From a virus (taxonomy: Duplodnaviria; Caudoviricetes), in the IMG/VR virus record IMGVR_UViG_3300025530_000011, positions 1 to 59,117 of that record: a stretch of 59,117 nt of DNA; one strand, given 5' to 3'. Below the pieces are notes generated by a model. That model worked only from the letters and a program-made list of their open reading frames with translations. It was not told the origin of the DNA and made no database searches. The position numbers were made by a program, and so were the translations under genes. Shown here piece after piece: positions 1 through 59,117 of this stretch (positions within the stretch are counted from its first letter, which is position 1; every line of letters begins with the position of its first letter).

Positions 1-165
1 AAAACAGGATACAAAAACATTTGTGAAATTGGAAAAGAACGCATTCGCCGTGCGGGTGAAAAAATAGTACAAGAAACAGGAAAAACAGATTTGGATATTG
101 GTTTTAAAGTGTTTAAGCTTGATTCTTTTAATGTAAACAATTTTCAAGGTAGTAAATCTTTTTAA
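1..165 (+). CDS. 3' end of type III Mod-like adenine DNA methyltransferase (5' part outside window; C-terminus short)
   Basis: Frame 1 reads KTGYKNICEIGKERIRRAGEKIVQETGKTDLDIGFKVFKLDSF..stop, a segment typical of type III Mod proteins. Confidence 0.75.
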   Translation, partial: KTGYKNICEIGKERIRRAGEKIVQETGKTDLDIGFKVFKLDSFNVNNFQGSKSF

Positions 166-389
166 CAGTTTAATGATGACGGTGTATCTGTTTTGTTAAT
201 TGATGGTTGTTTGATTTAATTTGTAGTAGGTGAATCGAATGAAAATAACAGTAACTCAAAAAGAGTACCAAAAATTAAAGGAATTATTGAATATTGTTAA
301 AGACAAAAGAAACTTGCCCGGTACTAGAAGATTAGCAATGCATGAGTTTGATTGCATTTTGCGTGATGCTATTAATCGGAGGTCTGTTG

Positions 390-830
390 ATGAAGGTTAG
401 AAAATCGGATTGGACAATAGTAAGAGGAGCAGAAGAAAAGGGTTTGGTAGCTGCTATGACAAGTTTGATCGAGCGGAAACGTACAGAATTAAATAAAGAA
501 TTAAGTGATTATTTCAGAAAAAACGTTCCTGATTATACGGGCATCTTTGATGAAGATAAATGTGAAGATGTTCTTGATAAGATCAATACATACATGGAAG
601 AAAATAACATTAATAGACATCCATTAGAGTTTCCTTTAAGCAGTGAAAGTGATGTTCGTTTAGTTCCTATAGGTGAAAACATTGAATTAAAAATATTAAT
701 TGCTGATGAATACTATGGAGATGGTGATTATGATAAATATGTTGACATTAGCTTCTTCTTGATTAATGAAAAGACAACTAAGCAGGATGTAGACGTATTG
801 ATTGAATTTGTTAGAAAATATTTGTTGTAA
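390..830 (+). CDS. hypothetical phage protein
   Basis: ORF with GGAGG RBS before ATG 390; no motif recognised. Confidence 0.6.
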   Translation: MKVRKSDWTIVRGAEEKGLVAAMTSLIERKRTELNKELSDYFRKNVPDYTGIFDEDKCEDVLDKINTYMEENNINRHPLEFPLSSESDVRLVPIGENIELKILIADEYYGDGDYDKYVDISFFLINEKTTKQDVDVLIEFVRKYLL

Positions 831-967
831 TTCAGTGGAGCTTTGGGAGGTGAACTGTTATTGGATGTAAAGTTATTGTCGGAAGTTTTAGCTGAAGTAG
901 CTGAAAAAGTAATGGATTTTAGAATATCTAAAGAGGAATTGTTTGATTTGATTGAGTCGTTTAAAGA

Positions 968-1155
968 TGAATAAATGGTGGTGTGATGATAGTATGGATG
1001 CCAGAAAATCAATTATATTATTAAGAAAATACTCAAAATGTCCAAAGTGCGGAAGTGACAAGATTGGTGATGGAGAAGGAACGCTTGAAATGGATGGTGA
1101 TACACTTAAGCGTTCTTGTAAATGTGGGTGGAGTGTAGAAATTAAAGTGGATTAA
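968..1155 (+). CDS. small zinc-ribbon protein (DUF3797-like)
   Basis: CPKCG...GEGTL...RSCKCGW pattern. Confidence 0.6.
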
Positions 1156-1175
1156 AAAAATATCTCAAATATACG

Positions 1176-1209
1176 TTGACAAAAATAAATTAAAATAATA
1201 TAATGAAAT
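1176..1209 (+). promoter_or_regulatory. consensus sigma-A promoter containing phage repeated motif (copy 1 of identical 34-mer)
   Basis: TTGACA-17-TATAAT; TTGACAAAAATAAATTAAAATAATATAATGAAAT is identical at 13609 and 46526. Confidence 0.9.
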
Positions 1210-1593
1210 AGAAGTTGATAATTGAAGGTGATTAAAAGGTGGTGAAAAAATGGACAATAAGGAAATATGGAAGGATAAATTTTATTATGATGAAAACTCA
1301 GATGTTTTAATGATTTTTCCTGATGGAGAAACTTTTGAGATCCATCCCGTAGATGCATCAATTGAAAGTAAATAAAAATATTAGATAGTTTAAACTGCGG
1401 CAACAGTTTGAATTATGATGGTGTTGGTAGCGGCAACTACCATATTCTTTTAAAACTTCGTTTTTGATAAGTCTTTTTCTTATTAAAATAGTGTACTACA
1501 ATTTTGTTGAAAGTTTTGATGAATATTTTAATTAAAGGTGAAATGAAAGCTTCTTCAATTATTAAAAATCAAAAAGAACTGGAGGAAAAATGA

Positions 1594-2013
1594 GTGACAA
1601 TTGGATATTACATTGTGCAAAACGGGGACAATGTTTTAGGAACTATAAATAAAAGAGATAATAACCAAACAACTTTTGCCACCTATAAAGATGCAACAAT
1701 AAATATGGAATATAAGATTGAAATTGTAGATGCTTTAACAAAAGAAATTGTTACAACGTTTGATCTTAAAGATATTATTTTTGAAGCGTTGGCTGAAAAA
1801 GAAAAAACAAAAGCTTCTACCCTTGAAATTACAGAAAAAGGTGGATGTGGATGGAAAACTATCGATTCGCAAAGTGGAATTAGGATTAAGCAAAACATTG
1901 AAAAAAGCCTTGAAGATCTCGCAAGAGAATTACTTGACATCTATGATAAGCGAGTAGAGAAAATTGCAAAGCGAATCGTTTTTGAAGAGTTTAAGAAGAA
2001 GTTGGGCAAATAA
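1594..2013 (+). CDS. hypothetical phage protein
   Basis: GGAGG RBS, 139-aa ORF. Confidence 0.6.
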   Translation: MTIGYYIVQNGDNVLGTINKRDNNQTTFATYKDATINMEYKIEIVDALTKEIVTTFDLKDIIFEALAEKEKTKASTLEITEKGGCGWKTIDSQSGIRIKQNIEKSLEDLARELLDIYDKRVEKIAKRIVFEEFKKKLGK

Positions 2014-2042
2014 AAGATAAATTTTATATAGGAGGAATTGTA

Positions 2043-2237
2043 ATGAGTAAATTTAAAGTAGGTCAAGAGGTAACATTGTTTGTAAAAGGTGCAGGGGTAA
2101 CTTCTAAAGAGCAACATGTGATAGAGAAAATTGCTGATGGAATAATTACCCTAGAAGATAGTGATAAAAAGTTTGATCTTAATGGAAAATGTACAGAGGT
2201 TGACAATTTTTTTGGTTTTAGTTTCTGGATTGAATAA
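2043..2237 (+). CDS. small hypothetical protein (SH3/KOW-like start)
   Basis: AGGAGG RBS; MSKFKVGQEV N-terminus. Confidence 0.6.
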   Translation: MSKFKVGQEVTLFVKGAGVTSKEQHVIEKIADGIITLEDSDKKFDLNGKCTEVDNFFGFSFWIE

Positions 2238-2326
2238 GTCTTTCATTTTTATACATGGCAAAAATTAGCTTTATCAGCTAATTCAAAATAAATTAAATTG
2301 ATATAGTATTATAAGGAGGAAAATTA

Positions 2327-3250
2327 ATGGCTGAAAACACTTTACGACAAGCTCTTAACAATGTGGTGATTGAAGGAGTCCTTTTGGAAAAACGGATGGA
2401 GATTAAAGGCGATAAAGAGGAAGATAAATACATAACTGGTGAATTAGATATTAGAGTTAAAGAAAATGAAGTACATACTGTAAGAGTTTTTTCTAAAAAA
2501 TACAAAAGTGATGGTAGTGAGAACAAATCTTTCCCAGGATTGTTAACAGTTTTAGAGGAATATAAATCTGTTGCTGAATTTGGTGAAGAAGAAGCAGATA
2601 AAGTAAGAGTGTCACGGGGCAACATTCAATTAAATGAATATTACGGACAAGATGGGCAATTGAGATCGTATCCAAGTATTAGAACTAATTTTATTAATCG
2701 TGTCGATGTCGCTAAAGAAGGTTTTGAACCACGGGCTGAATTTGAAGTAGAACTATTTGTTAAAAGTGTACGAGAAGAGACAAATAAAGAAGGAAATGAA
2801 ACGGGACGTGCAGTGTTAGATGGTTATATTCCTTTGTTTGGTGGAATTGTAATTCCGTTTACATTCAAGGTAAACCAAGAAGGAGCAGAATATGTTTTAG
2901 ACAATTATGAAACTGGACAAACAGTATCAATCTATGGTGACATTATTAATCACCATGAAAAAATTGTAAAGAAAAAAGAATCTGCTTTTGGTAAAGATAA
3001 AGAAATTATTTCTAACAATACGATTCGCGAATATTTGGTAACTGGTGGTTTTGAACCGTATGACGAAGATGATGAAAAAGCTTATAATCCCGAATTAATC
3101 AAAAAAGCTTTAGTTGAGCGTGAAACATATTTAGAAGAATTAAAAAATCGGGATAAAGATGCTAAGAAAGAAACAAAAAAAGGCGGTTTTGGTTCTAAAT
3201 CGAAATCATCTAAGAAACCAGAAATTAATCCAGATGATCTTCCTTTCTAA
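2327..3250 (+). CDS. single-stranded DNA-binding protein (SPbeta YorF-like)
   Basis: OB-fold-like N-terminus, acidic DDLPF C-terminal tail, first gene of the replication module. Confidence 0.8.
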   Translation: MAENTLRQALNNVVIEGVLLEKRMEIKGDKEEDKYITGELDIRVKENEVHTVRVFSKKYKSDGSENKSFPGLLTVLEEYKSVAEFGEEEADKVRVSRGNIQLNEYYGQDGQLRSYPSIRTNFINRVDVAKEGFEPRAEFEVELFVKSVREETNKEGNETGRAVLDGYIPLFGGIVIPFTFKVNQEGAEYVLDNYETGQTVSIYGDIINHHEKIVKKKESAFGKDKEIISNNTIREYLVTGGFEPYDEDDEKAYNPELIKKALVERETYLEELKNRDKDAKKETKKGGFGSKSKSSKKPEINPDDLPF

Positions 3251-3325
3251 TAAAAATAAATTAAATTAATACATACATATAAAAGAATTAAATTATTATA
3301 GCTTACAAGGAGGAAATTTATACAT

Positions 3326-4303
3326 ATGTCACTCGATATCTTTAATCCGCAAATTTCTGTTGTTGCAAAAGGACTTGAAGGAAAAGTTATAACGATTTAT
3401 GGAAGCAACAACTTGGGGAAAACTAAACAAGCAACCAGAATGAAGAAGCCTTTCTATCTTGGTTTTGAAAAAGGAATCCGCGCTATTAGCGGAGTTCCTT
3501 TCTTACCAATCAATAATTGGAGAGACTATAAGAAAATCAATAAACAATTAACTGATCCTAAAAACTTAGAAAAAGCAAAAGAATTATATCAAACAATTAT
3601 TTTTGATGAAGTTTACGCTAGTGCGCTATATTGCCAAGAATTTATTTGTAAAAAATACGGGGCTGAAACAGTAGGTGAGGGAAATAACGGCTACGGACTT
3701 TGGAAAGAATATGAGACTGAGTATTGGAGTGAATTAAACAAATTAATAGGTGCTGGTTATACATTAATTTTTATCGCTCATGAGGATGAAACAAAAGATG
3801 GTAAAAAGATTCCAAAAGGTGATAAACGTTCGATTAAGCCAGTTATTGATAACTCAGATATTGTAGCTTATTTAGTTAGCAATGGAGTAGATGAAAATAA
3901 TCAAGTGATTAAATCATCTGCATGGTTTGCAGAAACAGACAAATTCTTTGCACGTTCAAAATTTGATTATATGACCACATATATTCAAGAATTTACTGCT
4001 GAAAATTTAGAACAAGCTATTATTGAGGCTATCGAAAAGCAAGAAGAGGCAGAAGGAATTAAGGCAGTATCTTATGAAGAACAAAAAGAAACTTATCAAT
4101 CAGAAGAATTGAATTTTGATGAATTGGTACAACAAATTAATGAAATTGGCACAAAATTGGCTGAAGAAGATAGGGTAGAAGAAGTTGTAGACATCATTGA
4201 AAAATATTTAGGAAAAGGCAAAAAAGTGTCCGAAGCTAAGAAAAATCAAGTAGAAATTTTGGCTGTCATTTTAGACGAACTTAAGGATTTATTAGATGAA
4301 TAA
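3326..4303 (+). CDS. AAA ATPase / Sak4-like recombination protein (YorG-like)
   Basis: Walker A GSNNLGKT, Walker B IIFDE, FIAH motif. Confidence 0.8.
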   Translation: MSLDIFNPQISVVAKGLEGKVITIYGSNNLGKTKQATRMKKPFYLGFEKGIRAISGVPFLPINNWRDYKKINKQLTDPKNLEKAKELYQTIIFDEVYASALYCQEFICKKYGAETVGEGNNGYGLWKEYETEYWSELNKLIGAGYTLIFIAHEDETKDGKKIPKGDKRSIKPVIDNSDIVAYLVSNGVDENNQVIKSSAWFAETDKFFARSKFDYMTTYIQEFTAENLEQAIIEAIEKQEEAEGIKAVSYEEQKETYQSEELNFDELVQQINEIGTKLAEEDRVEEVVDIIEKYLGKGKKVSEAKKNQVEILAVILDELKDLLDE

Positions 4304-4314
4304 TAAACAATTAT

Positions 4315-4346
4315 ATAGGGAGTAATTGCACTCCCTATCCTTTTAT
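4315..4346 (+). terminator. probable intrinsic terminator
   Basis: ATAGGGAGT/ACTCCCTAT stem followed by a T-rich tract. Confidence 0.6.
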
Positions 4347-4368
4347 CTTTTTAAGAAGGTGGTAGAAA

Positions 4369-4842
4369 ATGGGGAGACAAGTTATATGTCCTTATTGTAA
4401 AGAAAAGTTAGATAAAGATGAAGCGCATCCATATAAAAAACGTTATTATCACGAAAAATGTTTTAATGAATGGCAAGCGCATAGTCAGCACAGGAAAGAT
4501 TTGATAGCCTATATCTGCGAATTACATAATCTTGATGCTCCTACTGGAATGATATTAAAACAGATCAAAGAGTTTGAGAATGACTACGGTTATAAGTTGA
4601 AAGGTATGGAGTTAGCTTTGAGATATTTTTATGAAACACTGGGAAATCCCGTTAGAGAAGGTGACGGAATTGGGATTATTCCTTATGTTTACGAAGAAGC
4701 AAAAAAGCATTATATAACAAAAATGAAAGTTGAAGAAAGTGTGGCAAAGCATGAAAAGCTAGAAAAAGATTATTTAGTCACTATAGATTTAAGTAAAAAA
4801 TCTCATTTTAAAAAGAAATTAATTGATATTTCATCTATTTAG
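4369..4842 (+). CDS. Zn-finger replication protein (YorH-like)
   Basis: CPYC...YHEKC; lies immediately before the helicase. Confidence 0.65.
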   Translation: MGRQVICPYCKEKLDKDEAHPYKKRYYHEKCFNEWQAHSQHRKDLIAYICELHNLDAPTGMILKQIKEFENDYGYKLKGMELALRYFYETLGNPVREGDGIGIIPYVYEEAKKHYITKMKVEESVAKHEKLEKDYLVTIDLSKKSHFKKKLIDISSI

Positions 4843-4854
4843 AGGAGGCTTCGA

Positions 4855-6369
4855 ATGCTACAAGATAAAAAATCAATTATTCAAGTGCTTGGATGTTTAT
4901 TAAAACAACCAAGTCTTTTAAGTAGTGCTTATGATTACTCGCTTAACAAAGATGATTTTCCTGAACAATTTCATAAAATCATCTTTGCTGCCATACATAA
5001 TCTTTATCAAAATGGAACAGAAGAAATAGATGCTGTTGCCATTGATGGTTTTTTATCCAATTACGATATCCAGTACAAAATATTCAATGACAATGATGGC
5101 GTAAAGTATTTATATCAAATTCAAGAGTTAAGTAATCTTGATAATTTTGATTATTACTATGAAAGACTTAAAAAATACAGTTTTTTGAGATCGTGTAAAG
5201 AAAAAGGAATTAATATTGATGAAATTTATAATGAGGATTTGGTCGATCCAAAAGAGCATGAAAAGATGCAGGAAAAATTTGATTCTTATACTTTAAATGA
5301 TTTAATAGCAATAGTTGAAAAAAAGATTGTGGGATTAAAAGAAGAGTTTAAAACCAATAAAAATTCTAGTGATATTCAAGGTGCAGATGGAATTGAGGAA
5401 TTAATTGAAGACTTAAAACAAAATCCTGATTTTGGCGCTCCTTTATGTAGCAAATATTTAAATACTATTTGTCGAGGGGCTAGAAAGAAAAAGTTTTATT
5501 TAAGATCAAGTATTTCAGGTGGAGGAAAAACAAGGCTAGCATTGGCTGATTTGTTGAATATTGTAGTTGATGAAATTTACGATACTGAAAAACAAAAGTG
5601 GGTATTCAACGGAGATAAACAAAAAGGTCTTTTCATAACAACAGAATTATCATTTGATGAAATTCAAGTGCCAGCCATTTCTTTTATTAGCGCTGTACCG
5701 GAGAATAAAATACTTAGAAATTCTCTTTCTGAAGATGAAGCTGAAAGAGTAAAAAAAGCAATAGAGATTTTAAAAAGAAGTGATTTTTGGATTGCTCATT
5801 TGCCGGATTTTGATGTTAATGACATTGAGCAAGTAATAGAAAAACATATCTTAAACAATGGTGTTGAATATGTTGTTTTTGATTACATACACAGTTCTAT
5901 GAAGCTATTATCATCGATTACTACTAAAAGTAAAGTAAATATGAGGGAAGATCAAATTTTACTTTTACTGTCGGACAAGTTAAAAACGATTTGTAATAAA
6001 TACGATGTGTGGCTCTTAAGTGGAACACAACTTAATGGAGAATGGAAAAATTCTAATAATCAAGATGCTAGTTCTATTAGGGGTAGTAAAGCAATTATCG
6101 ATAAAACAGACTTTGCAATAATTTCTTTACCAGTTACAAGACAAGATTTAGATAGTTTGGAGCCGATTTTGAGAAATGGGTATTATCCTAAGCCCAACTT
6201 GGTTTTTAACGTTTTTAAAAATAGGAGAGGAGAATACAATAACGTAAAAATTTGGGTCAATGTTGATTTAGGGACATTAAGAACCAAAGATTGTTTTGTA
6301 ACAAATGATTCCTATGAGATTCTAAACATTCAACCAACAGAAATTAAAGTTAAAAAGTTTGATTTTTAA
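4855..6369 (+). CDS. DnaB-like replicative helicase
   Basis: SISGGGKT, FITTEL, VVFDYI, GTQLN, IRGSKAI, FKNRRG motifs. Confidence 0.9.
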   Translation: MLQDKKSIIQVLGCLLKQPSLLSSAYDYSLNKDDFPEQFHKIIFAAIHNLYQNGTEEIDAVAIDGFLSNYDIQYKIFNDNDGVKYLYQIQELSNLDNFDYYYERLKKYSFLRSCKEKGINIDEIYNEDLVDPKEHEKMQEKFDSYTLNDLIAIVEKKIVGLKEEFKTNKNSSDIQGADGIEELIEDLKQNPDFGAPLCSKYLNTICRGARKKKFYLRSSISGGGKTRLALADLLNIVVDEIYDTEKQKWVFNGDKQKGLFITTELSFDEIQVPAISFISAVPENKILRNSLSEDEAERVKKAIEILKRSDFWIAHLPDFDVNDIEQVIEKHILNNGVEYVVFDYIHSSMKLLSSITTKSKVNMREDQILLLLSDKLKTICNKYDVWLLSGTQLNGEWKNSNNQDASSIRGSKAIIDKTDFAIISLPVTRQDLDSLEPILRNGYYPKPNLVFNVFKNRRGEYNNVKIWVNVDLGTLRTKDCFVTNDSYEILNIQPTEIKVKKFDF

Positions 6370-6406
6370 ATGATTTTAAAATTGTAATAAGGGGGTTGAT
6401 CCCTTA

Positions 6407-7528
6407 TTGTTTTTGGATAAAGACAAAATTCGAGAAAACTTAACTTTAGACGATATAAAGAAAATATTAAATGATTTAGGTAGTAGCGAACCAAAAAAAG
6501 ATAATCAAGGAAATTTGATTTTCCAAACTGTCTGTCATGCAGGAGAAAAACATAAATTATATTATTATAAAGATTCAAAGCAATTTCATTGTTTTACACA
6601 ATGTGGACTATCATTTGATGTTTTTGATCTTGTTATAAGAGCTAAAAAACATCAAGGAGAAACTTTCTCTTTTCCAAAAGCTGTTAAGTACGTAGCGAGA
6701 CTAACGGGAAAAACTTTTGGTACTGGTTTTCCTTCCAATCAACAAAATAGTGAAATCATAACTGATTGGGAATGGATAAATAAATTTGAAAAGAAAGAAA
6801 AAATCAATATTGAGTTGCCTGAATATGATGAACGAGTGTTAGATGTATTGTTGCCTTATCCACATATTGACTGGATTGAAGAAGGAATTTCTTATGAAAC
6901 ACAAAAGAAATTTGAAATTGGATATTACATGAGAGAAGAACGGATTGCAATTGTACATCGTGACATTAAAGGAAGATTCGTAGGCTTACGTGGAAGAGCA
7001 ACAAGACAAGAAGATATTGATAATGGTAAGAAATACATGCCCATTACCATTGGTGGACAATTACTAAATCACGCGACACTTTTAAACTATTTTGGTATCC
7101 ATAAAACCAAAGATGCTATTAAACGATTAAAAAAAGCAGCAATATTTGAAGCAGAAAAATCAGTTTTAAAATGTGAAGATTTTTATGGTGAAAACAATTT
7201 TAGCGTGGCTTGTTGTGGTAGCAATGTAAGTACATTTCAACGAGACATTTTGTTGTCATTGGGTGTTGAAGAAGTATTTATTTGCTTGGATAAGTTTAGA
7301 GATAAAAAACCTGATGAGACAGATGAGGAATATGAAGAAAAAGTAATCGATTATCAAGAAAAATTGCTCAATATTGCAAGGATGTTTTCTCCTTATGTAA
7401 GAGTCTATATTATATGGGATTTTAAAGGATTACTTGATTTTAAGGATAGTCCGGCAGATAAGGGCAAAGAAGTGTTGGAAGAATTGATGAGAAACAAAAT
7501 TGAAGTGGGAACATTGGGTAACGAATAA
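6407..7528 (+). CDS. DNA primase (Zn-binding + TOPRIM)
   Basis: CH..HCFTQCG zinc site, IFEAEKS, ICLDK, KDSPAD. Confidence 0.85.
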   Translation: MFLDKDKIRENLTLDDIKKILNDLGSSEPKKDNQGNLIFQTVCHAGEKHKLYYYKDSKQFHCFTQCGLSFDVFDLVIRAKKHQGETFSFPKAVKYVARLTGKTFGTGFPSNQQNSEIITDWEWINKFEKKEKINIELPEYDERVLDVLLPYPHIDWIEEGISYETQKKFEIGYYMREERIAIVHRDIKGRFVGLRGRATRQEDIDNGKKYMPITIGGQLLNHATLLNYFGIHKTKDAIKRLKKAAIFEAEKSVLKCEDFYGENNFSVACCGSNVSTFQRDILLSLGVEEVFICLDKFRDKKPDETDEEYEEKVIDYQEKLLNIARMFSPYVRVYIIWDFKGLLDFKDSPADKGKEVLEELMRNKIEVGTLGNE

Positions 7529-7549
7529 TTAATAATGGAGTGTGTTTAT

Positions 7550-9264
7550 ATGAAATATGAATTAATTGGACGAAATAATTTTCTAAATCCAATCGAAACA
7601 ATATTGTACAACAGAGGGATAAATGATGTAGAACGATACTTAAATGCTAGTGCAAAAGATGTTATCCATCATTCTAAATTAAAAAATATTGATAAAGCTG
7701 TTGAATTATTAATTTCTAAAGTGAAAAGAGGTGGTTTGAAGGTATTCGTTCAGGCGGATGCCGACCTTTAGATGGCTATTGTTCAGCTACGATTTTAATT
7801 AATTATTTAAATAAGGTTTTTGATAAACAAATGAACATTCAGTGGAGAGTACATGAAGGAAAAGAACATGGTTTAATTGTAGATACAATCCCAAATGATG
7901 TAGACATTGTATTTTCTCCTGATGCTGGTTCTAATCAATATGAAGAACATAAGCAATTAAAAGAAAGAGGAATTGATGTAATAGTTTTAGATCATCATGA
8001 ATGTGAAAAAGAATCTGCCGATGCCGTTGTTGTTAATAATCAACTGTCTCCAGATTATCATAATAAAAGTTTAGTAGGCTCAGGCATAGTTTATAAATAT
8101 ATTAAAGCAATAGATGAAAAATTAGGAATTTCACACGCTGATTATTATTTGGATTTAGTAGCAGTTGGTTTAATTGGTGATATGGCTGATTTACGGGAAT
8201 TAGAGACAAGATATTACGTCAATAAAGGATTAGCTCAAATAAATAATCCTTTGTTAAAAGCACTTTATGAAAAACAGTTTTTCTCGACTAAAGGCGTAAT
8301 TAACGTTATAAATACACAATTTTACATTTGTCCATTGATTAATGCTGCTATTCGTACTGGCAACATGCAAGAAAAGCTACAAATGATGAAAGCATTTCTT
8401 GGCTCAAAAGAATTGGTTTTCAATTCTCGTAAAGAAGAATCAGAGGATATACAAACTGCAACTGCAAGAATGTTGGTTAATATTAAAAATCGACAAGGTA
8501 AATTGAGAGACAAAGGAACTGCTTTAATTGAAAAAAGAATAGAAGATAAAAATTTACTTAATAATAAAGTGTTAATCGTAAATGTAACTGATATTCTTGA
8601 CAAAAATCTAACCGGACTTGTAGCCAATGCTCTTGCAAAATCCAAAAAACGTCCAGTATTGCTTGTTAGATACGATGAAGAAGAAGGTGTAATGCGTGGC
8701 TCGGCAAGGGGATATGATAAGGGAGTAATAAAAGACTTTAAAGCATTTTTAAATAATATGGATAAATTTAATTATTGTGAAGGACATGCCAATGCCTTCG
8801 GTGTATCTATTCAAATTGAAAAATTAATCGAAGTAAATGAATTGATTAATGAATTGTTAAGAGATGTAGAAATTGATATTGATGTTTATGAAGTTGATTT
8901 TATAATTCCTGCAAACCAACTTTCAAAAAGTTTTATAAATGAAATATATCAATATCTGCATTTATGGGGATATAAAGTTGAAGAACCTTTAATTGCAATA
9001 AAGGAAATTGAAATAAACAGTGATCAAATACATCTTATAGGCAGTAAAAAGAATACATTGAAATTTACATATGAAGGAATTGAATACATAAAATTCTTCA
9101 GTAGCGTGGAAGAATGGGAGAGTTTGACCAAGAAAGAAGAAAAGTTAGTAATTGATGTTGTAGGCAAATGTTCTTTAAATGAGTATCGTGGAAAGATTAC
9201 TCCTCAAATTGTTATTGAGGATTATGAAGTAGTGAAGACAAAAAAGAAAGAATGGGTGTTTTAA
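7550..9264 (+). CDS. recJ: RecJ-like DHH ssDNA exonuclease, frame-broken at 7766-7771 (recoded, pseudogene or sequence error)
   Basis: Upstream frame ends VFVQADADL-TAG; the next frame continues DGYCSATILINYL, then LDHH, IGDMADL, GSARG, GHANAFG. Confidence 0.8.
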
Positions 9265-9292
9265 ATAAATTAAAATAATAAGGAGTGATTGT

Positions 9293-10702
9293 GTGGGTTA
9301 TTTCTCGGTTCACAATCATAGCATGTTTAGCAATATTAGGCTTGTTGATTCATTAAACAGACCAGAAGAGCTGATTTCTTATGCAAATGAAATTGGTTTG
9401 AAAGGTATTTGCCTTTCAGACCATGAGTGTTTGTCCGGTCATGTTAAATTCATTCAAGCATATAAAGAAGCCAAAAAAGAAGGAAAATTAAGAGATGATT
9501 TTAAAATCGGATTAGGCAATGAAATATATTTGGTAAAAGAAGACTCACTTGAAGAATTAAAAGAAAATTACACAAATAAAAATGAAGATACAAAATTTTA
9601 TCATTTTCTTTTATTAGCTCGTAATAAAAAAGGTTATGAGCAATTAAAAATCTTGAGCAGTATGGCGTGGGAAAACATGTTTTCCACTGGATTGATGGAG
9701 CGTGTACCAACATTTAAGAAAAACTTAAAAGATGTCATTAAAAAAGGTGATGTAATTGCTTCGACGGCCTGTCTCGGAGGTTTCGTTGCACAAACGATTC
9801 TTAAGTGTCTTGAAGCCAAAGAACAAAAAGATGAAAATAAATTAAATTATTACAAAAAAGAATTAGATAACTTTGTAAATTTTTGTATTGAAGTTTTTGG
9901 TAAAGATTGTTTCTTTTTTGAAATACAACCATCTGATAATAAACAACAAAAAATTGTTAATAAGAAACTGGTTGAACTTTCTAAAGTCTATGATATTGAC
10001 TATATTGTTGCAACGGATGGACATTACCTGAAAAAAGAAGATAGGTACGCTCATAAGGTATATCTTCAAAGTCAGGATGGAGAACGGGAAGTAGATGATT
10101 TTTATGATGCTACATACATCATGAGTGAAGATGAAGTAAGAAATTATTTACGAGATCATTTGTCTGAGCAAGAAATTGATAAGGCATTTGAAAATACATT
10201 GAAAATTTATGATATGATTGAATTTTTTGATTTAAAGCAACATACAGTTATCCCACATGCTAAAATTGAAAATTTTCAAGTAAACCATATATTTAAGCCT
10301 GCATATGACAAATTTGAATACATTGAAAAATACGCCAATAGTAAATATCAGATAGACCAATACCTTTTGTATTTAATTGAAGAAGGATTCAAAAACAAGA
10401 TGAAGAATCCCGATTTGACTAAAGAATATTTCTATAAAGTAATGGATCGAATAAATACTGAACTAAGAGAGCTTTGGTTAATATCAGAAAAATTAGGAGA
10501 CAGGATGTCTTCTTATTATGTTTTAACTAAACAAATTGTTGATATTATTTGGGATAAAGGTGATTCGCTTGTGGGAGTCTCAAGAGGTAGTGCAGCAGGA
10601 TTTCTTATCAATTATTTAATTGACATTATTCAAGTAAATCCATTGGATTATAACTTGCCACATTTTAGACATTTGACTGCGGAACGTCCAGAATTACCCG
10701 AT
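9293..10702 (+). CDS. dnaE: DNA polymerase III alpha subunit, exon 1 (PHP domain to RPELPD)
   Basis: HNHSMFS, LSDHE, STACLGG, ATDGHY, SRGSAAG; ends at the catalytic motif PD. Confidence 0.9.
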
Positions 10703-11082
10703 TATAGATTAGTCGCCTATATTGGTAACAATATAGTGAAAAGTTGGTGAACCTGTATTTGCAGGGTGTGTCTGTTGTATTAACAGATGCTAACAGTGGA
10801 AACCTAAGTTATTAATTAAAAAATTAATAATATGGTAACACTGTGCCAAGCGTTTAAGTCATGTTGTGAAACACACTTAAACGAAGGTTAAACGACTATC
10901 CCGTTGGCGGTGAAATTCCGCAATAGGAGTAGGGCTTGCTGAAATGCAAGTGGGTGAGAATCCCTTAAATCGAAGTGCCAACTGTCCTCATATAAATAAA
11001 TTATATGAGTGATAATGATATAGTCTACTCCGACTCTTGAAATAAAGAGTGTTAAAGTATTCCGAAAGGAACGGTATAAAGG
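10703..11082 (+). ncRNA. group I intron (380 nt, no ORF) in dnaE
   Basis: Exon ends in T and intron ends in G. P1 CGATTA/TAGTCG has a U-G pair at the splice site; P7 strands GACTA and ATGATATAGTC. Removal restores ELPD-IDLDSQ in frame. Confidence 0.9.
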
Positions 11083-12153
11083 ATTGATCTGGACTCGCAG
11101 CAAAACAGAAGAAGTCAAATACTCCAAGCGTTAAAGGACACTTTTGGTGAAAGACAAGTTTTAAATATTGCAACATTCGGAACAGAAGGAAGTAAGAGTG
11201 CACTACTTTCTGCTTGTCGCGGAATGGGGATCGATGTGGATGAAGCGTCTTATCTTACCACTTTAATTCCAGTGGAAAGAGGAAAAAACTGGTCATTATC
11301 CGACTGTTTCTTTGGAAATCCAAAGAAAGATAGGAAGCCAGTAAAAGAATTAGTCAATGCAGTTGAAAAGTATGAAGGATTAAAAGAAATAGCACTTAAA
11401 ATTGAAAATCTTGTTAATAAAAGATCGGTTCATGCTTCAGGTGTTTACATATACAACGATGATTACACAAAATTTAATGCAATGATGAGAGCGCCTAGTG
11501 GTCAACCAACAACACAATTCGACATGGGAGATAGCGATTATATGGGCAATCTGAAAATTGATCTTCTCACGGTTATCTCTATAGACAGGATAAGAGCTTG
11601 TATGGATATGCTAATTGAAGATGGTTATATGGAGTGGAAAGGTAGTTTAAGGGAGACATATAATGAGTATTTACATCCAAGTAAATTGAAATATGATGAT
11701 CCAGAAATGTGGAAGAAAGTAGGAAATAATGCTATTCCTGACCTATTCCAATTCGATACTCCGGTTGGACTACAATGCGCTCAAAAAGTAAAACCAACTA
11801 ACGTGTTAGAATTAGCGATTGCCAATTCCCTTATGAGATTAATGTCAGATGGAGATATGCAACCAGTTGATAAATACATATTGCATAAAAATAATCCTGA
11901 AATATGGATTAATGAAATGAAAGAATATGGTTTAACTGACGAAGAAATTGAGATTGTTAGAGAACACTTAGACGAAGTTTATGGTGTCTCAGAGTCCCAA
12001 GAAGGTATTATGTTACTTTCAATGGATAAGAGGATATCAGGTTTTACAATATCAGAGTCGAACAAGCTCAGGAAGGGCATAGCTAAAAAGCGCGAGGATA
12101 TTATACAAGAAATCAAAAATCTTTTCTTTGAAAAGGGGCTACAAAATGGCTAG
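11083..12153 (+). CDS. dnaE: DNA polymerase III alpha subunit, exon 2 (palm/fingers; ends at TAG)
   Basis: IDLD, SVHASGV, KIDLL, LFQF, SQEGIM, KLRKGIAKK motifs. Confidence 0.88.
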   Translation: MDLDSQQNRRSQILQALKDTFGERQVLNIATFGTEGSKSALLSACRGMGIDVDEASYLTTLIPVERGKNWSLSDCFFGNPKKDRKPVKELVNAVEKYEGLKEIALKIENLVNKRSVHASGVYIYNDDYTKFNAMMRAPSGQPTTQFDMGDSDYMGNLKIDLLTVISIDRIRACMDMLIEDGYMEWKGSLRETYNEYLHPSKLKYDDPEMWKKVGNNAIPDLFQFDTPVGLQCAQKVKPTNVLELAIANSLMRLMSDGDMQPVDKYILHKNNPEIWINEMKEYGLTDEEIEIVREHLDEVYGVSESQEGIMLLSMDKRISGFTISESNKLRKGIAKKREDIIQEIKNLFFEKGLQNG

Positions 12154-13579
12154 TGAAAATTTACTTAAATACATTTGGGATACCCAAATTTTACCACAGG
12201 CAGGTTATTCGTTTTCAAGGCTTCATAGTGTTGGATATTCATTAATAGCCTTGCAGGAAATGAATTTAGCACATTACTATCCTCAAGTTTATTGGAATAC
12301 AGCTTGTTTATCGGTAAATGCTGGTGCAGATGAAAACAATGATGATAATAAAGGCACGAAATATGGAAAAGTGGCAACTGCAATTGAAAATATGAAAAGA
12401 AGAGGAATCCAAGTTGATTTACCCGACATAAACAAGGCTGGTTTTGGCTTTAAGCCAAATGTGGAAACCAATTCAATTATTTTTGGTTTAAAAGGGCTTA
12501 ATGGTATTGGTGATGATTTAGTTCATTTGATTATTGAAAATAGACCGTATCATTCATTTGAAGATTTTGTTAATCGTATGTATGATACAAAAATTGTGAA
12601 AAAGAAACAGATGATTCAATTAATTAAAGGGGGCTGTTTTGAAGCATTTGGTGACAGGAAAGAAATAATGCGAAAATTTATTAATCATATTTTTGAGCCA
12701 AAAGAAAAACTGACAATGACCAATTTTAAACAAATAATCGAATTAGGATTAGTGCCTGAAAAATTCAAGTTAAATGTAAGGTTCTTTAGATTTAAAGATT
12801 ATATATCAAAGTTTGTATACAAAACGGTACAAAAGCCCAAAGATAAGCTTTTTATTCTTGATGATATATCGGCTCAATTTCTTAATGAGCATTTTTCTGA
12901 AGAGTGTATTAAAGATGTTGTAGACGGAAGATTAATCATTTCTGAAAAACAGTTCAAAAAAGAATATGATAAGAAGATGGAATGTGTAAAAGAATGGTTA
13001 TCACAAGAAGAAACTTTAAAATTATTCAATAATCAATTGTTAGAATTAGAATGGGAAGCAAATGCTTCAGGAAAAATAAGTGAATGGGAAATGTCTTCAT
13101 TAAGCTTTTATCATTCTGAACATGAATTAGTACATTTAAATAAAGATAAATACGGTGTTTCAAATTTCTTTGAGTTACCGGAAGAGCCGATTGTAGTTAA
13201 GACATATATATCTAAAGGAATCGAAAGATCAATTTTTGAGTTAACTAGAATTGCTGGAACAGTATTAGATAAAGATAAAAATAAGCATACGATTACTTTA
13301 TTGACATTAGAGGGGGTAGTCACAGTTAAGTTTTATGCGGGTAACTTCTCTTGGTATAATAAACAAATTTCAGAAAAAGGATCTGATGGTAAAAAGACCA
13401 TATTAGAGTCTTCTTGGTTTACAAGAGGCAATAAGTTATTAATTACTGGTTTTAGACGGGGAAATCAATTTATTCCTCGTACTTATAAGGACTCAATTTA
13501 TAAACACACAGTTGCTTTAATAAAGGAAATTGATCATGAAGGAAATCTATCTTTGCAAACGGAGAGAACAATGGCTTAG
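12146..13579 (+). CDS. dnaE: DnaE C-terminal part in a different frame (split gene or frameshift)
   Basis: YSFSRLHSVGYS, PDINKA, FGLKGLNGIG (HhH), OB fold; AAGGGG RBS 7 nt before ATG 12146. Confidence 0.82.
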   Translation: MASENLLKYIWDTQILPQAGYSFSRLHSVGYSLIALQEMNLAHYYPQVYWNTACLSVNAGADENNDDNKGTKYGKVATAIENMKRRGIQVDLPDINKAGFGFKPNVETNSIIFGLKGLNGIGDDLVHLIIENRPYHSFEDFVNRMYDTKIVKKKQMIQLIKGGCFEAFGDRKEIMRKFINHIFEPKEKLTMTNFKQIIELGLVPEKFKLNVRFFRFKDYISKFVYKTVQKPKDKLFILDDISAQFLNEHFSEECIKDVVDGRLIISEKQFKKEYDKKMECVKEWLSQEETLKLFNNQLLELEWEANASGKISEWEMSSLSFYHSEHELVHLNKDKYGVSNFFELPEEPIVVKTYISKGIERSIFELTRIAGTVLDKDKNKHTITLLTLEGVVTVKFYAGNFSWYNKQISEKGSDGKKTILESSWFTRGNKLLITGFRRGNQFIPRTYKDSIYKHTVALIKEIDHEGNLSLQTERTMA

Positions 13580-13608
13580 AAAAATTGAAGTAAAAGTTGG
13601 AAAATACA

Positions 13609-13642
13609 TTGACAAAAATAAATTAAAATAATATAATGAAAT
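13609..13642 (+). promoter_or_regulatory. consensus sigma-A promoter, copy 2 of 34-mer
   Basis: TTGACA-17-TATAAT, identical to 1176 and 46526. Confidence 0.9.
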
Positions 13643-13702
13643 CAAGTTAAAGGAGGTGATTTTTTTAAAATAATACAATATTCATAGAAAAGGAGTTATC
13701 GC

Positions 13703-14338
13703 ATGAAAGCTGTTAAAAATATTGCTTTAGCAGCTTTATCAATAGGTTTAGTCGGAACTTCTATGCACATACATAATGATCATGAAAAAATTCATAAATT
13801 AAAAGCTAAATTGAAACAGGAGGAAGGTGTCAATTTAAATTTAGAGCGTGAGAAGATCAAACAAAACTTATTGATAAAGCAACAAGAAAACAAAATTAAA
13901 TTAATATCAAATACGGTTAATTTGCAAAAGAAAAACATTAAGAGATTAAATGAACAATTAGCACAAGTCAAGAAAGAGAACCGATCTCTTTCGATAAAAG
14001 TAGGCAATAATAAAGCCACTACACAAAAAAACAATGATTACCCATCGTATTATACGGTTACAGCTTATAGTCCAAATGTAGAATCAACAGGAAAAAATCC
14101 CGGAAATCCACAATATAAGATAACTGCCAGTGGCGCAAAAGTTCAAGAAGGGGTAACAGTAGCGTGCCCTCGTTCCATACCCTTTGGCACACAATTGAAA
14201 ATTGAAGGACTAGGTTATAGAACGTGTCAAGATCGTGGAGGTGCTATTGTAGAAGGTCGTATTGATGTTTATATGGATAGTACAAGTAAAGCACAACAAT
14301 TTGGGAAACAAAGATTAAAGGTGGAAATCTTAAATTAA
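13703..14338 (+). CDS. secreted coiled-coil + 3D-domain protein (YorM-like)
   Basis: Signal-like N-terminus; VTAY, TASG, QDRGGAI, RIDVYM. Confidence 0.85.
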   Translation: MKAVKNIALAALSIGLVGTSMHIHNDHEKIHKLKAKLKQEEGVNLNLEREKIKQNLLIKQQENKIKLISNTVNLQKKNIKRLNEQLAQVKKENRSLSIKVGNNKATTQKNNDYPSYYTVTAYSPNVESTGKNPGNPQYKITASGAKVQEGVTVACPRSIPFGTQLKIEGLGYRTCQDRGGAIVEGRIDVYMDSTSKAQQFGKQRLKVEILN

Positions 14339-14386
14339 TATTTTGTTATTAAAAATTAATTAAATACATATTAAGGGGGTAACAAA

Positions 14387-14806
14387 ATGTTCATCTTTTT
14401 TACCGTTGTATTGTTGATGATTTCTCTGTATATACTCATAAAAGGGAATATGTTTAACAAAATTATGTTAGAAATTGATGAATTTGAAAAACAAAATATA
14501 AATGATATCAGTCTTTCAAAGAAAACGACACTTCTGTTAAAAATCGTTAGTGCTTTTATATATTTAATTGTTTATTTATCCTATTTGATTAATGCGTTAA
14601 AAATTGACATTTTTGTGTATCCAACGTTTTCCATGTTAATGCTATTTCTTGTATCTTTTGTGATAAATTTGATTAAAAACAAGAAACAAACCAATGAAAG
14701 AAGAATTCGTAGATTGAAAAAGGAAAGAACATTAAAAAGAACGATTATAAGTTCAGTTGAAGTAGTGTATTTCCTATATATGCTCATGATGGCGATTTTC
14801 TATTGA
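14387..14806 (+). CDS. hypothetical membrane protein
   Basis: About four hydrophobic segments; RBS AAGGGGG. Confidence 0.65.
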   Translation: MFIFFTVVLLMISLYILIKGNMFNKIMLEIDEFEKQNINDISLSKKTTLLLKIVSAFIYLIVYLSYLINALKIDIFVYPTFSMLMLFLVSFVINLIKNKKQTNERRIRRLKKERTLKRTIISSVEVVYFLYMLMMAIFY

Positions 14807-15191
14807 TACATAAGAATATATGGAAGTAAATAATAAAACTATCTTTTTATTAAAATGAGGTGAAAACAAGTGCTTGTTAGCTTATGGATTATGGGGTTGT
14901 TATTTATTCTTTATTTTTCATTTAGTTTCCCTGCCGTTTTACAGGTTTATTGTCCTAAATTAATTGATAAATGGATTGAACGTAATAAGAAAAAGATTAA
15001 GTAAAATTAATTCACTTGAGGAGGTGATCCAAATGACAAAGAAAGAGGAATTCCTTGCACAGCTTAAAGAAGTGGATAGACAAATTGAACAACTCGAAGA
15101 ATTAAGAGAAGAAATCTTTTTTCGGCTTGATGAATTAAAATGATACCGGATATAATAAGTATACGAACATATATTCGGTAGGTGTTGTTTC

Positions 15192-15560
15192 ATGAGAGCG
15201 AGTATTTCGGACGAGCTTCTTAATGCAATTAATGAGCGAATCTATTTGGATCTTGAAATTCATGTTTTGAATCGAAAATTTGTTAAAGCTGAAAGAGAAG
15301 GAAAGAAAGGCTTTGCTAATTATATTGATGGATTACTTAAAGATGTCATAAAGAAGCGTAAAAGGATTAATGCTTATCTGAGTAAAAATGGTGTAAAAAT
15401 ATTTGATCCTGAAAATGTAGACGACATGTTTGTTCAATATCGATATTATCAGCGTATAAATGGTGGCTATAAAGAAGGAATACAAAAATATTGGAAAGCA
15501 GCCTTAAAACTTGGCTTAAAGAAAAGAATGAGTAAATATTTCACTGGAGGTGGGCAATGA
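15192..15560 (+). CDS. hypothetical phage protein
   Basis: 122-aa ORF abutting the next gene. Confidence 0.6.
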   Translation: MRASISDELLNAINERIYLDLEIHVLNRKFVKAEREGKKGFANYIDGLLKDVIKKRKRINAYLSKNGVKIFDPENVDDMFVQYRYYQRINGGYKEGIQKYWKAALKLGLKKRMSKYFTGGGQ

Positions 15561-16040
15561 ATGATTATCAAAAAAGAAATAGTTGAAGTTGATCATGTAC
15601 CAATTACAAAAGAGCTATTAGTCAATCGAAAATCTGAAGTTGCAAATAGTCAATCATTGTTTGTTAATAACAAATTCAATAAAAGTAATTGGAACGGTAA
15701 AGAAGCAATTATCCGTCAGTTTACATACTGGTTAGAATATGAAGAGAATGAAAAGCACTATGCTGAATTTGATTACTTAAATTGTGGTTATGAAATGATT
15801 GCTAATTGGGACTATTTCGAAGACCAGACTTACGTAACGATCACTTTGAGAAAATGTGATTATGACGCACTAATTGATAATGATGAAGAAATGGTGACAT
15901 ATGATTCCTATTTGATCACTTATTACAAAAGTAGAGGAACAATTAAGGGTATTTATAAAAATGGCAAATTGGTTGATTTTGATGAATATGTTCACTTGTT
16001 GAATATTATTGAAGCCAGTGGCTTTGAGTTTAAGTATTAA
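15561..16040 (+). CDS. hypothetical phage protein
   Basis: 159-aa ORF with GGAGGTG RBS. Confidence 0.6.
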   Translation: MIIKKEIVEVDHVPITKELLVNRKSEVANSQSLFVNNKFNKSNWNGKEAIIRQFTYWLEYEENEKHYAEFDYLNCGYEMIANWDYFEDQTYVTITLRKCDYDALIDNDEEMVTYDSYLITYYKSRGTIKGIYKNGKLVDFDEYVHLLNIIEASGFEFKY

Positions 16041-16100
16041 ATGAAATTCGAGTTTTATTGATAAAGAAAATTAAAATAATAAAAACAAAAGGATGATTAA

Positions 16101-17468
16101 ATGGAACAATTAAAGGTTTTAAGTTTATTTTCTGGTATTGGCGCTTTTGAAAAAGCACTTAGTAATATAGGAATCAATTATGATTTAATCGGGTTTTCAG
16201 AAATCGATAAATATGCTATAGAATCATACTGTGCGATACATAATGTAGATAAAACTCGAAATTTAGGGGATATTACTAAAGTCAATAAAGAAAAATTACC
16301 ATCTTTTGATATATTAGTGGGAGGATCTCCATGTCAGGCTTTTAGTGTTGCTGGAAAACGCAAGGGGTTTGAAGATACGAGAGGAACGTTGTTTTTTGAA
16401 TTTGTGGAAACATTGAAAGCTAAACAACCAAAATATTTTCTTTTTGAAAATGTGAAAGGGTTGATTAATCACGATAAAGGAAAAACTTTAAATATAATAG
16501 CAGAATCTTTCAGTGAAGTGGGATATAGAATTGATATGGAATTGCTTAATTCAAAGTATTTCAATGTACCACAAAACAGAGAAAGAATATTCATAGTTGG
16601 TATAAGGGAAGATCTAATACCAAATGAAGAATGGATAATTGACAAAGAAAGAAACGATGTTTTAACAAAAGGTAAAAAAAGATTAAAAAAATTAAACATT
16701 AAAACGTTCAACTTCGACTGGCCACCACAAACGGAAGTGACGACAAGACTGCGAGACATTCTCGAAGATAAGGTCGACGAAAAGTTCTATTTGAGCGAAG
16801 AAAAGACAGCGAAACTGGTGGCGCAGTTAAGTGAAAAATATCGTGCTAAAACGGAAGACTTTATGGTAGATAATCAAGGACGAAGTAAAAAGGTTCTTCA
16901 TCCGTTAGAAATCTCGCCCACATTGCGCAGGGAAACGCATGGAAATGAGCCGAGAGTTGTGCAGTTGGATAAGGATGAACCATCAATCTTACAAAAAGGT
17001 AGAGGTTTTAACAAAGGCGGTCAACACAAAATAGCACCACCATTAACATCACATAGTTACGAACAGAATAATCTTTTAAATGTTCCACAAATGCTCGGTC
17101 ATGCAGAACCTATTGAAGAAGTTCGCCCTGTTCTTACTCCTGATCGAGAAAATAAACGCCAAAACGGGCGAAGATTTAAAGATGATGGAGAAGAGTCATT
17201 TACGTTAACGGTGCAAGATAAACATGGAGTAGCAGTCGGCAAGTATCCTAAGTATCGTATCCGAAAACTCACGCCATTAGAATGTTATAGGTTAATGGGA
17301 TTTGACGATGAAGATTTTATGAAAGCAAAACAAGCTTTAATTCATACATATTACAATGGTAAAGATAAGGCTGACTCACAACTATACAAACAAGCTGGAA
17401 ATAGCATAGTTGTAAACGTGTTAGAGGAAATTTTTAAAAATTTATTTTTTTACATAAATAAATTATAA
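16101..17468 (+). CDS. DNA (cytosine-5) methyltransferase, multispecific Bacillus phage type (MtbP/M.SPR-like)
   Basis: LFSGIG, GGSPCQ, FENVKG, PQNRER, YKQAGNS; long variable region with several TRD-like units. Confidence 0.92.
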   Translation: MEQLKVLSLFSGIGAFEKALSNIGINYDLIGFSEIDKYAIESYCAIHNVDKTRNLGDITKVNKEKLPSFDILVGGSPCQAFSVAGKRKGFEDTRGTLFFEFVETLKAKQPKYFLFENVKGLINHDKGKTLNIIAESFSEVGYRIDMELLNSKYFNVPQNRERIFIVGIREDLIPNEEWIIDKERNDVLTKGKKRLKKLNIKTFNFDWPPQTEVTTRLRDILEDKVDEKFYLSEEKTAKLVAQLSEKYRAKTEDFMVDNQGRSKKVLHPLEISPTLRRETHGNEPRVVQLDKDEPSILQKGRGFNKGGQHKIAPPLTSHSYEQNNLLNVPQMLGHAEPIEEVRPVLTPDRENKRQNGRRFKDDGEESFTLTVQDKHGVAVGKYPKYRIRKLTPLECYRLMGFDDEDFMKAKQALIHTYYNGKDKADSQLYKQAGNSIVVNVLEEIFKNLFFYINKL

Positions 17469-17611
17469 TAATACATACTTATAAGAGGAGGTGATAAAAA
17501 AGAAAAGCGAATGTTCAATTTGCAAACAAGAAAGAGAAATTGTTTATACAAGTAATAGTTTCAGTTTTGGAAGAAATAAAAAATTATAACAATACTAGGA
17601 GGAAATATAGA

Positions 17612-18598
17612 ATGGCATTTTTTAAAAAAGAAATGATTGATAATTGTTGGAAACTTGAAGATGTTGGAACTGAAAGCAATCATTACATAGTTTTAGATGT
17701 ATCACATATAAAATATTTATGGGGATCAAATTTTACTGTAACAATATTGATTGTTCGTCGTGATGGTGAATATAATCGTTTAATTGACATAGAAACGAGA
17801 TTTTTTGATGACGGTGGCACAACAGAATATATTAAGGCAGAAACGAAAAGATTAGTCAATCTTTATGGTACGAAAAAAGTAATTATTGATTCTATTGGAT
17901 TCGGGATAATGGCAGTAGATGCATTAAAAAGTGAAGATCTTGATATCGTGGAAGTTAAAAGTACGCCAAGTAGTAAAATAGATTCCTTTTTAAAACTTGC
18001 TTCTGACATCAACAAATCAAAACTGTTGATAATCTCTAGTAAATTAAATTATAAATTTGTTGATTTGGTATCAGAACTTAAAACGGTTGATATTGAAAAG
18101 AGAAAAGATAGGTTAAAGATTGTCGGTGGAGGGGTTAAATTTGATACACTATTAACATTTTACGAATATTTAATTAAAACAGAAAATGAAAAAGAACAAA
18201 AACATAAAGATGAACAAGAAAAAACAAATAATGAATACAAAGCTAAAGTTACACTTGAGTTTGATGTATTACCACATGATAAAGAGATTAAAATTGAAAG
18301 ATTAGCAGATATTCTTTCAATAAAAGACAGTTTTGGTTATAAAATTCTTAATTATTTACAAGATTATGATTATGCAATTGTATTGCCACACAACCTAAGA
18401 GTAAACGGAAAAATTGAATACTTCGACGAAAATAATAAAGCAGTTGCAGTAAAAGAAATTAATCATCACTTATTAAAAACGGATATTAAAGAAGCTCTTA
18501 AGGAAATGGACAGTGAAGAAGTCGTTAATGCTTTAAAAGAGGCTGGTTACAAAGTGATTAAAGCTGAAAATGGTCATTTTATCGTTAAAGAAAATTAA
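17612..18598 (+). CDS. hypothetical protein with degenerate terminase-type RNase H-like region
   Basis: YIVLDVS and KKVIIDSIGFGIMAVDAL resemble TerL C-terminal nuclease motifs; AGGAGG RBS before ATG 17612. Confidence 0.5.
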   Translation: MAFFKKEMIDNCWKLEDVGTESNHYIVLDVSHIKYLWGSNFTVTILIVRRDGEYNRLIDIETRFFDDGGTTEYIKAETKRLVNLYGTKKVIIDSIGFGIMAVDALKSEDLDIVEVKSTPSSKIDSFLKLASDINKSKLLIISSKLNYKFVDLVSELKTVDIEKRKDRLKIVGGGVKFDTLLTFYEYLIKTENEKEQKHKDEQEKTNNEYKAKVTLEFDVLPHDKEIKIERLADILSIKDSFGYKILNYLQDYDYAIVLPHNLRVNGKIEYFDENNKAVAVKEINHHLLKTDIKEALKEMDSEEVVNALKEAGYKVIKAENGHFIVKEN

Positions 18599-18656
18599 AA
18601 TAATATAAAAGTTTTCTTTTATTAAATATTAAATAATTGATAAAGGAGCGTTTATT

Positions 18657-19037
18657 ATGAAGAAAATCATAAAAGATATGGAATTAACTGTGAAAGCTGC
18701 TAATTTAGAATTTAATAATGGAAATTCTAAAGATACTGAAATTTTAATTGAAACTTATCATAATTTATTAGAAATCTTAAATACTAGTAGACAACCTGAC
18801 TCCAAAAAAGAAAAGCAAGAATTGGTAAAGCTTTTACAAAGTCAAAATAAGCTTATTCAAGAACTATTCGAAAAAATTGAAATGGAGATAGAAAAAGGTT
18901 TACAAAGATCCGCATATGTAGAAGTTCGTAATTTGTCAATTATAGCAAATAAAATTCAACAAGCAAAAATACCAATTCAAGCTAATATAGATTTTCTAAC
19001 AAATAACGCACTAACAAATATTTCCGGTCTATTATAA
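18657..19037 (+). CDS. helical hypothetical protein (paralog of next ORF)
   Basis: Shares M.LT..., TYH.LLE, QN and NKI pattern with 19151-19525. Confidence 0.6.
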   Translation: MKKIIKDMELTVKAANLEFNNGNSKDTEILIETYHNLLEILNTSRQPDSKKEKQELVKLLQSQNKLIQELFEKIEMEIEKGLQRSAYVEVRNLSIIANKIQQAKIPIQANIDFLTNNALTNISGLL

Positions 19038-19150
19038 GAAGAAAAGCTGAAAGGGGGATGTTGCCTATATAGAATGGGAATTTGTTGTCAGTAAGTTTTT
19101 TGTCTAAATATTAAAAAGGGTAGCGACCAATCGCCAAGGAGGAATAATTT

Positions 19151-19525
19151 ATGGAAAAAACAATGCAAAATATGGATTTAACTTTAACTAAAATTAAGAG
19201 CGAATTAAAAAAAGGAAACACTTCAGCAGTTAAAACTTTAACAAATACTTATCATAAACTTTTAGAGCGTTTTCTTAGTAAAAAGTTTTTTATTGAGGAT
19301 AATTTAGATTTTTTTAAAAAACAAAATGAAATTCTTGTTGATTTAAAAAAGGAGATTGATAAGGAAATAGAAAGCTACTTAATTAGAGAGTGGTATCAAA
19401 ACGCACATAGTCTAACAGTGGCTGTGAATAAAATTATAGATTCAATTAGTTCTATAAAATTTTCAATTAAAGCAACAACTGATTTGACAAATGAATGGAT
19501 TTACTGGAAGGAGAATGATCAATGA
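19151..19525 (+). CDS. helical hypothetical protein (paralog of previous ORF)
   Basis: AGGAGG RBS; similarity to 18657-19037. Confidence 0.6.
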   Translation: MEKTMQNMDLTLTKIKSELKKGNTSAVKTLTNTYHKLLERFLSKKFFIEDNLDFFKKQNEILVDLKKEIDKEIESYLIREWYQNAHSLTVAVNKIIDSISSIKFSIKATTDLTNEWIYWKENDQ

Positions 19526-20001
19526 AACTATACGAACTTACAGGCTCTTATCTACAAGTATTAGAAATGGCAGACGAACTTGATCCTGATGTTTTTGCTG
19601 ACACACTTACTTCAATTCAAGAAGCCATTGAAGATAAAGCAGAGAACACCGCAAAACTAATCAAAAACCTTTCAGCAGACATTGACGCTTTAAAAGCAGA
19701 AGAAAAACGCTTAGCTGACAGGCGTAAATCATTAGAAAATAAAGTTAATTGGTTGAAACAGTATCTTCAACAGCAAATGGAATTTGCAGGGATTGATAAA
19801 GTAAAACGTCCAACCTTAACCATTTCAATTCAAAATAACCCACCATCTGTTGAGATTACTAATGAAAAAAGTGTTCCATCTGACTTCATGATTCCACAAG
19901 ATCCGAAAATTGACAAGAAAGCAATTTTAGAACGATTAAAGAATGGTGAACAAATTGCAGGATGTGCATTAAAACAAACAAAGGGATTGAGAATTCGATA
20001 A
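19522..20001 (+). CDS. Siphovirus Gp157-family protein
   Basis: MKLYELT...EDKAEN...EEKRLADRRK...NNPPSV...KIDKK...LRIR. Confidence 0.88.
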   Translation: MKLYELTGSYLQVLEMADELDPDVFADTLTSIQEAIEDKAENTAKLIKNLSADIDALKAEEKRLADRRKSLENKVNWLKQYLQQQMEFAGIDKVKRPTLTISIQNNPPSVEITNEKSVPSDFMIPQDPKIDKKAILERLKNGEQIAGCALKQTKGLRIR

Positions 20002-20328
20002 GGGATTTTAAAACAAATTAAAATAATACATAAAATAGAGGTAGTCGTTGTGACTGCCTCTATAACTTAAATAAAAGTCCACTTTTATTTGAAAGGAAGG
20101 TTGCAAATTATGAAATATTATTTCATCTGCTATTCAGAAAAAGATAAAGATACGAACACAATAGACTTTTACAATGAGGTGTTGGTTGATATCCATCCTT
20201 TAAAATGGCTTAAGGATACTAACGAAGAATACTATTATTCCACTAAGTATTCTCATTCTCTTATTAGTTTCCAAGAAATCAGCGAAGAAGAATATTATCA
20301 GTATAAAGAAGATTGAGGTGAAAACAAT

Positions 20329-20868
20329 ATGGAAATCTGGTTTACAAGTGACACACATTTTGATCATGAAAACATTTTAAAATATGAAAATCGACCATTT
20401 GCCGATGCTAATGAAATGACTGAAGCATTAATCGATAATTGGAATAACGTAGTTAAACCGGATGATTTGATCTTCCATTTAGGTGATGTTTTCTTCACTA
20501 GTGCTGCAAGAATGGAATATATCGCAAAACGGTTAAATGGAAGAAAAATTTTGATTCGCGGAAATCATGATAAAGGAATAAGCAATGGGAAATTTAGAAA
20601 GCTTGGTTTTGACGTATATAACTACTATTTTTTTGAGGATTTTATTTTAAGCCATTATCCTCAAAATGAAAATGCATTGAGAACTGCAATTGCCAATACC
20701 GACTTAAAGGGAAATATCTGTGGTCATTTACATTCAAAAGGTAAGGATCTCCCCAAAGATATTTATAAATGTGTAAGTGTTGAATTGACTAACTACAAAC
20801 CAATCAATTTTTCTGACATTAGAAAAGAAATTTTTGTTAGAAAAATGGTGAAAAGGTTTGACACATAA
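20329..20868 (+). CDS. calcineurin-like metallophosphoesterase
   Basis: TSDTHF, HLGD, RGNHD, SHYP, GHLH motifs. Confidence 0.9.
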   Translation: MEIWFTSDTHFDHENILKYENRPFADANEMTEALIDNWNNVVKPDDLIFHLGDVFFTSAARMEYIAKRLNGRKILIRGNHDKGISNGKFRKLGFDVYNYYFFEDFILSHYPQNENALRTAIANTDLKGNICGHLHSKGKDLPKDIYKCVSVELTNYKPINFSDIRKEIFVRKMVKRFDT

Positions 20869-20973
20869 AATAAATTATAATAATATTTAATTAAGAGATA
20901 AAAAACAAGTGGGATTGTTATTTCATCAAATCTTTAGTTAAAATTAATACATGATCATTTGTTTTAAAAGGGA

Positions 20974-21186
20974 GTGTTTATTTTGCAACTTGACTTTTCA
21001 CCTTTTTATGAAACATGTAAAGAGAAAGGTATAAAACCATCTTGGATTGCGAAAAGGGATAATATAATTGATTCCACTACTCTAGCGAAAATGAAGAAAG
21101 GTAAAAATGTTGAGTTGATGACAATTGCAAAAATCTGTAAATATCTTGATGTACCTATTGAAAAGATTGTGAGAATTAAGTATTGA
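20974..21186 (+). CDS. Cro/C1-type HTH regulator
   Basis: TLAKMKKGKNVELMTIAKICKYLDVPIEKIV. Confidence 0.8.
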   Translation: MFILQLDFSPFYETCKEKGIKPSWIAKRDNIIDSTTLAKMKKGKNVELMTIAKICKYLDVPIEKIVRIKY

Positions 21187-21349
21187 TTTTGTTTGGAGTG
21201 ATTAAAATCCACAAATGAAGCAAAAGATATTAGAACTTTGTTTCCCGATGAAAAGTCATCACTATTTGAAAACATCAATAAACAATTAAAGAAATTTAAA
21301 CAGTAATATAAAGATTATGGTAAAATTGTAAAGAAAGATTAGCTTATAG

Positions 21350-22228
21350 GTGGGAAAGATTTTGTTAAAGGATTTGATTGAATTAGCAAGAACACAAACA
21401 GAATTCCATGAATTAATAAAAAATTCAAATACGCTTGCAGAAAAAGTTATATCTTCACAGCAAATTATTGAAAAAGCTTCTTTTTCTATTGGCAAGCAGG
21501 TAAACGATTTAATTCAAACAGTTTATAAAAATTTTGAATCGATTCGCCTACCGAAAATATCAATACCAAAAATAAATTTTGATTATGAGCGAATAGAAAA
21601 ATCTATAAATCAAAGTGCTGGTTTTGGATGGACATTAACGGCTAACACTCCTTTTAAACCTTATTTAGATTCATACAAACTTGAAAAAACTTTAGATAAA
21701 TACGATCAATATTTTTATGAACTATATTCTGCAAATTCTTATGCCTATTTCAAATCCGAAAAAGAGTATATTCTTGAAAATATAAACCATAAAAACAAAA
21801 AGTTATTAGAACAGTGTTTTGAAAATTTTGAGAAAGATAATTATGAAATAACTATTCCAGCTTTAATTAGTGCAATTGAAGGGCAAATTGCTGAACTACT
21901 TAGTAGTCCAAAATACGGATTTAGATTACTAAAAGAGTGGGAAAATAAGATACCAAATGAGGAGAAAAATCTTTCAATAATTATAGAGTATTCAATGGTT
22001 CAATTTCTAAAAAACTCTTTATTTACTTCAAATGACTTTAATTCTGAAAGATTGGAGATTCTTAATCGTAATTGGGTAATGCATGGAAGAGATAATCCTG
22101 AACTATGGAAGAAAACTGATGCTTTAAAGTTGTTCATAAACTTATCTACTTTATTATTTATTAATGAAAAAAATAGAATGGCACAGGATCAGAGAGTGGT
22201 TATCATCGGAGGGAAAAGTAATGAATGA
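21350..22228 (+). CDS. hypothetical protein with C-terminal HEPN-like Rx4H motif
   Basis: IPALISAIEG...LNRNWVMHG; all-helical character. Confidence 0.55.
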   Translation: MGKILLKDLIELARTQTEFHELIKNSNTLAEKVISSQQIIEKASFSIGKQVNDLIQTVYKNFESIRLPKISIPKINFDYERIEKSINQSAGFGWTLTANTPFKPYLDSYKLEKTLDKYDQYFYELYSANSYAYFKSEKEYILENINHKNKKLLEQCFENFEKDNYEITIPALISAIEGQIAELLSSPKYGFRLLKEWENKIPNEEKNLSIIIEYSMVQFLKNSLFTSNDFNSERLEILNRNWVMHGRDNPELWKKTDALKLFINLSTLLFINEKNRMAQDQRVVIIGGKSNE

Positions 22229-25200
22229 TGTTAAAGAATTTTTCAAACCTAGATTAGAAGAAATAATTAGAATGACAGATGTAGCTGAGAATAAGCTTAA
22301 AGGTTATTTACGTGAAACAAATGAAAAGCCGGATATTTCATTTGAATTGCTTAAAATTCTTAATCTAAGTGATGATTTAGTAGAGTTGTTTAATCCAAGT
22401 AAACAATCCGGAGAATATTTTGGATTGCCAAAAGACGTTGTTGGAGGAGCCAAATATCCTAAAAAAATTCTTGATAGTCGTGGTATAAATTTTACTTCTT
22501 GGTTTGCCGAAAAATCGCAGCATATTAAGAATGGAATAAAGAAAACTATTGAATATTGGGAAATGAACCCTAAAGAAATTAAGTTGGTTGAAGACGCCCC
22601 AATGACAGTAGAGGAGTATATAATTGAAGGTCTTGAATCAGGATTATATCAAATTAAGGCTTATGCTGAAACCATTCTTGATATGCTTTAAATCATAAAT
22701 AAGTGCTAATGGGGGATAATTATAATGACAATACCTTTAGAAGCTTGGGATGTTTTTCGAGATGAGATGAATCCCTATATAGAAAAGGCATTCAATAAAG
22801 AAATATCATTTGAAGAATTTTACGAAATATTTCAGCAAAAATTGAAACAATTACACGAAAAATATGATTATCAAAAAGTTTTAATTGGCTGGCTTGGTGG
22901 AGACTATGATCATTTAGGTTTTTATGATAATAAAAAAGATGCTGAACGTGGCCATCTTCCTAATGAAAGACTATATGATTTAATAGATGAAAAGTTTAAA
23001 GGAAGAAAAGTAAAAATTACGTTAGAAATTATTGAATAAAAAGATGAAAAGGAAATGTTTTTAAGATGGGACTATTAGTTGAGTTAGTATATTGTCTATG
23101 CGGAGAATTGATGAAAAAAGAAGAGATGATTAAGAATAGGCAAATTCCGGTTTGCTGGAAATGTCAATGTGATTCATTAGAAGATATGCAACGGAAAAAG
23201 AAACAAAAGAGGAAAAATGTTTGAATGAAGAATTTTTGTATTGAAGCATTAAAATTATTTTCAGTAGCGTTTGGTGGGTCTGCATTTATATGTATTTTAA
23301 TGGTTTCTTTATCAGATATAACACAGAAAATTGATCAGCGAAACAGATAAAATCTCGATTTCGTATCAACACCAACTGGCGAAGAGAAAGTGAATTTACT
23401 GGAAATTGTTGAATAAAATGTTTTAAAATAAAGAGAGAAACATGTATGAAAAAACAAAAACCTTGGGTAATTTGGAAAAATAAAGACGGAAGTGTTAATC
23501 GAATTCAATTTATAAACTATGAAGCAGCGAAAACATTCTGTGATAATCTGGAAGATTTTAAAATAAAAGAGATAAGCCAAGATGAATATGGAGTTGCTTG
23601 TGGGCTGTATAAGTTGCCATTGAATCCAAATTTGAACTTAGCTTGTTAAATACCATTTAGGAGCGATTTAAAATGGGTGTAAAAACAAAGTACGATAAGC
23701 ATGATCGTGTGTCTCATAATGTAGATAATGTATATGATATTGTTTTTGATAGATGTACACCAGTCATAAATGGTGTGCCACAAAATGAAGAACAATTATT
23801 AATGAGATATACGAAAAATGGGAAAACAGTGAATTATGCACCTGCATTTAATGAAATTGATATGATGAAAGCAATTGTTAAACTTTATAATAGCTCGGTG
23901 ATATCTAATGAAGCTAAAGAAATTCTAAGACAAGGTATTAAATAAATCACCAACGTTTTGCAGGAGGAACGAATGAAGTATAAATATTTATTATTTGGTT
24001 GTCATCATTATTACCCGTCTGGTGGAATGAGAGATTTACGATTGAGATTCAATAATATAGAAGAATTAAAAGAGAAGTTCAGTTATGATGGAGAAGATAT
24101 GTTTCAATTAGCTAATACAAATAATTTTAGTTATATTGAAATTAATGTTGATAATCTTAAAGAAGGAAAAAACGATATTTCCTTTGAAGAAATTCAAGAA
24201 TTGATTATTAAGCAAATTGAGGAACACACTATAATGGACATTTTATCAAAAATAAGGAGAGAGAGATAAATAATGAACTTGGTGAAAGAATGCTTATTAA
24301 TGATGAAGATGATGAATAATAAGGGATGGATATTAAATGATTATTCCAAAATGTGCATTTTGTAAAAAACGATTCAAAAAATCGGATTATGTAATGATTG
24401 TTGATGGAAATGTAAAAGAACCTGTCCATGAAGAATGCCATTATGATTATATATCTCACTTTCATTTAAATAGTACATACAGTTTTGATGAGTTTAAAGA
24501 AATATTAGAGGAAGAAGAGTGAATTAATCTAATAATCTGGAGGGTGTGTATGCACATTCAAAAATTAATCACTTTGACCAAAGAAGATATTGACAATGCG
24601 ATTGAAGAATATCTTTTAAAAGAAGAAATTTATGATATTGATAAAATAAATTATATAATAAACGATGATAAAGAGATATTGAGGGTAGAAGTAAAAGCTC
24701 ATTAAAAAGGAGATGTGTTTTATGTTAATTAATTTTAAATTTTGGTACAACAATGGAGAAGAGGAAGAGATTGTACGGGAAGTAGAGTATATTCCAGATC
24801 AGATACTCTACAAAGATATCTGGTGGCAAAAAGGCAATGCTTGCTATGATTTTGATTCAGGAAACTATACAAAAGTACATTATAAACAAATGACGTAGAT
24901 TTTTTGAAAAGAGCTGAGATGTAAAACGCCAATGTCAAAAACAGAAAAACAATTGTTTCTATATAAAAGTAAATGGGAAAAATTGAAGGAGACAATTAAT
25001 CAAGCTTATACAACAAGCATCTAACTGAAATGATAAAAACTGATTAAATAATAATAAAAGGGGGATGCACTTGGTATTAGTTAGAGCAGTTAAACTAGAA
25101 AATAACACAGTATTTTCTTTGCAAACAAACACAGAATTATTTTATCTTGAATTTGAAGATAATTTATTACATGAAGTTGAAGAAGATGGATTCGATGAGT

Positions 25201-25290
25201 TTGGTCAGACCAAATGGAAACGAAATGGGGTGGCATATACACCAGACCAAATAAACGAATTGACAAGTAGATAAAATGATTGTTTCATCG

Positions 25291-25319
25291 TAGACAAAAA
25301 TAAATTAAAATAATATAAT
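25291..25319 (+). promoter_or_regulatory. sigma-A promoter variant with the repeated motif
   Basis: TAGACA-AAAATAAATTAAAATAA-TATAAT (17-nt spacer). Confidence 0.8.
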
Positions 25320-26103
25320 ATATTAAAATCGGTTGATGAAGACGAAATTCCATTTTAGAAGTGAGATTATGACAAGTTTAGATGAAAAGATTAAAATATT
25401 AACTAATCGTTTTCCTTCAGTTACAAAATATAAATTGATAGAAGCGTCAGCTCTGGTAAGACCATTTGTTATTGATGATGATTTATACCTGTCTATTCAA
25501 GCAGTAATGATGAACATTACAAATGAATCGCCAATAAGTGTTATGAACTTCATATACAATGTAATAAACAAGATAGATATTAGCGATGGATTTGAAATCG
25601 CTATGTATCGAATTTACCACCAATACAAATCATTTAAAAATGAAGATGACGGAATTTTATATCTTGTCAAAACTTTTGGTGTATATGACTTTAGCAAAGG
25701 ATTAATCTTAATAGAGAATATTAATTTAATTGAAGAGTATAGATATAAGATCAAATAAAGTGCGGTGATAAAAATGAGTAAATACCGATTAGTTAAAAAA
25801 GATAAGTCAGAAAGAGATAAATTCATAGTGACGATTGTCGCAGATGCTAGCGATGGAGATTATGTTACAACGGTTAACAGGTATTCTTTAGAGGAATTTG
25901 AAAATCATATCGTTGACGCTTTAATTGATTTACAAGAGAATTATAGCGGACATCATATGTTGAAAAATTACTTCGGCGAACATCTTGACATTCCATGTTC
26001 AGACTTTGGAGTATGTCACACACTAGTATCTGTAAGTGTTGAGTATATAGGTAAAAATGGTGAGATTTGGGAAGTAGAATTATGCAAGTAGGGAGGGGAG
26101 CAT

Positions 26104-26391
26104 ATGGGGAAATACCGCAAAAGACCAGTAATTGTTGAAGCATTTAGATTCTATATAGATCCTATGCCAGATTGGTTTATGGATAAAGTAACATCTAATG
26201 ACGTTATTTTAAAAAATTGTGATTATAACAGATATGATATTGATGAAGCATATTGTGAGATAAAAACGTTAGAAGGAATTATGATTGGCAATGGCGGAGA
26301 CTACATAATCAAAGGAGTGCAAGGAGAAATCTATCCATGCAAGCCAGATATATTTGAACAAACATATGAGAAGATTGAAGATGAACATTAA
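26104..26391 (+). CDS. PGDYG-like phage protein
   Basis: KYRKRPVIVEA...KTLEG...GDYIIKGVQGEIYPCKPDIFEQTY. Confidence 0.75.
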   Translation: MGKYRKRPVIVEAFRFYIDPMPDWFMDKVTSNDVILKNCDYNRYDIDEAYCEIKTLEGIMIGNGGDYIIKGVQGEIYPCKPDIFEQTYEKIEDEH

Positions 26392-29300
26392 GAGGTGATT
26401 AAGGGTGTTAAAGAAAGGCGACGTAATCATCTTTGAAGATGGACACAGATGTATGGTTGTAGAAAACAAAGTAGAAAAAGCCAAATGGGAAAACGAAGAA
26501 TATAAGATGTGGGATGAAAGCAGGACACTTCTCGTAAATTTAGATACAGGAGATGTTGCATTACACTATCGTGACAGCATACCATATGAAAATGGTATGC
26601 CATATATTCCTATTTGGGGCGGTGTAGCGAAGATTGTTAGTTTCGATAATTTCTTACTTTTATAAAGAGGTGAAACATAATTAAAAAAACCGTTAAGAAC
26701 TTGAAGATTAGATTGCGTTGTGTTAAAGGTAATCATAACTTTGAATATGCAACATGGGGTAGTGCCTTTGTTGACAATTTAGATGGAACATTTAGTCTTT
26801 GTGAGATAGATATAAGAACTTGCAAAACATGTAAAAGACACGAAATGAATTTAAAAAATGGTTGGCAAGAAGCGAAAAAAGGATTAACCATAAACGATTT
26901 AAAGTAATAAATATAGATAAAAATCATCTTATAGGGGGCGAAAAAACATGAAAAATAAAGAAGAGATTTTAAATAAAATAAATGAATTAAAGGAAGAAAG
27001 AGAGCAATTAGAACTTCAATATCAAAACATATCTGACGGCAATGATCAAGACACATATGAACAGTTGTCATATATTGATATCGATATAGATGTACTCGAT
27101 CAGAAAATTAGGTTATTAGAGTGGGTTTTGAGCGAATAAGACTATTTCTAAATATTAATAAAAAGCTATTGTCTAGAGGTGTTGATATGAAGGTTATAAA
27201 AGAACATAAATTACATTTAATTTATACAATTGATGATAATTGGCAAGAAAAAGCAAATACAAAACTTCACATGAGGGCTAAAGGATATGAAGTACATGAT
27301 GAATACTTGTCTACAGTTGATGGACTAGAAAGAGTTGTAACTGTATTCTCAAAGGAAATTTGAATAAAAATTCTCTTTTATGCAAGGGGTGTGAAATATG
27401 GATGATATGCAAACTTTTAAAATGAAGAAAATCTCAAAAGCGATAAGTGAAATAGGAGCGTCAACTAAGTCTGGTGCAGAAATGTTTGCAGATGCAATTT
27501 ATCTACTTGCGTATAGAGTTAGAGAATATGACTCTCAATTAAAAGCCAATCAGAGAAACTTAGATAAATTAAGTAATAGATAAGATTTCAATTTTAAAAA
27601 GGAGATGTGAATTTGAGATATGAATAATTTAGTGATTGAAATTATCGAGGAGAATAAAAAAATAGAAACATCTGGATTTATAAACCATAAGGTGGTAACG
27701 CTACGCATTGATGTAAAAATTATATTGACGAATAGGCTAGACAATTATAAAGACTTTTCAAGCAATACTTATGGAGAATGCAAGAGAGTTAATGTATATG
27801 ATAAAAATAAGAAGTATTATTATAAAGATTGCATTCTGCTAACGCCAGACGGAGTAAACTTCATAGGTCATTGTAGAGAAGTGCGGCTTGATTAAGATAA
27901 ATAGAAATTCACTTTTATTAAGGAGCAAGCAATATGAAAAAAATATTCTCATTGGGAGGTAGAAATATGTTTAAAAGATTGTTATGTAAAATTGGGTGGC
28001 ATTCATGGACTTATAATTACATAGGTTCTGATGGAGTGAATATCAAGGCAGAGTGCAAATGGTGTAAGCACAAAGGTTTAATAGATAGTCAAGGAAATCT
28101 ATTTTAATAAAATTTCCCTTTGATTGTGACAGTTTAAATGAAATTAAATATGAATATGAGAAAGGAGAATAAAATGATGGGTAATAAAATAGTATTTGTT
28201 GGATTATATACAGGTGAAGGAGAACTAAGGATAAAATCTAAAGATTATGTAGAAGTATTGAAACTTGCAAAAGATATGTATGACGCAACAGGTATTGTAC
28301 ATGAAATTAAATTCATTAGAGAAAAAGATATAGAAAATATCTAATTTATCAGGGGGCAATAGTATGAGCGAATTCAAATATGAATATGGAAAATTATATA
28401 AACATAAAGAATGGGGAAGTTATTATTGGGTATTCTTTAATGGGAATGACTATATAAATTTTGATAGAAATAGCAGTTTTATTGAATGTTTAAATGGATT
28501 GGGTAGATTCGGCTGGAAATTATGTGTCAAATCTGATGACAATGAATACGTATTTTTAAAAGAAAAAATTGAATGAGATTTCTTTTAAAAAAGAAGAAGA
28601 TTTATTAGAGGAGCGATAATATGGAGACTTATGTTATCTTCACAAATAATAAAGGTCAATATTATTTAGAAACTGTATCATCGGCTGATATTGAGAAAAT
28701 TTCGTCAAGAATGGGATATTGAAAAAGAGATGGATAATAAAAATTGGGAAGAAGTGATGTTTGAGTTAAATAATCCATCTATAGAAGATGGTAAACAGTT
28801 GGCGGTATTTGAATATTGCTACGAATAGAATTCTGAGTAAATGAATAAAAGAAAAATATATTAATAAGAGGTGGTTAATTTGAAATTTAATAGCACAAAA
28901 GGAATGAGAGATTATTTTGAACAAAATAAAGATCAATCGGAATTGCACTTTGCAATAAATTATTTGTTAAAGAAATTAAACGATCCACATCAATTTATCG
29001 GTAAAAAGATTACAAACTTTTATTGTAATGGCTTTTTTGGCGATAGATATGATTTAGAAGGAAGCGTTATAACTGACGTAGGAGAAGATTATATAAATAT
29101 TAGGGATAAAGATGGACATGTAGATACTGCATATTTTGAAGAAGATTGGGAACGTAAAATAATGGTTGACTTATTAGAAGAATGGACGAAATTATCAGAA
29201 GAATGGTCAAAGAAAAGAGAGGAATAAAATCAGTCTTTTATAAAATGAGGTGATGATTTATTATGAACGATCAAAAATCAATTAAAGCTTTACAAGAAAA

Positions 29301-32122
29301 AGCAAAAGATATGTATACATATCCTCCAATAGCCAATCAAGACGATTTTTCTGAATTTATGGTGGTTACACTTTATGATTTAATTCCACACTTAGATGAA
29401 GATGGGTTAAAAAAATTAATAGATAGACTGGAAGTTGTATTAAAGTATAGATAAAAGTCGAATTTTATACAGGAGATGATTAAAAATGGATCAGGAAAAC
29501 AATTCAATTATAATGAAGACTGTTTTCAATGGTAAACTTAAAGTCCAAAATGTCCCTCATGTTTCTTATCCAAACGGGTATGGTTTTGATGGCGAAAAAG
29601 AGTATATACCAACTGATGTTTTATATAAGCTTTCGCAGATTTTTCAATATATGTTGGATAATAAAATATCTGAAATGGACTTTGAAAAGTGGTGACACAT
29701 ATATGGACGAAAATAAACAAAAAATAATTAAACTGATAGAGGGAATTTTATCGAAAGAAAAATACAAAAACTATTCCTTTAATGAAATTATTTGCATGTT
29801 ACAAAGTGGATTTACGGAGTGGAGCTATGTACATGATCCTGCGTTTATTTCAGATGAATATTTTATAAAATTCCTTGAAAAGTATAAAGATAGCTTATAA
29901 AGAGGTGGTGGCATATTGTTTGGATTTGGTTTTTATAGCAATGTTGTAAAAGGATTTTTACAACTAATTGGATTAATGTTTGTTTCATTTATTATTGGAT
30001 TTGTTTTAGGTGCATGGATTTTTTGATAAAAGAATGGTAATTGATACATAAATTAGGAGGGATATTCAAATGCATGGATATTGTGGAGACTGTGATGAAC
30101 AAATAGAGTTTTACGAAGGTAACATTGTTAAGATATATGACAGTTCAAAAAATGAAATATCAGTTTATTTAAAATGTCCTTATTGTGGAGAATCGGAATT
30201 AATGACGAAGGTTAACAAAAAAGGACTGATAGTATGAAATCAACAAAATATCAATTATTAAGAGATGAATATAATCACGCTCTTAAAGAAATAGAATTGA
30301 GAAATCAAATCATCAAAGATTTAAAAGAAAAATTAAACAAAATCCAATTTCTAAAATATTCGTTCTATGGAACAAAAGAAGAATTGTATAAAGAAATTGA
30401 CAGGATTATTAATGAATAAATCAAATAATCATGAGGTAAACAGAAAATGAAGTGTCCTATTTGTGATAAAGAACTTAAAACTGATCGGGATTATATGGAC
30501 AATATTTTGATGGAAGAAAGCGTAAAGTGTGCAGATGATTTTCATTTTTACAGTTATCAATATATGACAGGGAATACAGAAGAGGTTATTGGCAATGTAG
30601 CTTTTTATAGTCATTATGCAGATTCAAAGGAAATTCGTGATTTACAAAGCAAACAATATAGGGCGGTCTTAGAATTAGAAAGAGAATATTATCAAAAGAA
30701 AATTAATATTAAAGGTGAAGATAATGAAAGATTCAAAAAAAATATCTAAAATCTTAAAGCTGATAAAGATTATTTGGGAAGCACGCCCGGACGAACGTTT
30801 TCATCAATTAATCAATAATTTACAACATGAATACATAAAAGATACTGGTGAAACCGGGTGGCTTGTGAAAAATCAAATTGTTAAAGTTTATAATCATGCT
30901 GCCTATTTAGAAGAAGTGACTTATATTGATATGTTTCACTTGGAAGATGAAAAATTTTTGGAATGGTTGAAAATGAAAATTAAAGAATTATAATACAGAG
31001 GGTGACACGATGGATCAATTCTTATATCACTTAGCAGAGATGAAATATAGGATGTGGCATGAATTGTATGTATTTGCTCCAAGAATTGCAGATGAAGAGT
31101 ATTTAGAGATAATTAAAGCTCAATCCAAATATAAATTATTATTAGAAATTATTGATTTGCTTCCTGAAGAACAGGCAAAAACATTTCGTGCAATAGAACA
31201 AGAATTCTTTTCTGATTCTCCATAGTTAAAAAATAATTAAAATAAAAGAGTTATCTTAATTAAAAAATAATGGAGGAAATAATCATGGACAATGAATTAT
31301 ATTTAATACTAACACTAAGACATAGAGATATGTTTTTTGGTGGAGATGTGCATTTATTTTGGTGTAAAAATGGAGCTGGATACACAGCGATACTACAAAA
31401 AGCAGGTCTTTATACAAAAGAAGACGTTGAGATAATGTGTCGTGAAAATGATATACCGATTCCTATCTCTTATACTGGTTATGATAAAGATTTTTTTGAG
31501 GACAATGAAAGAATAATCAAGTTTCCCACTTTAATGGCTAAAACAAAAGAAGTAGATAATTTGATTGCAGATTGGCAAAACGAGTACAGAAGGAAGCGTA
31601 GTCAAAGATAAAACTTTTCTTTTATCTAAGAAAGTTGAGGTGATTGATTTGTTAAATTTTTCAATGTATATATGGTTTTTCTTATATATATTTTTATCAA
31701 TTTTTGTTCTTTATCAAAGATACAAAGGTATTGATATGACTTGGAGAGAATTTGGTTTCTTTATAGCTGGTGTTTTATTTGGCGGAATACCATATTTTTG
31801 GGTTGTTTATCATAGTTTGTAAATAAGGAGTGGAAATATGAGAGAAAAATCAAAAGCAATAGATGTAAGTAATCGAGTTGGTCTTAGTTTTTCTAAAGGA
31901 TTTGCGAAAGCTAATTATAATTATGAAAAATACTTACAAAACCAAATTGAACGAGCCATAGAAGACTGGAATGAACTCAAAGAATGGATCAATAGTATGT
32001 TGGATGAAACTGGTAATGATAAAACAAATAAGGATATATATGAAAAGATTAAACAAAAGATGGAGGATATTGAAAATCGATAAAAATTTTATGAGTGATC
32101 AAAGCTTACAGGAGTTGATAAA

Positions 32123-32704
32123 ATGACTTGCGTTGTAGGATTGACACATAACGGAATCACTTATATTGGAGCAGACTCTTTGGCATCGAATTCATATTAT
32201 AAAACTATTAGGAAAGACAAAAAAGTATTTAAATTAAAAGATACAAACAATGCGATTTTAGGTTTTACATCATCTTATAGAATGGGTCAATTACTGATGT
32301 ATGCAAATGGTTTGATTGATCCTAAAGACGAACCGGACATTGATCATGAATATTTGGTTACAAAATTTATCCCTAATGTGATTAGTTTGTTTGAAAATGG
32401 TGGATTTGGAAAGAATAATGGTGGAGAAAAATCAGGAGGTATTTTTTTATTGGGCTACAAAGATAGATTATTTAAAATACAATCTGATTATCAAGTCTCC
32501 GAGTCTTATAAAAATTATGATGCTTGTGGCTCCGGTGAAGAATTTGCTTTAGGATCGTTACACACTACAGAAGGTTTAGGAATGAATCCAGTGGAAAGAA
32601 TACATATGGCTTTGCAGGCAGCAAGTGAGTTTAGTGTAAGTGTTCAACCACCATTTTATATAATGAATACTTATAATGATAAGGTGGTGAAACTGGAAAA
32701 ATAA
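32123..32704 (+). CDS. HslV/proteasome-beta-like Ntn peptidase
   Basis: N-terminal MTCVVG (Thr nucleophile), GADS, KKVF, ACGSG. Confidence 0.75.
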   Translation: MTCVVGLTHNGITYIGADSLASNSYYKTIRKDKKVFKLKDTNNAILGFTSSYRMGQLLMYANGLIDPKDEPDIDHEYLVTKFIPNVISLFENGGFGKNNGGEKSGGIFLLGYKDRLFKIQSDYQVSESYKNYDACGSGEEFALGSLHTTEGLGMNPVERIHMALQAASEFSVSVQPPFYIMNTYNDKVVKLEK

Positions 32705-32724
32705 AAAAATATAATAAAATATTG

Positions 32725-32753
32725 TTTACAAACAATTAAAAATAAATTATAAT
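32725..32753 (+). promoter_or_regulatory. sigma-A promoter for tracrRNA-CRISPR-cas12f transcript
   Basis: TTTACA-17-TATAAT, overlapping a copy of the phage repeated motif. Confidence 0.75.
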
Positions 32754-32794
32754 AATATTAGATTTTGAAAGAGAGGTGAAACGAAATAAAATTT

Positions 32795-33030
32795 CAAGGG
32801 GAGGCTTAGATCGGTGAATCCGAGTCCTACGTGCGAATCGCATATGGATGCCCCATAACCTGAGATAGTCAGCGATGAAATTGTTGATACATAAGGATTT
32901 ACGTAAGGTGCGAATCTATAAAAAATACGCTGATGAAACTCGGTCAAGGTATTTTCCGAAAGGAAAAGTCCTAACTAATGTTAGGTGAAAAACTCGATCA
33001 CAAAGCCCGATCGAGCCACTTACAACTGAA
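32795..33030 (+). ncRNA. putative Cas12f1 tracrRNA
   Basis: Structured non-coding tract (GGGG/CCCC, CAGCG/CGCTG, TTTTCC-GAAA-GGAAAA, CTCGATC/GATCGAG stems). Anti-repeat CCACTTACA (33016-33024) is complementary to repeat TGTAAGTGG. Confidence 0.78.
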
Positions 33031-33036
33031 TACGGA

Positions 33037-33434
33037 GTTGCAATACGTATGCGTATGTAAGTGGTAAGCTAGTTGGGGTAATTGGACACCTATTGCTAAC
33101 TTGTTGCAATACGTATGCGTATGTAAGTGGTAAGAGCTTTAATTAAACCATTAATCCAAAAATAGGGGGTTGCAATACGTATGCGTATGTAAGTGGTAAG
33201 AATCTGTTAGTAATCAGCAACGTGTTTTAGATGTAGTTGCAATACGTATGCGTATGTAAGTGGTAAATACGCTTTGGCGGTTGATGAATTAAGACGCAAA
33301 GTTGTAATAATGTGTATGTATAAGTGGTAAAAAATTTAAGAAAATTAAGGCATTGACACTGATGTTGTAATACATATATACATGTAAGTGGTAAATGATG
33401 AATATACGAAAGATGATCAAGAAGCGTTGCAATA
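33037..33434 (+). CRISPR. CRISPR array: 32-nt repeat GTTGCAATACGTATGCGTATGTAAGTGGTAAG, 6 repeats + partial seventh, 6 spacers
   Basis: Repeats at 33037, 33103, 33169 (identical), 33236 (1 change), 33301 and 33364 (degenerate), 33426 (9-nt remnant). Spacers of 34, 34, 35, 33, 32 and 30 nt, all different. Confidence 0.95.
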
Positions 33435-33454
33435 ATAAAAGGAGAGTAGTATAA

Positions 33455-34843
33455 ATGACGACATATACAGCTAAAATCCAAATAGTTAAACCATTAGACA
33501 CTGATTGGAATACACTAGGCAAAATATTAAATGAGTTACAATACGAAACATGGAAATTTTCTAATAAAGCCATGCAAATGTTATGGGAATTTGACGGAAT
33601 AGGATATGAATATTTTAATAAATACAAAAAATATTTAAATCTTAAAGAATATCCATTTATTAAGGATGATGGTAAAAAAATAACTACAATTGATAGCCAC
33701 ATCAACAATCAATTAAAAGAATTGGTGAAACATATGAACTCCGCAGGTGTACAGGCAACAATTAAAAATGTTATTGACAAATGGAAGGCAGATAAAAAAG
33801 ATGTTCAGTATGGTAGGAAATCAGTTGCAAACTATAAGCGTGATTTGCCAATTGAGTTACATAATAAGCAAATGTTTACACATGATAAAAAACCAAATAT
33901 AACCATAGACAGCAGAGGTAAATATATAATTGAAATTAAATTAATATCACAAAAATATGCAATGGAATTAGGAAGAAAAGGTACAGAAACAGGATTCAAA
34001 CTATTATTGGCTGTTAAGGGTAATTATTTAAAATCAATTGTAGACAGAGTAATTAGTGGTGAATATAAATTATCTATGAGTAAAATTGTTCGAGATAAAC
34101 GTAAAAAGAAGTGGTTTCTCAATCTAGCCTATACATTCACTCCTAAAAAGAAACAACTCAATCCTAATCGCATCATGGGAATTGATATGGGTGTGAATAT
34201 TCCAGCTATGTTAGCCATTTCAGATAGTCCATATTACCGTCAAGCAGTTGGGAGTAAAGAGGAAGTGGAATCATTTAGACGACAAATTGAAGCAAGAAGA
34301 AGGAGTATTCAACGACAACGAAAATGGTGTGGAGAAGGAAGTATTGGACATGGTGTTAAAACTAGACTTAAACCACTAGAAAAATTATCCGGTAAAATTG
34401 CAAGATTTAAAGACACAAAGAATCATTGCTGGAGTAGGTACATAATTAATGAAGCAATTAAGAATAATTGTGGAACTATTCAAATGGAAGATTTAACTGG
34501 AATTGCAAAAGATAAAGCATTTCTAAAAAATTGGACATACGATGATTTAAGACAAAAAATCACATATAAGGCAGAAGAAGCAGGTATTAAAGTGGTGATT
34601 ATTGATCCATACAAAACATCAAGTAGATGTCATAAATGTGGTCACATACATAGCAGTAAGAATAAAGATGATTGGCGACCAAAGCAAGAAAAGTTTATTT
34701 GTGAGTCATGTGGATTTAAAACTAATGCTGATTGGAATGCAGCAAAAAATATCGCTACAAAAGGAATTGAGAAAATTATTAAGAAACAGATGGAAAAGCA
34801 AGATCAAGAGTATAAGCATGGTTTGAAATATGTTGTTAATTAA
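33455..34843 (+). CDS. cas12f1: Cas12f1 (type V-F) miniature RNA-guided nuclease, 462 aa
   Basis: RuvC GIDMG, IQMEDL, NADWNAAKNI intact; CHKC/CESC zinc finger; N-terminus IVKPLDTDW and overall sequence closely recall AsCas12f1; adjacent array and tracrRNA. Confidence 0.9.
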   Translation: MTTYTAKIQIVKPLDTDWNTLGKILNELQYETWKFSNKAMQMLWEFDGIGYEYFNKYKKYLNLKEYPFIKDDGKKITTIDSHINNQLKELVKHMNSAGVQATIKNVIDKWKADKKDVQYGRKSVANYKRDLPIELHNKQMFTHDKKPNITIDSRGKYIIEIKLISQKYAMELGRKGTETGFKLLLAVKGNYLKSIVDRVISGEYKLSMSKIVRDKRKKKWFLNLAYTFTPKKKQLNPNRIMGIDMGVNIPAMLAISDSPYYRQAVGSKEEVESFRRQIEARRRSIQRQRKWCGEGSIGHGVKTRLKPLEKLSGKIARFKDTKNHCWSRYIINEAIKNNCGTIQMEDLTGIAKDKAFLKNWTYDDLRQKITYKAEEAGIKVVIIDPYKTSSRCHKCGHIHSSKNKDDWRPKQEKFICESCGFKTNADWNAAKNIATKGIEKIIKKQMEKQDQEYKHGLKYVVN

Positions 34844-34883
34844 AAATAAATTAAAATAATATAAAGAAAGGTGAACCAAAAAA

Positions 34884-35558
34884 ATGGCAAAAGTATTATT
34901 TAACCGCAATCCAATTAAATTTGGTAAATCAATTAAACAACCGTCTATTGATGAAATCAAAAACACTCCTGCTTTATGGAACGCAAGTTTAGACGATGCA
35001 CTTAAATACGGTGGAGAACTTACAAGAGCTGTCATCGGTGCAATGGATTTAAAATTTGATAGAAAATACATAATCGTTGACACAAAAATTCATATGCTTA
35101 TGCCCGGTTTCTATCCAGCAATTCCGGGTTGGCACACTGATGGAGTTCCAAGAGGAAAAGAATTAAAGCCTAATGTTAAAGCTACACCGAACATTTTTGC
35201 ACAAGAAGAAATGTCTGACACAAGGTTTCATTTGTTGGTGACTGGTGCTGGTTGCTTAACTAAATTCCTTACAGATCCTATTGAGTTGTCAGTGCCAGAT
35301 GAACCAGATACTAACTTATATAAAAATATCACAGAGCAAATTCACACAATCAAACCATCTGGAATAGTATCTGCTCCAAGTTGTACTGTTGTTGAGTTTG
35401 ATTGGTGGACTTTACATACAGGAGTTAAATCAGAAAAGCACGAATGGAGATTTTTAATTAGAGTGACAGAAACAGATCATATGGAACCACAGACTGATTT
35501 ACGGAAAATTATCAGAACACAGCAGCAAGTTTATGTACCTGAATCTTTTGGATGGTAA
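34884..35558 (+). CDS. putative 2OG-Fe(II) dioxygenase-fold protein
   Basis: PGWHTDG (HxD), distal His in WTLHTG, Arg in WRFLIR. Confidence 0.65.
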   Translation: MAKVLFNRNPIKFGKSIKQPSIDEIKNTPALWNASLDDALKYGGELTRAVIGAMDLKFDRKYIIVDTKIHMLMPGFYPAIPGWHTDGVPRGKELKPNVKATPNIFAQEEMSDTRFHLLVTGAGCLTKFLTDPIELSVPDEPDTNLYKNITEQIHTIKPSGIVSAPSCTVVEFDWWTLHTGVKSEKHEWRFLIRVTETDHMEPQTDLRKIIRTQQQVYVPESFGW

Positions 35559-36356
35559 ATAAAATTAACTTTTTATCAAAGGAGGAATGAATAATGGAGG
35601 AAGTGCAACTTAAAAAAGTATGTTCTTTACATATCAATGGGTATGAAAATAAAGAAAAAGTTATTGAAGCTTTAACAAATAGTCATTATATTGTTGGCGC
35701 TGAGTTGTTAAAAAATAAAATAATGGGATCACCAATAGGTTGGCGAATAGATGTTTATGAAAACGAAATTAATTAATTTAAATCAGAAAGGAGTTTAATC
35801 AATTGAAAATTCAATACGATATTCTTTTTAAAAACGGAATAAAAGAAAAAATTATTGTTCAAAACGCTTCAGAAGAAGAAATAGAAAATTTTAACCATAA
35901 TGTTAAAGAAGGATTTACGAATAACGCATCAGGTGCTTTAACACTTGGTGATGGAAAAATAGAAGTCTTTTTTGTACGGTTAGACGATGTTTCCAGAATA
36001 TCAATGAAAATCATTAAAGAGAATGATTTAAATGAAGTTTTTGATTTTGGGGGAGGTTTTCAATGAAATATGAAGTAAATTATTGCAGAGATTTTGGTGG
36101 AAAAGTTGGTGATCAATGGCTTTGGAGAACAGTTGAAGCTAAAAATGAAGAAGAAGCAATGAAGATTATTTATGAAGAGTATAAAGCTAAGTACATAGTT
36201 AGTATTGCGCCAATAAAAAATAATTAGTAATCCACCTAAATATGATGAATATTCAAGTAATGGTGTTTATATTTGGGGTACTGAAAATTCTATAAAAAAA
36301 TACTTAGAAACTTATAAATGAAATAAATTAAAACAATATTAATAAGGAGCGGTTTA

Positions 36357-37226
36357 ATGGAAGAGGAAAAATTGACTATACCTTGCGCATATCAAGGTGG
36401 CAAACAACGTATAGCAAAAGATATTGTAGATATTTTTTATAAAGAAAATGATATAAATGAAAACACAAAATTTTATGATTTATGTTGCGGAAGTGGAGCA
36501 ATATCTATTGAATTAGTAAATAGAGGCGTTGATCCTAGTAATATAGTGATGGTAGATAAATCTCCTTGGGGATTATTTTGGCAAAAAATTGGTGATGGAA
36601 CTTTTAGTACGGATGTGTTTAGACTATATATAGATGATATTCCTAAAGATATTACAAAGATTAAATCATATGTGGAAGAAATGTCAAAACAACCTGCTAA
36701 CGATGGATTGTTTGATAATATGGTTTATAAATTCTTGATTCTTCAAGCATGCTCATTTGGTTCAAAAGCTATATGGGTTGAAAATAATAAATGGCAAAAT
36801 ATATCTTTTAGAAATTATTGGTTGCCAACAGAAACATCTAATAGAAAAAGCCCTGTAAATCCAATGATGCCTATGCCCGAAACATTATTTAAAAGAGTTG
36901 AGATTATTTTAGAAAAAATGGAGGGATTATTTGGATATTATGGTGATATAAATGACATAATAACTGTTGATGATAATAGTATAATATACATAGATCCACC
37001 ATATAAAAATACAACAGGTTATGGCTTTAATTTTGATGTATATTATTATATACATAAATTATTATCAAGTATTAAATTACATAAGAAAAAAAGTAAGATT
37101 TATGTTTCAGAAGGATACAAAATGACGGATAATGCACATTTAATTGTTGGTAAAAGGGGTAAAGGTGGTATTTCAGGAACAAGAAAAACATCAAATGAAG
37201 AATGGTTAAATGTTTTTAATAGATAA
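36357..37226 (+). CDS. Dam-like (alpha class) DNA adenine methyltransferase
   Basis: YQGGKQ, YDLCCGSG, YIDPPY. Confidence 0.85.
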   Translation: MEEEKLTIPCAYQGGKQRIAKDIVDIFYKENDINENTKFYDLCCGSGAISIELVNRGVDPSNIVMVDKSPWGLFWQKIGDGTFSTDVFRLYIDDIPKDITKIKSYVEEMSKQPANDGLFDNMVYKFLILQACSFGSKAIWVENNKWQNISFRNYWLPTETSNRKSPVNPMMPMPETLFKRVEIILEKMEGLFGYYGDINDIITVDDNSIIYIDPPYKNTTGYGFNFDVYYYIHKLLSSIKLHKKKSKIYVSEGYKMTDNAHLIVGKRGKGGISGTRKTSNEEWLNVFNR

Positions 37227-37266
37227 AACTCTCATTTTATTTTGTATCAAAAATCAATTATATACA

Positions 37267-38024
37267 TATATGGGGTGTTATTACATATGGGTAAAGAACT
37301 ATTAGGAAGCCTTGAGTTAAACCGGATATATCAGATGGATTGTATCGAAGGGATGCAGTTGTTGCCGGATAAATCGATCGATCTCGTAGTTACCGATCCT
37401 CCCTACTTGATGAACTACCGAAGTAATCGACGAGTCAAGAACGAAAAATTTAACCGTATCGCAAACGACGTCGACTCACATGAATTAATATCAAAGTATT
37501 TGTTGGAATGCTATCGAGTTTTAAAGGATAACACAGCAATATATGTATTCTGTAGTTGGCACCACGTAGACTTCTTCAAAACGGAGTTCGAGCGATGGTT
37601 CAAACTTAAAAATATTATCGTATGGAACAAAAATAACCACGGAAGTGGCGATTTAAAAGGAGCGTATGCGCCAAAGCATGAGTTTATATTATACGGACAT
37701 AAAGGGCGATCATTATTTCGTGAAAAACGCATTCCAGACGTAATAGACTGCGCTAAAATTCCAAGTTTAAAACTTACGCATCCCACCGAAAAACCTACGG
37801 AGTTGCTGGAAATATTCATCCGTAACAATAGTGACGAAGGAGATGTGGTTTTAGACGGATTCGCAGGTACAGGCTCACTTCCGGTTACTGCGGTTCGCAA
37901 TAATCGTAGATTTATAGCTTTCGAGATTGAGTCAGAATATGTCCGAATCGCTAACCAACGCCTAGAAAACGTGAGCGACGAACTGGCTGAACGTAAACTT
38001 ACCGAAGGGAATGAGAATAATTAA
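37267..38024 (+). CDS. beta-class N4-C/N6-A DNA methyltransferase
   Basis: MDCIEG, VTDPPY, HPTEKP, VLDGFAGTG. Confidence 0.9.
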
Positions 38025-38547
38025 AATCGGAATCGATCTTGATTGTGTGTTGAATAATTTGAATCAAAAATGGATTGAGGCCTATAATCAAGCCTATAAT
38101 GACAACTTATCTTTGGAAGACGTAAAATCATGGAATTTAACCGATTATGTTAAACCAGAATGCGGTGTAAAAATTTATGAATTGGTTAATGACGATTTGT
38201 TAAGCAAACTAACTCCATTACCCTATGCAGTTGAAGTAACCAAAGAGTTGACAAAAGAACACGATCTTTACATAATTACAGCAACTGAAATTCCAAACAT
38301 CAAAGCTAAAGCTGAATGGATAAATAAATTTTATCCACACATCGGTGTTGATAAAATGGTGATAATTCGTCATAAACACCTAATTGATGCTGATTTGTTA
38401 ATCGACGATGCCCCACATAACATCTTAAGTTTTCCAAGAAAAACAATTGTAATGGATTACGCATGGAATAGAAATTTGTCTGAGGCATATTTAAGAGCAC
38501 ATGATTGGAAAGAAGTAAGGAAATTAATAAAAGAATTGGAGAGTTAA
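38011..38547 (+). CDS. 5'(3')-deoxyribonucleotidase (HAD, YorS-like)
   Basis: IDLDCVL, IITA, LIDD, AWN motifs. Confidence 0.85.
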   Translation: MRIIKIGIDLDCVLNNLNQKWIEAYNQAYNDNLSLEDVKSWNLTDYVKPECGVKIYELVNDDLLSKLTPLPYAVEVTKELTKEHDLYIITATEIPNIKAKAEWINKFYPHIGVDKMVIIRHKHLIDADLLIDDAPHNILSFPRKTIVMDYAWNRNLSEAYLRAHDWKEVRKLIKELES

Positions 38548-40299
38548 TGATGTCTAAAGAAATTATTAAAGTAGACATATATCAAGATGGTATGGAAGAC
38601 GGATATAATTTTTATGATTATGATGGAAACTATTTGGGTTATATTCCAAAAGATGAACTTAAAAATCACGACATGGCAGGTAGAGAAAGAGTTCCAGTAA
38701 TAGAAACAAAAGAAGGAAAGGTTGAAATCGAAGATGGCTGTTATATTGTCATAACTGCAAAAGGAAAGCGTTATTCTTGTTTAAAAATTACATATGAAGA
38801 TTTTTATGGATAAAAAGTAAGGGGATAAATTAAATGAAAAGATGGTTGAGAAAATCTTTAGCTATTTTAAATTCTTTAGAAGGAGTTATACACCTTATTG
38901 TTGCACTTGTTTCATTATGGGGAATTGCTGCTACGCATACATGGGATTGGAGAGTGTTAGCTGCACCACTTGAAAATGCTGTTTTTGGTGCTTTTAGTTT
39001 ATGGACAGGATATGTTTTAGGGAAAGATCATCATAAAATAAATTAAAATAATATTGACAAAAATATAAAAATATAGTATAATAGGGGTATCCCTAAGTTG
39101 TTTGTTATTTAAATTCAAACGAAAGAAGGGATGAAATATGAATAATCATAATCTTGGAGGATGATATTGTGGGACGGTGTAGAAAATGCAGAATGAAAAG
39201 CAACAAGAAAGATTCTTAAAGGAAATAAATAGAATACATAACGAACTTGATCAATTATTTTTTAAACTAGAAGATAATCGTTTAAAATTGGATAAGTTAC
39301 CTGAAGTGATTAAAGATTTGGTTAAAATACGATTAATTATCAGACATATCGATTCTTATTCTGCTTCTCTTGAGGTGGATTAATTTGGATGGTTATCGCG
39401 AATTTTTGAAATATGGTATTGGGGAAGTTGTTAAGGAAAACTTATTGGTGAAAATTGAGTACATAATTGATTTGGTAGAAAAACTGTCTTTTCAAATTGA
39501 CGATTTGGAAATTTCTGATGATCAATACAAGGAACTAGATCATTTGTTAACCTATATAAATATCGAGATTGATAGGCTGAAAGATGAAATTTAATACTAG
39601 ACAAACCAAAAATAAATTAATATAATATAAGTAAATTTATTTTTGTCGAGGTAAAATTTATTAAAGATCAAACTTAAGGAGGTGGTGCAAACTTTTTCAC
39701 GACTCAATTATAAAATAAATTAAAATAATATTATAAAGAAAGGTTAGTGATAAAATGAAACGTCAAAAAGACAATAAATTTCATGAAGCAAAAGTAAATC
39801 CTTTTAAAAATTATTATACACTTATTGAGATTGATGGTAAAGAATATGTAGAAACATATGAAGCAAAATTTAGATCAGAAGCCAAAGATTATTTTTACGA
39901 AGTCGCAAAACAAAAAGATGGAAAGTTCAATCCTGAAAAAGTGTATGTAATGAACTAAAAATTTAATAAGGGGATATGTGTATGACTTATTATGCTAATA
40001 AATCTTTCGTTGGTCAAATCAGGAGAGCTGAAACAGATGGAATTTTACAAACCCCTTTTGCCGATATTAGTTATGAAAAAGGCGACTATATCTTTGAAGG
40101 TTTGGATGGATATGCAAATGTAATAGACGCCAAATCTTTTGCAGGTAATGATTATATTCCAGTAGAGATTAAGAAAAAGAAAAAATCGTCCGATTTTGTG
40201 AATGACTATATTAAAGCGTTGCAGAATTTCGAAGGTTTAAATCAAGAAGAAAATGAAGATTACATATTAGGTCAAATGAACATGTTAAAAAATAATTAA
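38526..40299 (+). other. cluster of small hypothetical ORFs with two sigma-A promoters (39054-39082, 39598-39626)
   Basis: Short ORFs with RBS; TTGACA-17-TATAAT and TAGACA-17-TATAAT. Confidence 0.65.
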
Positions 40300-40358
40300 A
40301 ATAATATAGCATATAAATAAATTGAATCATTACACAAATAAGAAAGGATGAATAATAT

Positions 40359-41756
40359 TTGACATTAATCACTAAAGATAGACAATCTCATATCCAGAAA
40401 ACCGAATTTGACGTAAATCGTTTTAACAAATTTATCAATGAAATTGTGGCTGATACTGGTGTTGAATTTGATGAGGATAGTATCAATCAATTAAAAAATA
40501 ACATTATCGATTATGTTCTAACCAAGAAGGAACTTGAAGCAAACAAATTGTTTGATTTAATTATTCGGGAAGCAAATGACATGATTACAGCAAATACTCC
40601 TGAATATACTTATCTATCTGCTTCTGCATTGAGAAGAAAATTGTATAAACAAGCATCTAAGAATAGAGGATTTGATTATAAAAAAGGATATGGAGATTAT
40701 TATTCATTAGTTTATCAATTAACTGAACAAGGCTTGTATTCAGAAGATGTGCTTAATGCCTATACTGAAAAAGAGTTAAAACAAGCAGGCAAACTCATTG
40801 ACAAAGAAAAGGATAAATTATTCAGTTATGCCGGATTATATTTAATGCAAAATACTTATTTGGTTAAAGGATATAATCAAGAAATTCTTGAGTTGCCACA
40901 AGAAAGATTTTTAACTACAGCTCTTTATTTAATGAAAGATGAGAAAAAAACAAAACGTATGGAATTAGTTAAAGAAGCATATTGGGTATTGAGTAATCAT
41001 TTAGTTGGATTAGCCACCCCAACGCTCAAAAACAGCGGAACTCCTCATGGTACATTGTCTTCTTGTTATATTGTGACTTTAGATGATGATTTGAAAAGCA
41101 TCATGAATGGATTAAAACAGGTTGCATCCTTCAGCCAAAATGGTGCTGGTTTGGGGCTATATCTCGGTTTCTTACGAGCAAACGGCAGTTGGATTCGAGG
41201 ATTTAAAGGAAGAGCAACTGGAATTACACACCCTTCAAGATTGTTAAGTGTATTGGCGGAATACGTAAACCAATTGGGTCAACGAAAAGCTGGAATCGCG
41301 GTATATTTACCTGTATGGCATTATGACATTTTTGATTTCTTAGATCTAAGACTAAAAACAGGATCGCAAGAAAAAAGAGCGCACTCAATTAAAACTGCTG
41401 TTTGTTTACCGGATGAATTCATGCGAAGATTAAAAGATAAAAAAACTTGGACGATTTTTGATCCTTATGAAGTTAAGAAAAAATTAAATATTGATCTGAA
41501 CAGACTTTACGATAAAAAACAATTAAAAGAAGGCGAAGAACCTAACCCAATAGATCACGCCTTTACATATTATTATCGTTTAGCTGAAAAAACAGCCGAA
41601 ATTGAATTAAAACGAACGGTTAATGCAACTGACATTTATAAATCAATTTTTATAGCCAGAAAGACAGGTGGAACTCCTTATCTATACTTTAGTGATACAG
41701 CAGCAAGATATAATCCAAATGGACATAAAGGTATGCCGTTTGGTTCAAATTTGTGT
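40359..41756 (+). CDS. nrdE: class I ribonucleotide reductase alpha subunit, exon 1
   Basis: ELPQE, ATPTLKNSG, LSSCY, GTPY; ends GSNLC. Confidence 0.88.
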
Positions 41757-42143
41757 TAATTCCTAGCACCTTCTACAAGTAATTGTAGTCGAAAAACTCT
41801 GTTAAACGGTGGAACTCTCAACTTTGAGACAATACCGTAGGAAAGAATCGCTCTAAAGCGTTTATTCTAAAAATAATTTAGAAAGAAGAGCGAGGAAAAC
41901 CTCTAACGACTATCGAAACCACAGTATTAAAACTGGAAGGGAGTAGAGTACAGCCCAAGCGATTGGGGTAGAGGTTGACCGTAATAAGGTCGTAATTCCT
42001 CTTTAAATGGAAAAGCAGAGAATCCTTTATTATAAGGATTAAGATATAGTCTCATCTTACAGGTAACTGTAAGCGGTATGAGAAACTGTCGCGATGATAG
42101 TCAAATACGGTCTATGTGTAGCGAACATAGATGAAGGTAAATG
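41757..42143 (+). ncRNA. group I intron (387 nt, no ORF) in RNR alpha gene
   Basis: P1 GTGTTA/TAGCAC with U-G at the splice site; GACTA and AAGATATAGTC P7 strands; terminal G. Removal gives SNLC-SEI. Confidence 0.9.
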
Positions 42144-43064
42144 TCGGAAATCATTCAAAACATGGATTATGACAAAATTATCAACGAAGAACTTGATGAA
42201 AAAGGATTTGTTGTCACTAAAGTATATGGAGAAGGACTTGTCACATGTAATTTGAGTTCTCTTGTTTTACATAATGTTTTTGGAAATGATGATGTTGATT
42301 TACAACGTGTCGTAGATATTCAATTTAGAATGTTAGACAATGTAATTTCACTCAATCGCACAGTAGTGCCACAAGCTACACATACAAATAATTTGTATCG
42401 TGCAGTTGGTGGAGGAGCATTAGGATTGGTTACATTGATGACATCTAAGGGAATTAAATGGGAAAGTGAAGAAGCAAGTAAATTCACTGAAGAAATCTTT
42501 AAAAAGTATTTGAAAGCTGGCATTGAAGCATCTCACAAATTGGCTATGGAAAAAGGTTCTTATCCTTATTTTAAAGGTTCTGATTGGAACACGGGAGAGT
42601 TTTTCGATAAGAGAAATTTTGTGTCTGATGAATGGTTACCGTATAGAGAAATGGCTAGTAAAGGTATGAGAAATGGTTATATCAATGCCATTGCACCTAC
42701 TTCAAGTAATTCCATTATTATGAATGGATCACCTTCTATTGATCCATTATATGAAGTTGTTTATCGAGAAGAAAAATCAGGTTTAAATGTAATCATTGTT
42801 CCATCTAATTATTCAAATAAGACAAAATGGTATTATAAATCCGGATTCCAAATGGATGAAATGTGGGCTATTAATGTAGTATCTGCTGCACAAAAATATG
42901 TAGATCAAGGTATTTCTCACAATATGCATGTTTTAAAATCAATTAAAGCATCGGAGATGTTAAGATTAGACCTTGGTGCTTGGAAAAAGCAACTTAAAAC
43001 AATTTATTATACATACACAGAGGATTATGAACGAGATGAAAATTGTATTTATTGTGAAGCTTAA
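42144..43064 (+). CDS. nrdE: class I ribonucleotide reductase alpha subunit, exon 2
   Basis: SEI, TCNLSS, AIAPTSS, VDQGIS, KTIYY, C-terminal CIYCEA. Confidence 0.88.
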   Translation, partial: SEIIQNMDYDKIINEELDEKGFVVTKVYGEGLVTCNLSSLVLHNVFGNDDVDLQRVVDIQFRMLDNVISLNRTVVPQATHTNNLYRAVGGGALGLVTLMTSKGIKWESEEASKFTEEIFKKYLKAGIEASHKLAMEKGSYPYFKGSDWNTGEFFDKRNFVSDEWLPYREMASKGMRNGYINAIAPTSSNSIIMNGSPSIDPLYEVVYREEKSGLNVIIVPSNYSNKTKWYYKSGFQMDEMWAINVVSAAQKYVDQGISHNMHVLKSIKASEMLRLDLGAWKKQLKTIYYTYTEDYERDENCIYCEA

Positions 43065-43095
43065 TTAAATATAAACAAAAAGGAGATAGAAATAC

Positions 43096-44205
43096 ATGTC
43101 TAAAATACAACCATTTAGAGTATACAATCCAGAACATCCCAACCTTCCTACCAAAATATTTGGTGGGAAGGCAAGTGGAATTAGAGACTATGACAATATT
43201 AAATATCCAATTCTATTACAATACAACAAAGATTTATTTGGAGAATATTGGATTGAAGATGAAGTTAAATTAGGAAAAGACATCGAAGAATATAAAAACA
43301 AATTAACTGATAGTGAAAGAAAAGTATTCAACTATGTAACTGGATCATTGAATTGGTTAGACTCTATCGCGTCTGATTTTAATGCTGTCTTATTGTTGGC
43401 TACTAGTGATCCTTCTTTGCGTTCAGTAATTGCTTTGATCTTATCTTTTGAAGTATTACATAATCGTTCATATCAATACTTAACTTCAACCATGCTTAAT
43501 GACTTAGAAAAAAAGGAAGCATTTGAAAAAGTTCGTCATCTTCCTTTATTAGTGGAAAGAAATAATTTAATTATCCCTAAAATAGATAAAATGATCAAAG
43601 TATTTGCAGAATACATATTATCTTCATTTTTAGGCAAACCAAAAGAAATTGATGATTCCTTCTTACAAACCGCATTTGAAGGAATAACTGCTTATCAAGC
43701 TCTTGAAGGACTATTTTTTAGTGGAGGATTTGTTTATTTCCACTCACTGGCAAGAGACAATAAAATGTTGGAAAGCAATAGTTTAATCAACATGATTAAA
43801 ACAGATGAAAACCAGCACTCAGAAATCTATGGTTTAATCATTCAAATGCTCATGTCTGAATTTCCACAATTAAACACACAAGAAAATATGGATTATGCTA
43901 TAAATTTTTTCAGACAATGTGTAGAAGCAGAAAAGAAATGGTCTGCATGGTTGTTCAAAGATATTGATACATTGTCTATCAAAGAATACCATGATTATGT
44001 TGAATATCTTGCTAATTTACTTTGTCGCAATGCTGGAATGAATGAACCATACCCAGAAAATAAGGAATTAAAATCGCGTTGGATTGCTACTTATGGAAGT
44101 AAAAAACGCAGTAAAGACAAAGATCAAATTGTTTCCAGAACAGATTTCTTACAAGCGAATTCAATTAATTATACACACGAAGGTGGAGAAGATTTTGACC
44201 TCTAA
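43096..44205 (+). CDS. nrdF: ribonucleotide reductase beta subunit
   Basis: WLDS, EVLHNRSY, LEGLFFSGGF, DENQH. Confidence 0.9.
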   Translation: MSKIQPFRVYNPEHPNLPTKIFGGKASGIRDYDNIKYPILLQYNKDLFGEYWIEDEVKLGKDIEEYKNKLTDSERKVFNYVTGSLNWLDSIASDFNAVLLLATSDPSLRSVIALILSFEVLHNRSYQYLTSTMLNDLEKKEAFEKVRHLPLLVERNNLIIPKIDKMIKVFAEYILSSFLGKPKEIDDSFLQTAFEGITAYQALEGLFFSGGFVYFHSLARDNKMLESNSLINMIKTDENQHSEIYGLIIQMLMSEFPQLNTQENMDYAINFFRQCVEAEKKWSAWLFKDIDTLSIKEYHDYVEYLANLLCRNAGMNEPYPENKELKSRWIATYGSKKRSKDKDQIVSRTDFLQANSINYTHEGGEDFDL

Positions 44206-44596
44206 AGCATTAATTTATTATTCGCTAAAGGGGAACACAAAAGGAATCTTTGATAACTTAGATTTGTCTGAATGGGATGTTTATGATTTAAGAAAGACAA
44301 CTAATATTAAATTAAATAAATATGACACTATTTTGATTGGTACATCTACATATGGGAGAGGTGCGCCTCCCCTTCCGTTCTTTCAATTAAAAGAGCAACT
44401 GATTGAATTAACTAACAAACAGATAGGATTGTTTGGCTCAGGAAGAACGGAATATGAATACTTCTGTGGGGCATTAGATGTCTTAGAAGAAGTTTTAAGA
44501 CCTAAGAATAAAATATTGTTTAAATTTAAATTTGAGGGTTATCCAAAATACATAGAAAAATGTCAATTTAAAAAAATAATAGAAGAATTAGGGTGA
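44195..44596 (+). CDS. flavodoxin (RNR-associated)
   Basis: YYSLKGNT, GTSTYGRG, FGSG..FCGA; TTG start with GGTGGA RBS. Confidence 0.8.
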   Translation: MTSKALIYYSLKGNTKGIFDNLDLSEWDVYDLRKTTNIKLNKYDTILIGTSTYGRGAPPLPFFQLKEQLIELTNKQIGLFGSGRTEYEYFCGALDVLEEVLRPKNKILFKFKFEGYPKYIEKCQFKKIIEELG

Positions 44597-45330
44597 TATC
44601 TATTACTCAAGGAATATATTGTATTGAAATTAATAATAAAAAATATATTGGAAAAGATGTACACATCGATCAAGATAAACGTAAAAAAGAACATTACAAT
44701 TTGTTAATTAAGGGAACTCATTATAATAAACATTTGCAACGAGCTTTTGATAAGTACAAAACTTTTGATTATGATGTGCTTATTGAATTTAGAGACATTG
44801 ATAATGAAACTCTTAGTACCTGTGAAATGTTTTATATTGATATTTTTGATACATACAACACTGGTTATAATTTGACAAAAGGAGGAGAAGGAGGAAATGG
44901 ATTAAAAATATCAAAAAGTGAAAGAGAAAAAAGGTCAGAAAGATATACTGGAGAAAAAAATCCTCAATCCAAATTAACTAATAAACATTTTTTTGAAATA
45001 GTTGAACATTTAAAACAAGGAAAAACAAATAGAGAAATTGCAAAAATGTACAATATTCATGAAAGATATGTATCTTTAATCAGACACAAAAAACGATTTA
45101 AAAAATTATGGGAACAAGTTAAAGATTATAATCCAATTAATTCAGATGAACAGTTAAAAAATAGAGGGAAAGTAACAGAACAAATGTTTAAAGAGATTGT
45201 ACATATGATTAAGAATGGAAAAACAAATGCTGAAATAGAACGAAAATTTGACTTATCTTCAGGGACAGCAAGTAGAATTAGACATAAAAAGTTATATAAA
45301 CAATGGTGGCAAAGATTTTTTAATGAATAA
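44593..45330 (+). CDS. free-standing GIY-YIG homing endonuclease
   Basis: GIYCIE..KYIGK, GYNLTKGG, two repeated C-terminal HTH-like units ending IRHKK. Confidence 0.85.
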   Translation: MISITQGIYCIEINNKKYIGKDVHIDQDKRKKEHYNLLIKGTHYNKHLQRAFDKYKTFDYDVLIEFRDIDNETLSTCEMFYIDIFDTYNTGYNLTKGGEGGNGLKISKSEREKRSERYTGEKNPQSKLTNKHFFEIVEHLKQGKTNREIAKMYNIHERYVSLIRHKKRFKKLWEQVKDYNPINSDEQLKNRGKVTEQMFKEIVHMIKNGKTNAEIERKFDLSSGTASRIRHKKLYKQWWQRFFNE

Positions 45331-45342
45331 TAAAGGAGAGAT

Positions 45343-45588
45343 ATGATGAAGTTAATTAAATTTGAAAAAGAAAATTGTCCTTATTGTGACATGGTACAAA
45401 ATTTCTTAGATGCGCATGACATCAAAGCAGAAAAAATTAACGCATTTGATAAGCCCGAAATGGCAGTAAAATATGATATTGGTTCAGTTCCAGTAACCAT
45501 CCTACTAGATGATGATGGGAATGAAATCCAACGTTCTGTTGGATTTAAAATAGAGGAGTTGGAAGGAATTATATCTAAAATAAATTAA
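45343..45588 (+). CDS. thioredoxin/NrdH-like redoxin
   Basis: CPYC, cis-Pro motif SVP. Confidence 0.88.
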   Translation: MMKLIKFEKENCPYCDMVQNFLDAHDIKAEKINAFDKPEMAVKYDIGSVPVTILLDDDGNEIQRSVGFKIEELEGIISKIN

Positions 45589-45757
45589 AATAATGTTAAA
45601 ATCTTATTTTTGATGGTTTTTTCAATTTTGATTTTCCAAAAACGTTGAAAATACTGGCTTTTATCAACCTAAATTTCAAATAAAATGTGGGTTTTATCTT
45701 ATTAGGTAAAGCCCACATAAAAATAAATATACATGATCAAAAGGAGAGAAAATACAT

Positions 45758-46507
45758 ATGGCAAAACAACAATCAATTCAATTTAAAGAAGGATCTCTAG
45801 TTTGGATCAAACCATTGAAAAAACAAGGGAAAATCATTGCAGTTACAAAAGGTATTCCACAAACTTATAAAGTTGAAATCATTGTTAATTTCAATAAAGA
45901 AACAGGAGAACGCACCACTAAATTGGAAACCGTGAAAGCAGAAGATTTAAAACCTTATCGTAGAAATAAATCAAAAAGTCGTAAGCTCAAAAAATACAAT
46001 CCTAATGAAATGTATTATATGGTGAAAAAGTTTCAACAAGCTTTTAACCATCCTGTAGCTGATAAACCAACAGTGATGGATTCTCAACGTGCTGTATCAC
46101 GTTCTGTATGGGTAGCAGAAGAACTTGTAGAAAAACTTCATGCATCATCAGATTCCAAAGAAGAATTTTTAGAATTGTATAATCAATTCCTCCAAGGTAT
46201 TGAAAAAGCAAAAGAAAAGAGCTTGAAATCTGAACCACCAAAAGGTACTTTAGACAAACTAACAGCGCAAGTTGATGCACTTACGGATGCATTATACTTT
46301 ATTTTTGGATCATTTGTTGAAATTGGCGTCAAACCATATAGACCATTCAAAATTGTACAGACTGCTAATATGGCTAAACTTTTCCCAGACGGAAAACCAA
46401 GATACAGAGAAAGTGACGGAAAAATTATCAAACCGGACGGTTGGGAAGAAAATTACGCACCTGAAAAACGAATTAAAGAAGAAGTCAAACGTCAATTAGG
46501 AGAATAA
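45758..46507 (+). CDS. MazG/PRA-PH-like nucleotide pyrophosphatase with N-terminal SH3-like domain
   Basis: EELVE, QVDALTDALYF, ANMAK, DGKIIKP. Confidence 0.72.
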   Translation: MAKQQSIQFKEGSLVWIKPLKKQGKIIAVTKGIPQTYKVEIIVNFNKETGERTTKLETVKAEDLKPYRRNKSKSRKLKKYNPNEMYYMVKKFQQAFNHPVADKPTVMDSQRAVSRSVWVAEELVEKLHASSDSKEEFLELYNQFLQGIEKAKEKSLKSEPPKGTLDKLTAQVDALTDALYFIFGSFVEIGVKPYRPFKIVQTANMAKLFPDGKPRYRESDGKIIKPDGWEENYAPEKRIKEEVKRQLGE

Positions 46508-46525
46508 AAACATAAAAATCAGTAA

Positions 46526-46559
46526 TTGACAAAAATAAATTAAAATAATATAATGAAAT
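46526..46559 (+). promoter_or_regulatory. consensus sigma-A promoter, copy 3 of 34-mer
   Basis: Identical to 1176 and 13609. Confidence 0.9.
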
Positions 46560-46590
46560 CAGGAAGTTAATCTTCTTCCTGATTTTTTGT
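46556..46590 (+). terminator. intrinsic terminator overlapping the promoter start site
   Basis: AAATCAGGAAG/CTTCCTGATTT stem plus T tract. Confidence 0.65.
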
Positions 46591-46607
46591 TGAAGAGGTG
46601 ATTTTTA

Positions 46608-48563
46608 TTGAGCAACTATGGTAACGACAGTATACGATCTTTAACTGATCGTGAAGCAGTAAGATTAAGAGTAGCAACATATGCTGGAGGAAGTGATAAA
46701 GAAGGCGCATTTACAACTGTTAGAGAAATTATTTCTAACTCCATTGATGAATTTAAAGCCCACTATGGTAATGAAATAGTCGTTCAATATTACAAAGATG
46801 GAAGCATAGAAGTAACTGATTATGGTCGCGGTTGTCCGGTTGATTGGAATGAAAATGAACAGAAATATAATTATGAATTGATTTTCTTATCTCTTAATGC
46901 AGGAGGAAAATATCAACAAGATAACTATGAGTTCAGCTTAGGGTTAAATGGAATAGGGTCAGCCTTAAGCATACTTTCATCAGAATATGCCTATGTTGAA
47001 GTTAAACGAGATGGATACAAATACAATTTAGAATTTCAAAAAGGCGAATTAGTCGGTGAATTAAAGAAAGAAAAAATTGATGGTGAATATCAAACAGGCA
47101 CAAGAATTAGATGGAAGCCTGACTTAGAGGTATTTACTGAAACGAACTTTCCTGAAGAATGGTTTCATCAATATCTCGAACAACAAGCCATAGTAAACAA
47201 AGGATTAAAACTAATTTTTATTAATCCAAAGGATCAAAAAACGGAATACTTTTATGAAAATGGCATTATCGATTATATTCAAAACTTAAATAATCAAAAA
47301 AACTTTACAGACATTGTTTATTTAGAAACTGAAGCAATCGGAAGAGACAGAGAAGATAAAAATGACTATCGTTCAAAATATGAAATTGCCTTTTGTTTTA
47401 ACAATGAAGTTAATTTATTAGAATCTTATCACAATAGTTCATTCTTGAAACATGGTGGAAGTCCTCATGAAGCAATAAAAGCTGCTTTTGTTTATGCTAT
47501 TGATAAATTAATTAAACAAAACAATGGATACAACAAGAATGAAAAGAAAATCACTTTTGACGACATACGCGATAGTCTAATTATAGTTACGAATACATAT
47601 TCTACGGAAACGAGTTATCAGAATCAAACTAAATTTGCTATTACAAACAAATTCATTCAAGACTTCATGCGAGAATATCTGAAAGAACAATTGGAAATTT
47701 ACTTCATCGAAAATCCAATTGATGCTGAAAAAATAATAAACCAAGTCTTAATTAATAAACGCAGCAGGGAGAAAGCAGAGAAAACTCGATTAGATATTAA
47801 GAAGAAGTTGCAAGGTCACGTAAACAATATAACCAATCGTATTGAAGGGTTTATTAATTGCAGATCTAAAGACAATACAAAAACAGAACTCTATCTTGTT
47901 GAAGGAAAGTCAGCATTAGGTTCAACTAAGCAGGGACGTGATGCTGAATTTCAAGCAATATACGCATTAAGAGGTAAAATTTTAAATTGCCTAAAAGCTG
48001 ACTATGATAAAATTTTCAAAAATGACATTATTGTTGATTTGATTAAAATTCTTGGTTGCGGTGTAGAAGTTAAATCAAAATATAATAAAAACTTAAATAC
48101 TTTTGATTTAAACAATTTACGATGGTCAAAAATTATCATTACTACAGACCAAGATGTTGATGGATGGCATATAAGAACTTTATTATTAACCCTTATTTAT
48201 AGATTAATACCTACTTTAATCGAAAAAGAAAAAGTATTTATTGCAGAATCACCATTATATGAAATTGTTCATAATGACATTTCCTATTTTGCCTACAGTG
48301 ATAATGAAAAAGATCAAATTTTAAGCAAACTAGGAAATAATGTAATTATCCAAAGATCCAAAGGATTAGGTGAAAATACTGCTGAAATGATGTGGGAGAC
48401 AACCATGAATCCAAAAACAAGAAAATTAATTAAAGTTACAAAAGATGATGTTATAAAAACTCAAACTTATTTTGACATGTTTTTGGGGGATGATTTACAA
48501 AGCAGAAAAGAATACATTGAAAATAATTTATATAAATATATAGAAAAAGGATTAGAAGAATAG
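46608..48563 (+). CDS. type IIA topoisomerase subunit B (GyrB/ParE-like)
   Basis: EIISNSIDE, DYGRG, GLNGIG, VEGKSA, LRGKILN, TDQDVDG, KGLGE. Confidence 0.92.
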   Translation: MSNYGNDSIRSLTDREAVRLRVATYAGGSDKEGAFTTVREIISNSIDEFKAHYGNEIVVQYYKDGSIEVTDYGRGCPVDWNENEQKYNYELIFLSLNAGGKYQQDNYEFSLGLNGIGSALSILSSEYAYVEVKRDGYKYNLEFQKGELVGELKKEKIDGEYQTGTRIRWKPDLEVFTETNFPEEWFHQYLEQQAIVNKGLKLIFINPKDQKTEYFYENGIIDYIQNLNNQKNFTDIVYLETEAIGRDREDKNDYRSKYEIAFCFNNEVNLLESYHNSSFLKHGGSPHEAIKAAFVYAIDKLIKQNNGYNKNEKKITFDDIRDSLIIVTNTYSTETSYQNQTKFAITNKFIQDFMREYLKEQLEIYFIENPIDAEKIINQVLINKRSREKAEKTRLDIKKKLQGHVNNITNRIEGFINCRSKDNTKTELYLVEGKSALGSTKQGRDAEFQAIYALRGKILNCLKADYDKIFKNDIIVDLIKILGCGVEVKSKYNKNLNTFDLNNLRWSKIIITTDQDVDGWHIRTLLLTLIYRLIPTLIEKEKVFIAESPLYEIVHNDISYFAYSDNEKDQILSKLGNNVIIQRSKGLGENTAEMMWETTMNPKTRKLIKVTKDDVIKTQTYFDMFLGDDLQSRKEYIENNLYKYIEKGLEE

Positions 48564-48574
48564 AAGGTGTTTAA

Positions 48575-50728
48575 ATGACAAATGAGGTAATAAATCAATT
48601 AATCACAGACACATTAGAAGAACATTATATGCCATATTCAGCTCATGTTATTTTACATAGAGCCTTACCGGAAATTGACGGACTAAAGCCAAGTCAAAGA
48701 AGAGTTTTATATACCATGTTTAAAATGGGTCTACTGAAAGGGCAACGCAAAAAATCTCAGGGTGTTGTAGGTCAAACACTCTTTTTGCACCCACATGGCG
48801 ATGCGAGTGTATATCAAACATTAGTAAGGCTGACAAAAGATAATGAATCAATGCTTTATCCTTTCATTGATTCAAAAGGAAATTTTGGAAAAGTTTACTC
48901 AAGAGATATGAAAGAAGCAAGCGCAAGGTATACGGAAGTAAGGTTAATGCCGATTGCTCAAGAATTATTTAAAGACATAAACAAAGATGCAGTAGATATG
49001 GTAGATAATTATGATGGAACAACAAAAGAACCCAGATTATTGCCAGTTACTTTTCCATGTATACTAGTTAATCCATCACAAGGAACAGCAGTAGGGATGG
49101 CAAGCAATATACCTTCTTTTAATATAAATGAAATCATTGATTTTACGATTGAATACATAAAAAACCGAAACACCAATGTTTTAGACTATGTTAAAGCTCC
49201 AGACTTTCCAACTGGTGGAACCATAATTTACAACGAAAATAGTTTTAATAAAATTTACAACACTGGCAAAGGTAGCTTTAAAATAAGAGCAAAGTATCAC
49301 ATTAAAGAAAACTCAATCATTATTGATGAAATACCTTATACAACATCATTTGAAGCAATCATTGAAAAAATTACTGATTTAATTAAAGAAGGAAAAATTA
49401 AAGACATCGTTGATATCAATGATATTTATGGAATAAATACAAAAGGAATTGAAATTGTTGTCAAAAACAACACTGACAAAGAGTTATTGATGGAAAAGTT
49501 ATATAGAATGACTCCTTTAGAAGACACTTTTTCTTGTAATTTCAATGTCATTGTTGAAGGAGAACCAAAGACATTAGGTATAAAAGGTATTATTCATGAA
49601 TGGATAAAATTTAGAGTAAATAGTATCAAACGTGTAATTCAATATGATGTCAATAAAAAGTCAAATAGACAACACTTACTAAAAGGATTAGAAAAGATTT
49701 TACTAAATATTGATGAAGCGATTAAAATCATCAGAAATTCCAAAGCAGACGATGAAGTTATAAATAACCTAATGAGTAAATTTGATATTGACAAAGCACA
49801 AGCCGAATTCATAGCTGAAATAAAATTAAGAAATTTGAACAGGGATTATATTGTGAAAAGTACGAATGAAATCGAAAAACTTGAAGCAGAAATAAAAGAC
49901 TTAACTGATACATATAACGATAAAATAAGAATGGCACAAATAATCATATCTGAATTAGAAAAAATAAAAGACAAATATGGACAAGAACGCAAAACAGACA
50001 TTTTAAATGAAGAAAACCTTCTTTCACTAGATGATAAAGAACTTGAAATCGAAAACTACAACACACGAATTATCCTTACTGAAGAAGGATACTTAAAGAA
50101 AATTCCACTTACATCATTAAGGGGCAATTCAACTCAAAAACTCAAAGATAACGATCAAATAAAATGCGAATTTGATTCAAACAACAAGTCTGACATTCTG
50201 ATTTTCACAGATAATAGAAACTGTTACAAAATCAAATCATATGAATTGCCAGATCATAAGCCAAGTGTGTTAGGCGAATATTTACCATCCCATTTGCAAT
50301 TAGAGGAAGATGAAAAGATTATTTATATGACTGCAACAGAGGACTATAAAGGTTATCTGATTATTGGTTTTGATAACGGGAAATTCGCAAAAATCGATAT
50401 GCGAGCTTATCAAACCAAAACGAATAGATCGGTATTAAAAAATGCTTTTACAAGTGATCAAACACCAATTTATTGGAATACAATCACAAAAGATACTGAC
50501 CTCATTGCTATATCATCTATCAACAAAGTAATACTGTTTAATACTTCAATAATTAACGCAAAAACAAGTAGAACAACTATTGGAGTGCAAATGATGAAAC
50601 CGAAAGATGATAGTAAAATGCTTAAAGTTTTAAGTGTTAACGATTGTGAATTTGAAGATGTGGAATATTACCGTATCCATAATGCTGGAGTAGGAAAATA
50701 CCTAAAGAAAAATGATGTTATAAAATAA
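48575..50728 (+). CDS. type IIA topoisomerase subunit A (GyrA/ParC-like)
   Basis: RALP..DGLKPSQRR, HPHGD, catalytic ARYTE, APDFPTGG. Confidence 0.92.
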   Translation: MTNEVINQLITDTLEEHYMPYSAHVILHRALPEIDGLKPSQRRVLYTMFKMGLLKGQRKKSQGVVGQTLFLHPHGDASVYQTLVRLTKDNESMLYPFIDSKGNFGKVYSRDMKEASARYTEVRLMPIAQELFKDINKDAVDMVDNYDGTTKEPRLLPVTFPCILVNPSQGTAVGMASNIPSFNINEIIDFTIEYIKNRNTNVLDYVKAPDFPTGGTIIYNENSFNKIYNTGKGSFKIRAKYHIKENSIIIDEIPYTTSFEAIIEKITDLIKEGKIKDIVDINDIYGINTKGIEIVVKNNTDKELLMEKLYRMTPLEDTFSCNFNVIVEGEPKTLGIKGIIHEWIKFRVNSIKRVIQYDVNKKSNRQHLLKGLEKILLNIDEAIKIIRNSKADDEVINNLMSKFDIDKAQAEFIAEIKLRNLNRDYIVKSTNEIEKLEAEIKDLTDTYNDKIRMAQIIISELEKIKDKYGQERKTDILNEENLLSLDDKELEIENYNTRIILTEEGYLKKIPLTSLRGNSTQKLKDNDQIKCEFDSNNKSDILIFTDNRNCYKIKSYELPDHKPSVLGEYLPSHLQLEEDEKIIYMTATEDYKGYLIIGFDNGKFAKIDMRAYQTKTNRSVLKNAFTSDQTPIYWNTITKDTDLIAISSINKVILFNTSIINAKTSRTTIGVQMMKPKDDSKMLKVLSVNDCEFEDVEYYRIHNAGVGKYLKKNDVIK

Positions 50729-50761
50729 TTTAATATAATATTATATTACGAGGTGATATAA

Positions 50762-51580
50762 ATGAGTTATTCTGAAAAACAATATTTAAGATTACTTGAA
50801 GATATTTATAAATATGGACAAGATACTGGAGATCGAACTGGTACAGGAATGAGAAGTTTATTTGGTGAAACAATGGAGTTTGATCTGAGAGAAGGTTTTC
50901 CTTTATTAACGACTAAAAAAATGTTCATTAGAGGGATTTTTGGTGAATTGTTATGGTTTCTAAGTGGTTCTACATCGAACGCTGAATTAGAAAGCAAATA
51001 CAATATTAAATTTTGGCGAGAATGGGCAAACGAAGCAAATGAATTACCAAACATTTATGGTAAACAGTGGATTAGATGGGAAGACAGTAGAGGTAACATT
51101 TTTAATCAAATTGAGTATGTAATTAATCAAATTAAAAATAATCCCACAAGTAGACGCATTCTTTTTACTGGATGGAATGCACCTGAAATGCAATGGGAAG
51201 ACACTGCTTTACCTTGTTGTCATAGCACTGTGGTTCAGTTTTATGTAGAAGATGAATATTTAAATATGTACCATTATCAGCGCAGTGGAGATATGTTTTT
51301 AGGCGTGCCAGTGAATATCGCTTCCTATGCCACTCTGTTATCAATTATTGCACAACAAACAGGGTTAAAAGTAGGTAAAATGAAACACACAATTGGAGTG
51401 GCACATATTTATCATAATCATTTAAAACAAGTAGAAGAACAGCTATCAAGACAGCCATATAATCTTCCTCAATTGATTATTAAAAGAAAACCAGAATCTA
51501 TTTTTGATTATAAACTTGAAGATTTTGAAGTAATTAATTATAAGCATCATCCATTGATTAAGGGGGACGTAGCAGTATAA
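50762..51580 (+). CDS. thyA: thymidylate synthase
   Basis: DRTGTG, FPLLTTKK, LPCCH, QRSGDMFLGVPVN, HIYHNH. Confidence 0.95.
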   Translation: MSYSEKQYLRLLEDIYKYGQDTGDRTGTGMRSLFGETMEFDLREGFPLLTTKKMFIRGIFGELLWFLSGSTSNAELESKYNIKFWREWANEANELPNIYGKQWIRWEDSRGNIFNQIEYVINQIKNNPTSRRILFTGWNAPEMQWEDTALPCCHSTVVQFYVEDEYLNMYHYQRSGDMFLGVPVNIASYATLLSIIAQQTGLKVGKMKHTIGVAHIYHNHLKQVEEQLSRQPYNLPQLIIKRKPESIFDYKLEDFEVINYKHHPLIKGDVAV

Positions 51581-52104
51581 TGTCAATCTCATTAATTGCA
51601 GCAATAGGAAAAAATGGAGAATTAGGTTATAAAGGGGACTTATTGGTTCACTTACCCAATGATCTCAAACGCTTCAAAACACTTACTACTGGCAAAATGT
51701 GTGTTCAGGGAAGAAAAACCTATGAATCCATTATTAAAAAACTAGGACATCCATTATCAAACAGGATAAACATTGTACTTTCAAAAGACTCCAATTATAA
51801 ACCAAAACATTCAAATACATTTGTTTATCATTCAATTAGAGAAATCCTTCATCAATATCATAATTATGGCGAAGGTAAAAATGAATTGATGATTTGTGGT
51901 GGATCTCAAATTTATAAAAATTTTCTTCCATATGCGGATTACATTTACTTAACTATAATTGATCATGTATTTGATAAAGCAGATACATTCTTTCCTAAGT
52001 TAAACTTAGAAGAATGGAAGATAGAAGAAAACTTAAAATATGAATCAGATGATAAACATCCATATCCATACACTTTTATAACTTTATCAAGAAAATTAAA
52101 TTAA
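51580..52104 (+). CDS. dfrA: dihydrofolate reductase
   Basis: LIAA, DLKRFK, GRKTYES, LSNRINIV, GGSQIY, ADTFFP. Confidence 0.92.
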   Translation: MSISLIAAIGKNGELGYKGDLLVHLPNDLKRFKTLTTGKMCVQGRKTYESIIKKLGHPLSNRINIVLSKDSNYKPKHSNTFVYHSIREILHQYHNYGEGKNELMICGGSQIYKNFLPYADYIYLTIIDHVFDKADTFFPKLNLEEWKIEENLKYESDDKHPYPYTFITLSRKLN

Positions 52105-52440
52105 TATAATATTTAAATAGAAAGATGGTGATGTAAAAAATATAAAAATCAGTTAAAATAAACTCTTGGTAAGGAGGTGTCAAAATGTCAGCATTGGAAA
52201 AAGCAATAGAACAATTAAAAACTGAAGGATATACGAAAGAACAGATACATAAAGCACTCAAAATAATGTTTGAAAAAATAAAAAGCGATAAAGAGGAGGA
52301 TTCAAAATAGTGAGCGAATACAACGATCTCAACGAATTAATAACATTTCTATTCGATACGGCGCATGACATTGAAATTGACGATGAAGAATTAGCAGAAG
52401 ACTTACTGACACTTGGGAAAAAATTAAGGGAGGTTGAATA

Positions 52441-53583
52441 ATGACGAAAACTCACTTAATCAAAGACGAAGCACTTGGCGGAGTGCTGCGGGAATACGTA
52501 AAGGTTGATAGGAAGGCGGAGGTTGGCGACTATGTTATTTTCAAAAATGATCGAATCGCAAAGGTTGTCCCCGAAAATGACAACGTAATAAATATCGAAA
52601 AAGAAACATTTATATCTTCTGTAAATACTTTCGGGGCAACGCTAGAACCAACCGACATCATCCACGTGGACGGCAAGCGCTACCGAATGGTTGACCGGAA
52701 AGCTAATGTTGGAGAAAAAATTATAACTATTTCAGTAGACTCATATGGTGAACTTAGTATTAAAGCAGGAAATATTTGGACTGTGTGTTTTGTAGATGAT
52801 AAGTGGGTATCCACGCATGAAAGTAAATTTGAAATCTTCCATAAAGAATACCGTGTACTAGAACCAATTAACGAACAACAAAAAGAAGATAACCATTTAC
52901 AAAGAAAAATTAAACAACTAGAAGATGAATTATCTAGTATCAAAAAAGATTTTGAAACATGGGTACAAGAATTTGAGAATTTCAAAAATAAATTAAAACA
53001 ATATAACAACATATTAAAAATCGCTGTATGTGGAAATTTTCGTGCAGGTAAGGATACTGTAGCAGATTATCTAGTTAAAAAATACTTCTGTAAAAAATTT
53101 GCGTTTGCTGATGAATTAAAAGACACGCTACATAGGTTATTCCCAGATATTCCAAGAGTACCTAAACCAAGACATCCATATCAAGTATTTGGTGAAGGTG
53201 TATGCGATTTAGATATACCCGGTGCTAAAACTGTTTGGATAGACGCTTGTTTACGCTCAATTGATAATTACATAAAACAGTGTGCCGAATTTCAAAAAGA
53301 ATGTAAAAATATCGTTATTACTGATTTACGCAAACCATTAGAGTATGAACGATTAAGAAAAGAAAAATATATTATTATTAGAGTTACAGCTTCAGAAGAA
53401 GTGCGACTTCAACGAGCAAAAGAAGCTAGAGATAAGTTTAGCAAAGGTGATTTATCACATAATACAGAAAGCTATGTTGATCAATTCGATGTTGATTTTG
53501 AGATTGAAAATAATGGGACAATTGAGGAATTAGAAAGAAAAGTTGATGAAGTGATGTTAAAAATAATAAAAAATAGACGGTGA
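52441..53583 (+). CDS. deoxynucleoside monophosphate kinase with N-terminal repeat and coiled-coil extension
   Basis: C-terminal GNFRAGKDT, FADELK, ITDLR, HNTE, IENNGT; N-terminal twice VDRKA.VG. Confidence 0.75.
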   Translation: MTKTHLIKDEALGGVLREYVKVDRKAEVGDYVIFKNDRIAKVVPENDNVINIEKETFISSVNTFGATLEPTDIIHVDGKRYRMVDRKANVGEKIITISVDSYGELSIKAGNIWTVCFVDDKWVSTHESKFEIFHKEYRVLEPINEQQKEDNHLQRKIKQLEDELSSIKKDFETWVQEFENFKNKLKQYNNILKIAVCGNFRAGKDTVADYLVKKYFCKKFAFADELKDTLHRLFPDIPRVPKPRHPYQVFGEGVCDLDIPGAKTVWIDACLRSIDNYIKQCAEFQKECKNIVITDLRKPLEYERLRKEKYIIIRVTASEEVRLQRAKEARDKFSKGDLSHNTESYVDQFDVDFEIENNGTIEELERKVDEVMLKIIKNRR

Positions 53584-53587
53584 TCAA

Positions 53588-54181
53588 ATGCCTAAAAAGA
53601 AACAATATTTTCTCGAACTAAAAACGTTGATAGATTCGGAAGTAACACTCAAAAATTTTAATTCTGACATTATGCGATCAATCATCGACAAAGCGCTGGA
53701 CTGGTCGAAAACGCAAACGATTATCAAACGACCACCGAAAACAGACGCTAGATTAATATACTATATCGCTTGTGAATCGTGGCTGGAACGGCTGCTGGAA
53801 TCGGACTTACACAGTCGGTTTAAATCACCACAAGCCATTGAGGACTTTACTTGGCGAGTACTTTCACAGGCAGGATGGGGCGCAAACATCTCCGGCTATG
53901 ATACAGCATTGATTATGTTAATAACGGAGTTTGAACCAAGATTTCGTGAATGGTGGGCGCGAAGTCACGAGATAGACAACCGGACAGTCGAGCGTATTGG
54001 CGTACTGATGGCACTCGAAAGGCTTGACGTCAAAGACGAGTGGGTAAGTGAAAAGGTCAACGAATTGAAAGAAACGTTGATAAACGGAAATAATTATGGA
54101 TGGATTTTTCAACGTAAAATAAAAGATAGTGATATAAAATATGGAATCTGTAATTATGAAGACAAGGAGATTAAGGAATGA
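53588..54181 (+). CDS. hypothetical phage protein
   Basis: 197-aa ORF in the operon. Confidence 0.6.
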   Translation: MPKKKQYFLELKTLIDSEVTLKNFNSDIMRSIIDKALDWSKTQTIIKRPPKTDARLIYYIACESWLERLLESDLHSRFKSPQAIEDFTWRVLSQAGWGANISGYDTALIMLITEFEPRFREWWARSHEIDNRTVERIGVLMALERLDVKDEWVSEKVNELKETLINGNNYGWIFQRKIKDSDIKYGICNYEDKEIKE

Positions 54182-54231
54182 AATAATTGAGATAGAAAAC
54201 TAATGCACTAAAAGGAGTTGTCTTATTCATA

Positions 54232-54801
54232 TTGAAACTGAAGCTAACACTTCCATTACCAACATCCATAAACAGATTATACATAAATCAAGCAACATGG
54301 AATCCTAAAACAAGAACAAGAATGCTTACCGGAAAACGAATCCTAAGCAAAGAAGGTGAAAAAACAAAAGAACAAATCATTCAGAAAGCCAAACACCAAA
54401 TGGAAAAATCTGATTGGTCATATGATTACACAAAAGAAAATTATATTTATATGGATACAGTTATCTTTTTCCGTAAGAAAGGTTCTGATGACAACAACAT
54501 ATATAAACTACTTTGTGATGCTTTAGAAAAGGTGGTTTATGAGAACGATAGCCGAGTATTAATTAGAACACAAAAAATTCTTTATGATTCAGAGAATCCG
54601 AGAGTAGAAGTAACTTTCTCTCCTGTTGAATACATAGGGATATTTGATAATCAAGAAATATTAGACCAGTTTGAAGCAAAATGTAAGACATGTAAACGAT
54701 ACAAAAACAATTGCTCTATATTGAGAAAGGCAAAAGAAGGAAGAATTCAAGAAGAAATAAATTCTGACTTGAATTGCATAAAGTACACAAAAATAAAATA
54801 A
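54232..54801 (+). CDS. rusA: RusA-family Holliday junction resolvase
   Basis: LPTSIN, DDNNIYKLLCDAL, YENDS, NPRVEV. Confidence 0.8.
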   Translation: MKLKLTLPLPTSINRLYINQATWNPKTRTRMLTGKRILSKEGEKTKEQIIQKAKHQMEKSDWSYDYTKENYIYMDTVIFFRKKGSDDNNIYKLLCDALEKVVYENDSRVLIRTQKILYDSENPRVEVTFSPVEYIGIFDNQEILDQFEAKCKTCKRYKNNCSILRKAKEGRIQEEINSDLNCIKYTKIK

Positions 54802-54843
54802 ATACATATTCATAAATACATTAAACATTCATTAAGTTATAGG

Positions 54844-54870
54844 ACAAGTTAATCAAATCATACATAATAT
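54844..54870 (+). promoter_or_regulatory. putative mother-cell sigma-K/sigma-E promoter
   Basis: ACA-16-CATAATAT with overlapping CATACAT, upstream of a small ORF. Confidence 0.45.
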
Positions 54871-54882
54871 TGAGGTGAGAGG

Positions 54883-55041
54883 ATGACAAAAGACCGTACT
54901 GTAAAAAAATTTAAATGGAAGAATTATAATATTACAGCTATTTTTAATGGGAATTTTAATGTAGATCGATTAGCGAAATCAATTATTGAAACTGTAGATG
55001 AGTTTGAAGCAAAAAAGAATCTCAAAAGAAGGCCTTCCTAA
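54883..55041 (+). CDS. 52-aa protein, candidate recombination directionality factor
   Basis: GAGGTG RBS; MTKDRTVKKF...; directly upstream of the serine integrase. Function inferred from position only. Confidence 0.5.
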   Translation: MTKDRTVKKFKWKNYNITAIFNGNFNVDRLAKSIIETVDEFEAKKNLKRRPS

Positions 55042-55058
55042 TATGGCTTTCTTTTTTT
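55025..55058 (+). terminator. probable intrinsic terminator
   Basis: AAGAAGGCC/GGCTTTCTT stem plus T run. Confidence 0.55.
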
Positions 55059-55101
55059 ATAATAAAATGTATACAAGTTTTACTTGAGGAGATGTCATGT
55101 A

Positions 55102-56628
55102 ATGGATACAAAAGGAAAAATCGAACAAATTAAAGACGTTGCCATTCTCCTAAGAAAAAGTCGTGGAGAAGAAGAAGACTTAGACAAACATAAACAAGAA
55201 TTGGTTGAATTATGTGTCCAAAATGGGTGGAGATATGTTATTTACAAAGAATTAGGAACTTCACAAGATATAAAATATAGACCAGAACTTCAAAAACTTC
55301 TTAGCGATATCCAAGAAGATTTATATGATGCAGTTGTCGTAGTGGACAAAGACCGTTTAAGTCGTGAAGGAACTGGTCAGGTGACTATAAATAAGATATT
55401 AATGGAACATGATGTTTTAATTGTTACTCCATATAAAGTTTATGATTTATCAAACGATAGTGATATGTTAATGTCAGAAGTAGAAGATTTAATGGCTAGG
55501 TTTGAATATAGAATGATTTCTAAACGCTTCAAAAGAGGGAAAAAACGAGGTGCAAAAATGGGGAATTGGGTTAATGGAACCCCACCATTTCCATATGTCT
55601 ATGTTCCTGAGACAAAGAGTTTAGCAGTAGATCCAGAAAAAAAGAAATGGTATCGATTCATGGTAGAACAATTTCTTGAGGGTAAGCCTTTTTACGAAAT
55701 TGCTTGGGAATTAAATAAAATGGGGGTAAAAACTCAAAGAGGAAACCTATGGCATGAAAATTCAATTAGACGACTTCTTTTGTCAGAAGTACATTTAGGT
55801 AAAATAATAAATCAAAAAACAGAAGGTTCTGGTCATAAAAATAAAAAAACAAAGCCTTTAAGAATAAGACCTAGAAGTGAATGGATAATCGTTGAAAATT
55901 GTCATGAAGCAGTAAAAACTCAAGAAGAACACGATATTATTATTGCTACGTTGGCAGCAAGAAGAAAGGTTCCTAAAACTTCCAAACAAATCAAACTTCC
56001 ACTTACGGGTTTAGTTAGATGTGGAAAATGTAAAAAAACTATGCGAGTTTATCGAAGAAAATTAGTAAACGGGTATTCATTTAAAATTAACACATGCCAA
56101 GCGTCTGACCCATTCGGCAATAGATGTAAAAACAGTGGTGGTGATGCGATGGCAATATTATCGACAATAACACAAGAAGCAAAAACAATGGTAGACGAGT
56201 TAGAACAAAAAGCGAAAAATTCTAAATCAATGGATAAAGAAATCCAACATTATAAATTAAAAAAGAATTCTGCATTAAATGAAATTGATAAAAAGAAAGA
56301 AAGTATAGAAAGAGCATATCTAGCTTATGAAGAAGGAGTTATTTCATTAGAAAAGTACAAACAAAGAACAGCCACATTAAAAAAAGAAATTTCAAAATTA
56401 GAGGAAAAAATTAAGTCATACGATATTTTAATCGAGAAATCATCAAATCAAGACAAAGAAGAAAAAATAAATAGGTATATGGAAATGATTGAGCTTATAG
56501 AAAAATTTGATAACATTGAAGATGATGAAACAAATCAAAAACTGAATAAAATCCTAAAAGACAATATTTTCGACATTTATTGGACAAGAGAAGGAGATAA
56601 TGTAACCATTGAGGTAAACTTTATTTAA
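55102..56628 (+). CDS. large serine recombinase (prophage integrase, SprA-like)
   Basis: LRKS catalytic Ser, RPELQKLL, DRLSR, PPFPY, LTGLVRCGKC zinc ribbon, coiled coil. Confidence 0.92.
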   Translation: MDTKGKIEQIKDVAILLRKSRGEEEDLDKHKQELVELCVQNGWRYVIYKELGTSQDIKYRPELQKLLSDIQEDLYDAVVVVDKDRLSREGTGQVTINKILMEHDVLIVTPYKVYDLSNDSDMLMSEVEDLMARFEYRMISKRFKRGKKRGAKMGNWVNGTPPFPYVYVPETKSLAVDPEKKKWYRFMVEQFLEGKPFYEIAWELNKMGVKTQRGNLWHENSIRRLLLSEVHLGKIINQKTEGSGHKNKKTKPLRIRPRSEWIIVENCHEAVKTQEEHDIIIATLAARRKVPKTSKQIKLPLTGLVRCGKCKKTMRVYRRKLVNGYSFKINTCQASDPFGNRCKNSGGDAMAILSTITQEAKTMVDELEQKAKNSKSMDKEIQHYKLKKNSALNEIDKKKESIERAYLAYEEGVISLEKYKQRTATLKKEISKLEEKIKSYDILIEKSSNQDKEEKINRYMEMIELIEKFDNIEDDETNQKLNKILKDNIFDIYWTREGDNVTIEVNFI

Positions 56629-56643
56629 AAGGTGATTTTTTGA

Positions 56644-56698
56644 AAAAAACGAAATGACATTTCCTTTTAACAAAAGAGGAGATGTCATTTCGTTTTTT
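56644..56698. terminator. bidirectional terminator between integrase and mrr
   Basis: AAAAAACGAAATGACATTTCCT ... AGGAGATGTCATTTCGTTTTTT inverted repeat between convergent genes. Confidence 0.8.
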
Positions 56699-57911
56699 AT
56701 TCATTTATCTCAAAATAATCCGTGTCAATTTTTTTAACTATGTATTTCCTGTCCACGGAGACACCAACATTGTGTTCAAGCATATATTTTCCGAGTTGTT
56801 CTCCGTCAATTAAAACAATCTTTTTTTCAATATTTTTAACAAAGTCCCTAGCTTCTTTTGTAAATCGTGAAGTAGTTATGAAAACTCCTTTTCTAGCTTT
56901 TTTGCCTTCAAGACTTCCAGTAAAGGCTTGAACTTCTGGTCTACCTACTGTATTTTTCCATCTTTTTGCTTGTACATAAATAATATCTAATCCTAGTTTA
57001 TCTTCTTTAATTATTGCATCTACACCTTCATCTTTAGTAAAATCTGTAGTTTGACCAGAGCCTAAAGAACCCCCATAGCCCATTGCTAGCAACAAATCCA
57101 AAACAACTTCCTCAAATTTTTTTGGACTTAATTTCTTCACTTTATCTAAAATTTCTAATGCCAACAAGTTATTTATTCTTTTAAACTGGTCATCTATTAT
57201 TTCTATTGGCGTACTTTCATTTTCATTGTTTTCGTCATTATCTTCAAAAATTTCAGTTCCTATATCTTCTTCATTTCCTTCATCGCTGAACTGTTCTTTT
57301 AAAAATCTACTAATTAGCGACATACTAGCACCATAAGGAAAATGATTATAAACTTTTAATCCTAAATCTGTAATGCGATATTTATTCGATTCTAATTGTT
57401 CTACTAATCCTGCTACTTGCAATTCACGTCTAGCGTAACGCGCTCTAATTTTAAATTTAGAGTCACCATTATTTAAAATAATATCTCGTTCTTGCCCCTC
57501 TATTGAAAAATAATCTGCCAATGCTTCATTTATTTCAGAAACATGATGGATCTTACCATCACTCAAAACTTTTAAATATGGTATGGTCATCATCCGAGGT
57601 GTGGGAGATTTACTTAATCTTTGTTTGAAATTTTCTTTGAGTTGATTTCCAAGTTTAACATCAATTTCTTTGTCGGTTAAAGGCGTATTGTTTTTTTGTA
57701 AAAAACTTATAATTTCATTTTTATAAAAATTTCTTTTTCTTAATCTTTTAATGTAATGAATAAACTGAACTGAATCATCTGTATAATAAATAGTCCCATC
57801 AGCATCTCTTTTTGAAGGAATAAATTCATTATAAAGTCTTATCCAATCATGCACTGTTGTTCTTGGATACCCACATTTATCTGCTAATTCCGTAATAGTG
57901 TACCTTTCCAA
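56697..57911 (-). CDS. mrr: Mrr-family (type IV) restriction endonuclease with N-terminal MerR-like HTH
   Basis: FEEVVLDLLLAMGY, DEGVDAI, YVQAKRW, GVFITTS, VLIDG; AAGGAGG RBS on the minus strand. Confidence 0.88.
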   Translation of the reverse strand: MERYTITELADKCGYPRTTVHDWIRLYNEFIPSKRDADGTIYYTDDSVQFIHYIKRLRKRNFYKNEIISFLQKNNTPLTDKEIDVKLGNQLKENFKQRLSKSPTPRMMTIPYLKVLSDGKIHHVSEINEALADYFSIEGQERDIILNNGDSKFKIRARYARRELQVAGLVEQLESNKYRITDLGLKVYNHFPYGASMSLISRFLKEQFSDEGNEEDIGTEIFEDNDENNENESTPIEIIDDQFKRINNLLALEILDKVKKLSPKKFEEVVLDLLLAMGYGGSLGSGQTTDFTKDEGVDAIIKEDKLGLDIIYVQAKRWKNTVGRPEVQAFTGSLEGKKARKGVFITTSRFTKEARDFVKNIEKKIVLIDGEQLGKYMLEHNVGVSVDRKYIVKKIDTDYFEINE

Positions 57912-58145
57912 ATTTTTGTTTCCTCCTTACCAATTTCTTTATATAATTTTACAATAAGTCAATTTTTTATCAAGGAAAATAGAACGCAATGGGTTGTACA
58001 CATACTTGAATACTAAGAGGTATTTAATGGTAAAATGATAATAAACAATACCTTTCCTAGCTAATACTTTTATACGGTTATATGGACAACCGTTTAAGCG
58101 AATATGGGAGGGTGTTCTAATTTTTATAAAAAGGAAGTGTTAAAA

Positions 58146-58328
58146 ATGAAGGAATACTTAACACAAGATCGTTTTTCAAAAGAATATAATTGGCTAATAA
58201 AATCAAAATCGCCATATTTGCTACAACATGCAACAAACCCAGTAAATTGGTTGGAATGGTCGCCAGAAGCATTCCAAAAAGCAAAAAGGGAAGGTAAGGC
58301 TGTATTTGTGTCCATTGGCTATTCCTAG
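58146..58328 (+). CDS. phage-borne replacement N-terminus (60 aa) of YyaL-like thioredoxin-domain protein
   Basis: [24 protein letters not shown]...[22 protein letters not shown]; AT-rich codons; AAGGAAGTG RBS. Confidence 0.85.
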
Positions 58329-58344
58329 CCTTCGGGCTATGGAA
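58322..58344 (+). promoter_or_regulatory. C(UUCG)G hairpin containing the UAG; T4 gene 60-like bypass signal
   Basis: TTCCTAGCC-TTCG-GGCTA(T)GGAA: 9 bp with one bulge. Confidence 0.7.
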
Positions 58345-58359
58345 AAATTGAAAAAATAA

Positions 58360-58410
58360 TAAGAATAGGATGTATACAAGATTTACATGTCATTGGTGCC
58401 ATGTAATGGA
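58360..58410. other. probable attR junction (crossover near 58385-58390)
   Basis: Composition switch; host reading frame begins here; 58364-58386 matches 55061-55083 (integrase promoter) at 20/23. Confidence 0.65.
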
Positions 58411-59117
58411 GAGGGAGTCGTTTGAGGATCCTGAAGTGGCGGAGTTGTTAAATCAATATTTTGTGGCAATTAAGGTGGATCGGGAGGAGCGGCCGGATAT
58501 TGATTCGGTTTATATGACCGTGTGCCAGCTGATGACCGGTCAGGGCGGATGGCCGTTGACGGTGTTTTTGACTCCGGACAAAAAGCCGTTTTATGCCGGC
58601 ACCTATTTTCCAAAAAACAGTCAGTATGGCCGGCCGGGACTGATGGACATTTTGCCGCAATTGCATCAAGCGTATCATCAAGATCCGGAGAGAATCGCTG
58701 ATATAGGTAGCCGATTAGTGGAAGCATTGAAAGAAGAGGCGGGCCGAAAGAGCGAGGGAGAGGTCACGGAAGAAGCTGTTCATAAAGGGTTTCAGCAGCT
58801 TGCCGGAAAATTCGACAGCCTCTACGGCGGATTTGGAGAAGCGCCGAAATTCCCGAGCCCCCATCAACTCCTGTTTTTGTTCCGATATTACCATATGACC
58901 GGCAAGGAGTCCGCGCTCAAGATGGCGGAAAAAACGCTTGATACGATGGCTGCGGGCGGTATTTACGACCATATCGGCGGTGGGTTTTCACGCTATTCTA
59001 CGGATGGAATGTGGCTGGTTCCCCACTTTGAAAAGATGCTGTATGACAACGCACTGTTGATGTACGCTTATACGGAAGCTTATCAAATCACGAAGAACGA
59101 ACGGTATCGCCGGATCG
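58385..59117 (+). CDS. yyaL: host YyaL-like thioredoxin-domain (DUF255) protein, 3' portion, runs off window
   Basis: [15 protein letters not shown]...[11 protein letters not shown]...GQGGWPLT...APKFP...[29 protein letters not shown]. Confidence 0.9.

What the first reader, a model, noticed from the sequence alone, without database searches (positions are those of the whole stretch)
32725..34843. Complete prophage-encoded miniature CRISPR-Cas12f1 system
Seen: promoter, tracrRNA, 6-spacer array and a 462-aa nuclease with intact RuvC D-E-D, all on one strand in about 2.1 kb. The promoter overlaps the phage repeated motif and another copy follows the cas gene (about 34845), so the locus seems wired into the phage regulon. 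Known: AsCas12f1-like V-F nucleases are compact dsDNA cutters with T-rich PAMs. Inference: a weapon against competing phages or plasmids, and a possibly untested genome-editing ortholog.
Basis: partly seen in the sequence, partly recalled or inferred. Interest (0 to 1): 0.75.

Follow-up and report, generated by a model that had tools for sequence, protein, structure and literature searches.

The report
Phage-borne miniature CRISPR-Cas12f locus
A fragment of a large temperate phage carries a compact CRISPR-Cas12f DNA-cutting system whose guides match genes of another phage found in the same samples; it is a new, untested member of a known family.

Summary
Window 32725-34843 carries, on the + strand, a near-consensus promoter, a ~240-nt tracrRNA, a CRISPR array and a 462-aa nuclease. 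The array has six 31-32-nt repeats plus a cut-off seventh, giving 6 spacers. The nuclease matches AsCas12f1 structures at E 5e-104 (about 43% identity by my hand count). It keeps D244, E345, R408 and D426, which align with the four residues essential in AsCas12f1.

The tracrRNA is supported by 17 related loci: three helices, 94% of cells paired against 74% in shuffles, with G-U pairs that fit only the + strand. No cas1, cas2 or cas4 lies in the 59 kb, as in type V-U3/V-F1 loci.

The record is a virus fragment (CheckV 37% complete). It has an SPbeta-like serine integrase and a host-like right end, so "prophage" is plausible but not proven.

Two spacers have protospacers: S1 34/34 in a virion-type gene and S3 33/35 in a portal gene. 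Homologues of both target genes sit together on contigs of one other phage family. Both protospacer contexts occur in a sequencing run that also holds this locus. This supports inter-phage competition.

No PAM could be derived, and expression and cleavage are untested. At least 40 of 82 related viral loci, and two cultured phages, carry similar cassettes. Verdict: new member of a known kind.

The parts
32725..32753 (+). sigma-A-type promoter-like site, TTTACA-17 nt-TATAAT; predicted start of the tracrRNA-array-cas12f transcript
   Evidence: 11 of 12 matches, best in the region. It is a consensus match only; no RNA evidence.
32738..32758 (+). exact copy of the phage's repeated intergenic motif AAAAATAAATTAWAATAATAT, overlapping the -10 box
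   Evidence: 24 copies, all on the + strand, 0.72 expected. One search shows that the best copies read TTGACA-N17-TATAAT.
32797..33034 (+). tracrRNA of about 240 nt (5' end inferred from the alignment). Stem 1 pairs about 32798-32801 with 32851-32854. A long-range helix pairs 32860-32864 with 32939-32943. The AAGGTA motif is followed by two small hairpins. The conserved hairpin has stem 32993-32999 / 33009-33015 and loop ACAAAGCCC at 33000-33008.
   Evidence: Over 17 sequences there are 3 conserved helices: 94.4% of cells paired against 73.7% in shuffles (0 of 500), covariation score 0.612 against 0.206. The commonest pair of one column is G-U, which fits only the + strand.
33016..33034 (+). 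anti-repeat, complementary to the 3' part of the repeat (8 bp + internal loop + 5 bp)
   Evidence: I2-I5, 19 nt, 79%; forms a hairpin with repeat 1 in the minimum-energy fold.
33037..33447 (+). CRISPR array. Repeats start at 33037, 33103, 33169, 33236, 33301 and 33364, plus a cut-off copy from 33427. Spacers: S1 33069-33102, S2 33135-33168, S3 33201-33235, S4 33268-33300, S5 33332-33363, S6 33396-33426.
   Evidence: Degeneration towards the gene end places the leader on the tracrRNA side.
33455..34843 (+). cas12f1 gene, 462 aa. RuvC residues are D244, E345, R408 and D426. The zinc ribbon is C392, C395, C416, C419. The ribosome-binding site AAAGGAGAG lies inside the cut-off last repeat.
   Evidence: The residues essential in AsCas12f1 come from passages of 10.1101/2023.07.03.547593.
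34842..34862 (+). second exact copy of the repeated motif, overlapping the last 2 bases (34842-34843) of the cas12f stop codon and preceding the next gene (34884-35558, PHROG 1843, unknown function)

Best explanation
This is a working, self-contained type V-F1 (V-U3-type, AsCas12f1-like) CRISPR-Cas12f cassette. It is carried as cargo by a large, probably temperate, SPbeta-like phage of a low-GC Bacillota host.

Inferred mechanism, by homology with AsCas12f1:
1. One + strand transcript starts at the 32725 promoter and runs through tracrRNA, array and cas12f.
2. The tracrRNA anti-repeat pairs with the 3' part of each repeat. With repeat 1 it can pair in cis, like a natural single guide.
3. A Cas12f dimer loaded with this RNA finds matching double-stranded DNA next to a 5' PAM and cuts it with its RuvC site.

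The guides are aimed at structural genes (the portal and a virion-type gene) of another phage family that shares the habitat. The cassette would therefore serve to exclude or out-compete rival phages.

Shown here: the anatomy, the homology, the RNA covariation and the protospacer matches. Inferred: transcription, RNA processing, dimer formation, cleavage, the PAM, and when in the phage life cycle the cassette acts.
For: Effector:
- E 5.1e-104 to AsCas12f1 chain 8j12_A over residues 7-445.
- Pfam Cas12f1-like_TNB at 79.7 bits against a cut-off of 26.3.
- D244, E345, R408 and D426 align with As D225, E324, R383 and D401, whose alanine mutants lose activity (alignment; passages). D244, E345 and D426 are invariant and R408 is at least 90% conserved in 27 relatives.

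Array and anti-repeat.

tracrRNA:
- The hairpin GAAA-stem-AYRAANNCC-stem followed by an anti-repeat occurs once in the 59 kb. It also occurs on the gene strand in 17 of the 84 other loci scanned.
- RNAalifold finds 3 helices, and 11 of the 18 pairs show compensatory changes.
- 94.4% of cells are paired against 73.7% in shuffles (0 of 500). Sliding the partners gives 25-41%.

Targets:
- S1 matches 34/34 inside a 416-aa ORF that hits viral PHROGs.
- S3 matches 33/35 in a portal gene, PHROG 64 at E 4e-61.
- Homologues of both targets lie 7-8 kb apart on L091, L093 and L097. L097, the one annotated, also carries terminase and head genes.
- Run X3 holds 56% of the locus words and also both protospacer contexts.
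- The newest, leader-side spacer matches perfectly, the third has 2 mismatches, and the oldest two gave no hit. This fits ordered acquisition.

Other support:
- No spacer matches the window itself.
- A 90-97% identical relative in soil run X5 has the same repeat but other sequence at two spacer positions, which points to array turnover.
- 40 of 82 related loci have an array of at least 3 repeats beside the gene.
Against: - No RNA evidence for the tracrRNA or crRNAs. The only RNA-library contig is 167 nt inside cas12f and could be DNA carry-over.
- No consistent PAM. The 5' flanks are TTAT for S1 and GTCC, GTCA, GTAC or GTCG for S3 homologues. GTTG, the AsCas12f1-type NTTR, appears only in one soil variant.
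- A perfectly matching S1 target coexists with the locus in run X3. Interference is therefore not obviously clearing it.
- Repeats 5 and 6 are degenerate.
- Folding energy does not separate the strands (z -3.39 for + and -4.00 for -).
- My crude anti-repeat against repeat matrix separates own from foreign pairs only weakly (mean 10.25 against 7.85).
- There is no Rfam match.
- The record is 37% complete, so the targets could in principle lie in the unsampled part of the same phage.
- 4 of 6 spacers have no match. The phage and plasmid collections were searched with the whole array (all E at least 1). The viral contigs were scanned with all six spacers, and only S3 hit.
Confidence: 0.75

Rival explanations
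1. Self-matching guides. The S1 and S3 protospacers lie in the unsampled roughly 63% of this same phage, in its own structural module. The system would then regulate or tolerate self, or discriminate relatives by PAM or mismatch, rather than attack an unrelated rival.
For: The record is a fragment with no structural genes in the window. The target contigs have similar GC (0.31 and 0.33 against 0.31). They co-occur with the locus in run X3. The S1 flank does not look like an AsCas12f1 PAM.
Against: None of the window's 24 motif copies has a counterpart in L083, L084 or L089-L097 at up to 3 mismatches. No window ORF has a homologue there. The target portal has only distant matches (22-24%) to Streptococcus, Enterococcus and Clostridioides phages. 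It has none to the Bacillus or Geobacillus phages that resemble the window's genes. S3 differs from the co-occurring sequence at 2 positions.
Confidence: 0.08
2. Decaying relic. The cassette is inherited but no longer active in interference.
For: The terminal repeats are degenerate, there are no adaptation genes, no PAM could be recovered, and the S1 target persists in the same run. The Neobacillus paridis relative L001 has only 2 repeats and a shortened ORF (337 aa), so such loci do decay.
Against: The ORF is intact with all catalytic and zinc-binding residues. The first four repeats are identical or nearly so. The tracrRNA keeps all conserved helices. The locus is 100% identical in the contigs of two further runs, X3 and X4. 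A 34/34 protospacer match implies recent acquisition.
Confidence: 0.1
3. The array and guide RNA are read from the - strand. The RNA geometry and the PAM side would then be the reverse of what is proposed.
For: The - strand has two terminator-like hairpins just beyond the anti-repeat (one search lists 32985-32970). The - strand folds at least as well as the + strand. On the - strand, the base runs next to the S1 and S3 protospacers both contain TTCA within 1 nt.
Against: G-U pairs in the conserved helices become A-C mismatches on the - strand (one column has G-U in 8 of 17 sequences, another in 4 of 17). All 17 related loci have the hairpin on the gene strand. Repeat decay marks the gene end as leader-distal. 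The only strong promoter-like site points rightward. The TTCA register differs by one base and is lost in other S3 homologues.
Confidence: 0.04
4. An IS200/IS605-type TnpB transposon with its guide RNA, not a CRISPR system.
For: Database names of relatives are 'transposase' or 'TnpB family'. There is a weak OrfB_IS605 match (28.5 bits). The PHROG label is 'transposase'.
Against: The OrfB_IS605 score is below Pfam's cut-off of 30.5. No Y1 transposase lies in the window. An array and a separate tracrRNA precede the gene, rather than a guide RNA at its 3' end. The best matches by far are CRISPR-associated Cas12f1 structures.
Confidence: 0.02

Closest known systems
AsCas12f1 (Acidibacillus sulfuroxidans, type V-F1 / former V-U3; PDB 7wju, 8j12, 8dzj)
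   Same: The domain layout matches end to end, E about 1e-103. The four essential RuvC residues and the zinc ribbon are the same. A tracrRNA with an anti-repeat precedes the repeat-spacer unit. No adaptation genes are present, and the lineage is Bacilli/Clostridia (passages of PMC7229846).
   Different: Identity is only about 43% by my hand count's alignment. The protein is 462 aa against 422 aa, with extra residues in the N-terminal half and a C-terminal tail. The tracrRNA is longer, about 240 nt against a 171-nt engineered scaffold, with two insertions relative to relatives. The PAM is unknown, and the protospacer flanks mostly do not fit NTTR. The locus is encoded in a virus record.
Virus-encoded type V systems of huge phages (V-F and V-U variants, Cas-phi; Al-Shayeb et al. 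2020, PMC7162821, passages read)
   Same: The system is phage-borne, lacks Cas1, Cas2 and Cas4, has a small array and conserved catalytic residues, and its spacers are aimed at other phages.
   Different: Those phages are over 200 kb. This one is an estimated 160-kb SPbeta-like temperate phage (59 kb at 37% completeness). A review states that CRISPR is rare in phages below 200 kb (PMC11656645). The effector here is the classical As-type Cas12f1, not a new subtype. I could not read the 2022 survey of virus-encoded CRISPR-Cas (Cell 185:4574; not held). It may already list such loci.
Cassettes in the cultured phages Alicyclobacillus phage MMB025 (PV686781) and Bacillus phage Mgbh1 (KU665491)
   Same: Both have the same tracrRNA, array, cas12f order on one strand, with the effector annotated as 'transposase'. 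In MMB025 a CRISPR repeat region is annotated and the conserved hairpin is present. Mgbh1 has 2 repeats and a tracrRNA-like leader.
   Different: Protein identity is 37-39%, with different repeats and neighbouring genes. The MMB025 paper (PMC13141910) never mentions CRISPR (0 occurrences).
Phage-encoded 'Cas12 hacker' (bioRxiv 10.1101/2025.01.20.633832; abstract and passages read)
   Same: It is a miniature phage-borne Cas12 with a tracrRNA, proposed to target rival nucleic acids.
   Different: It belongs to a different subtype: 500-700 aa, a GTN PAM, and activation by host thioredoxin. It did not appear among the PDB sequence matches by name.

Membership tests
Type V-F1 (V-U3) CRISPR-Cas12f | Effector homologous to Cas12f1, with a split RuvC and a TNB zinc-ribbon domain | tested here: met
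   Pfam PF07282 E 1.8e-22. PDB AsCas12f1 E 5.1e-104 over residues 7-445. CxxC...CxxC is invariant.
Type V-F1 (V-U3) CRISPR-Cas12f | Catalytic RuvC residues present (As D225, E324, R383, D401) | tested here: met
   D244, E345, R408 and D426 align to them. Their essential role comes from passages read. Conservation is shown.
Type V-F1 (V-U3) CRISPR-Cas12f | CRISPR array next to the effector gene | tested here: met
   6 repeats plus a cut-off seventh, period 63-67 nt, ending just before the start codon with the cut-off repeat (from 33427) running into the ribosome-binding site.
Type V-F1 (V-U3) CRISPR-Cas12f | tracrRNA with an anti-repeat and a conserved fold | tested here: met
   Anti-repeat at 33016-33034. 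Three covarying helices are shared with 16 related sequences. The hairpin motif occurs in 17 related loci. Expression was not tested.
Type V-F1 (V-U3) CRISPR-Cas12f | No adaptation module (V-U3 hallmark, PMC7229846) | tested here: met
   No Cas1, Cas2 or Cas4 match in the 59-kb record. The record is a 37% fragment, so absence from the whole phage is not shown.
Type V-F1 (V-U3) CRISPR-Cas12f | 5' PAM-dependent cleavage of double-stranded DNA | not testable with these tools
   Protospacer flanks were collected, but no consensus emerges.
Type V-F1 (V-U3) CRISPR-Cas12f | Asymmetric homodimer on one guide RNA | not tested
   Inferred from homology only (passages). No complex prediction was run.
IS200/IS605 TnpB transposon | TnpA (Y1 transposase) and/or transposon ends, with the guide RNA at the 3' end of tnpB | tested here: not met
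   No Y1_Tnp match. OrfB_IS605 is below its cut-off. The guide module lies upstream and is an array.
SPbeta-like temperate phage (genomic context) | Large serine recombinase related to SPbeta-type integrases, a large genome, and one-strand gene order with a repeated intergenic element | tested here: inconclusive
   The integrase at 55084-56628 is 30-36% identical to those of SPbeta-like Bacillus, Staphylococcus and Mammaliicoccus phages. The size estimate of about 160 kb comes from 37% completeness. The motif has 24 copies. No structural genes lie in the window, and likeness to SPbeta's own repeated element is recalled, not tested.

The most novel reading that the evidence does not exclude
AsCas12f1-type (V-U3) systems may be, as a class, portable phage cassettes (tracrRNA, mini-array, cas12f) that move between mid-sized temperate Bacillota phages and serve phage-against-phage warfare. 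That would explain why they never carry adaptation genes. Their arrays nevertheless turn over, as shown by the same repeat with different spacers in a soil relative. Spacers would then be gained by a route that needs no linked cas1-cas2. Two cultured phages (MMB025, Mgbh1) carry unreported versions, which would make the idea testable at the bench.
Probability: 0.35. Interest if true: 0.6.

Novelty: new member of a known kind. Interest (0 to 1): 0.45.

Why it matters
Genome editing: this is one more compact Cas12f1 ortholog, about 43% identical to AsCas12f1. It has its natural guide RNA defined by comparative analysis and possibly a different PAM.

Phage biology: it is a concrete, checkable case of a sub-200-kb temperate phage carrying its own class 2 CRISPR system. 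Two spacers point at one rival phage family that is present in the same samples. It also suggests that the textbook 'bacterial' V-U3 loci may largely be phage cargo.

Neither point overturns current views. Phage-borne type V systems that lack adaptation genes and target other phages have been in print since 2020.

Tried and rejected
- Rfam scan of 32000-35500 at E up to 1: no family.
- Whole-array blastn against the phage and plasmid collections: only chance-level hits, all E at least 1.
- Exact 24-nt scans of viral contigs for S1, S2, S4, S5 and S6: 0 hits each. Only S1 was tried in metagenome contigs.
- Spacers against the window and all fetched loci: no self-match.
- Array regions of 34 related loci and the window against all loci: apart from the window's own S1 and S3 hits, essentially only repeat-to-repeat and shared-flank hits among related arrays, plus one 25-nt L042 match in L043/L044 that I did not follow up.
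- PAM inference: flanks from L083, L084, the X5 variant and 5 portal homologues give no consensus on either side. I first read the GTTG (soil variant) against GTCC (co-occurring variant) difference as PAM escape. I dropped this after one search showed GTCN or GTAC in most family members.
- Folding energies do not tell the strands apart.
- The anti-repeat against repeat matrix is only weakly diagonal.
- My first two regex searches for the hairpin failed on an off-by-one. One search is the corrected one.
- MAFFT on wide flanks (A2) misaligned the window's 5' half. The trimmed alignment A3 was used instead; row L020c was dropped because it was cut.
- Synteny: none of 10 window neighbour genes is conserved next to cas12f in relatives, except one methyltransferase in 3 loci.
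- The RNA-library run X16 covers only 33962-34128, so it gives no conclusion on expression.
- Runs X5-X18 with small shares were not used for habitat claims.
- The genome search 'relatives' is not available for virus records. The 2022 Cell survey is not held. Supplements were not consulted.
Full report
**What is there**

The window is a complete IMG/VR virus record of 59,117 bases. It is linear and CheckV rates it 37% complete. GC is about 30%, nearly all genes lie on the + strand, and there are no tRNAs.

It holds a phage replication and nucleotide-metabolism module:
- DnaB-type helicase and RecJ-like exonuclease;
- a DNA polymerase in two ORFs;
- several DNA methyltransferases;
- ribonucleotide reductase and two topoisomerase II subunits;
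- thymidylate synthase, dNMP kinase and RusA.

The finding's interval lies between an HslV-family peptidase gene (32123-32704) and a conserved phage gene of unknown function (34884-35558, PHROG 1843).

The 462-aa ORF at 33455-34843 matches Pfam Cas12f1-like_TNB at E 1.8e-22. Its OrfB_IS605 score is below that family's cut-off.

Among solved structures, its best matches are the AsCas12f1 entries 8j12, 8j1j, 7wju, 8dzj and 8j3r, at E 5e-104 to 8e-103 over residues 7-445. A 433-aa Cas12f follows (9nzq, 2e-74), then other Cas12f and TnpB chains.

I counted 189 identical positions over the 439 aligned residues in HMMER's printed alignment, about 43%. This is a hand count.

In that alignment D244, E345, R408 and D426 face As D225, E324, R383 and D401. 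Chain 7wju carries Ala at position 225. A preprint on the As structure reports that D225A, E324A, R383A and D401A abolish cleavage (10.1101/2023.07.03.547593, passages). In an alignment of 27 relatives, D244, E345, D426 and the four zinc-ribbon cysteines are invariant and R408 is at least 90% conserved.

**Array**

Identical 32-nt repeats start at 33037, 33103 and 33169. The copy at 33236 has one mismatch. Decayed copies start at 33301 and 33364. A cut-off seventh copy starts at 33427 and merges with the ribosome-binding site of cas12f. The six spacers are 31-35 nt. Decay towards the gene places the leader on the upstream side.

**tracrRNA**

A 19-nt stretch at 33016-33034, two bases before repeat 1, is complementary to the 3' part of the repeat. 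The minimum-energy fold pairs it with repeat 1 as a hairpin.

Immediately upstream lies a 7-bp hairpin with loop ACAAAGCCC, preceded by GAAA. A pattern search for this hairpin (stem of at least 5 bp, loop AYRAANNCC) over the window and 84 fetched loci gave these results:
- one hit in the whole window;
- hits in 17 loci that encode Cas12f relatives, always on the gene strand and always followed by sequence complementary to that locus's own repeat;
- two extra hits with 5-bp stems on the other strand (in L007 and L068), which I take as chance.

An alignment of 17 such regions (A3) shows a shared plan. It starts with a 5' hairpin, followed by an AATCGAGA box that pairs at long range with a CTCGATAAGGTA box. 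Variable hairpins come next, then the GAAA-hairpin, then the anti-repeat.

RNAalifold recovers three helices, and 11 of the 18 pairs have compensatory changes. On the named structure:
- 94.4% of cells pair against 73.7% in column shuffles (0 of 500 reach the observed value);
- the covariation score is 0.612 against 0.206;
- sliding the partners by 1-3 columns drops pairing to 25-41%.

G-U is the commonest pair in one column (8 of 17) and frequent in two others. This fits an RNA read from the + strand and not from the - strand. Folding energy alone does not separate the strands, Rfam has no match, and my crude anti-repeat against repeat matrix is only weakly diagonal.

The window's tracrRNA is about 240 nt, with two insertions relative to its relatives.

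**Promoter and repeated motif**

TTTACA-17-TATAAT at 32725-32753 is the best promoter-like site in the region (11 of 12). The scan as a whole is not enriched.

The 21-nt motif that overlaps this site occurs 24 times with up to 3 mismatches, all on the + strand, against 0.72 expected. The four best copies read TTGACA-N17-TATAAT, and most copies sit just before a ribosome-binding site. One exact copy overlaps the end of the cas12f stop codon (34842).

The cassette is therefore bracketed by two copies of the phage's own promoter-like element. That it is co-regulated with the replication genes is an inference.

No + strand terminator-like site was found in 32000-35600. One transcript through tracrRNA, array and cas12f is the simplest reading.

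**Phage or prophage**

A large serine recombinase (55084-56628; Resolvase, Recombinase and zinc-ribbon domains) is 30-36% identical to the integrases of SPbeta-like phages of Bacillus, Staphylococcus and Mammaliicoccus, which are 124-147 kb. At 37% completeness the full genome would be about 160 kb.

To its right lie a - strand Mrr-type restriction gene and a yyaL-type (DUF255) gene of the kind usually chromosomal. The right end thus looks like host flank. A temperate life style and prophage origin are likely but not shown.

**What the guides aim at**

No spacer matches the window. None matches the phage or plasmid collections above chance.

Exact scans with the first 24 nt of each spacer found 1 of 6 in viral contigs. 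S1, the only one tried there, was found in metagenome contigs.

S3 matches 33 of 35 bases inside a 462-aa portal gene on L083, with no repeats beside it (PHROG 64, E 4e-61). S1 matches 34 of 34 inside a 416-aa ORF on L084 that hits two viral PHROGs of unknown function.

Portal homologues at 62-81% identity occur on nine further small viral contigs. On three of them (L091, L093, L097), homologues of the S1 target and its 116-aa neighbour lie 7-8 kb upstream of the portal on the same strand. L097 also carries a large terminase and a head protein. Both spacers therefore point at one phage family.

That family shares no gene and no motif copy with the window. Its portal has only 22-24% matches in the phage collection, none to the Bacillus or Geobacillus phages that resemble the window's genes.

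Laying contigs of four runs on the locus showed three things:
- Run X3 holds 56% of the locus words and also holds both protospacers, with the flanks seen in L083 and L084.
- Soil run X5 holds a 90-97% identical relative with the same repeat but other sequence at two spacer positions, as well as a variant of the S3 target.
- One RNA-library contig covers only 33962-34128.

**What remains open**

The PAM is unknown. The 5' flanks are TTAT for S1 and GTCC, GTCA, GTAC or GTCG for S3 and its homologues. GTTG, the NTTR type reported for AsCas12f1, appears in the soil variant only. Karvelis et al. report both T-rich and C-rich PAMs among V-U3 nucleases (PMC7229846, passages).

Expression, RNA processing, dimer formation and cleavage are all inferred from homology. 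Because the record is a fragment, I cannot exclude that the targets lie in the unsampled part of the same phage. I put that at under one in ten.

**How common, and how new**

- In the 5.8-billion-protein collection, 545 proteins match at E up to 1e-20. The closest are 66-68% identical and carry only names such as 'transposase' or 'TnpB family'.
- In IMG/VR, 167 stretches encode a relative, of which 80 were fetched.
- With two loci from bacterial genomes, 40 of 82 loci have an array of at least 3 repeats beside the gene by my simple k-mer test. Two-repeat arrays, as in L001 and Mgbh1, are missed by that test.
- Many of these contigs are 100-155 kb.
- The neighbours of cas12f are not conserved between loci, so the cassette behaves as mobile cargo.
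- Two cultured phages carry versions. Alicyclobacillus phage MMB025 has an annotated CRISPR region next to a 'transposase', and Bacillus phage Mgbh1 has 2 repeats. The MMB025 paper does not mention CRISPR.

In print, as far as I could read:
- Type V-U3 is described as lacking adaptation genes and as coming from Bacilli and Clostridia, with no mention of phages.
- Huge phages are reported to carry V-U and V-F variants without Cas1, Cas2 or Cas4 that target other phages (PMC7162821).
- A 2024 review calls CRISPR rare in phages below 200 kb (PMC11656645).
- A different phage-borne miniature Cas12 has been characterised.
- Searches for 'V-U3' with 'prophage', for 'phage-encoded Cas12f' and variants, and for 'Cas12f' with 'Bacillus smithii' found nothing on this theme.
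- The 2022 survey of virus-encoded CRISPR-Cas is not held, and supplements were closed. Either could already list such loci.

**Verdict**

This is a real, intact-looking AsCas12f1-type CRISPR-Cas12f cassette in a large, probably temperate phage, with guides against a co-occurring phage family. It is a new member of a known kind and moderately interesting. Its main value is as a tractable example and a possible editing ortholog. It also hints that V-U3 systems are largely phage cargo.

Noticed in passing
window 58147-59116: A yyaL-type thioredoxin-domain gene (Pfam DUF255) is interrupted just before its CxxC motif. After 60 codons (...IGYS) come an in-frame TAG and a 59-nt insert (58327-58385). 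The reading then resumes (TCHWCHVM...) in another frame. It could be an integration scar, a small mobile insert or a pseudogene.
   Followed up: partly
window 1181-52984 (24 sites, e.g. 1181, 13614, 25296, 46531): The 21-nt motif AAAAATAAATTAWAATAATAT occurs only on the + strand, mostly just upstream of ribosome-binding sites. Its best copies form perfect TTGACA-N17-TATAAT promoters with a fixed spacer, while many others keep the spacer but not the -35 box. It may be a phage-specific promoter or regulator site.
   Followed up: partly
L006 ~4925-4975, L010 ~4925-4975, L019 ~1745-1790, L023 ~4495-4540, L086 ~1460-1490: A hairpin of the form GTGCGAA-about 30 nt-TTCGCAC recurs next to cas12f relatives. 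It lies either between the cut-off last repeat and the start codon or upstream of the tracrRNA. The window has only GTGCGAAT half-motifs, at about 32837 and 32908. Its function is unknown; it could be a 5' UTR regulator.
   Followed up: no
window 9293-13579: The DNA polymerase is encoded in two ORFs (9293-10750 and 12128-13579) that match the N- and C-terminal parts of one PHROG polymerase profile. A 309-aa ORF (11224-12153) and about 1.4 kb lie between them. This may be a split gene with an inserted element.
   Followed up: no
window 56697-57911 (- strand): The only sizeable - strand gene encodes a MerR-type HTH fused to Mrr N-terminal and Mrr catalytic restriction domains. It lies directly after the serine integrase. 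It is either phage defence cargo or the first host gene.
   Followed up: no
L007 4568 and 6374; L019 1904 and 3504; L020 6446, 8040, 8154; L038 6446 and 8046: Several related viral loci carry two or three copies of the tracrRNA hairpin. In L007 they lie on both sides of cas12f, which suggests more than one tracrRNA-array module per effector.
   Followed up: no
L001 3539-5197 (Neobacillus paridis contig): This bacterial-genome relative has the tracrRNA hairpin, only two repeats (one spacer), and a cas12f reading frame of 337 aa, although similarity continues to residue 421. It is probably a decaying copy.
   Followed up: partly
L089-L097 (viral contigs of 5.5-17 kb): The phage family hit by spacers 1 and 3 is known only from short viral contigs. 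In L097 a transcription regulator and a head-protein-like gene lie between the S1-target homologue and the terminase-portal pair, which is an unusual order. The element type (small phage, satellite or prophage piece) is not resolved.
   Followed up: partly
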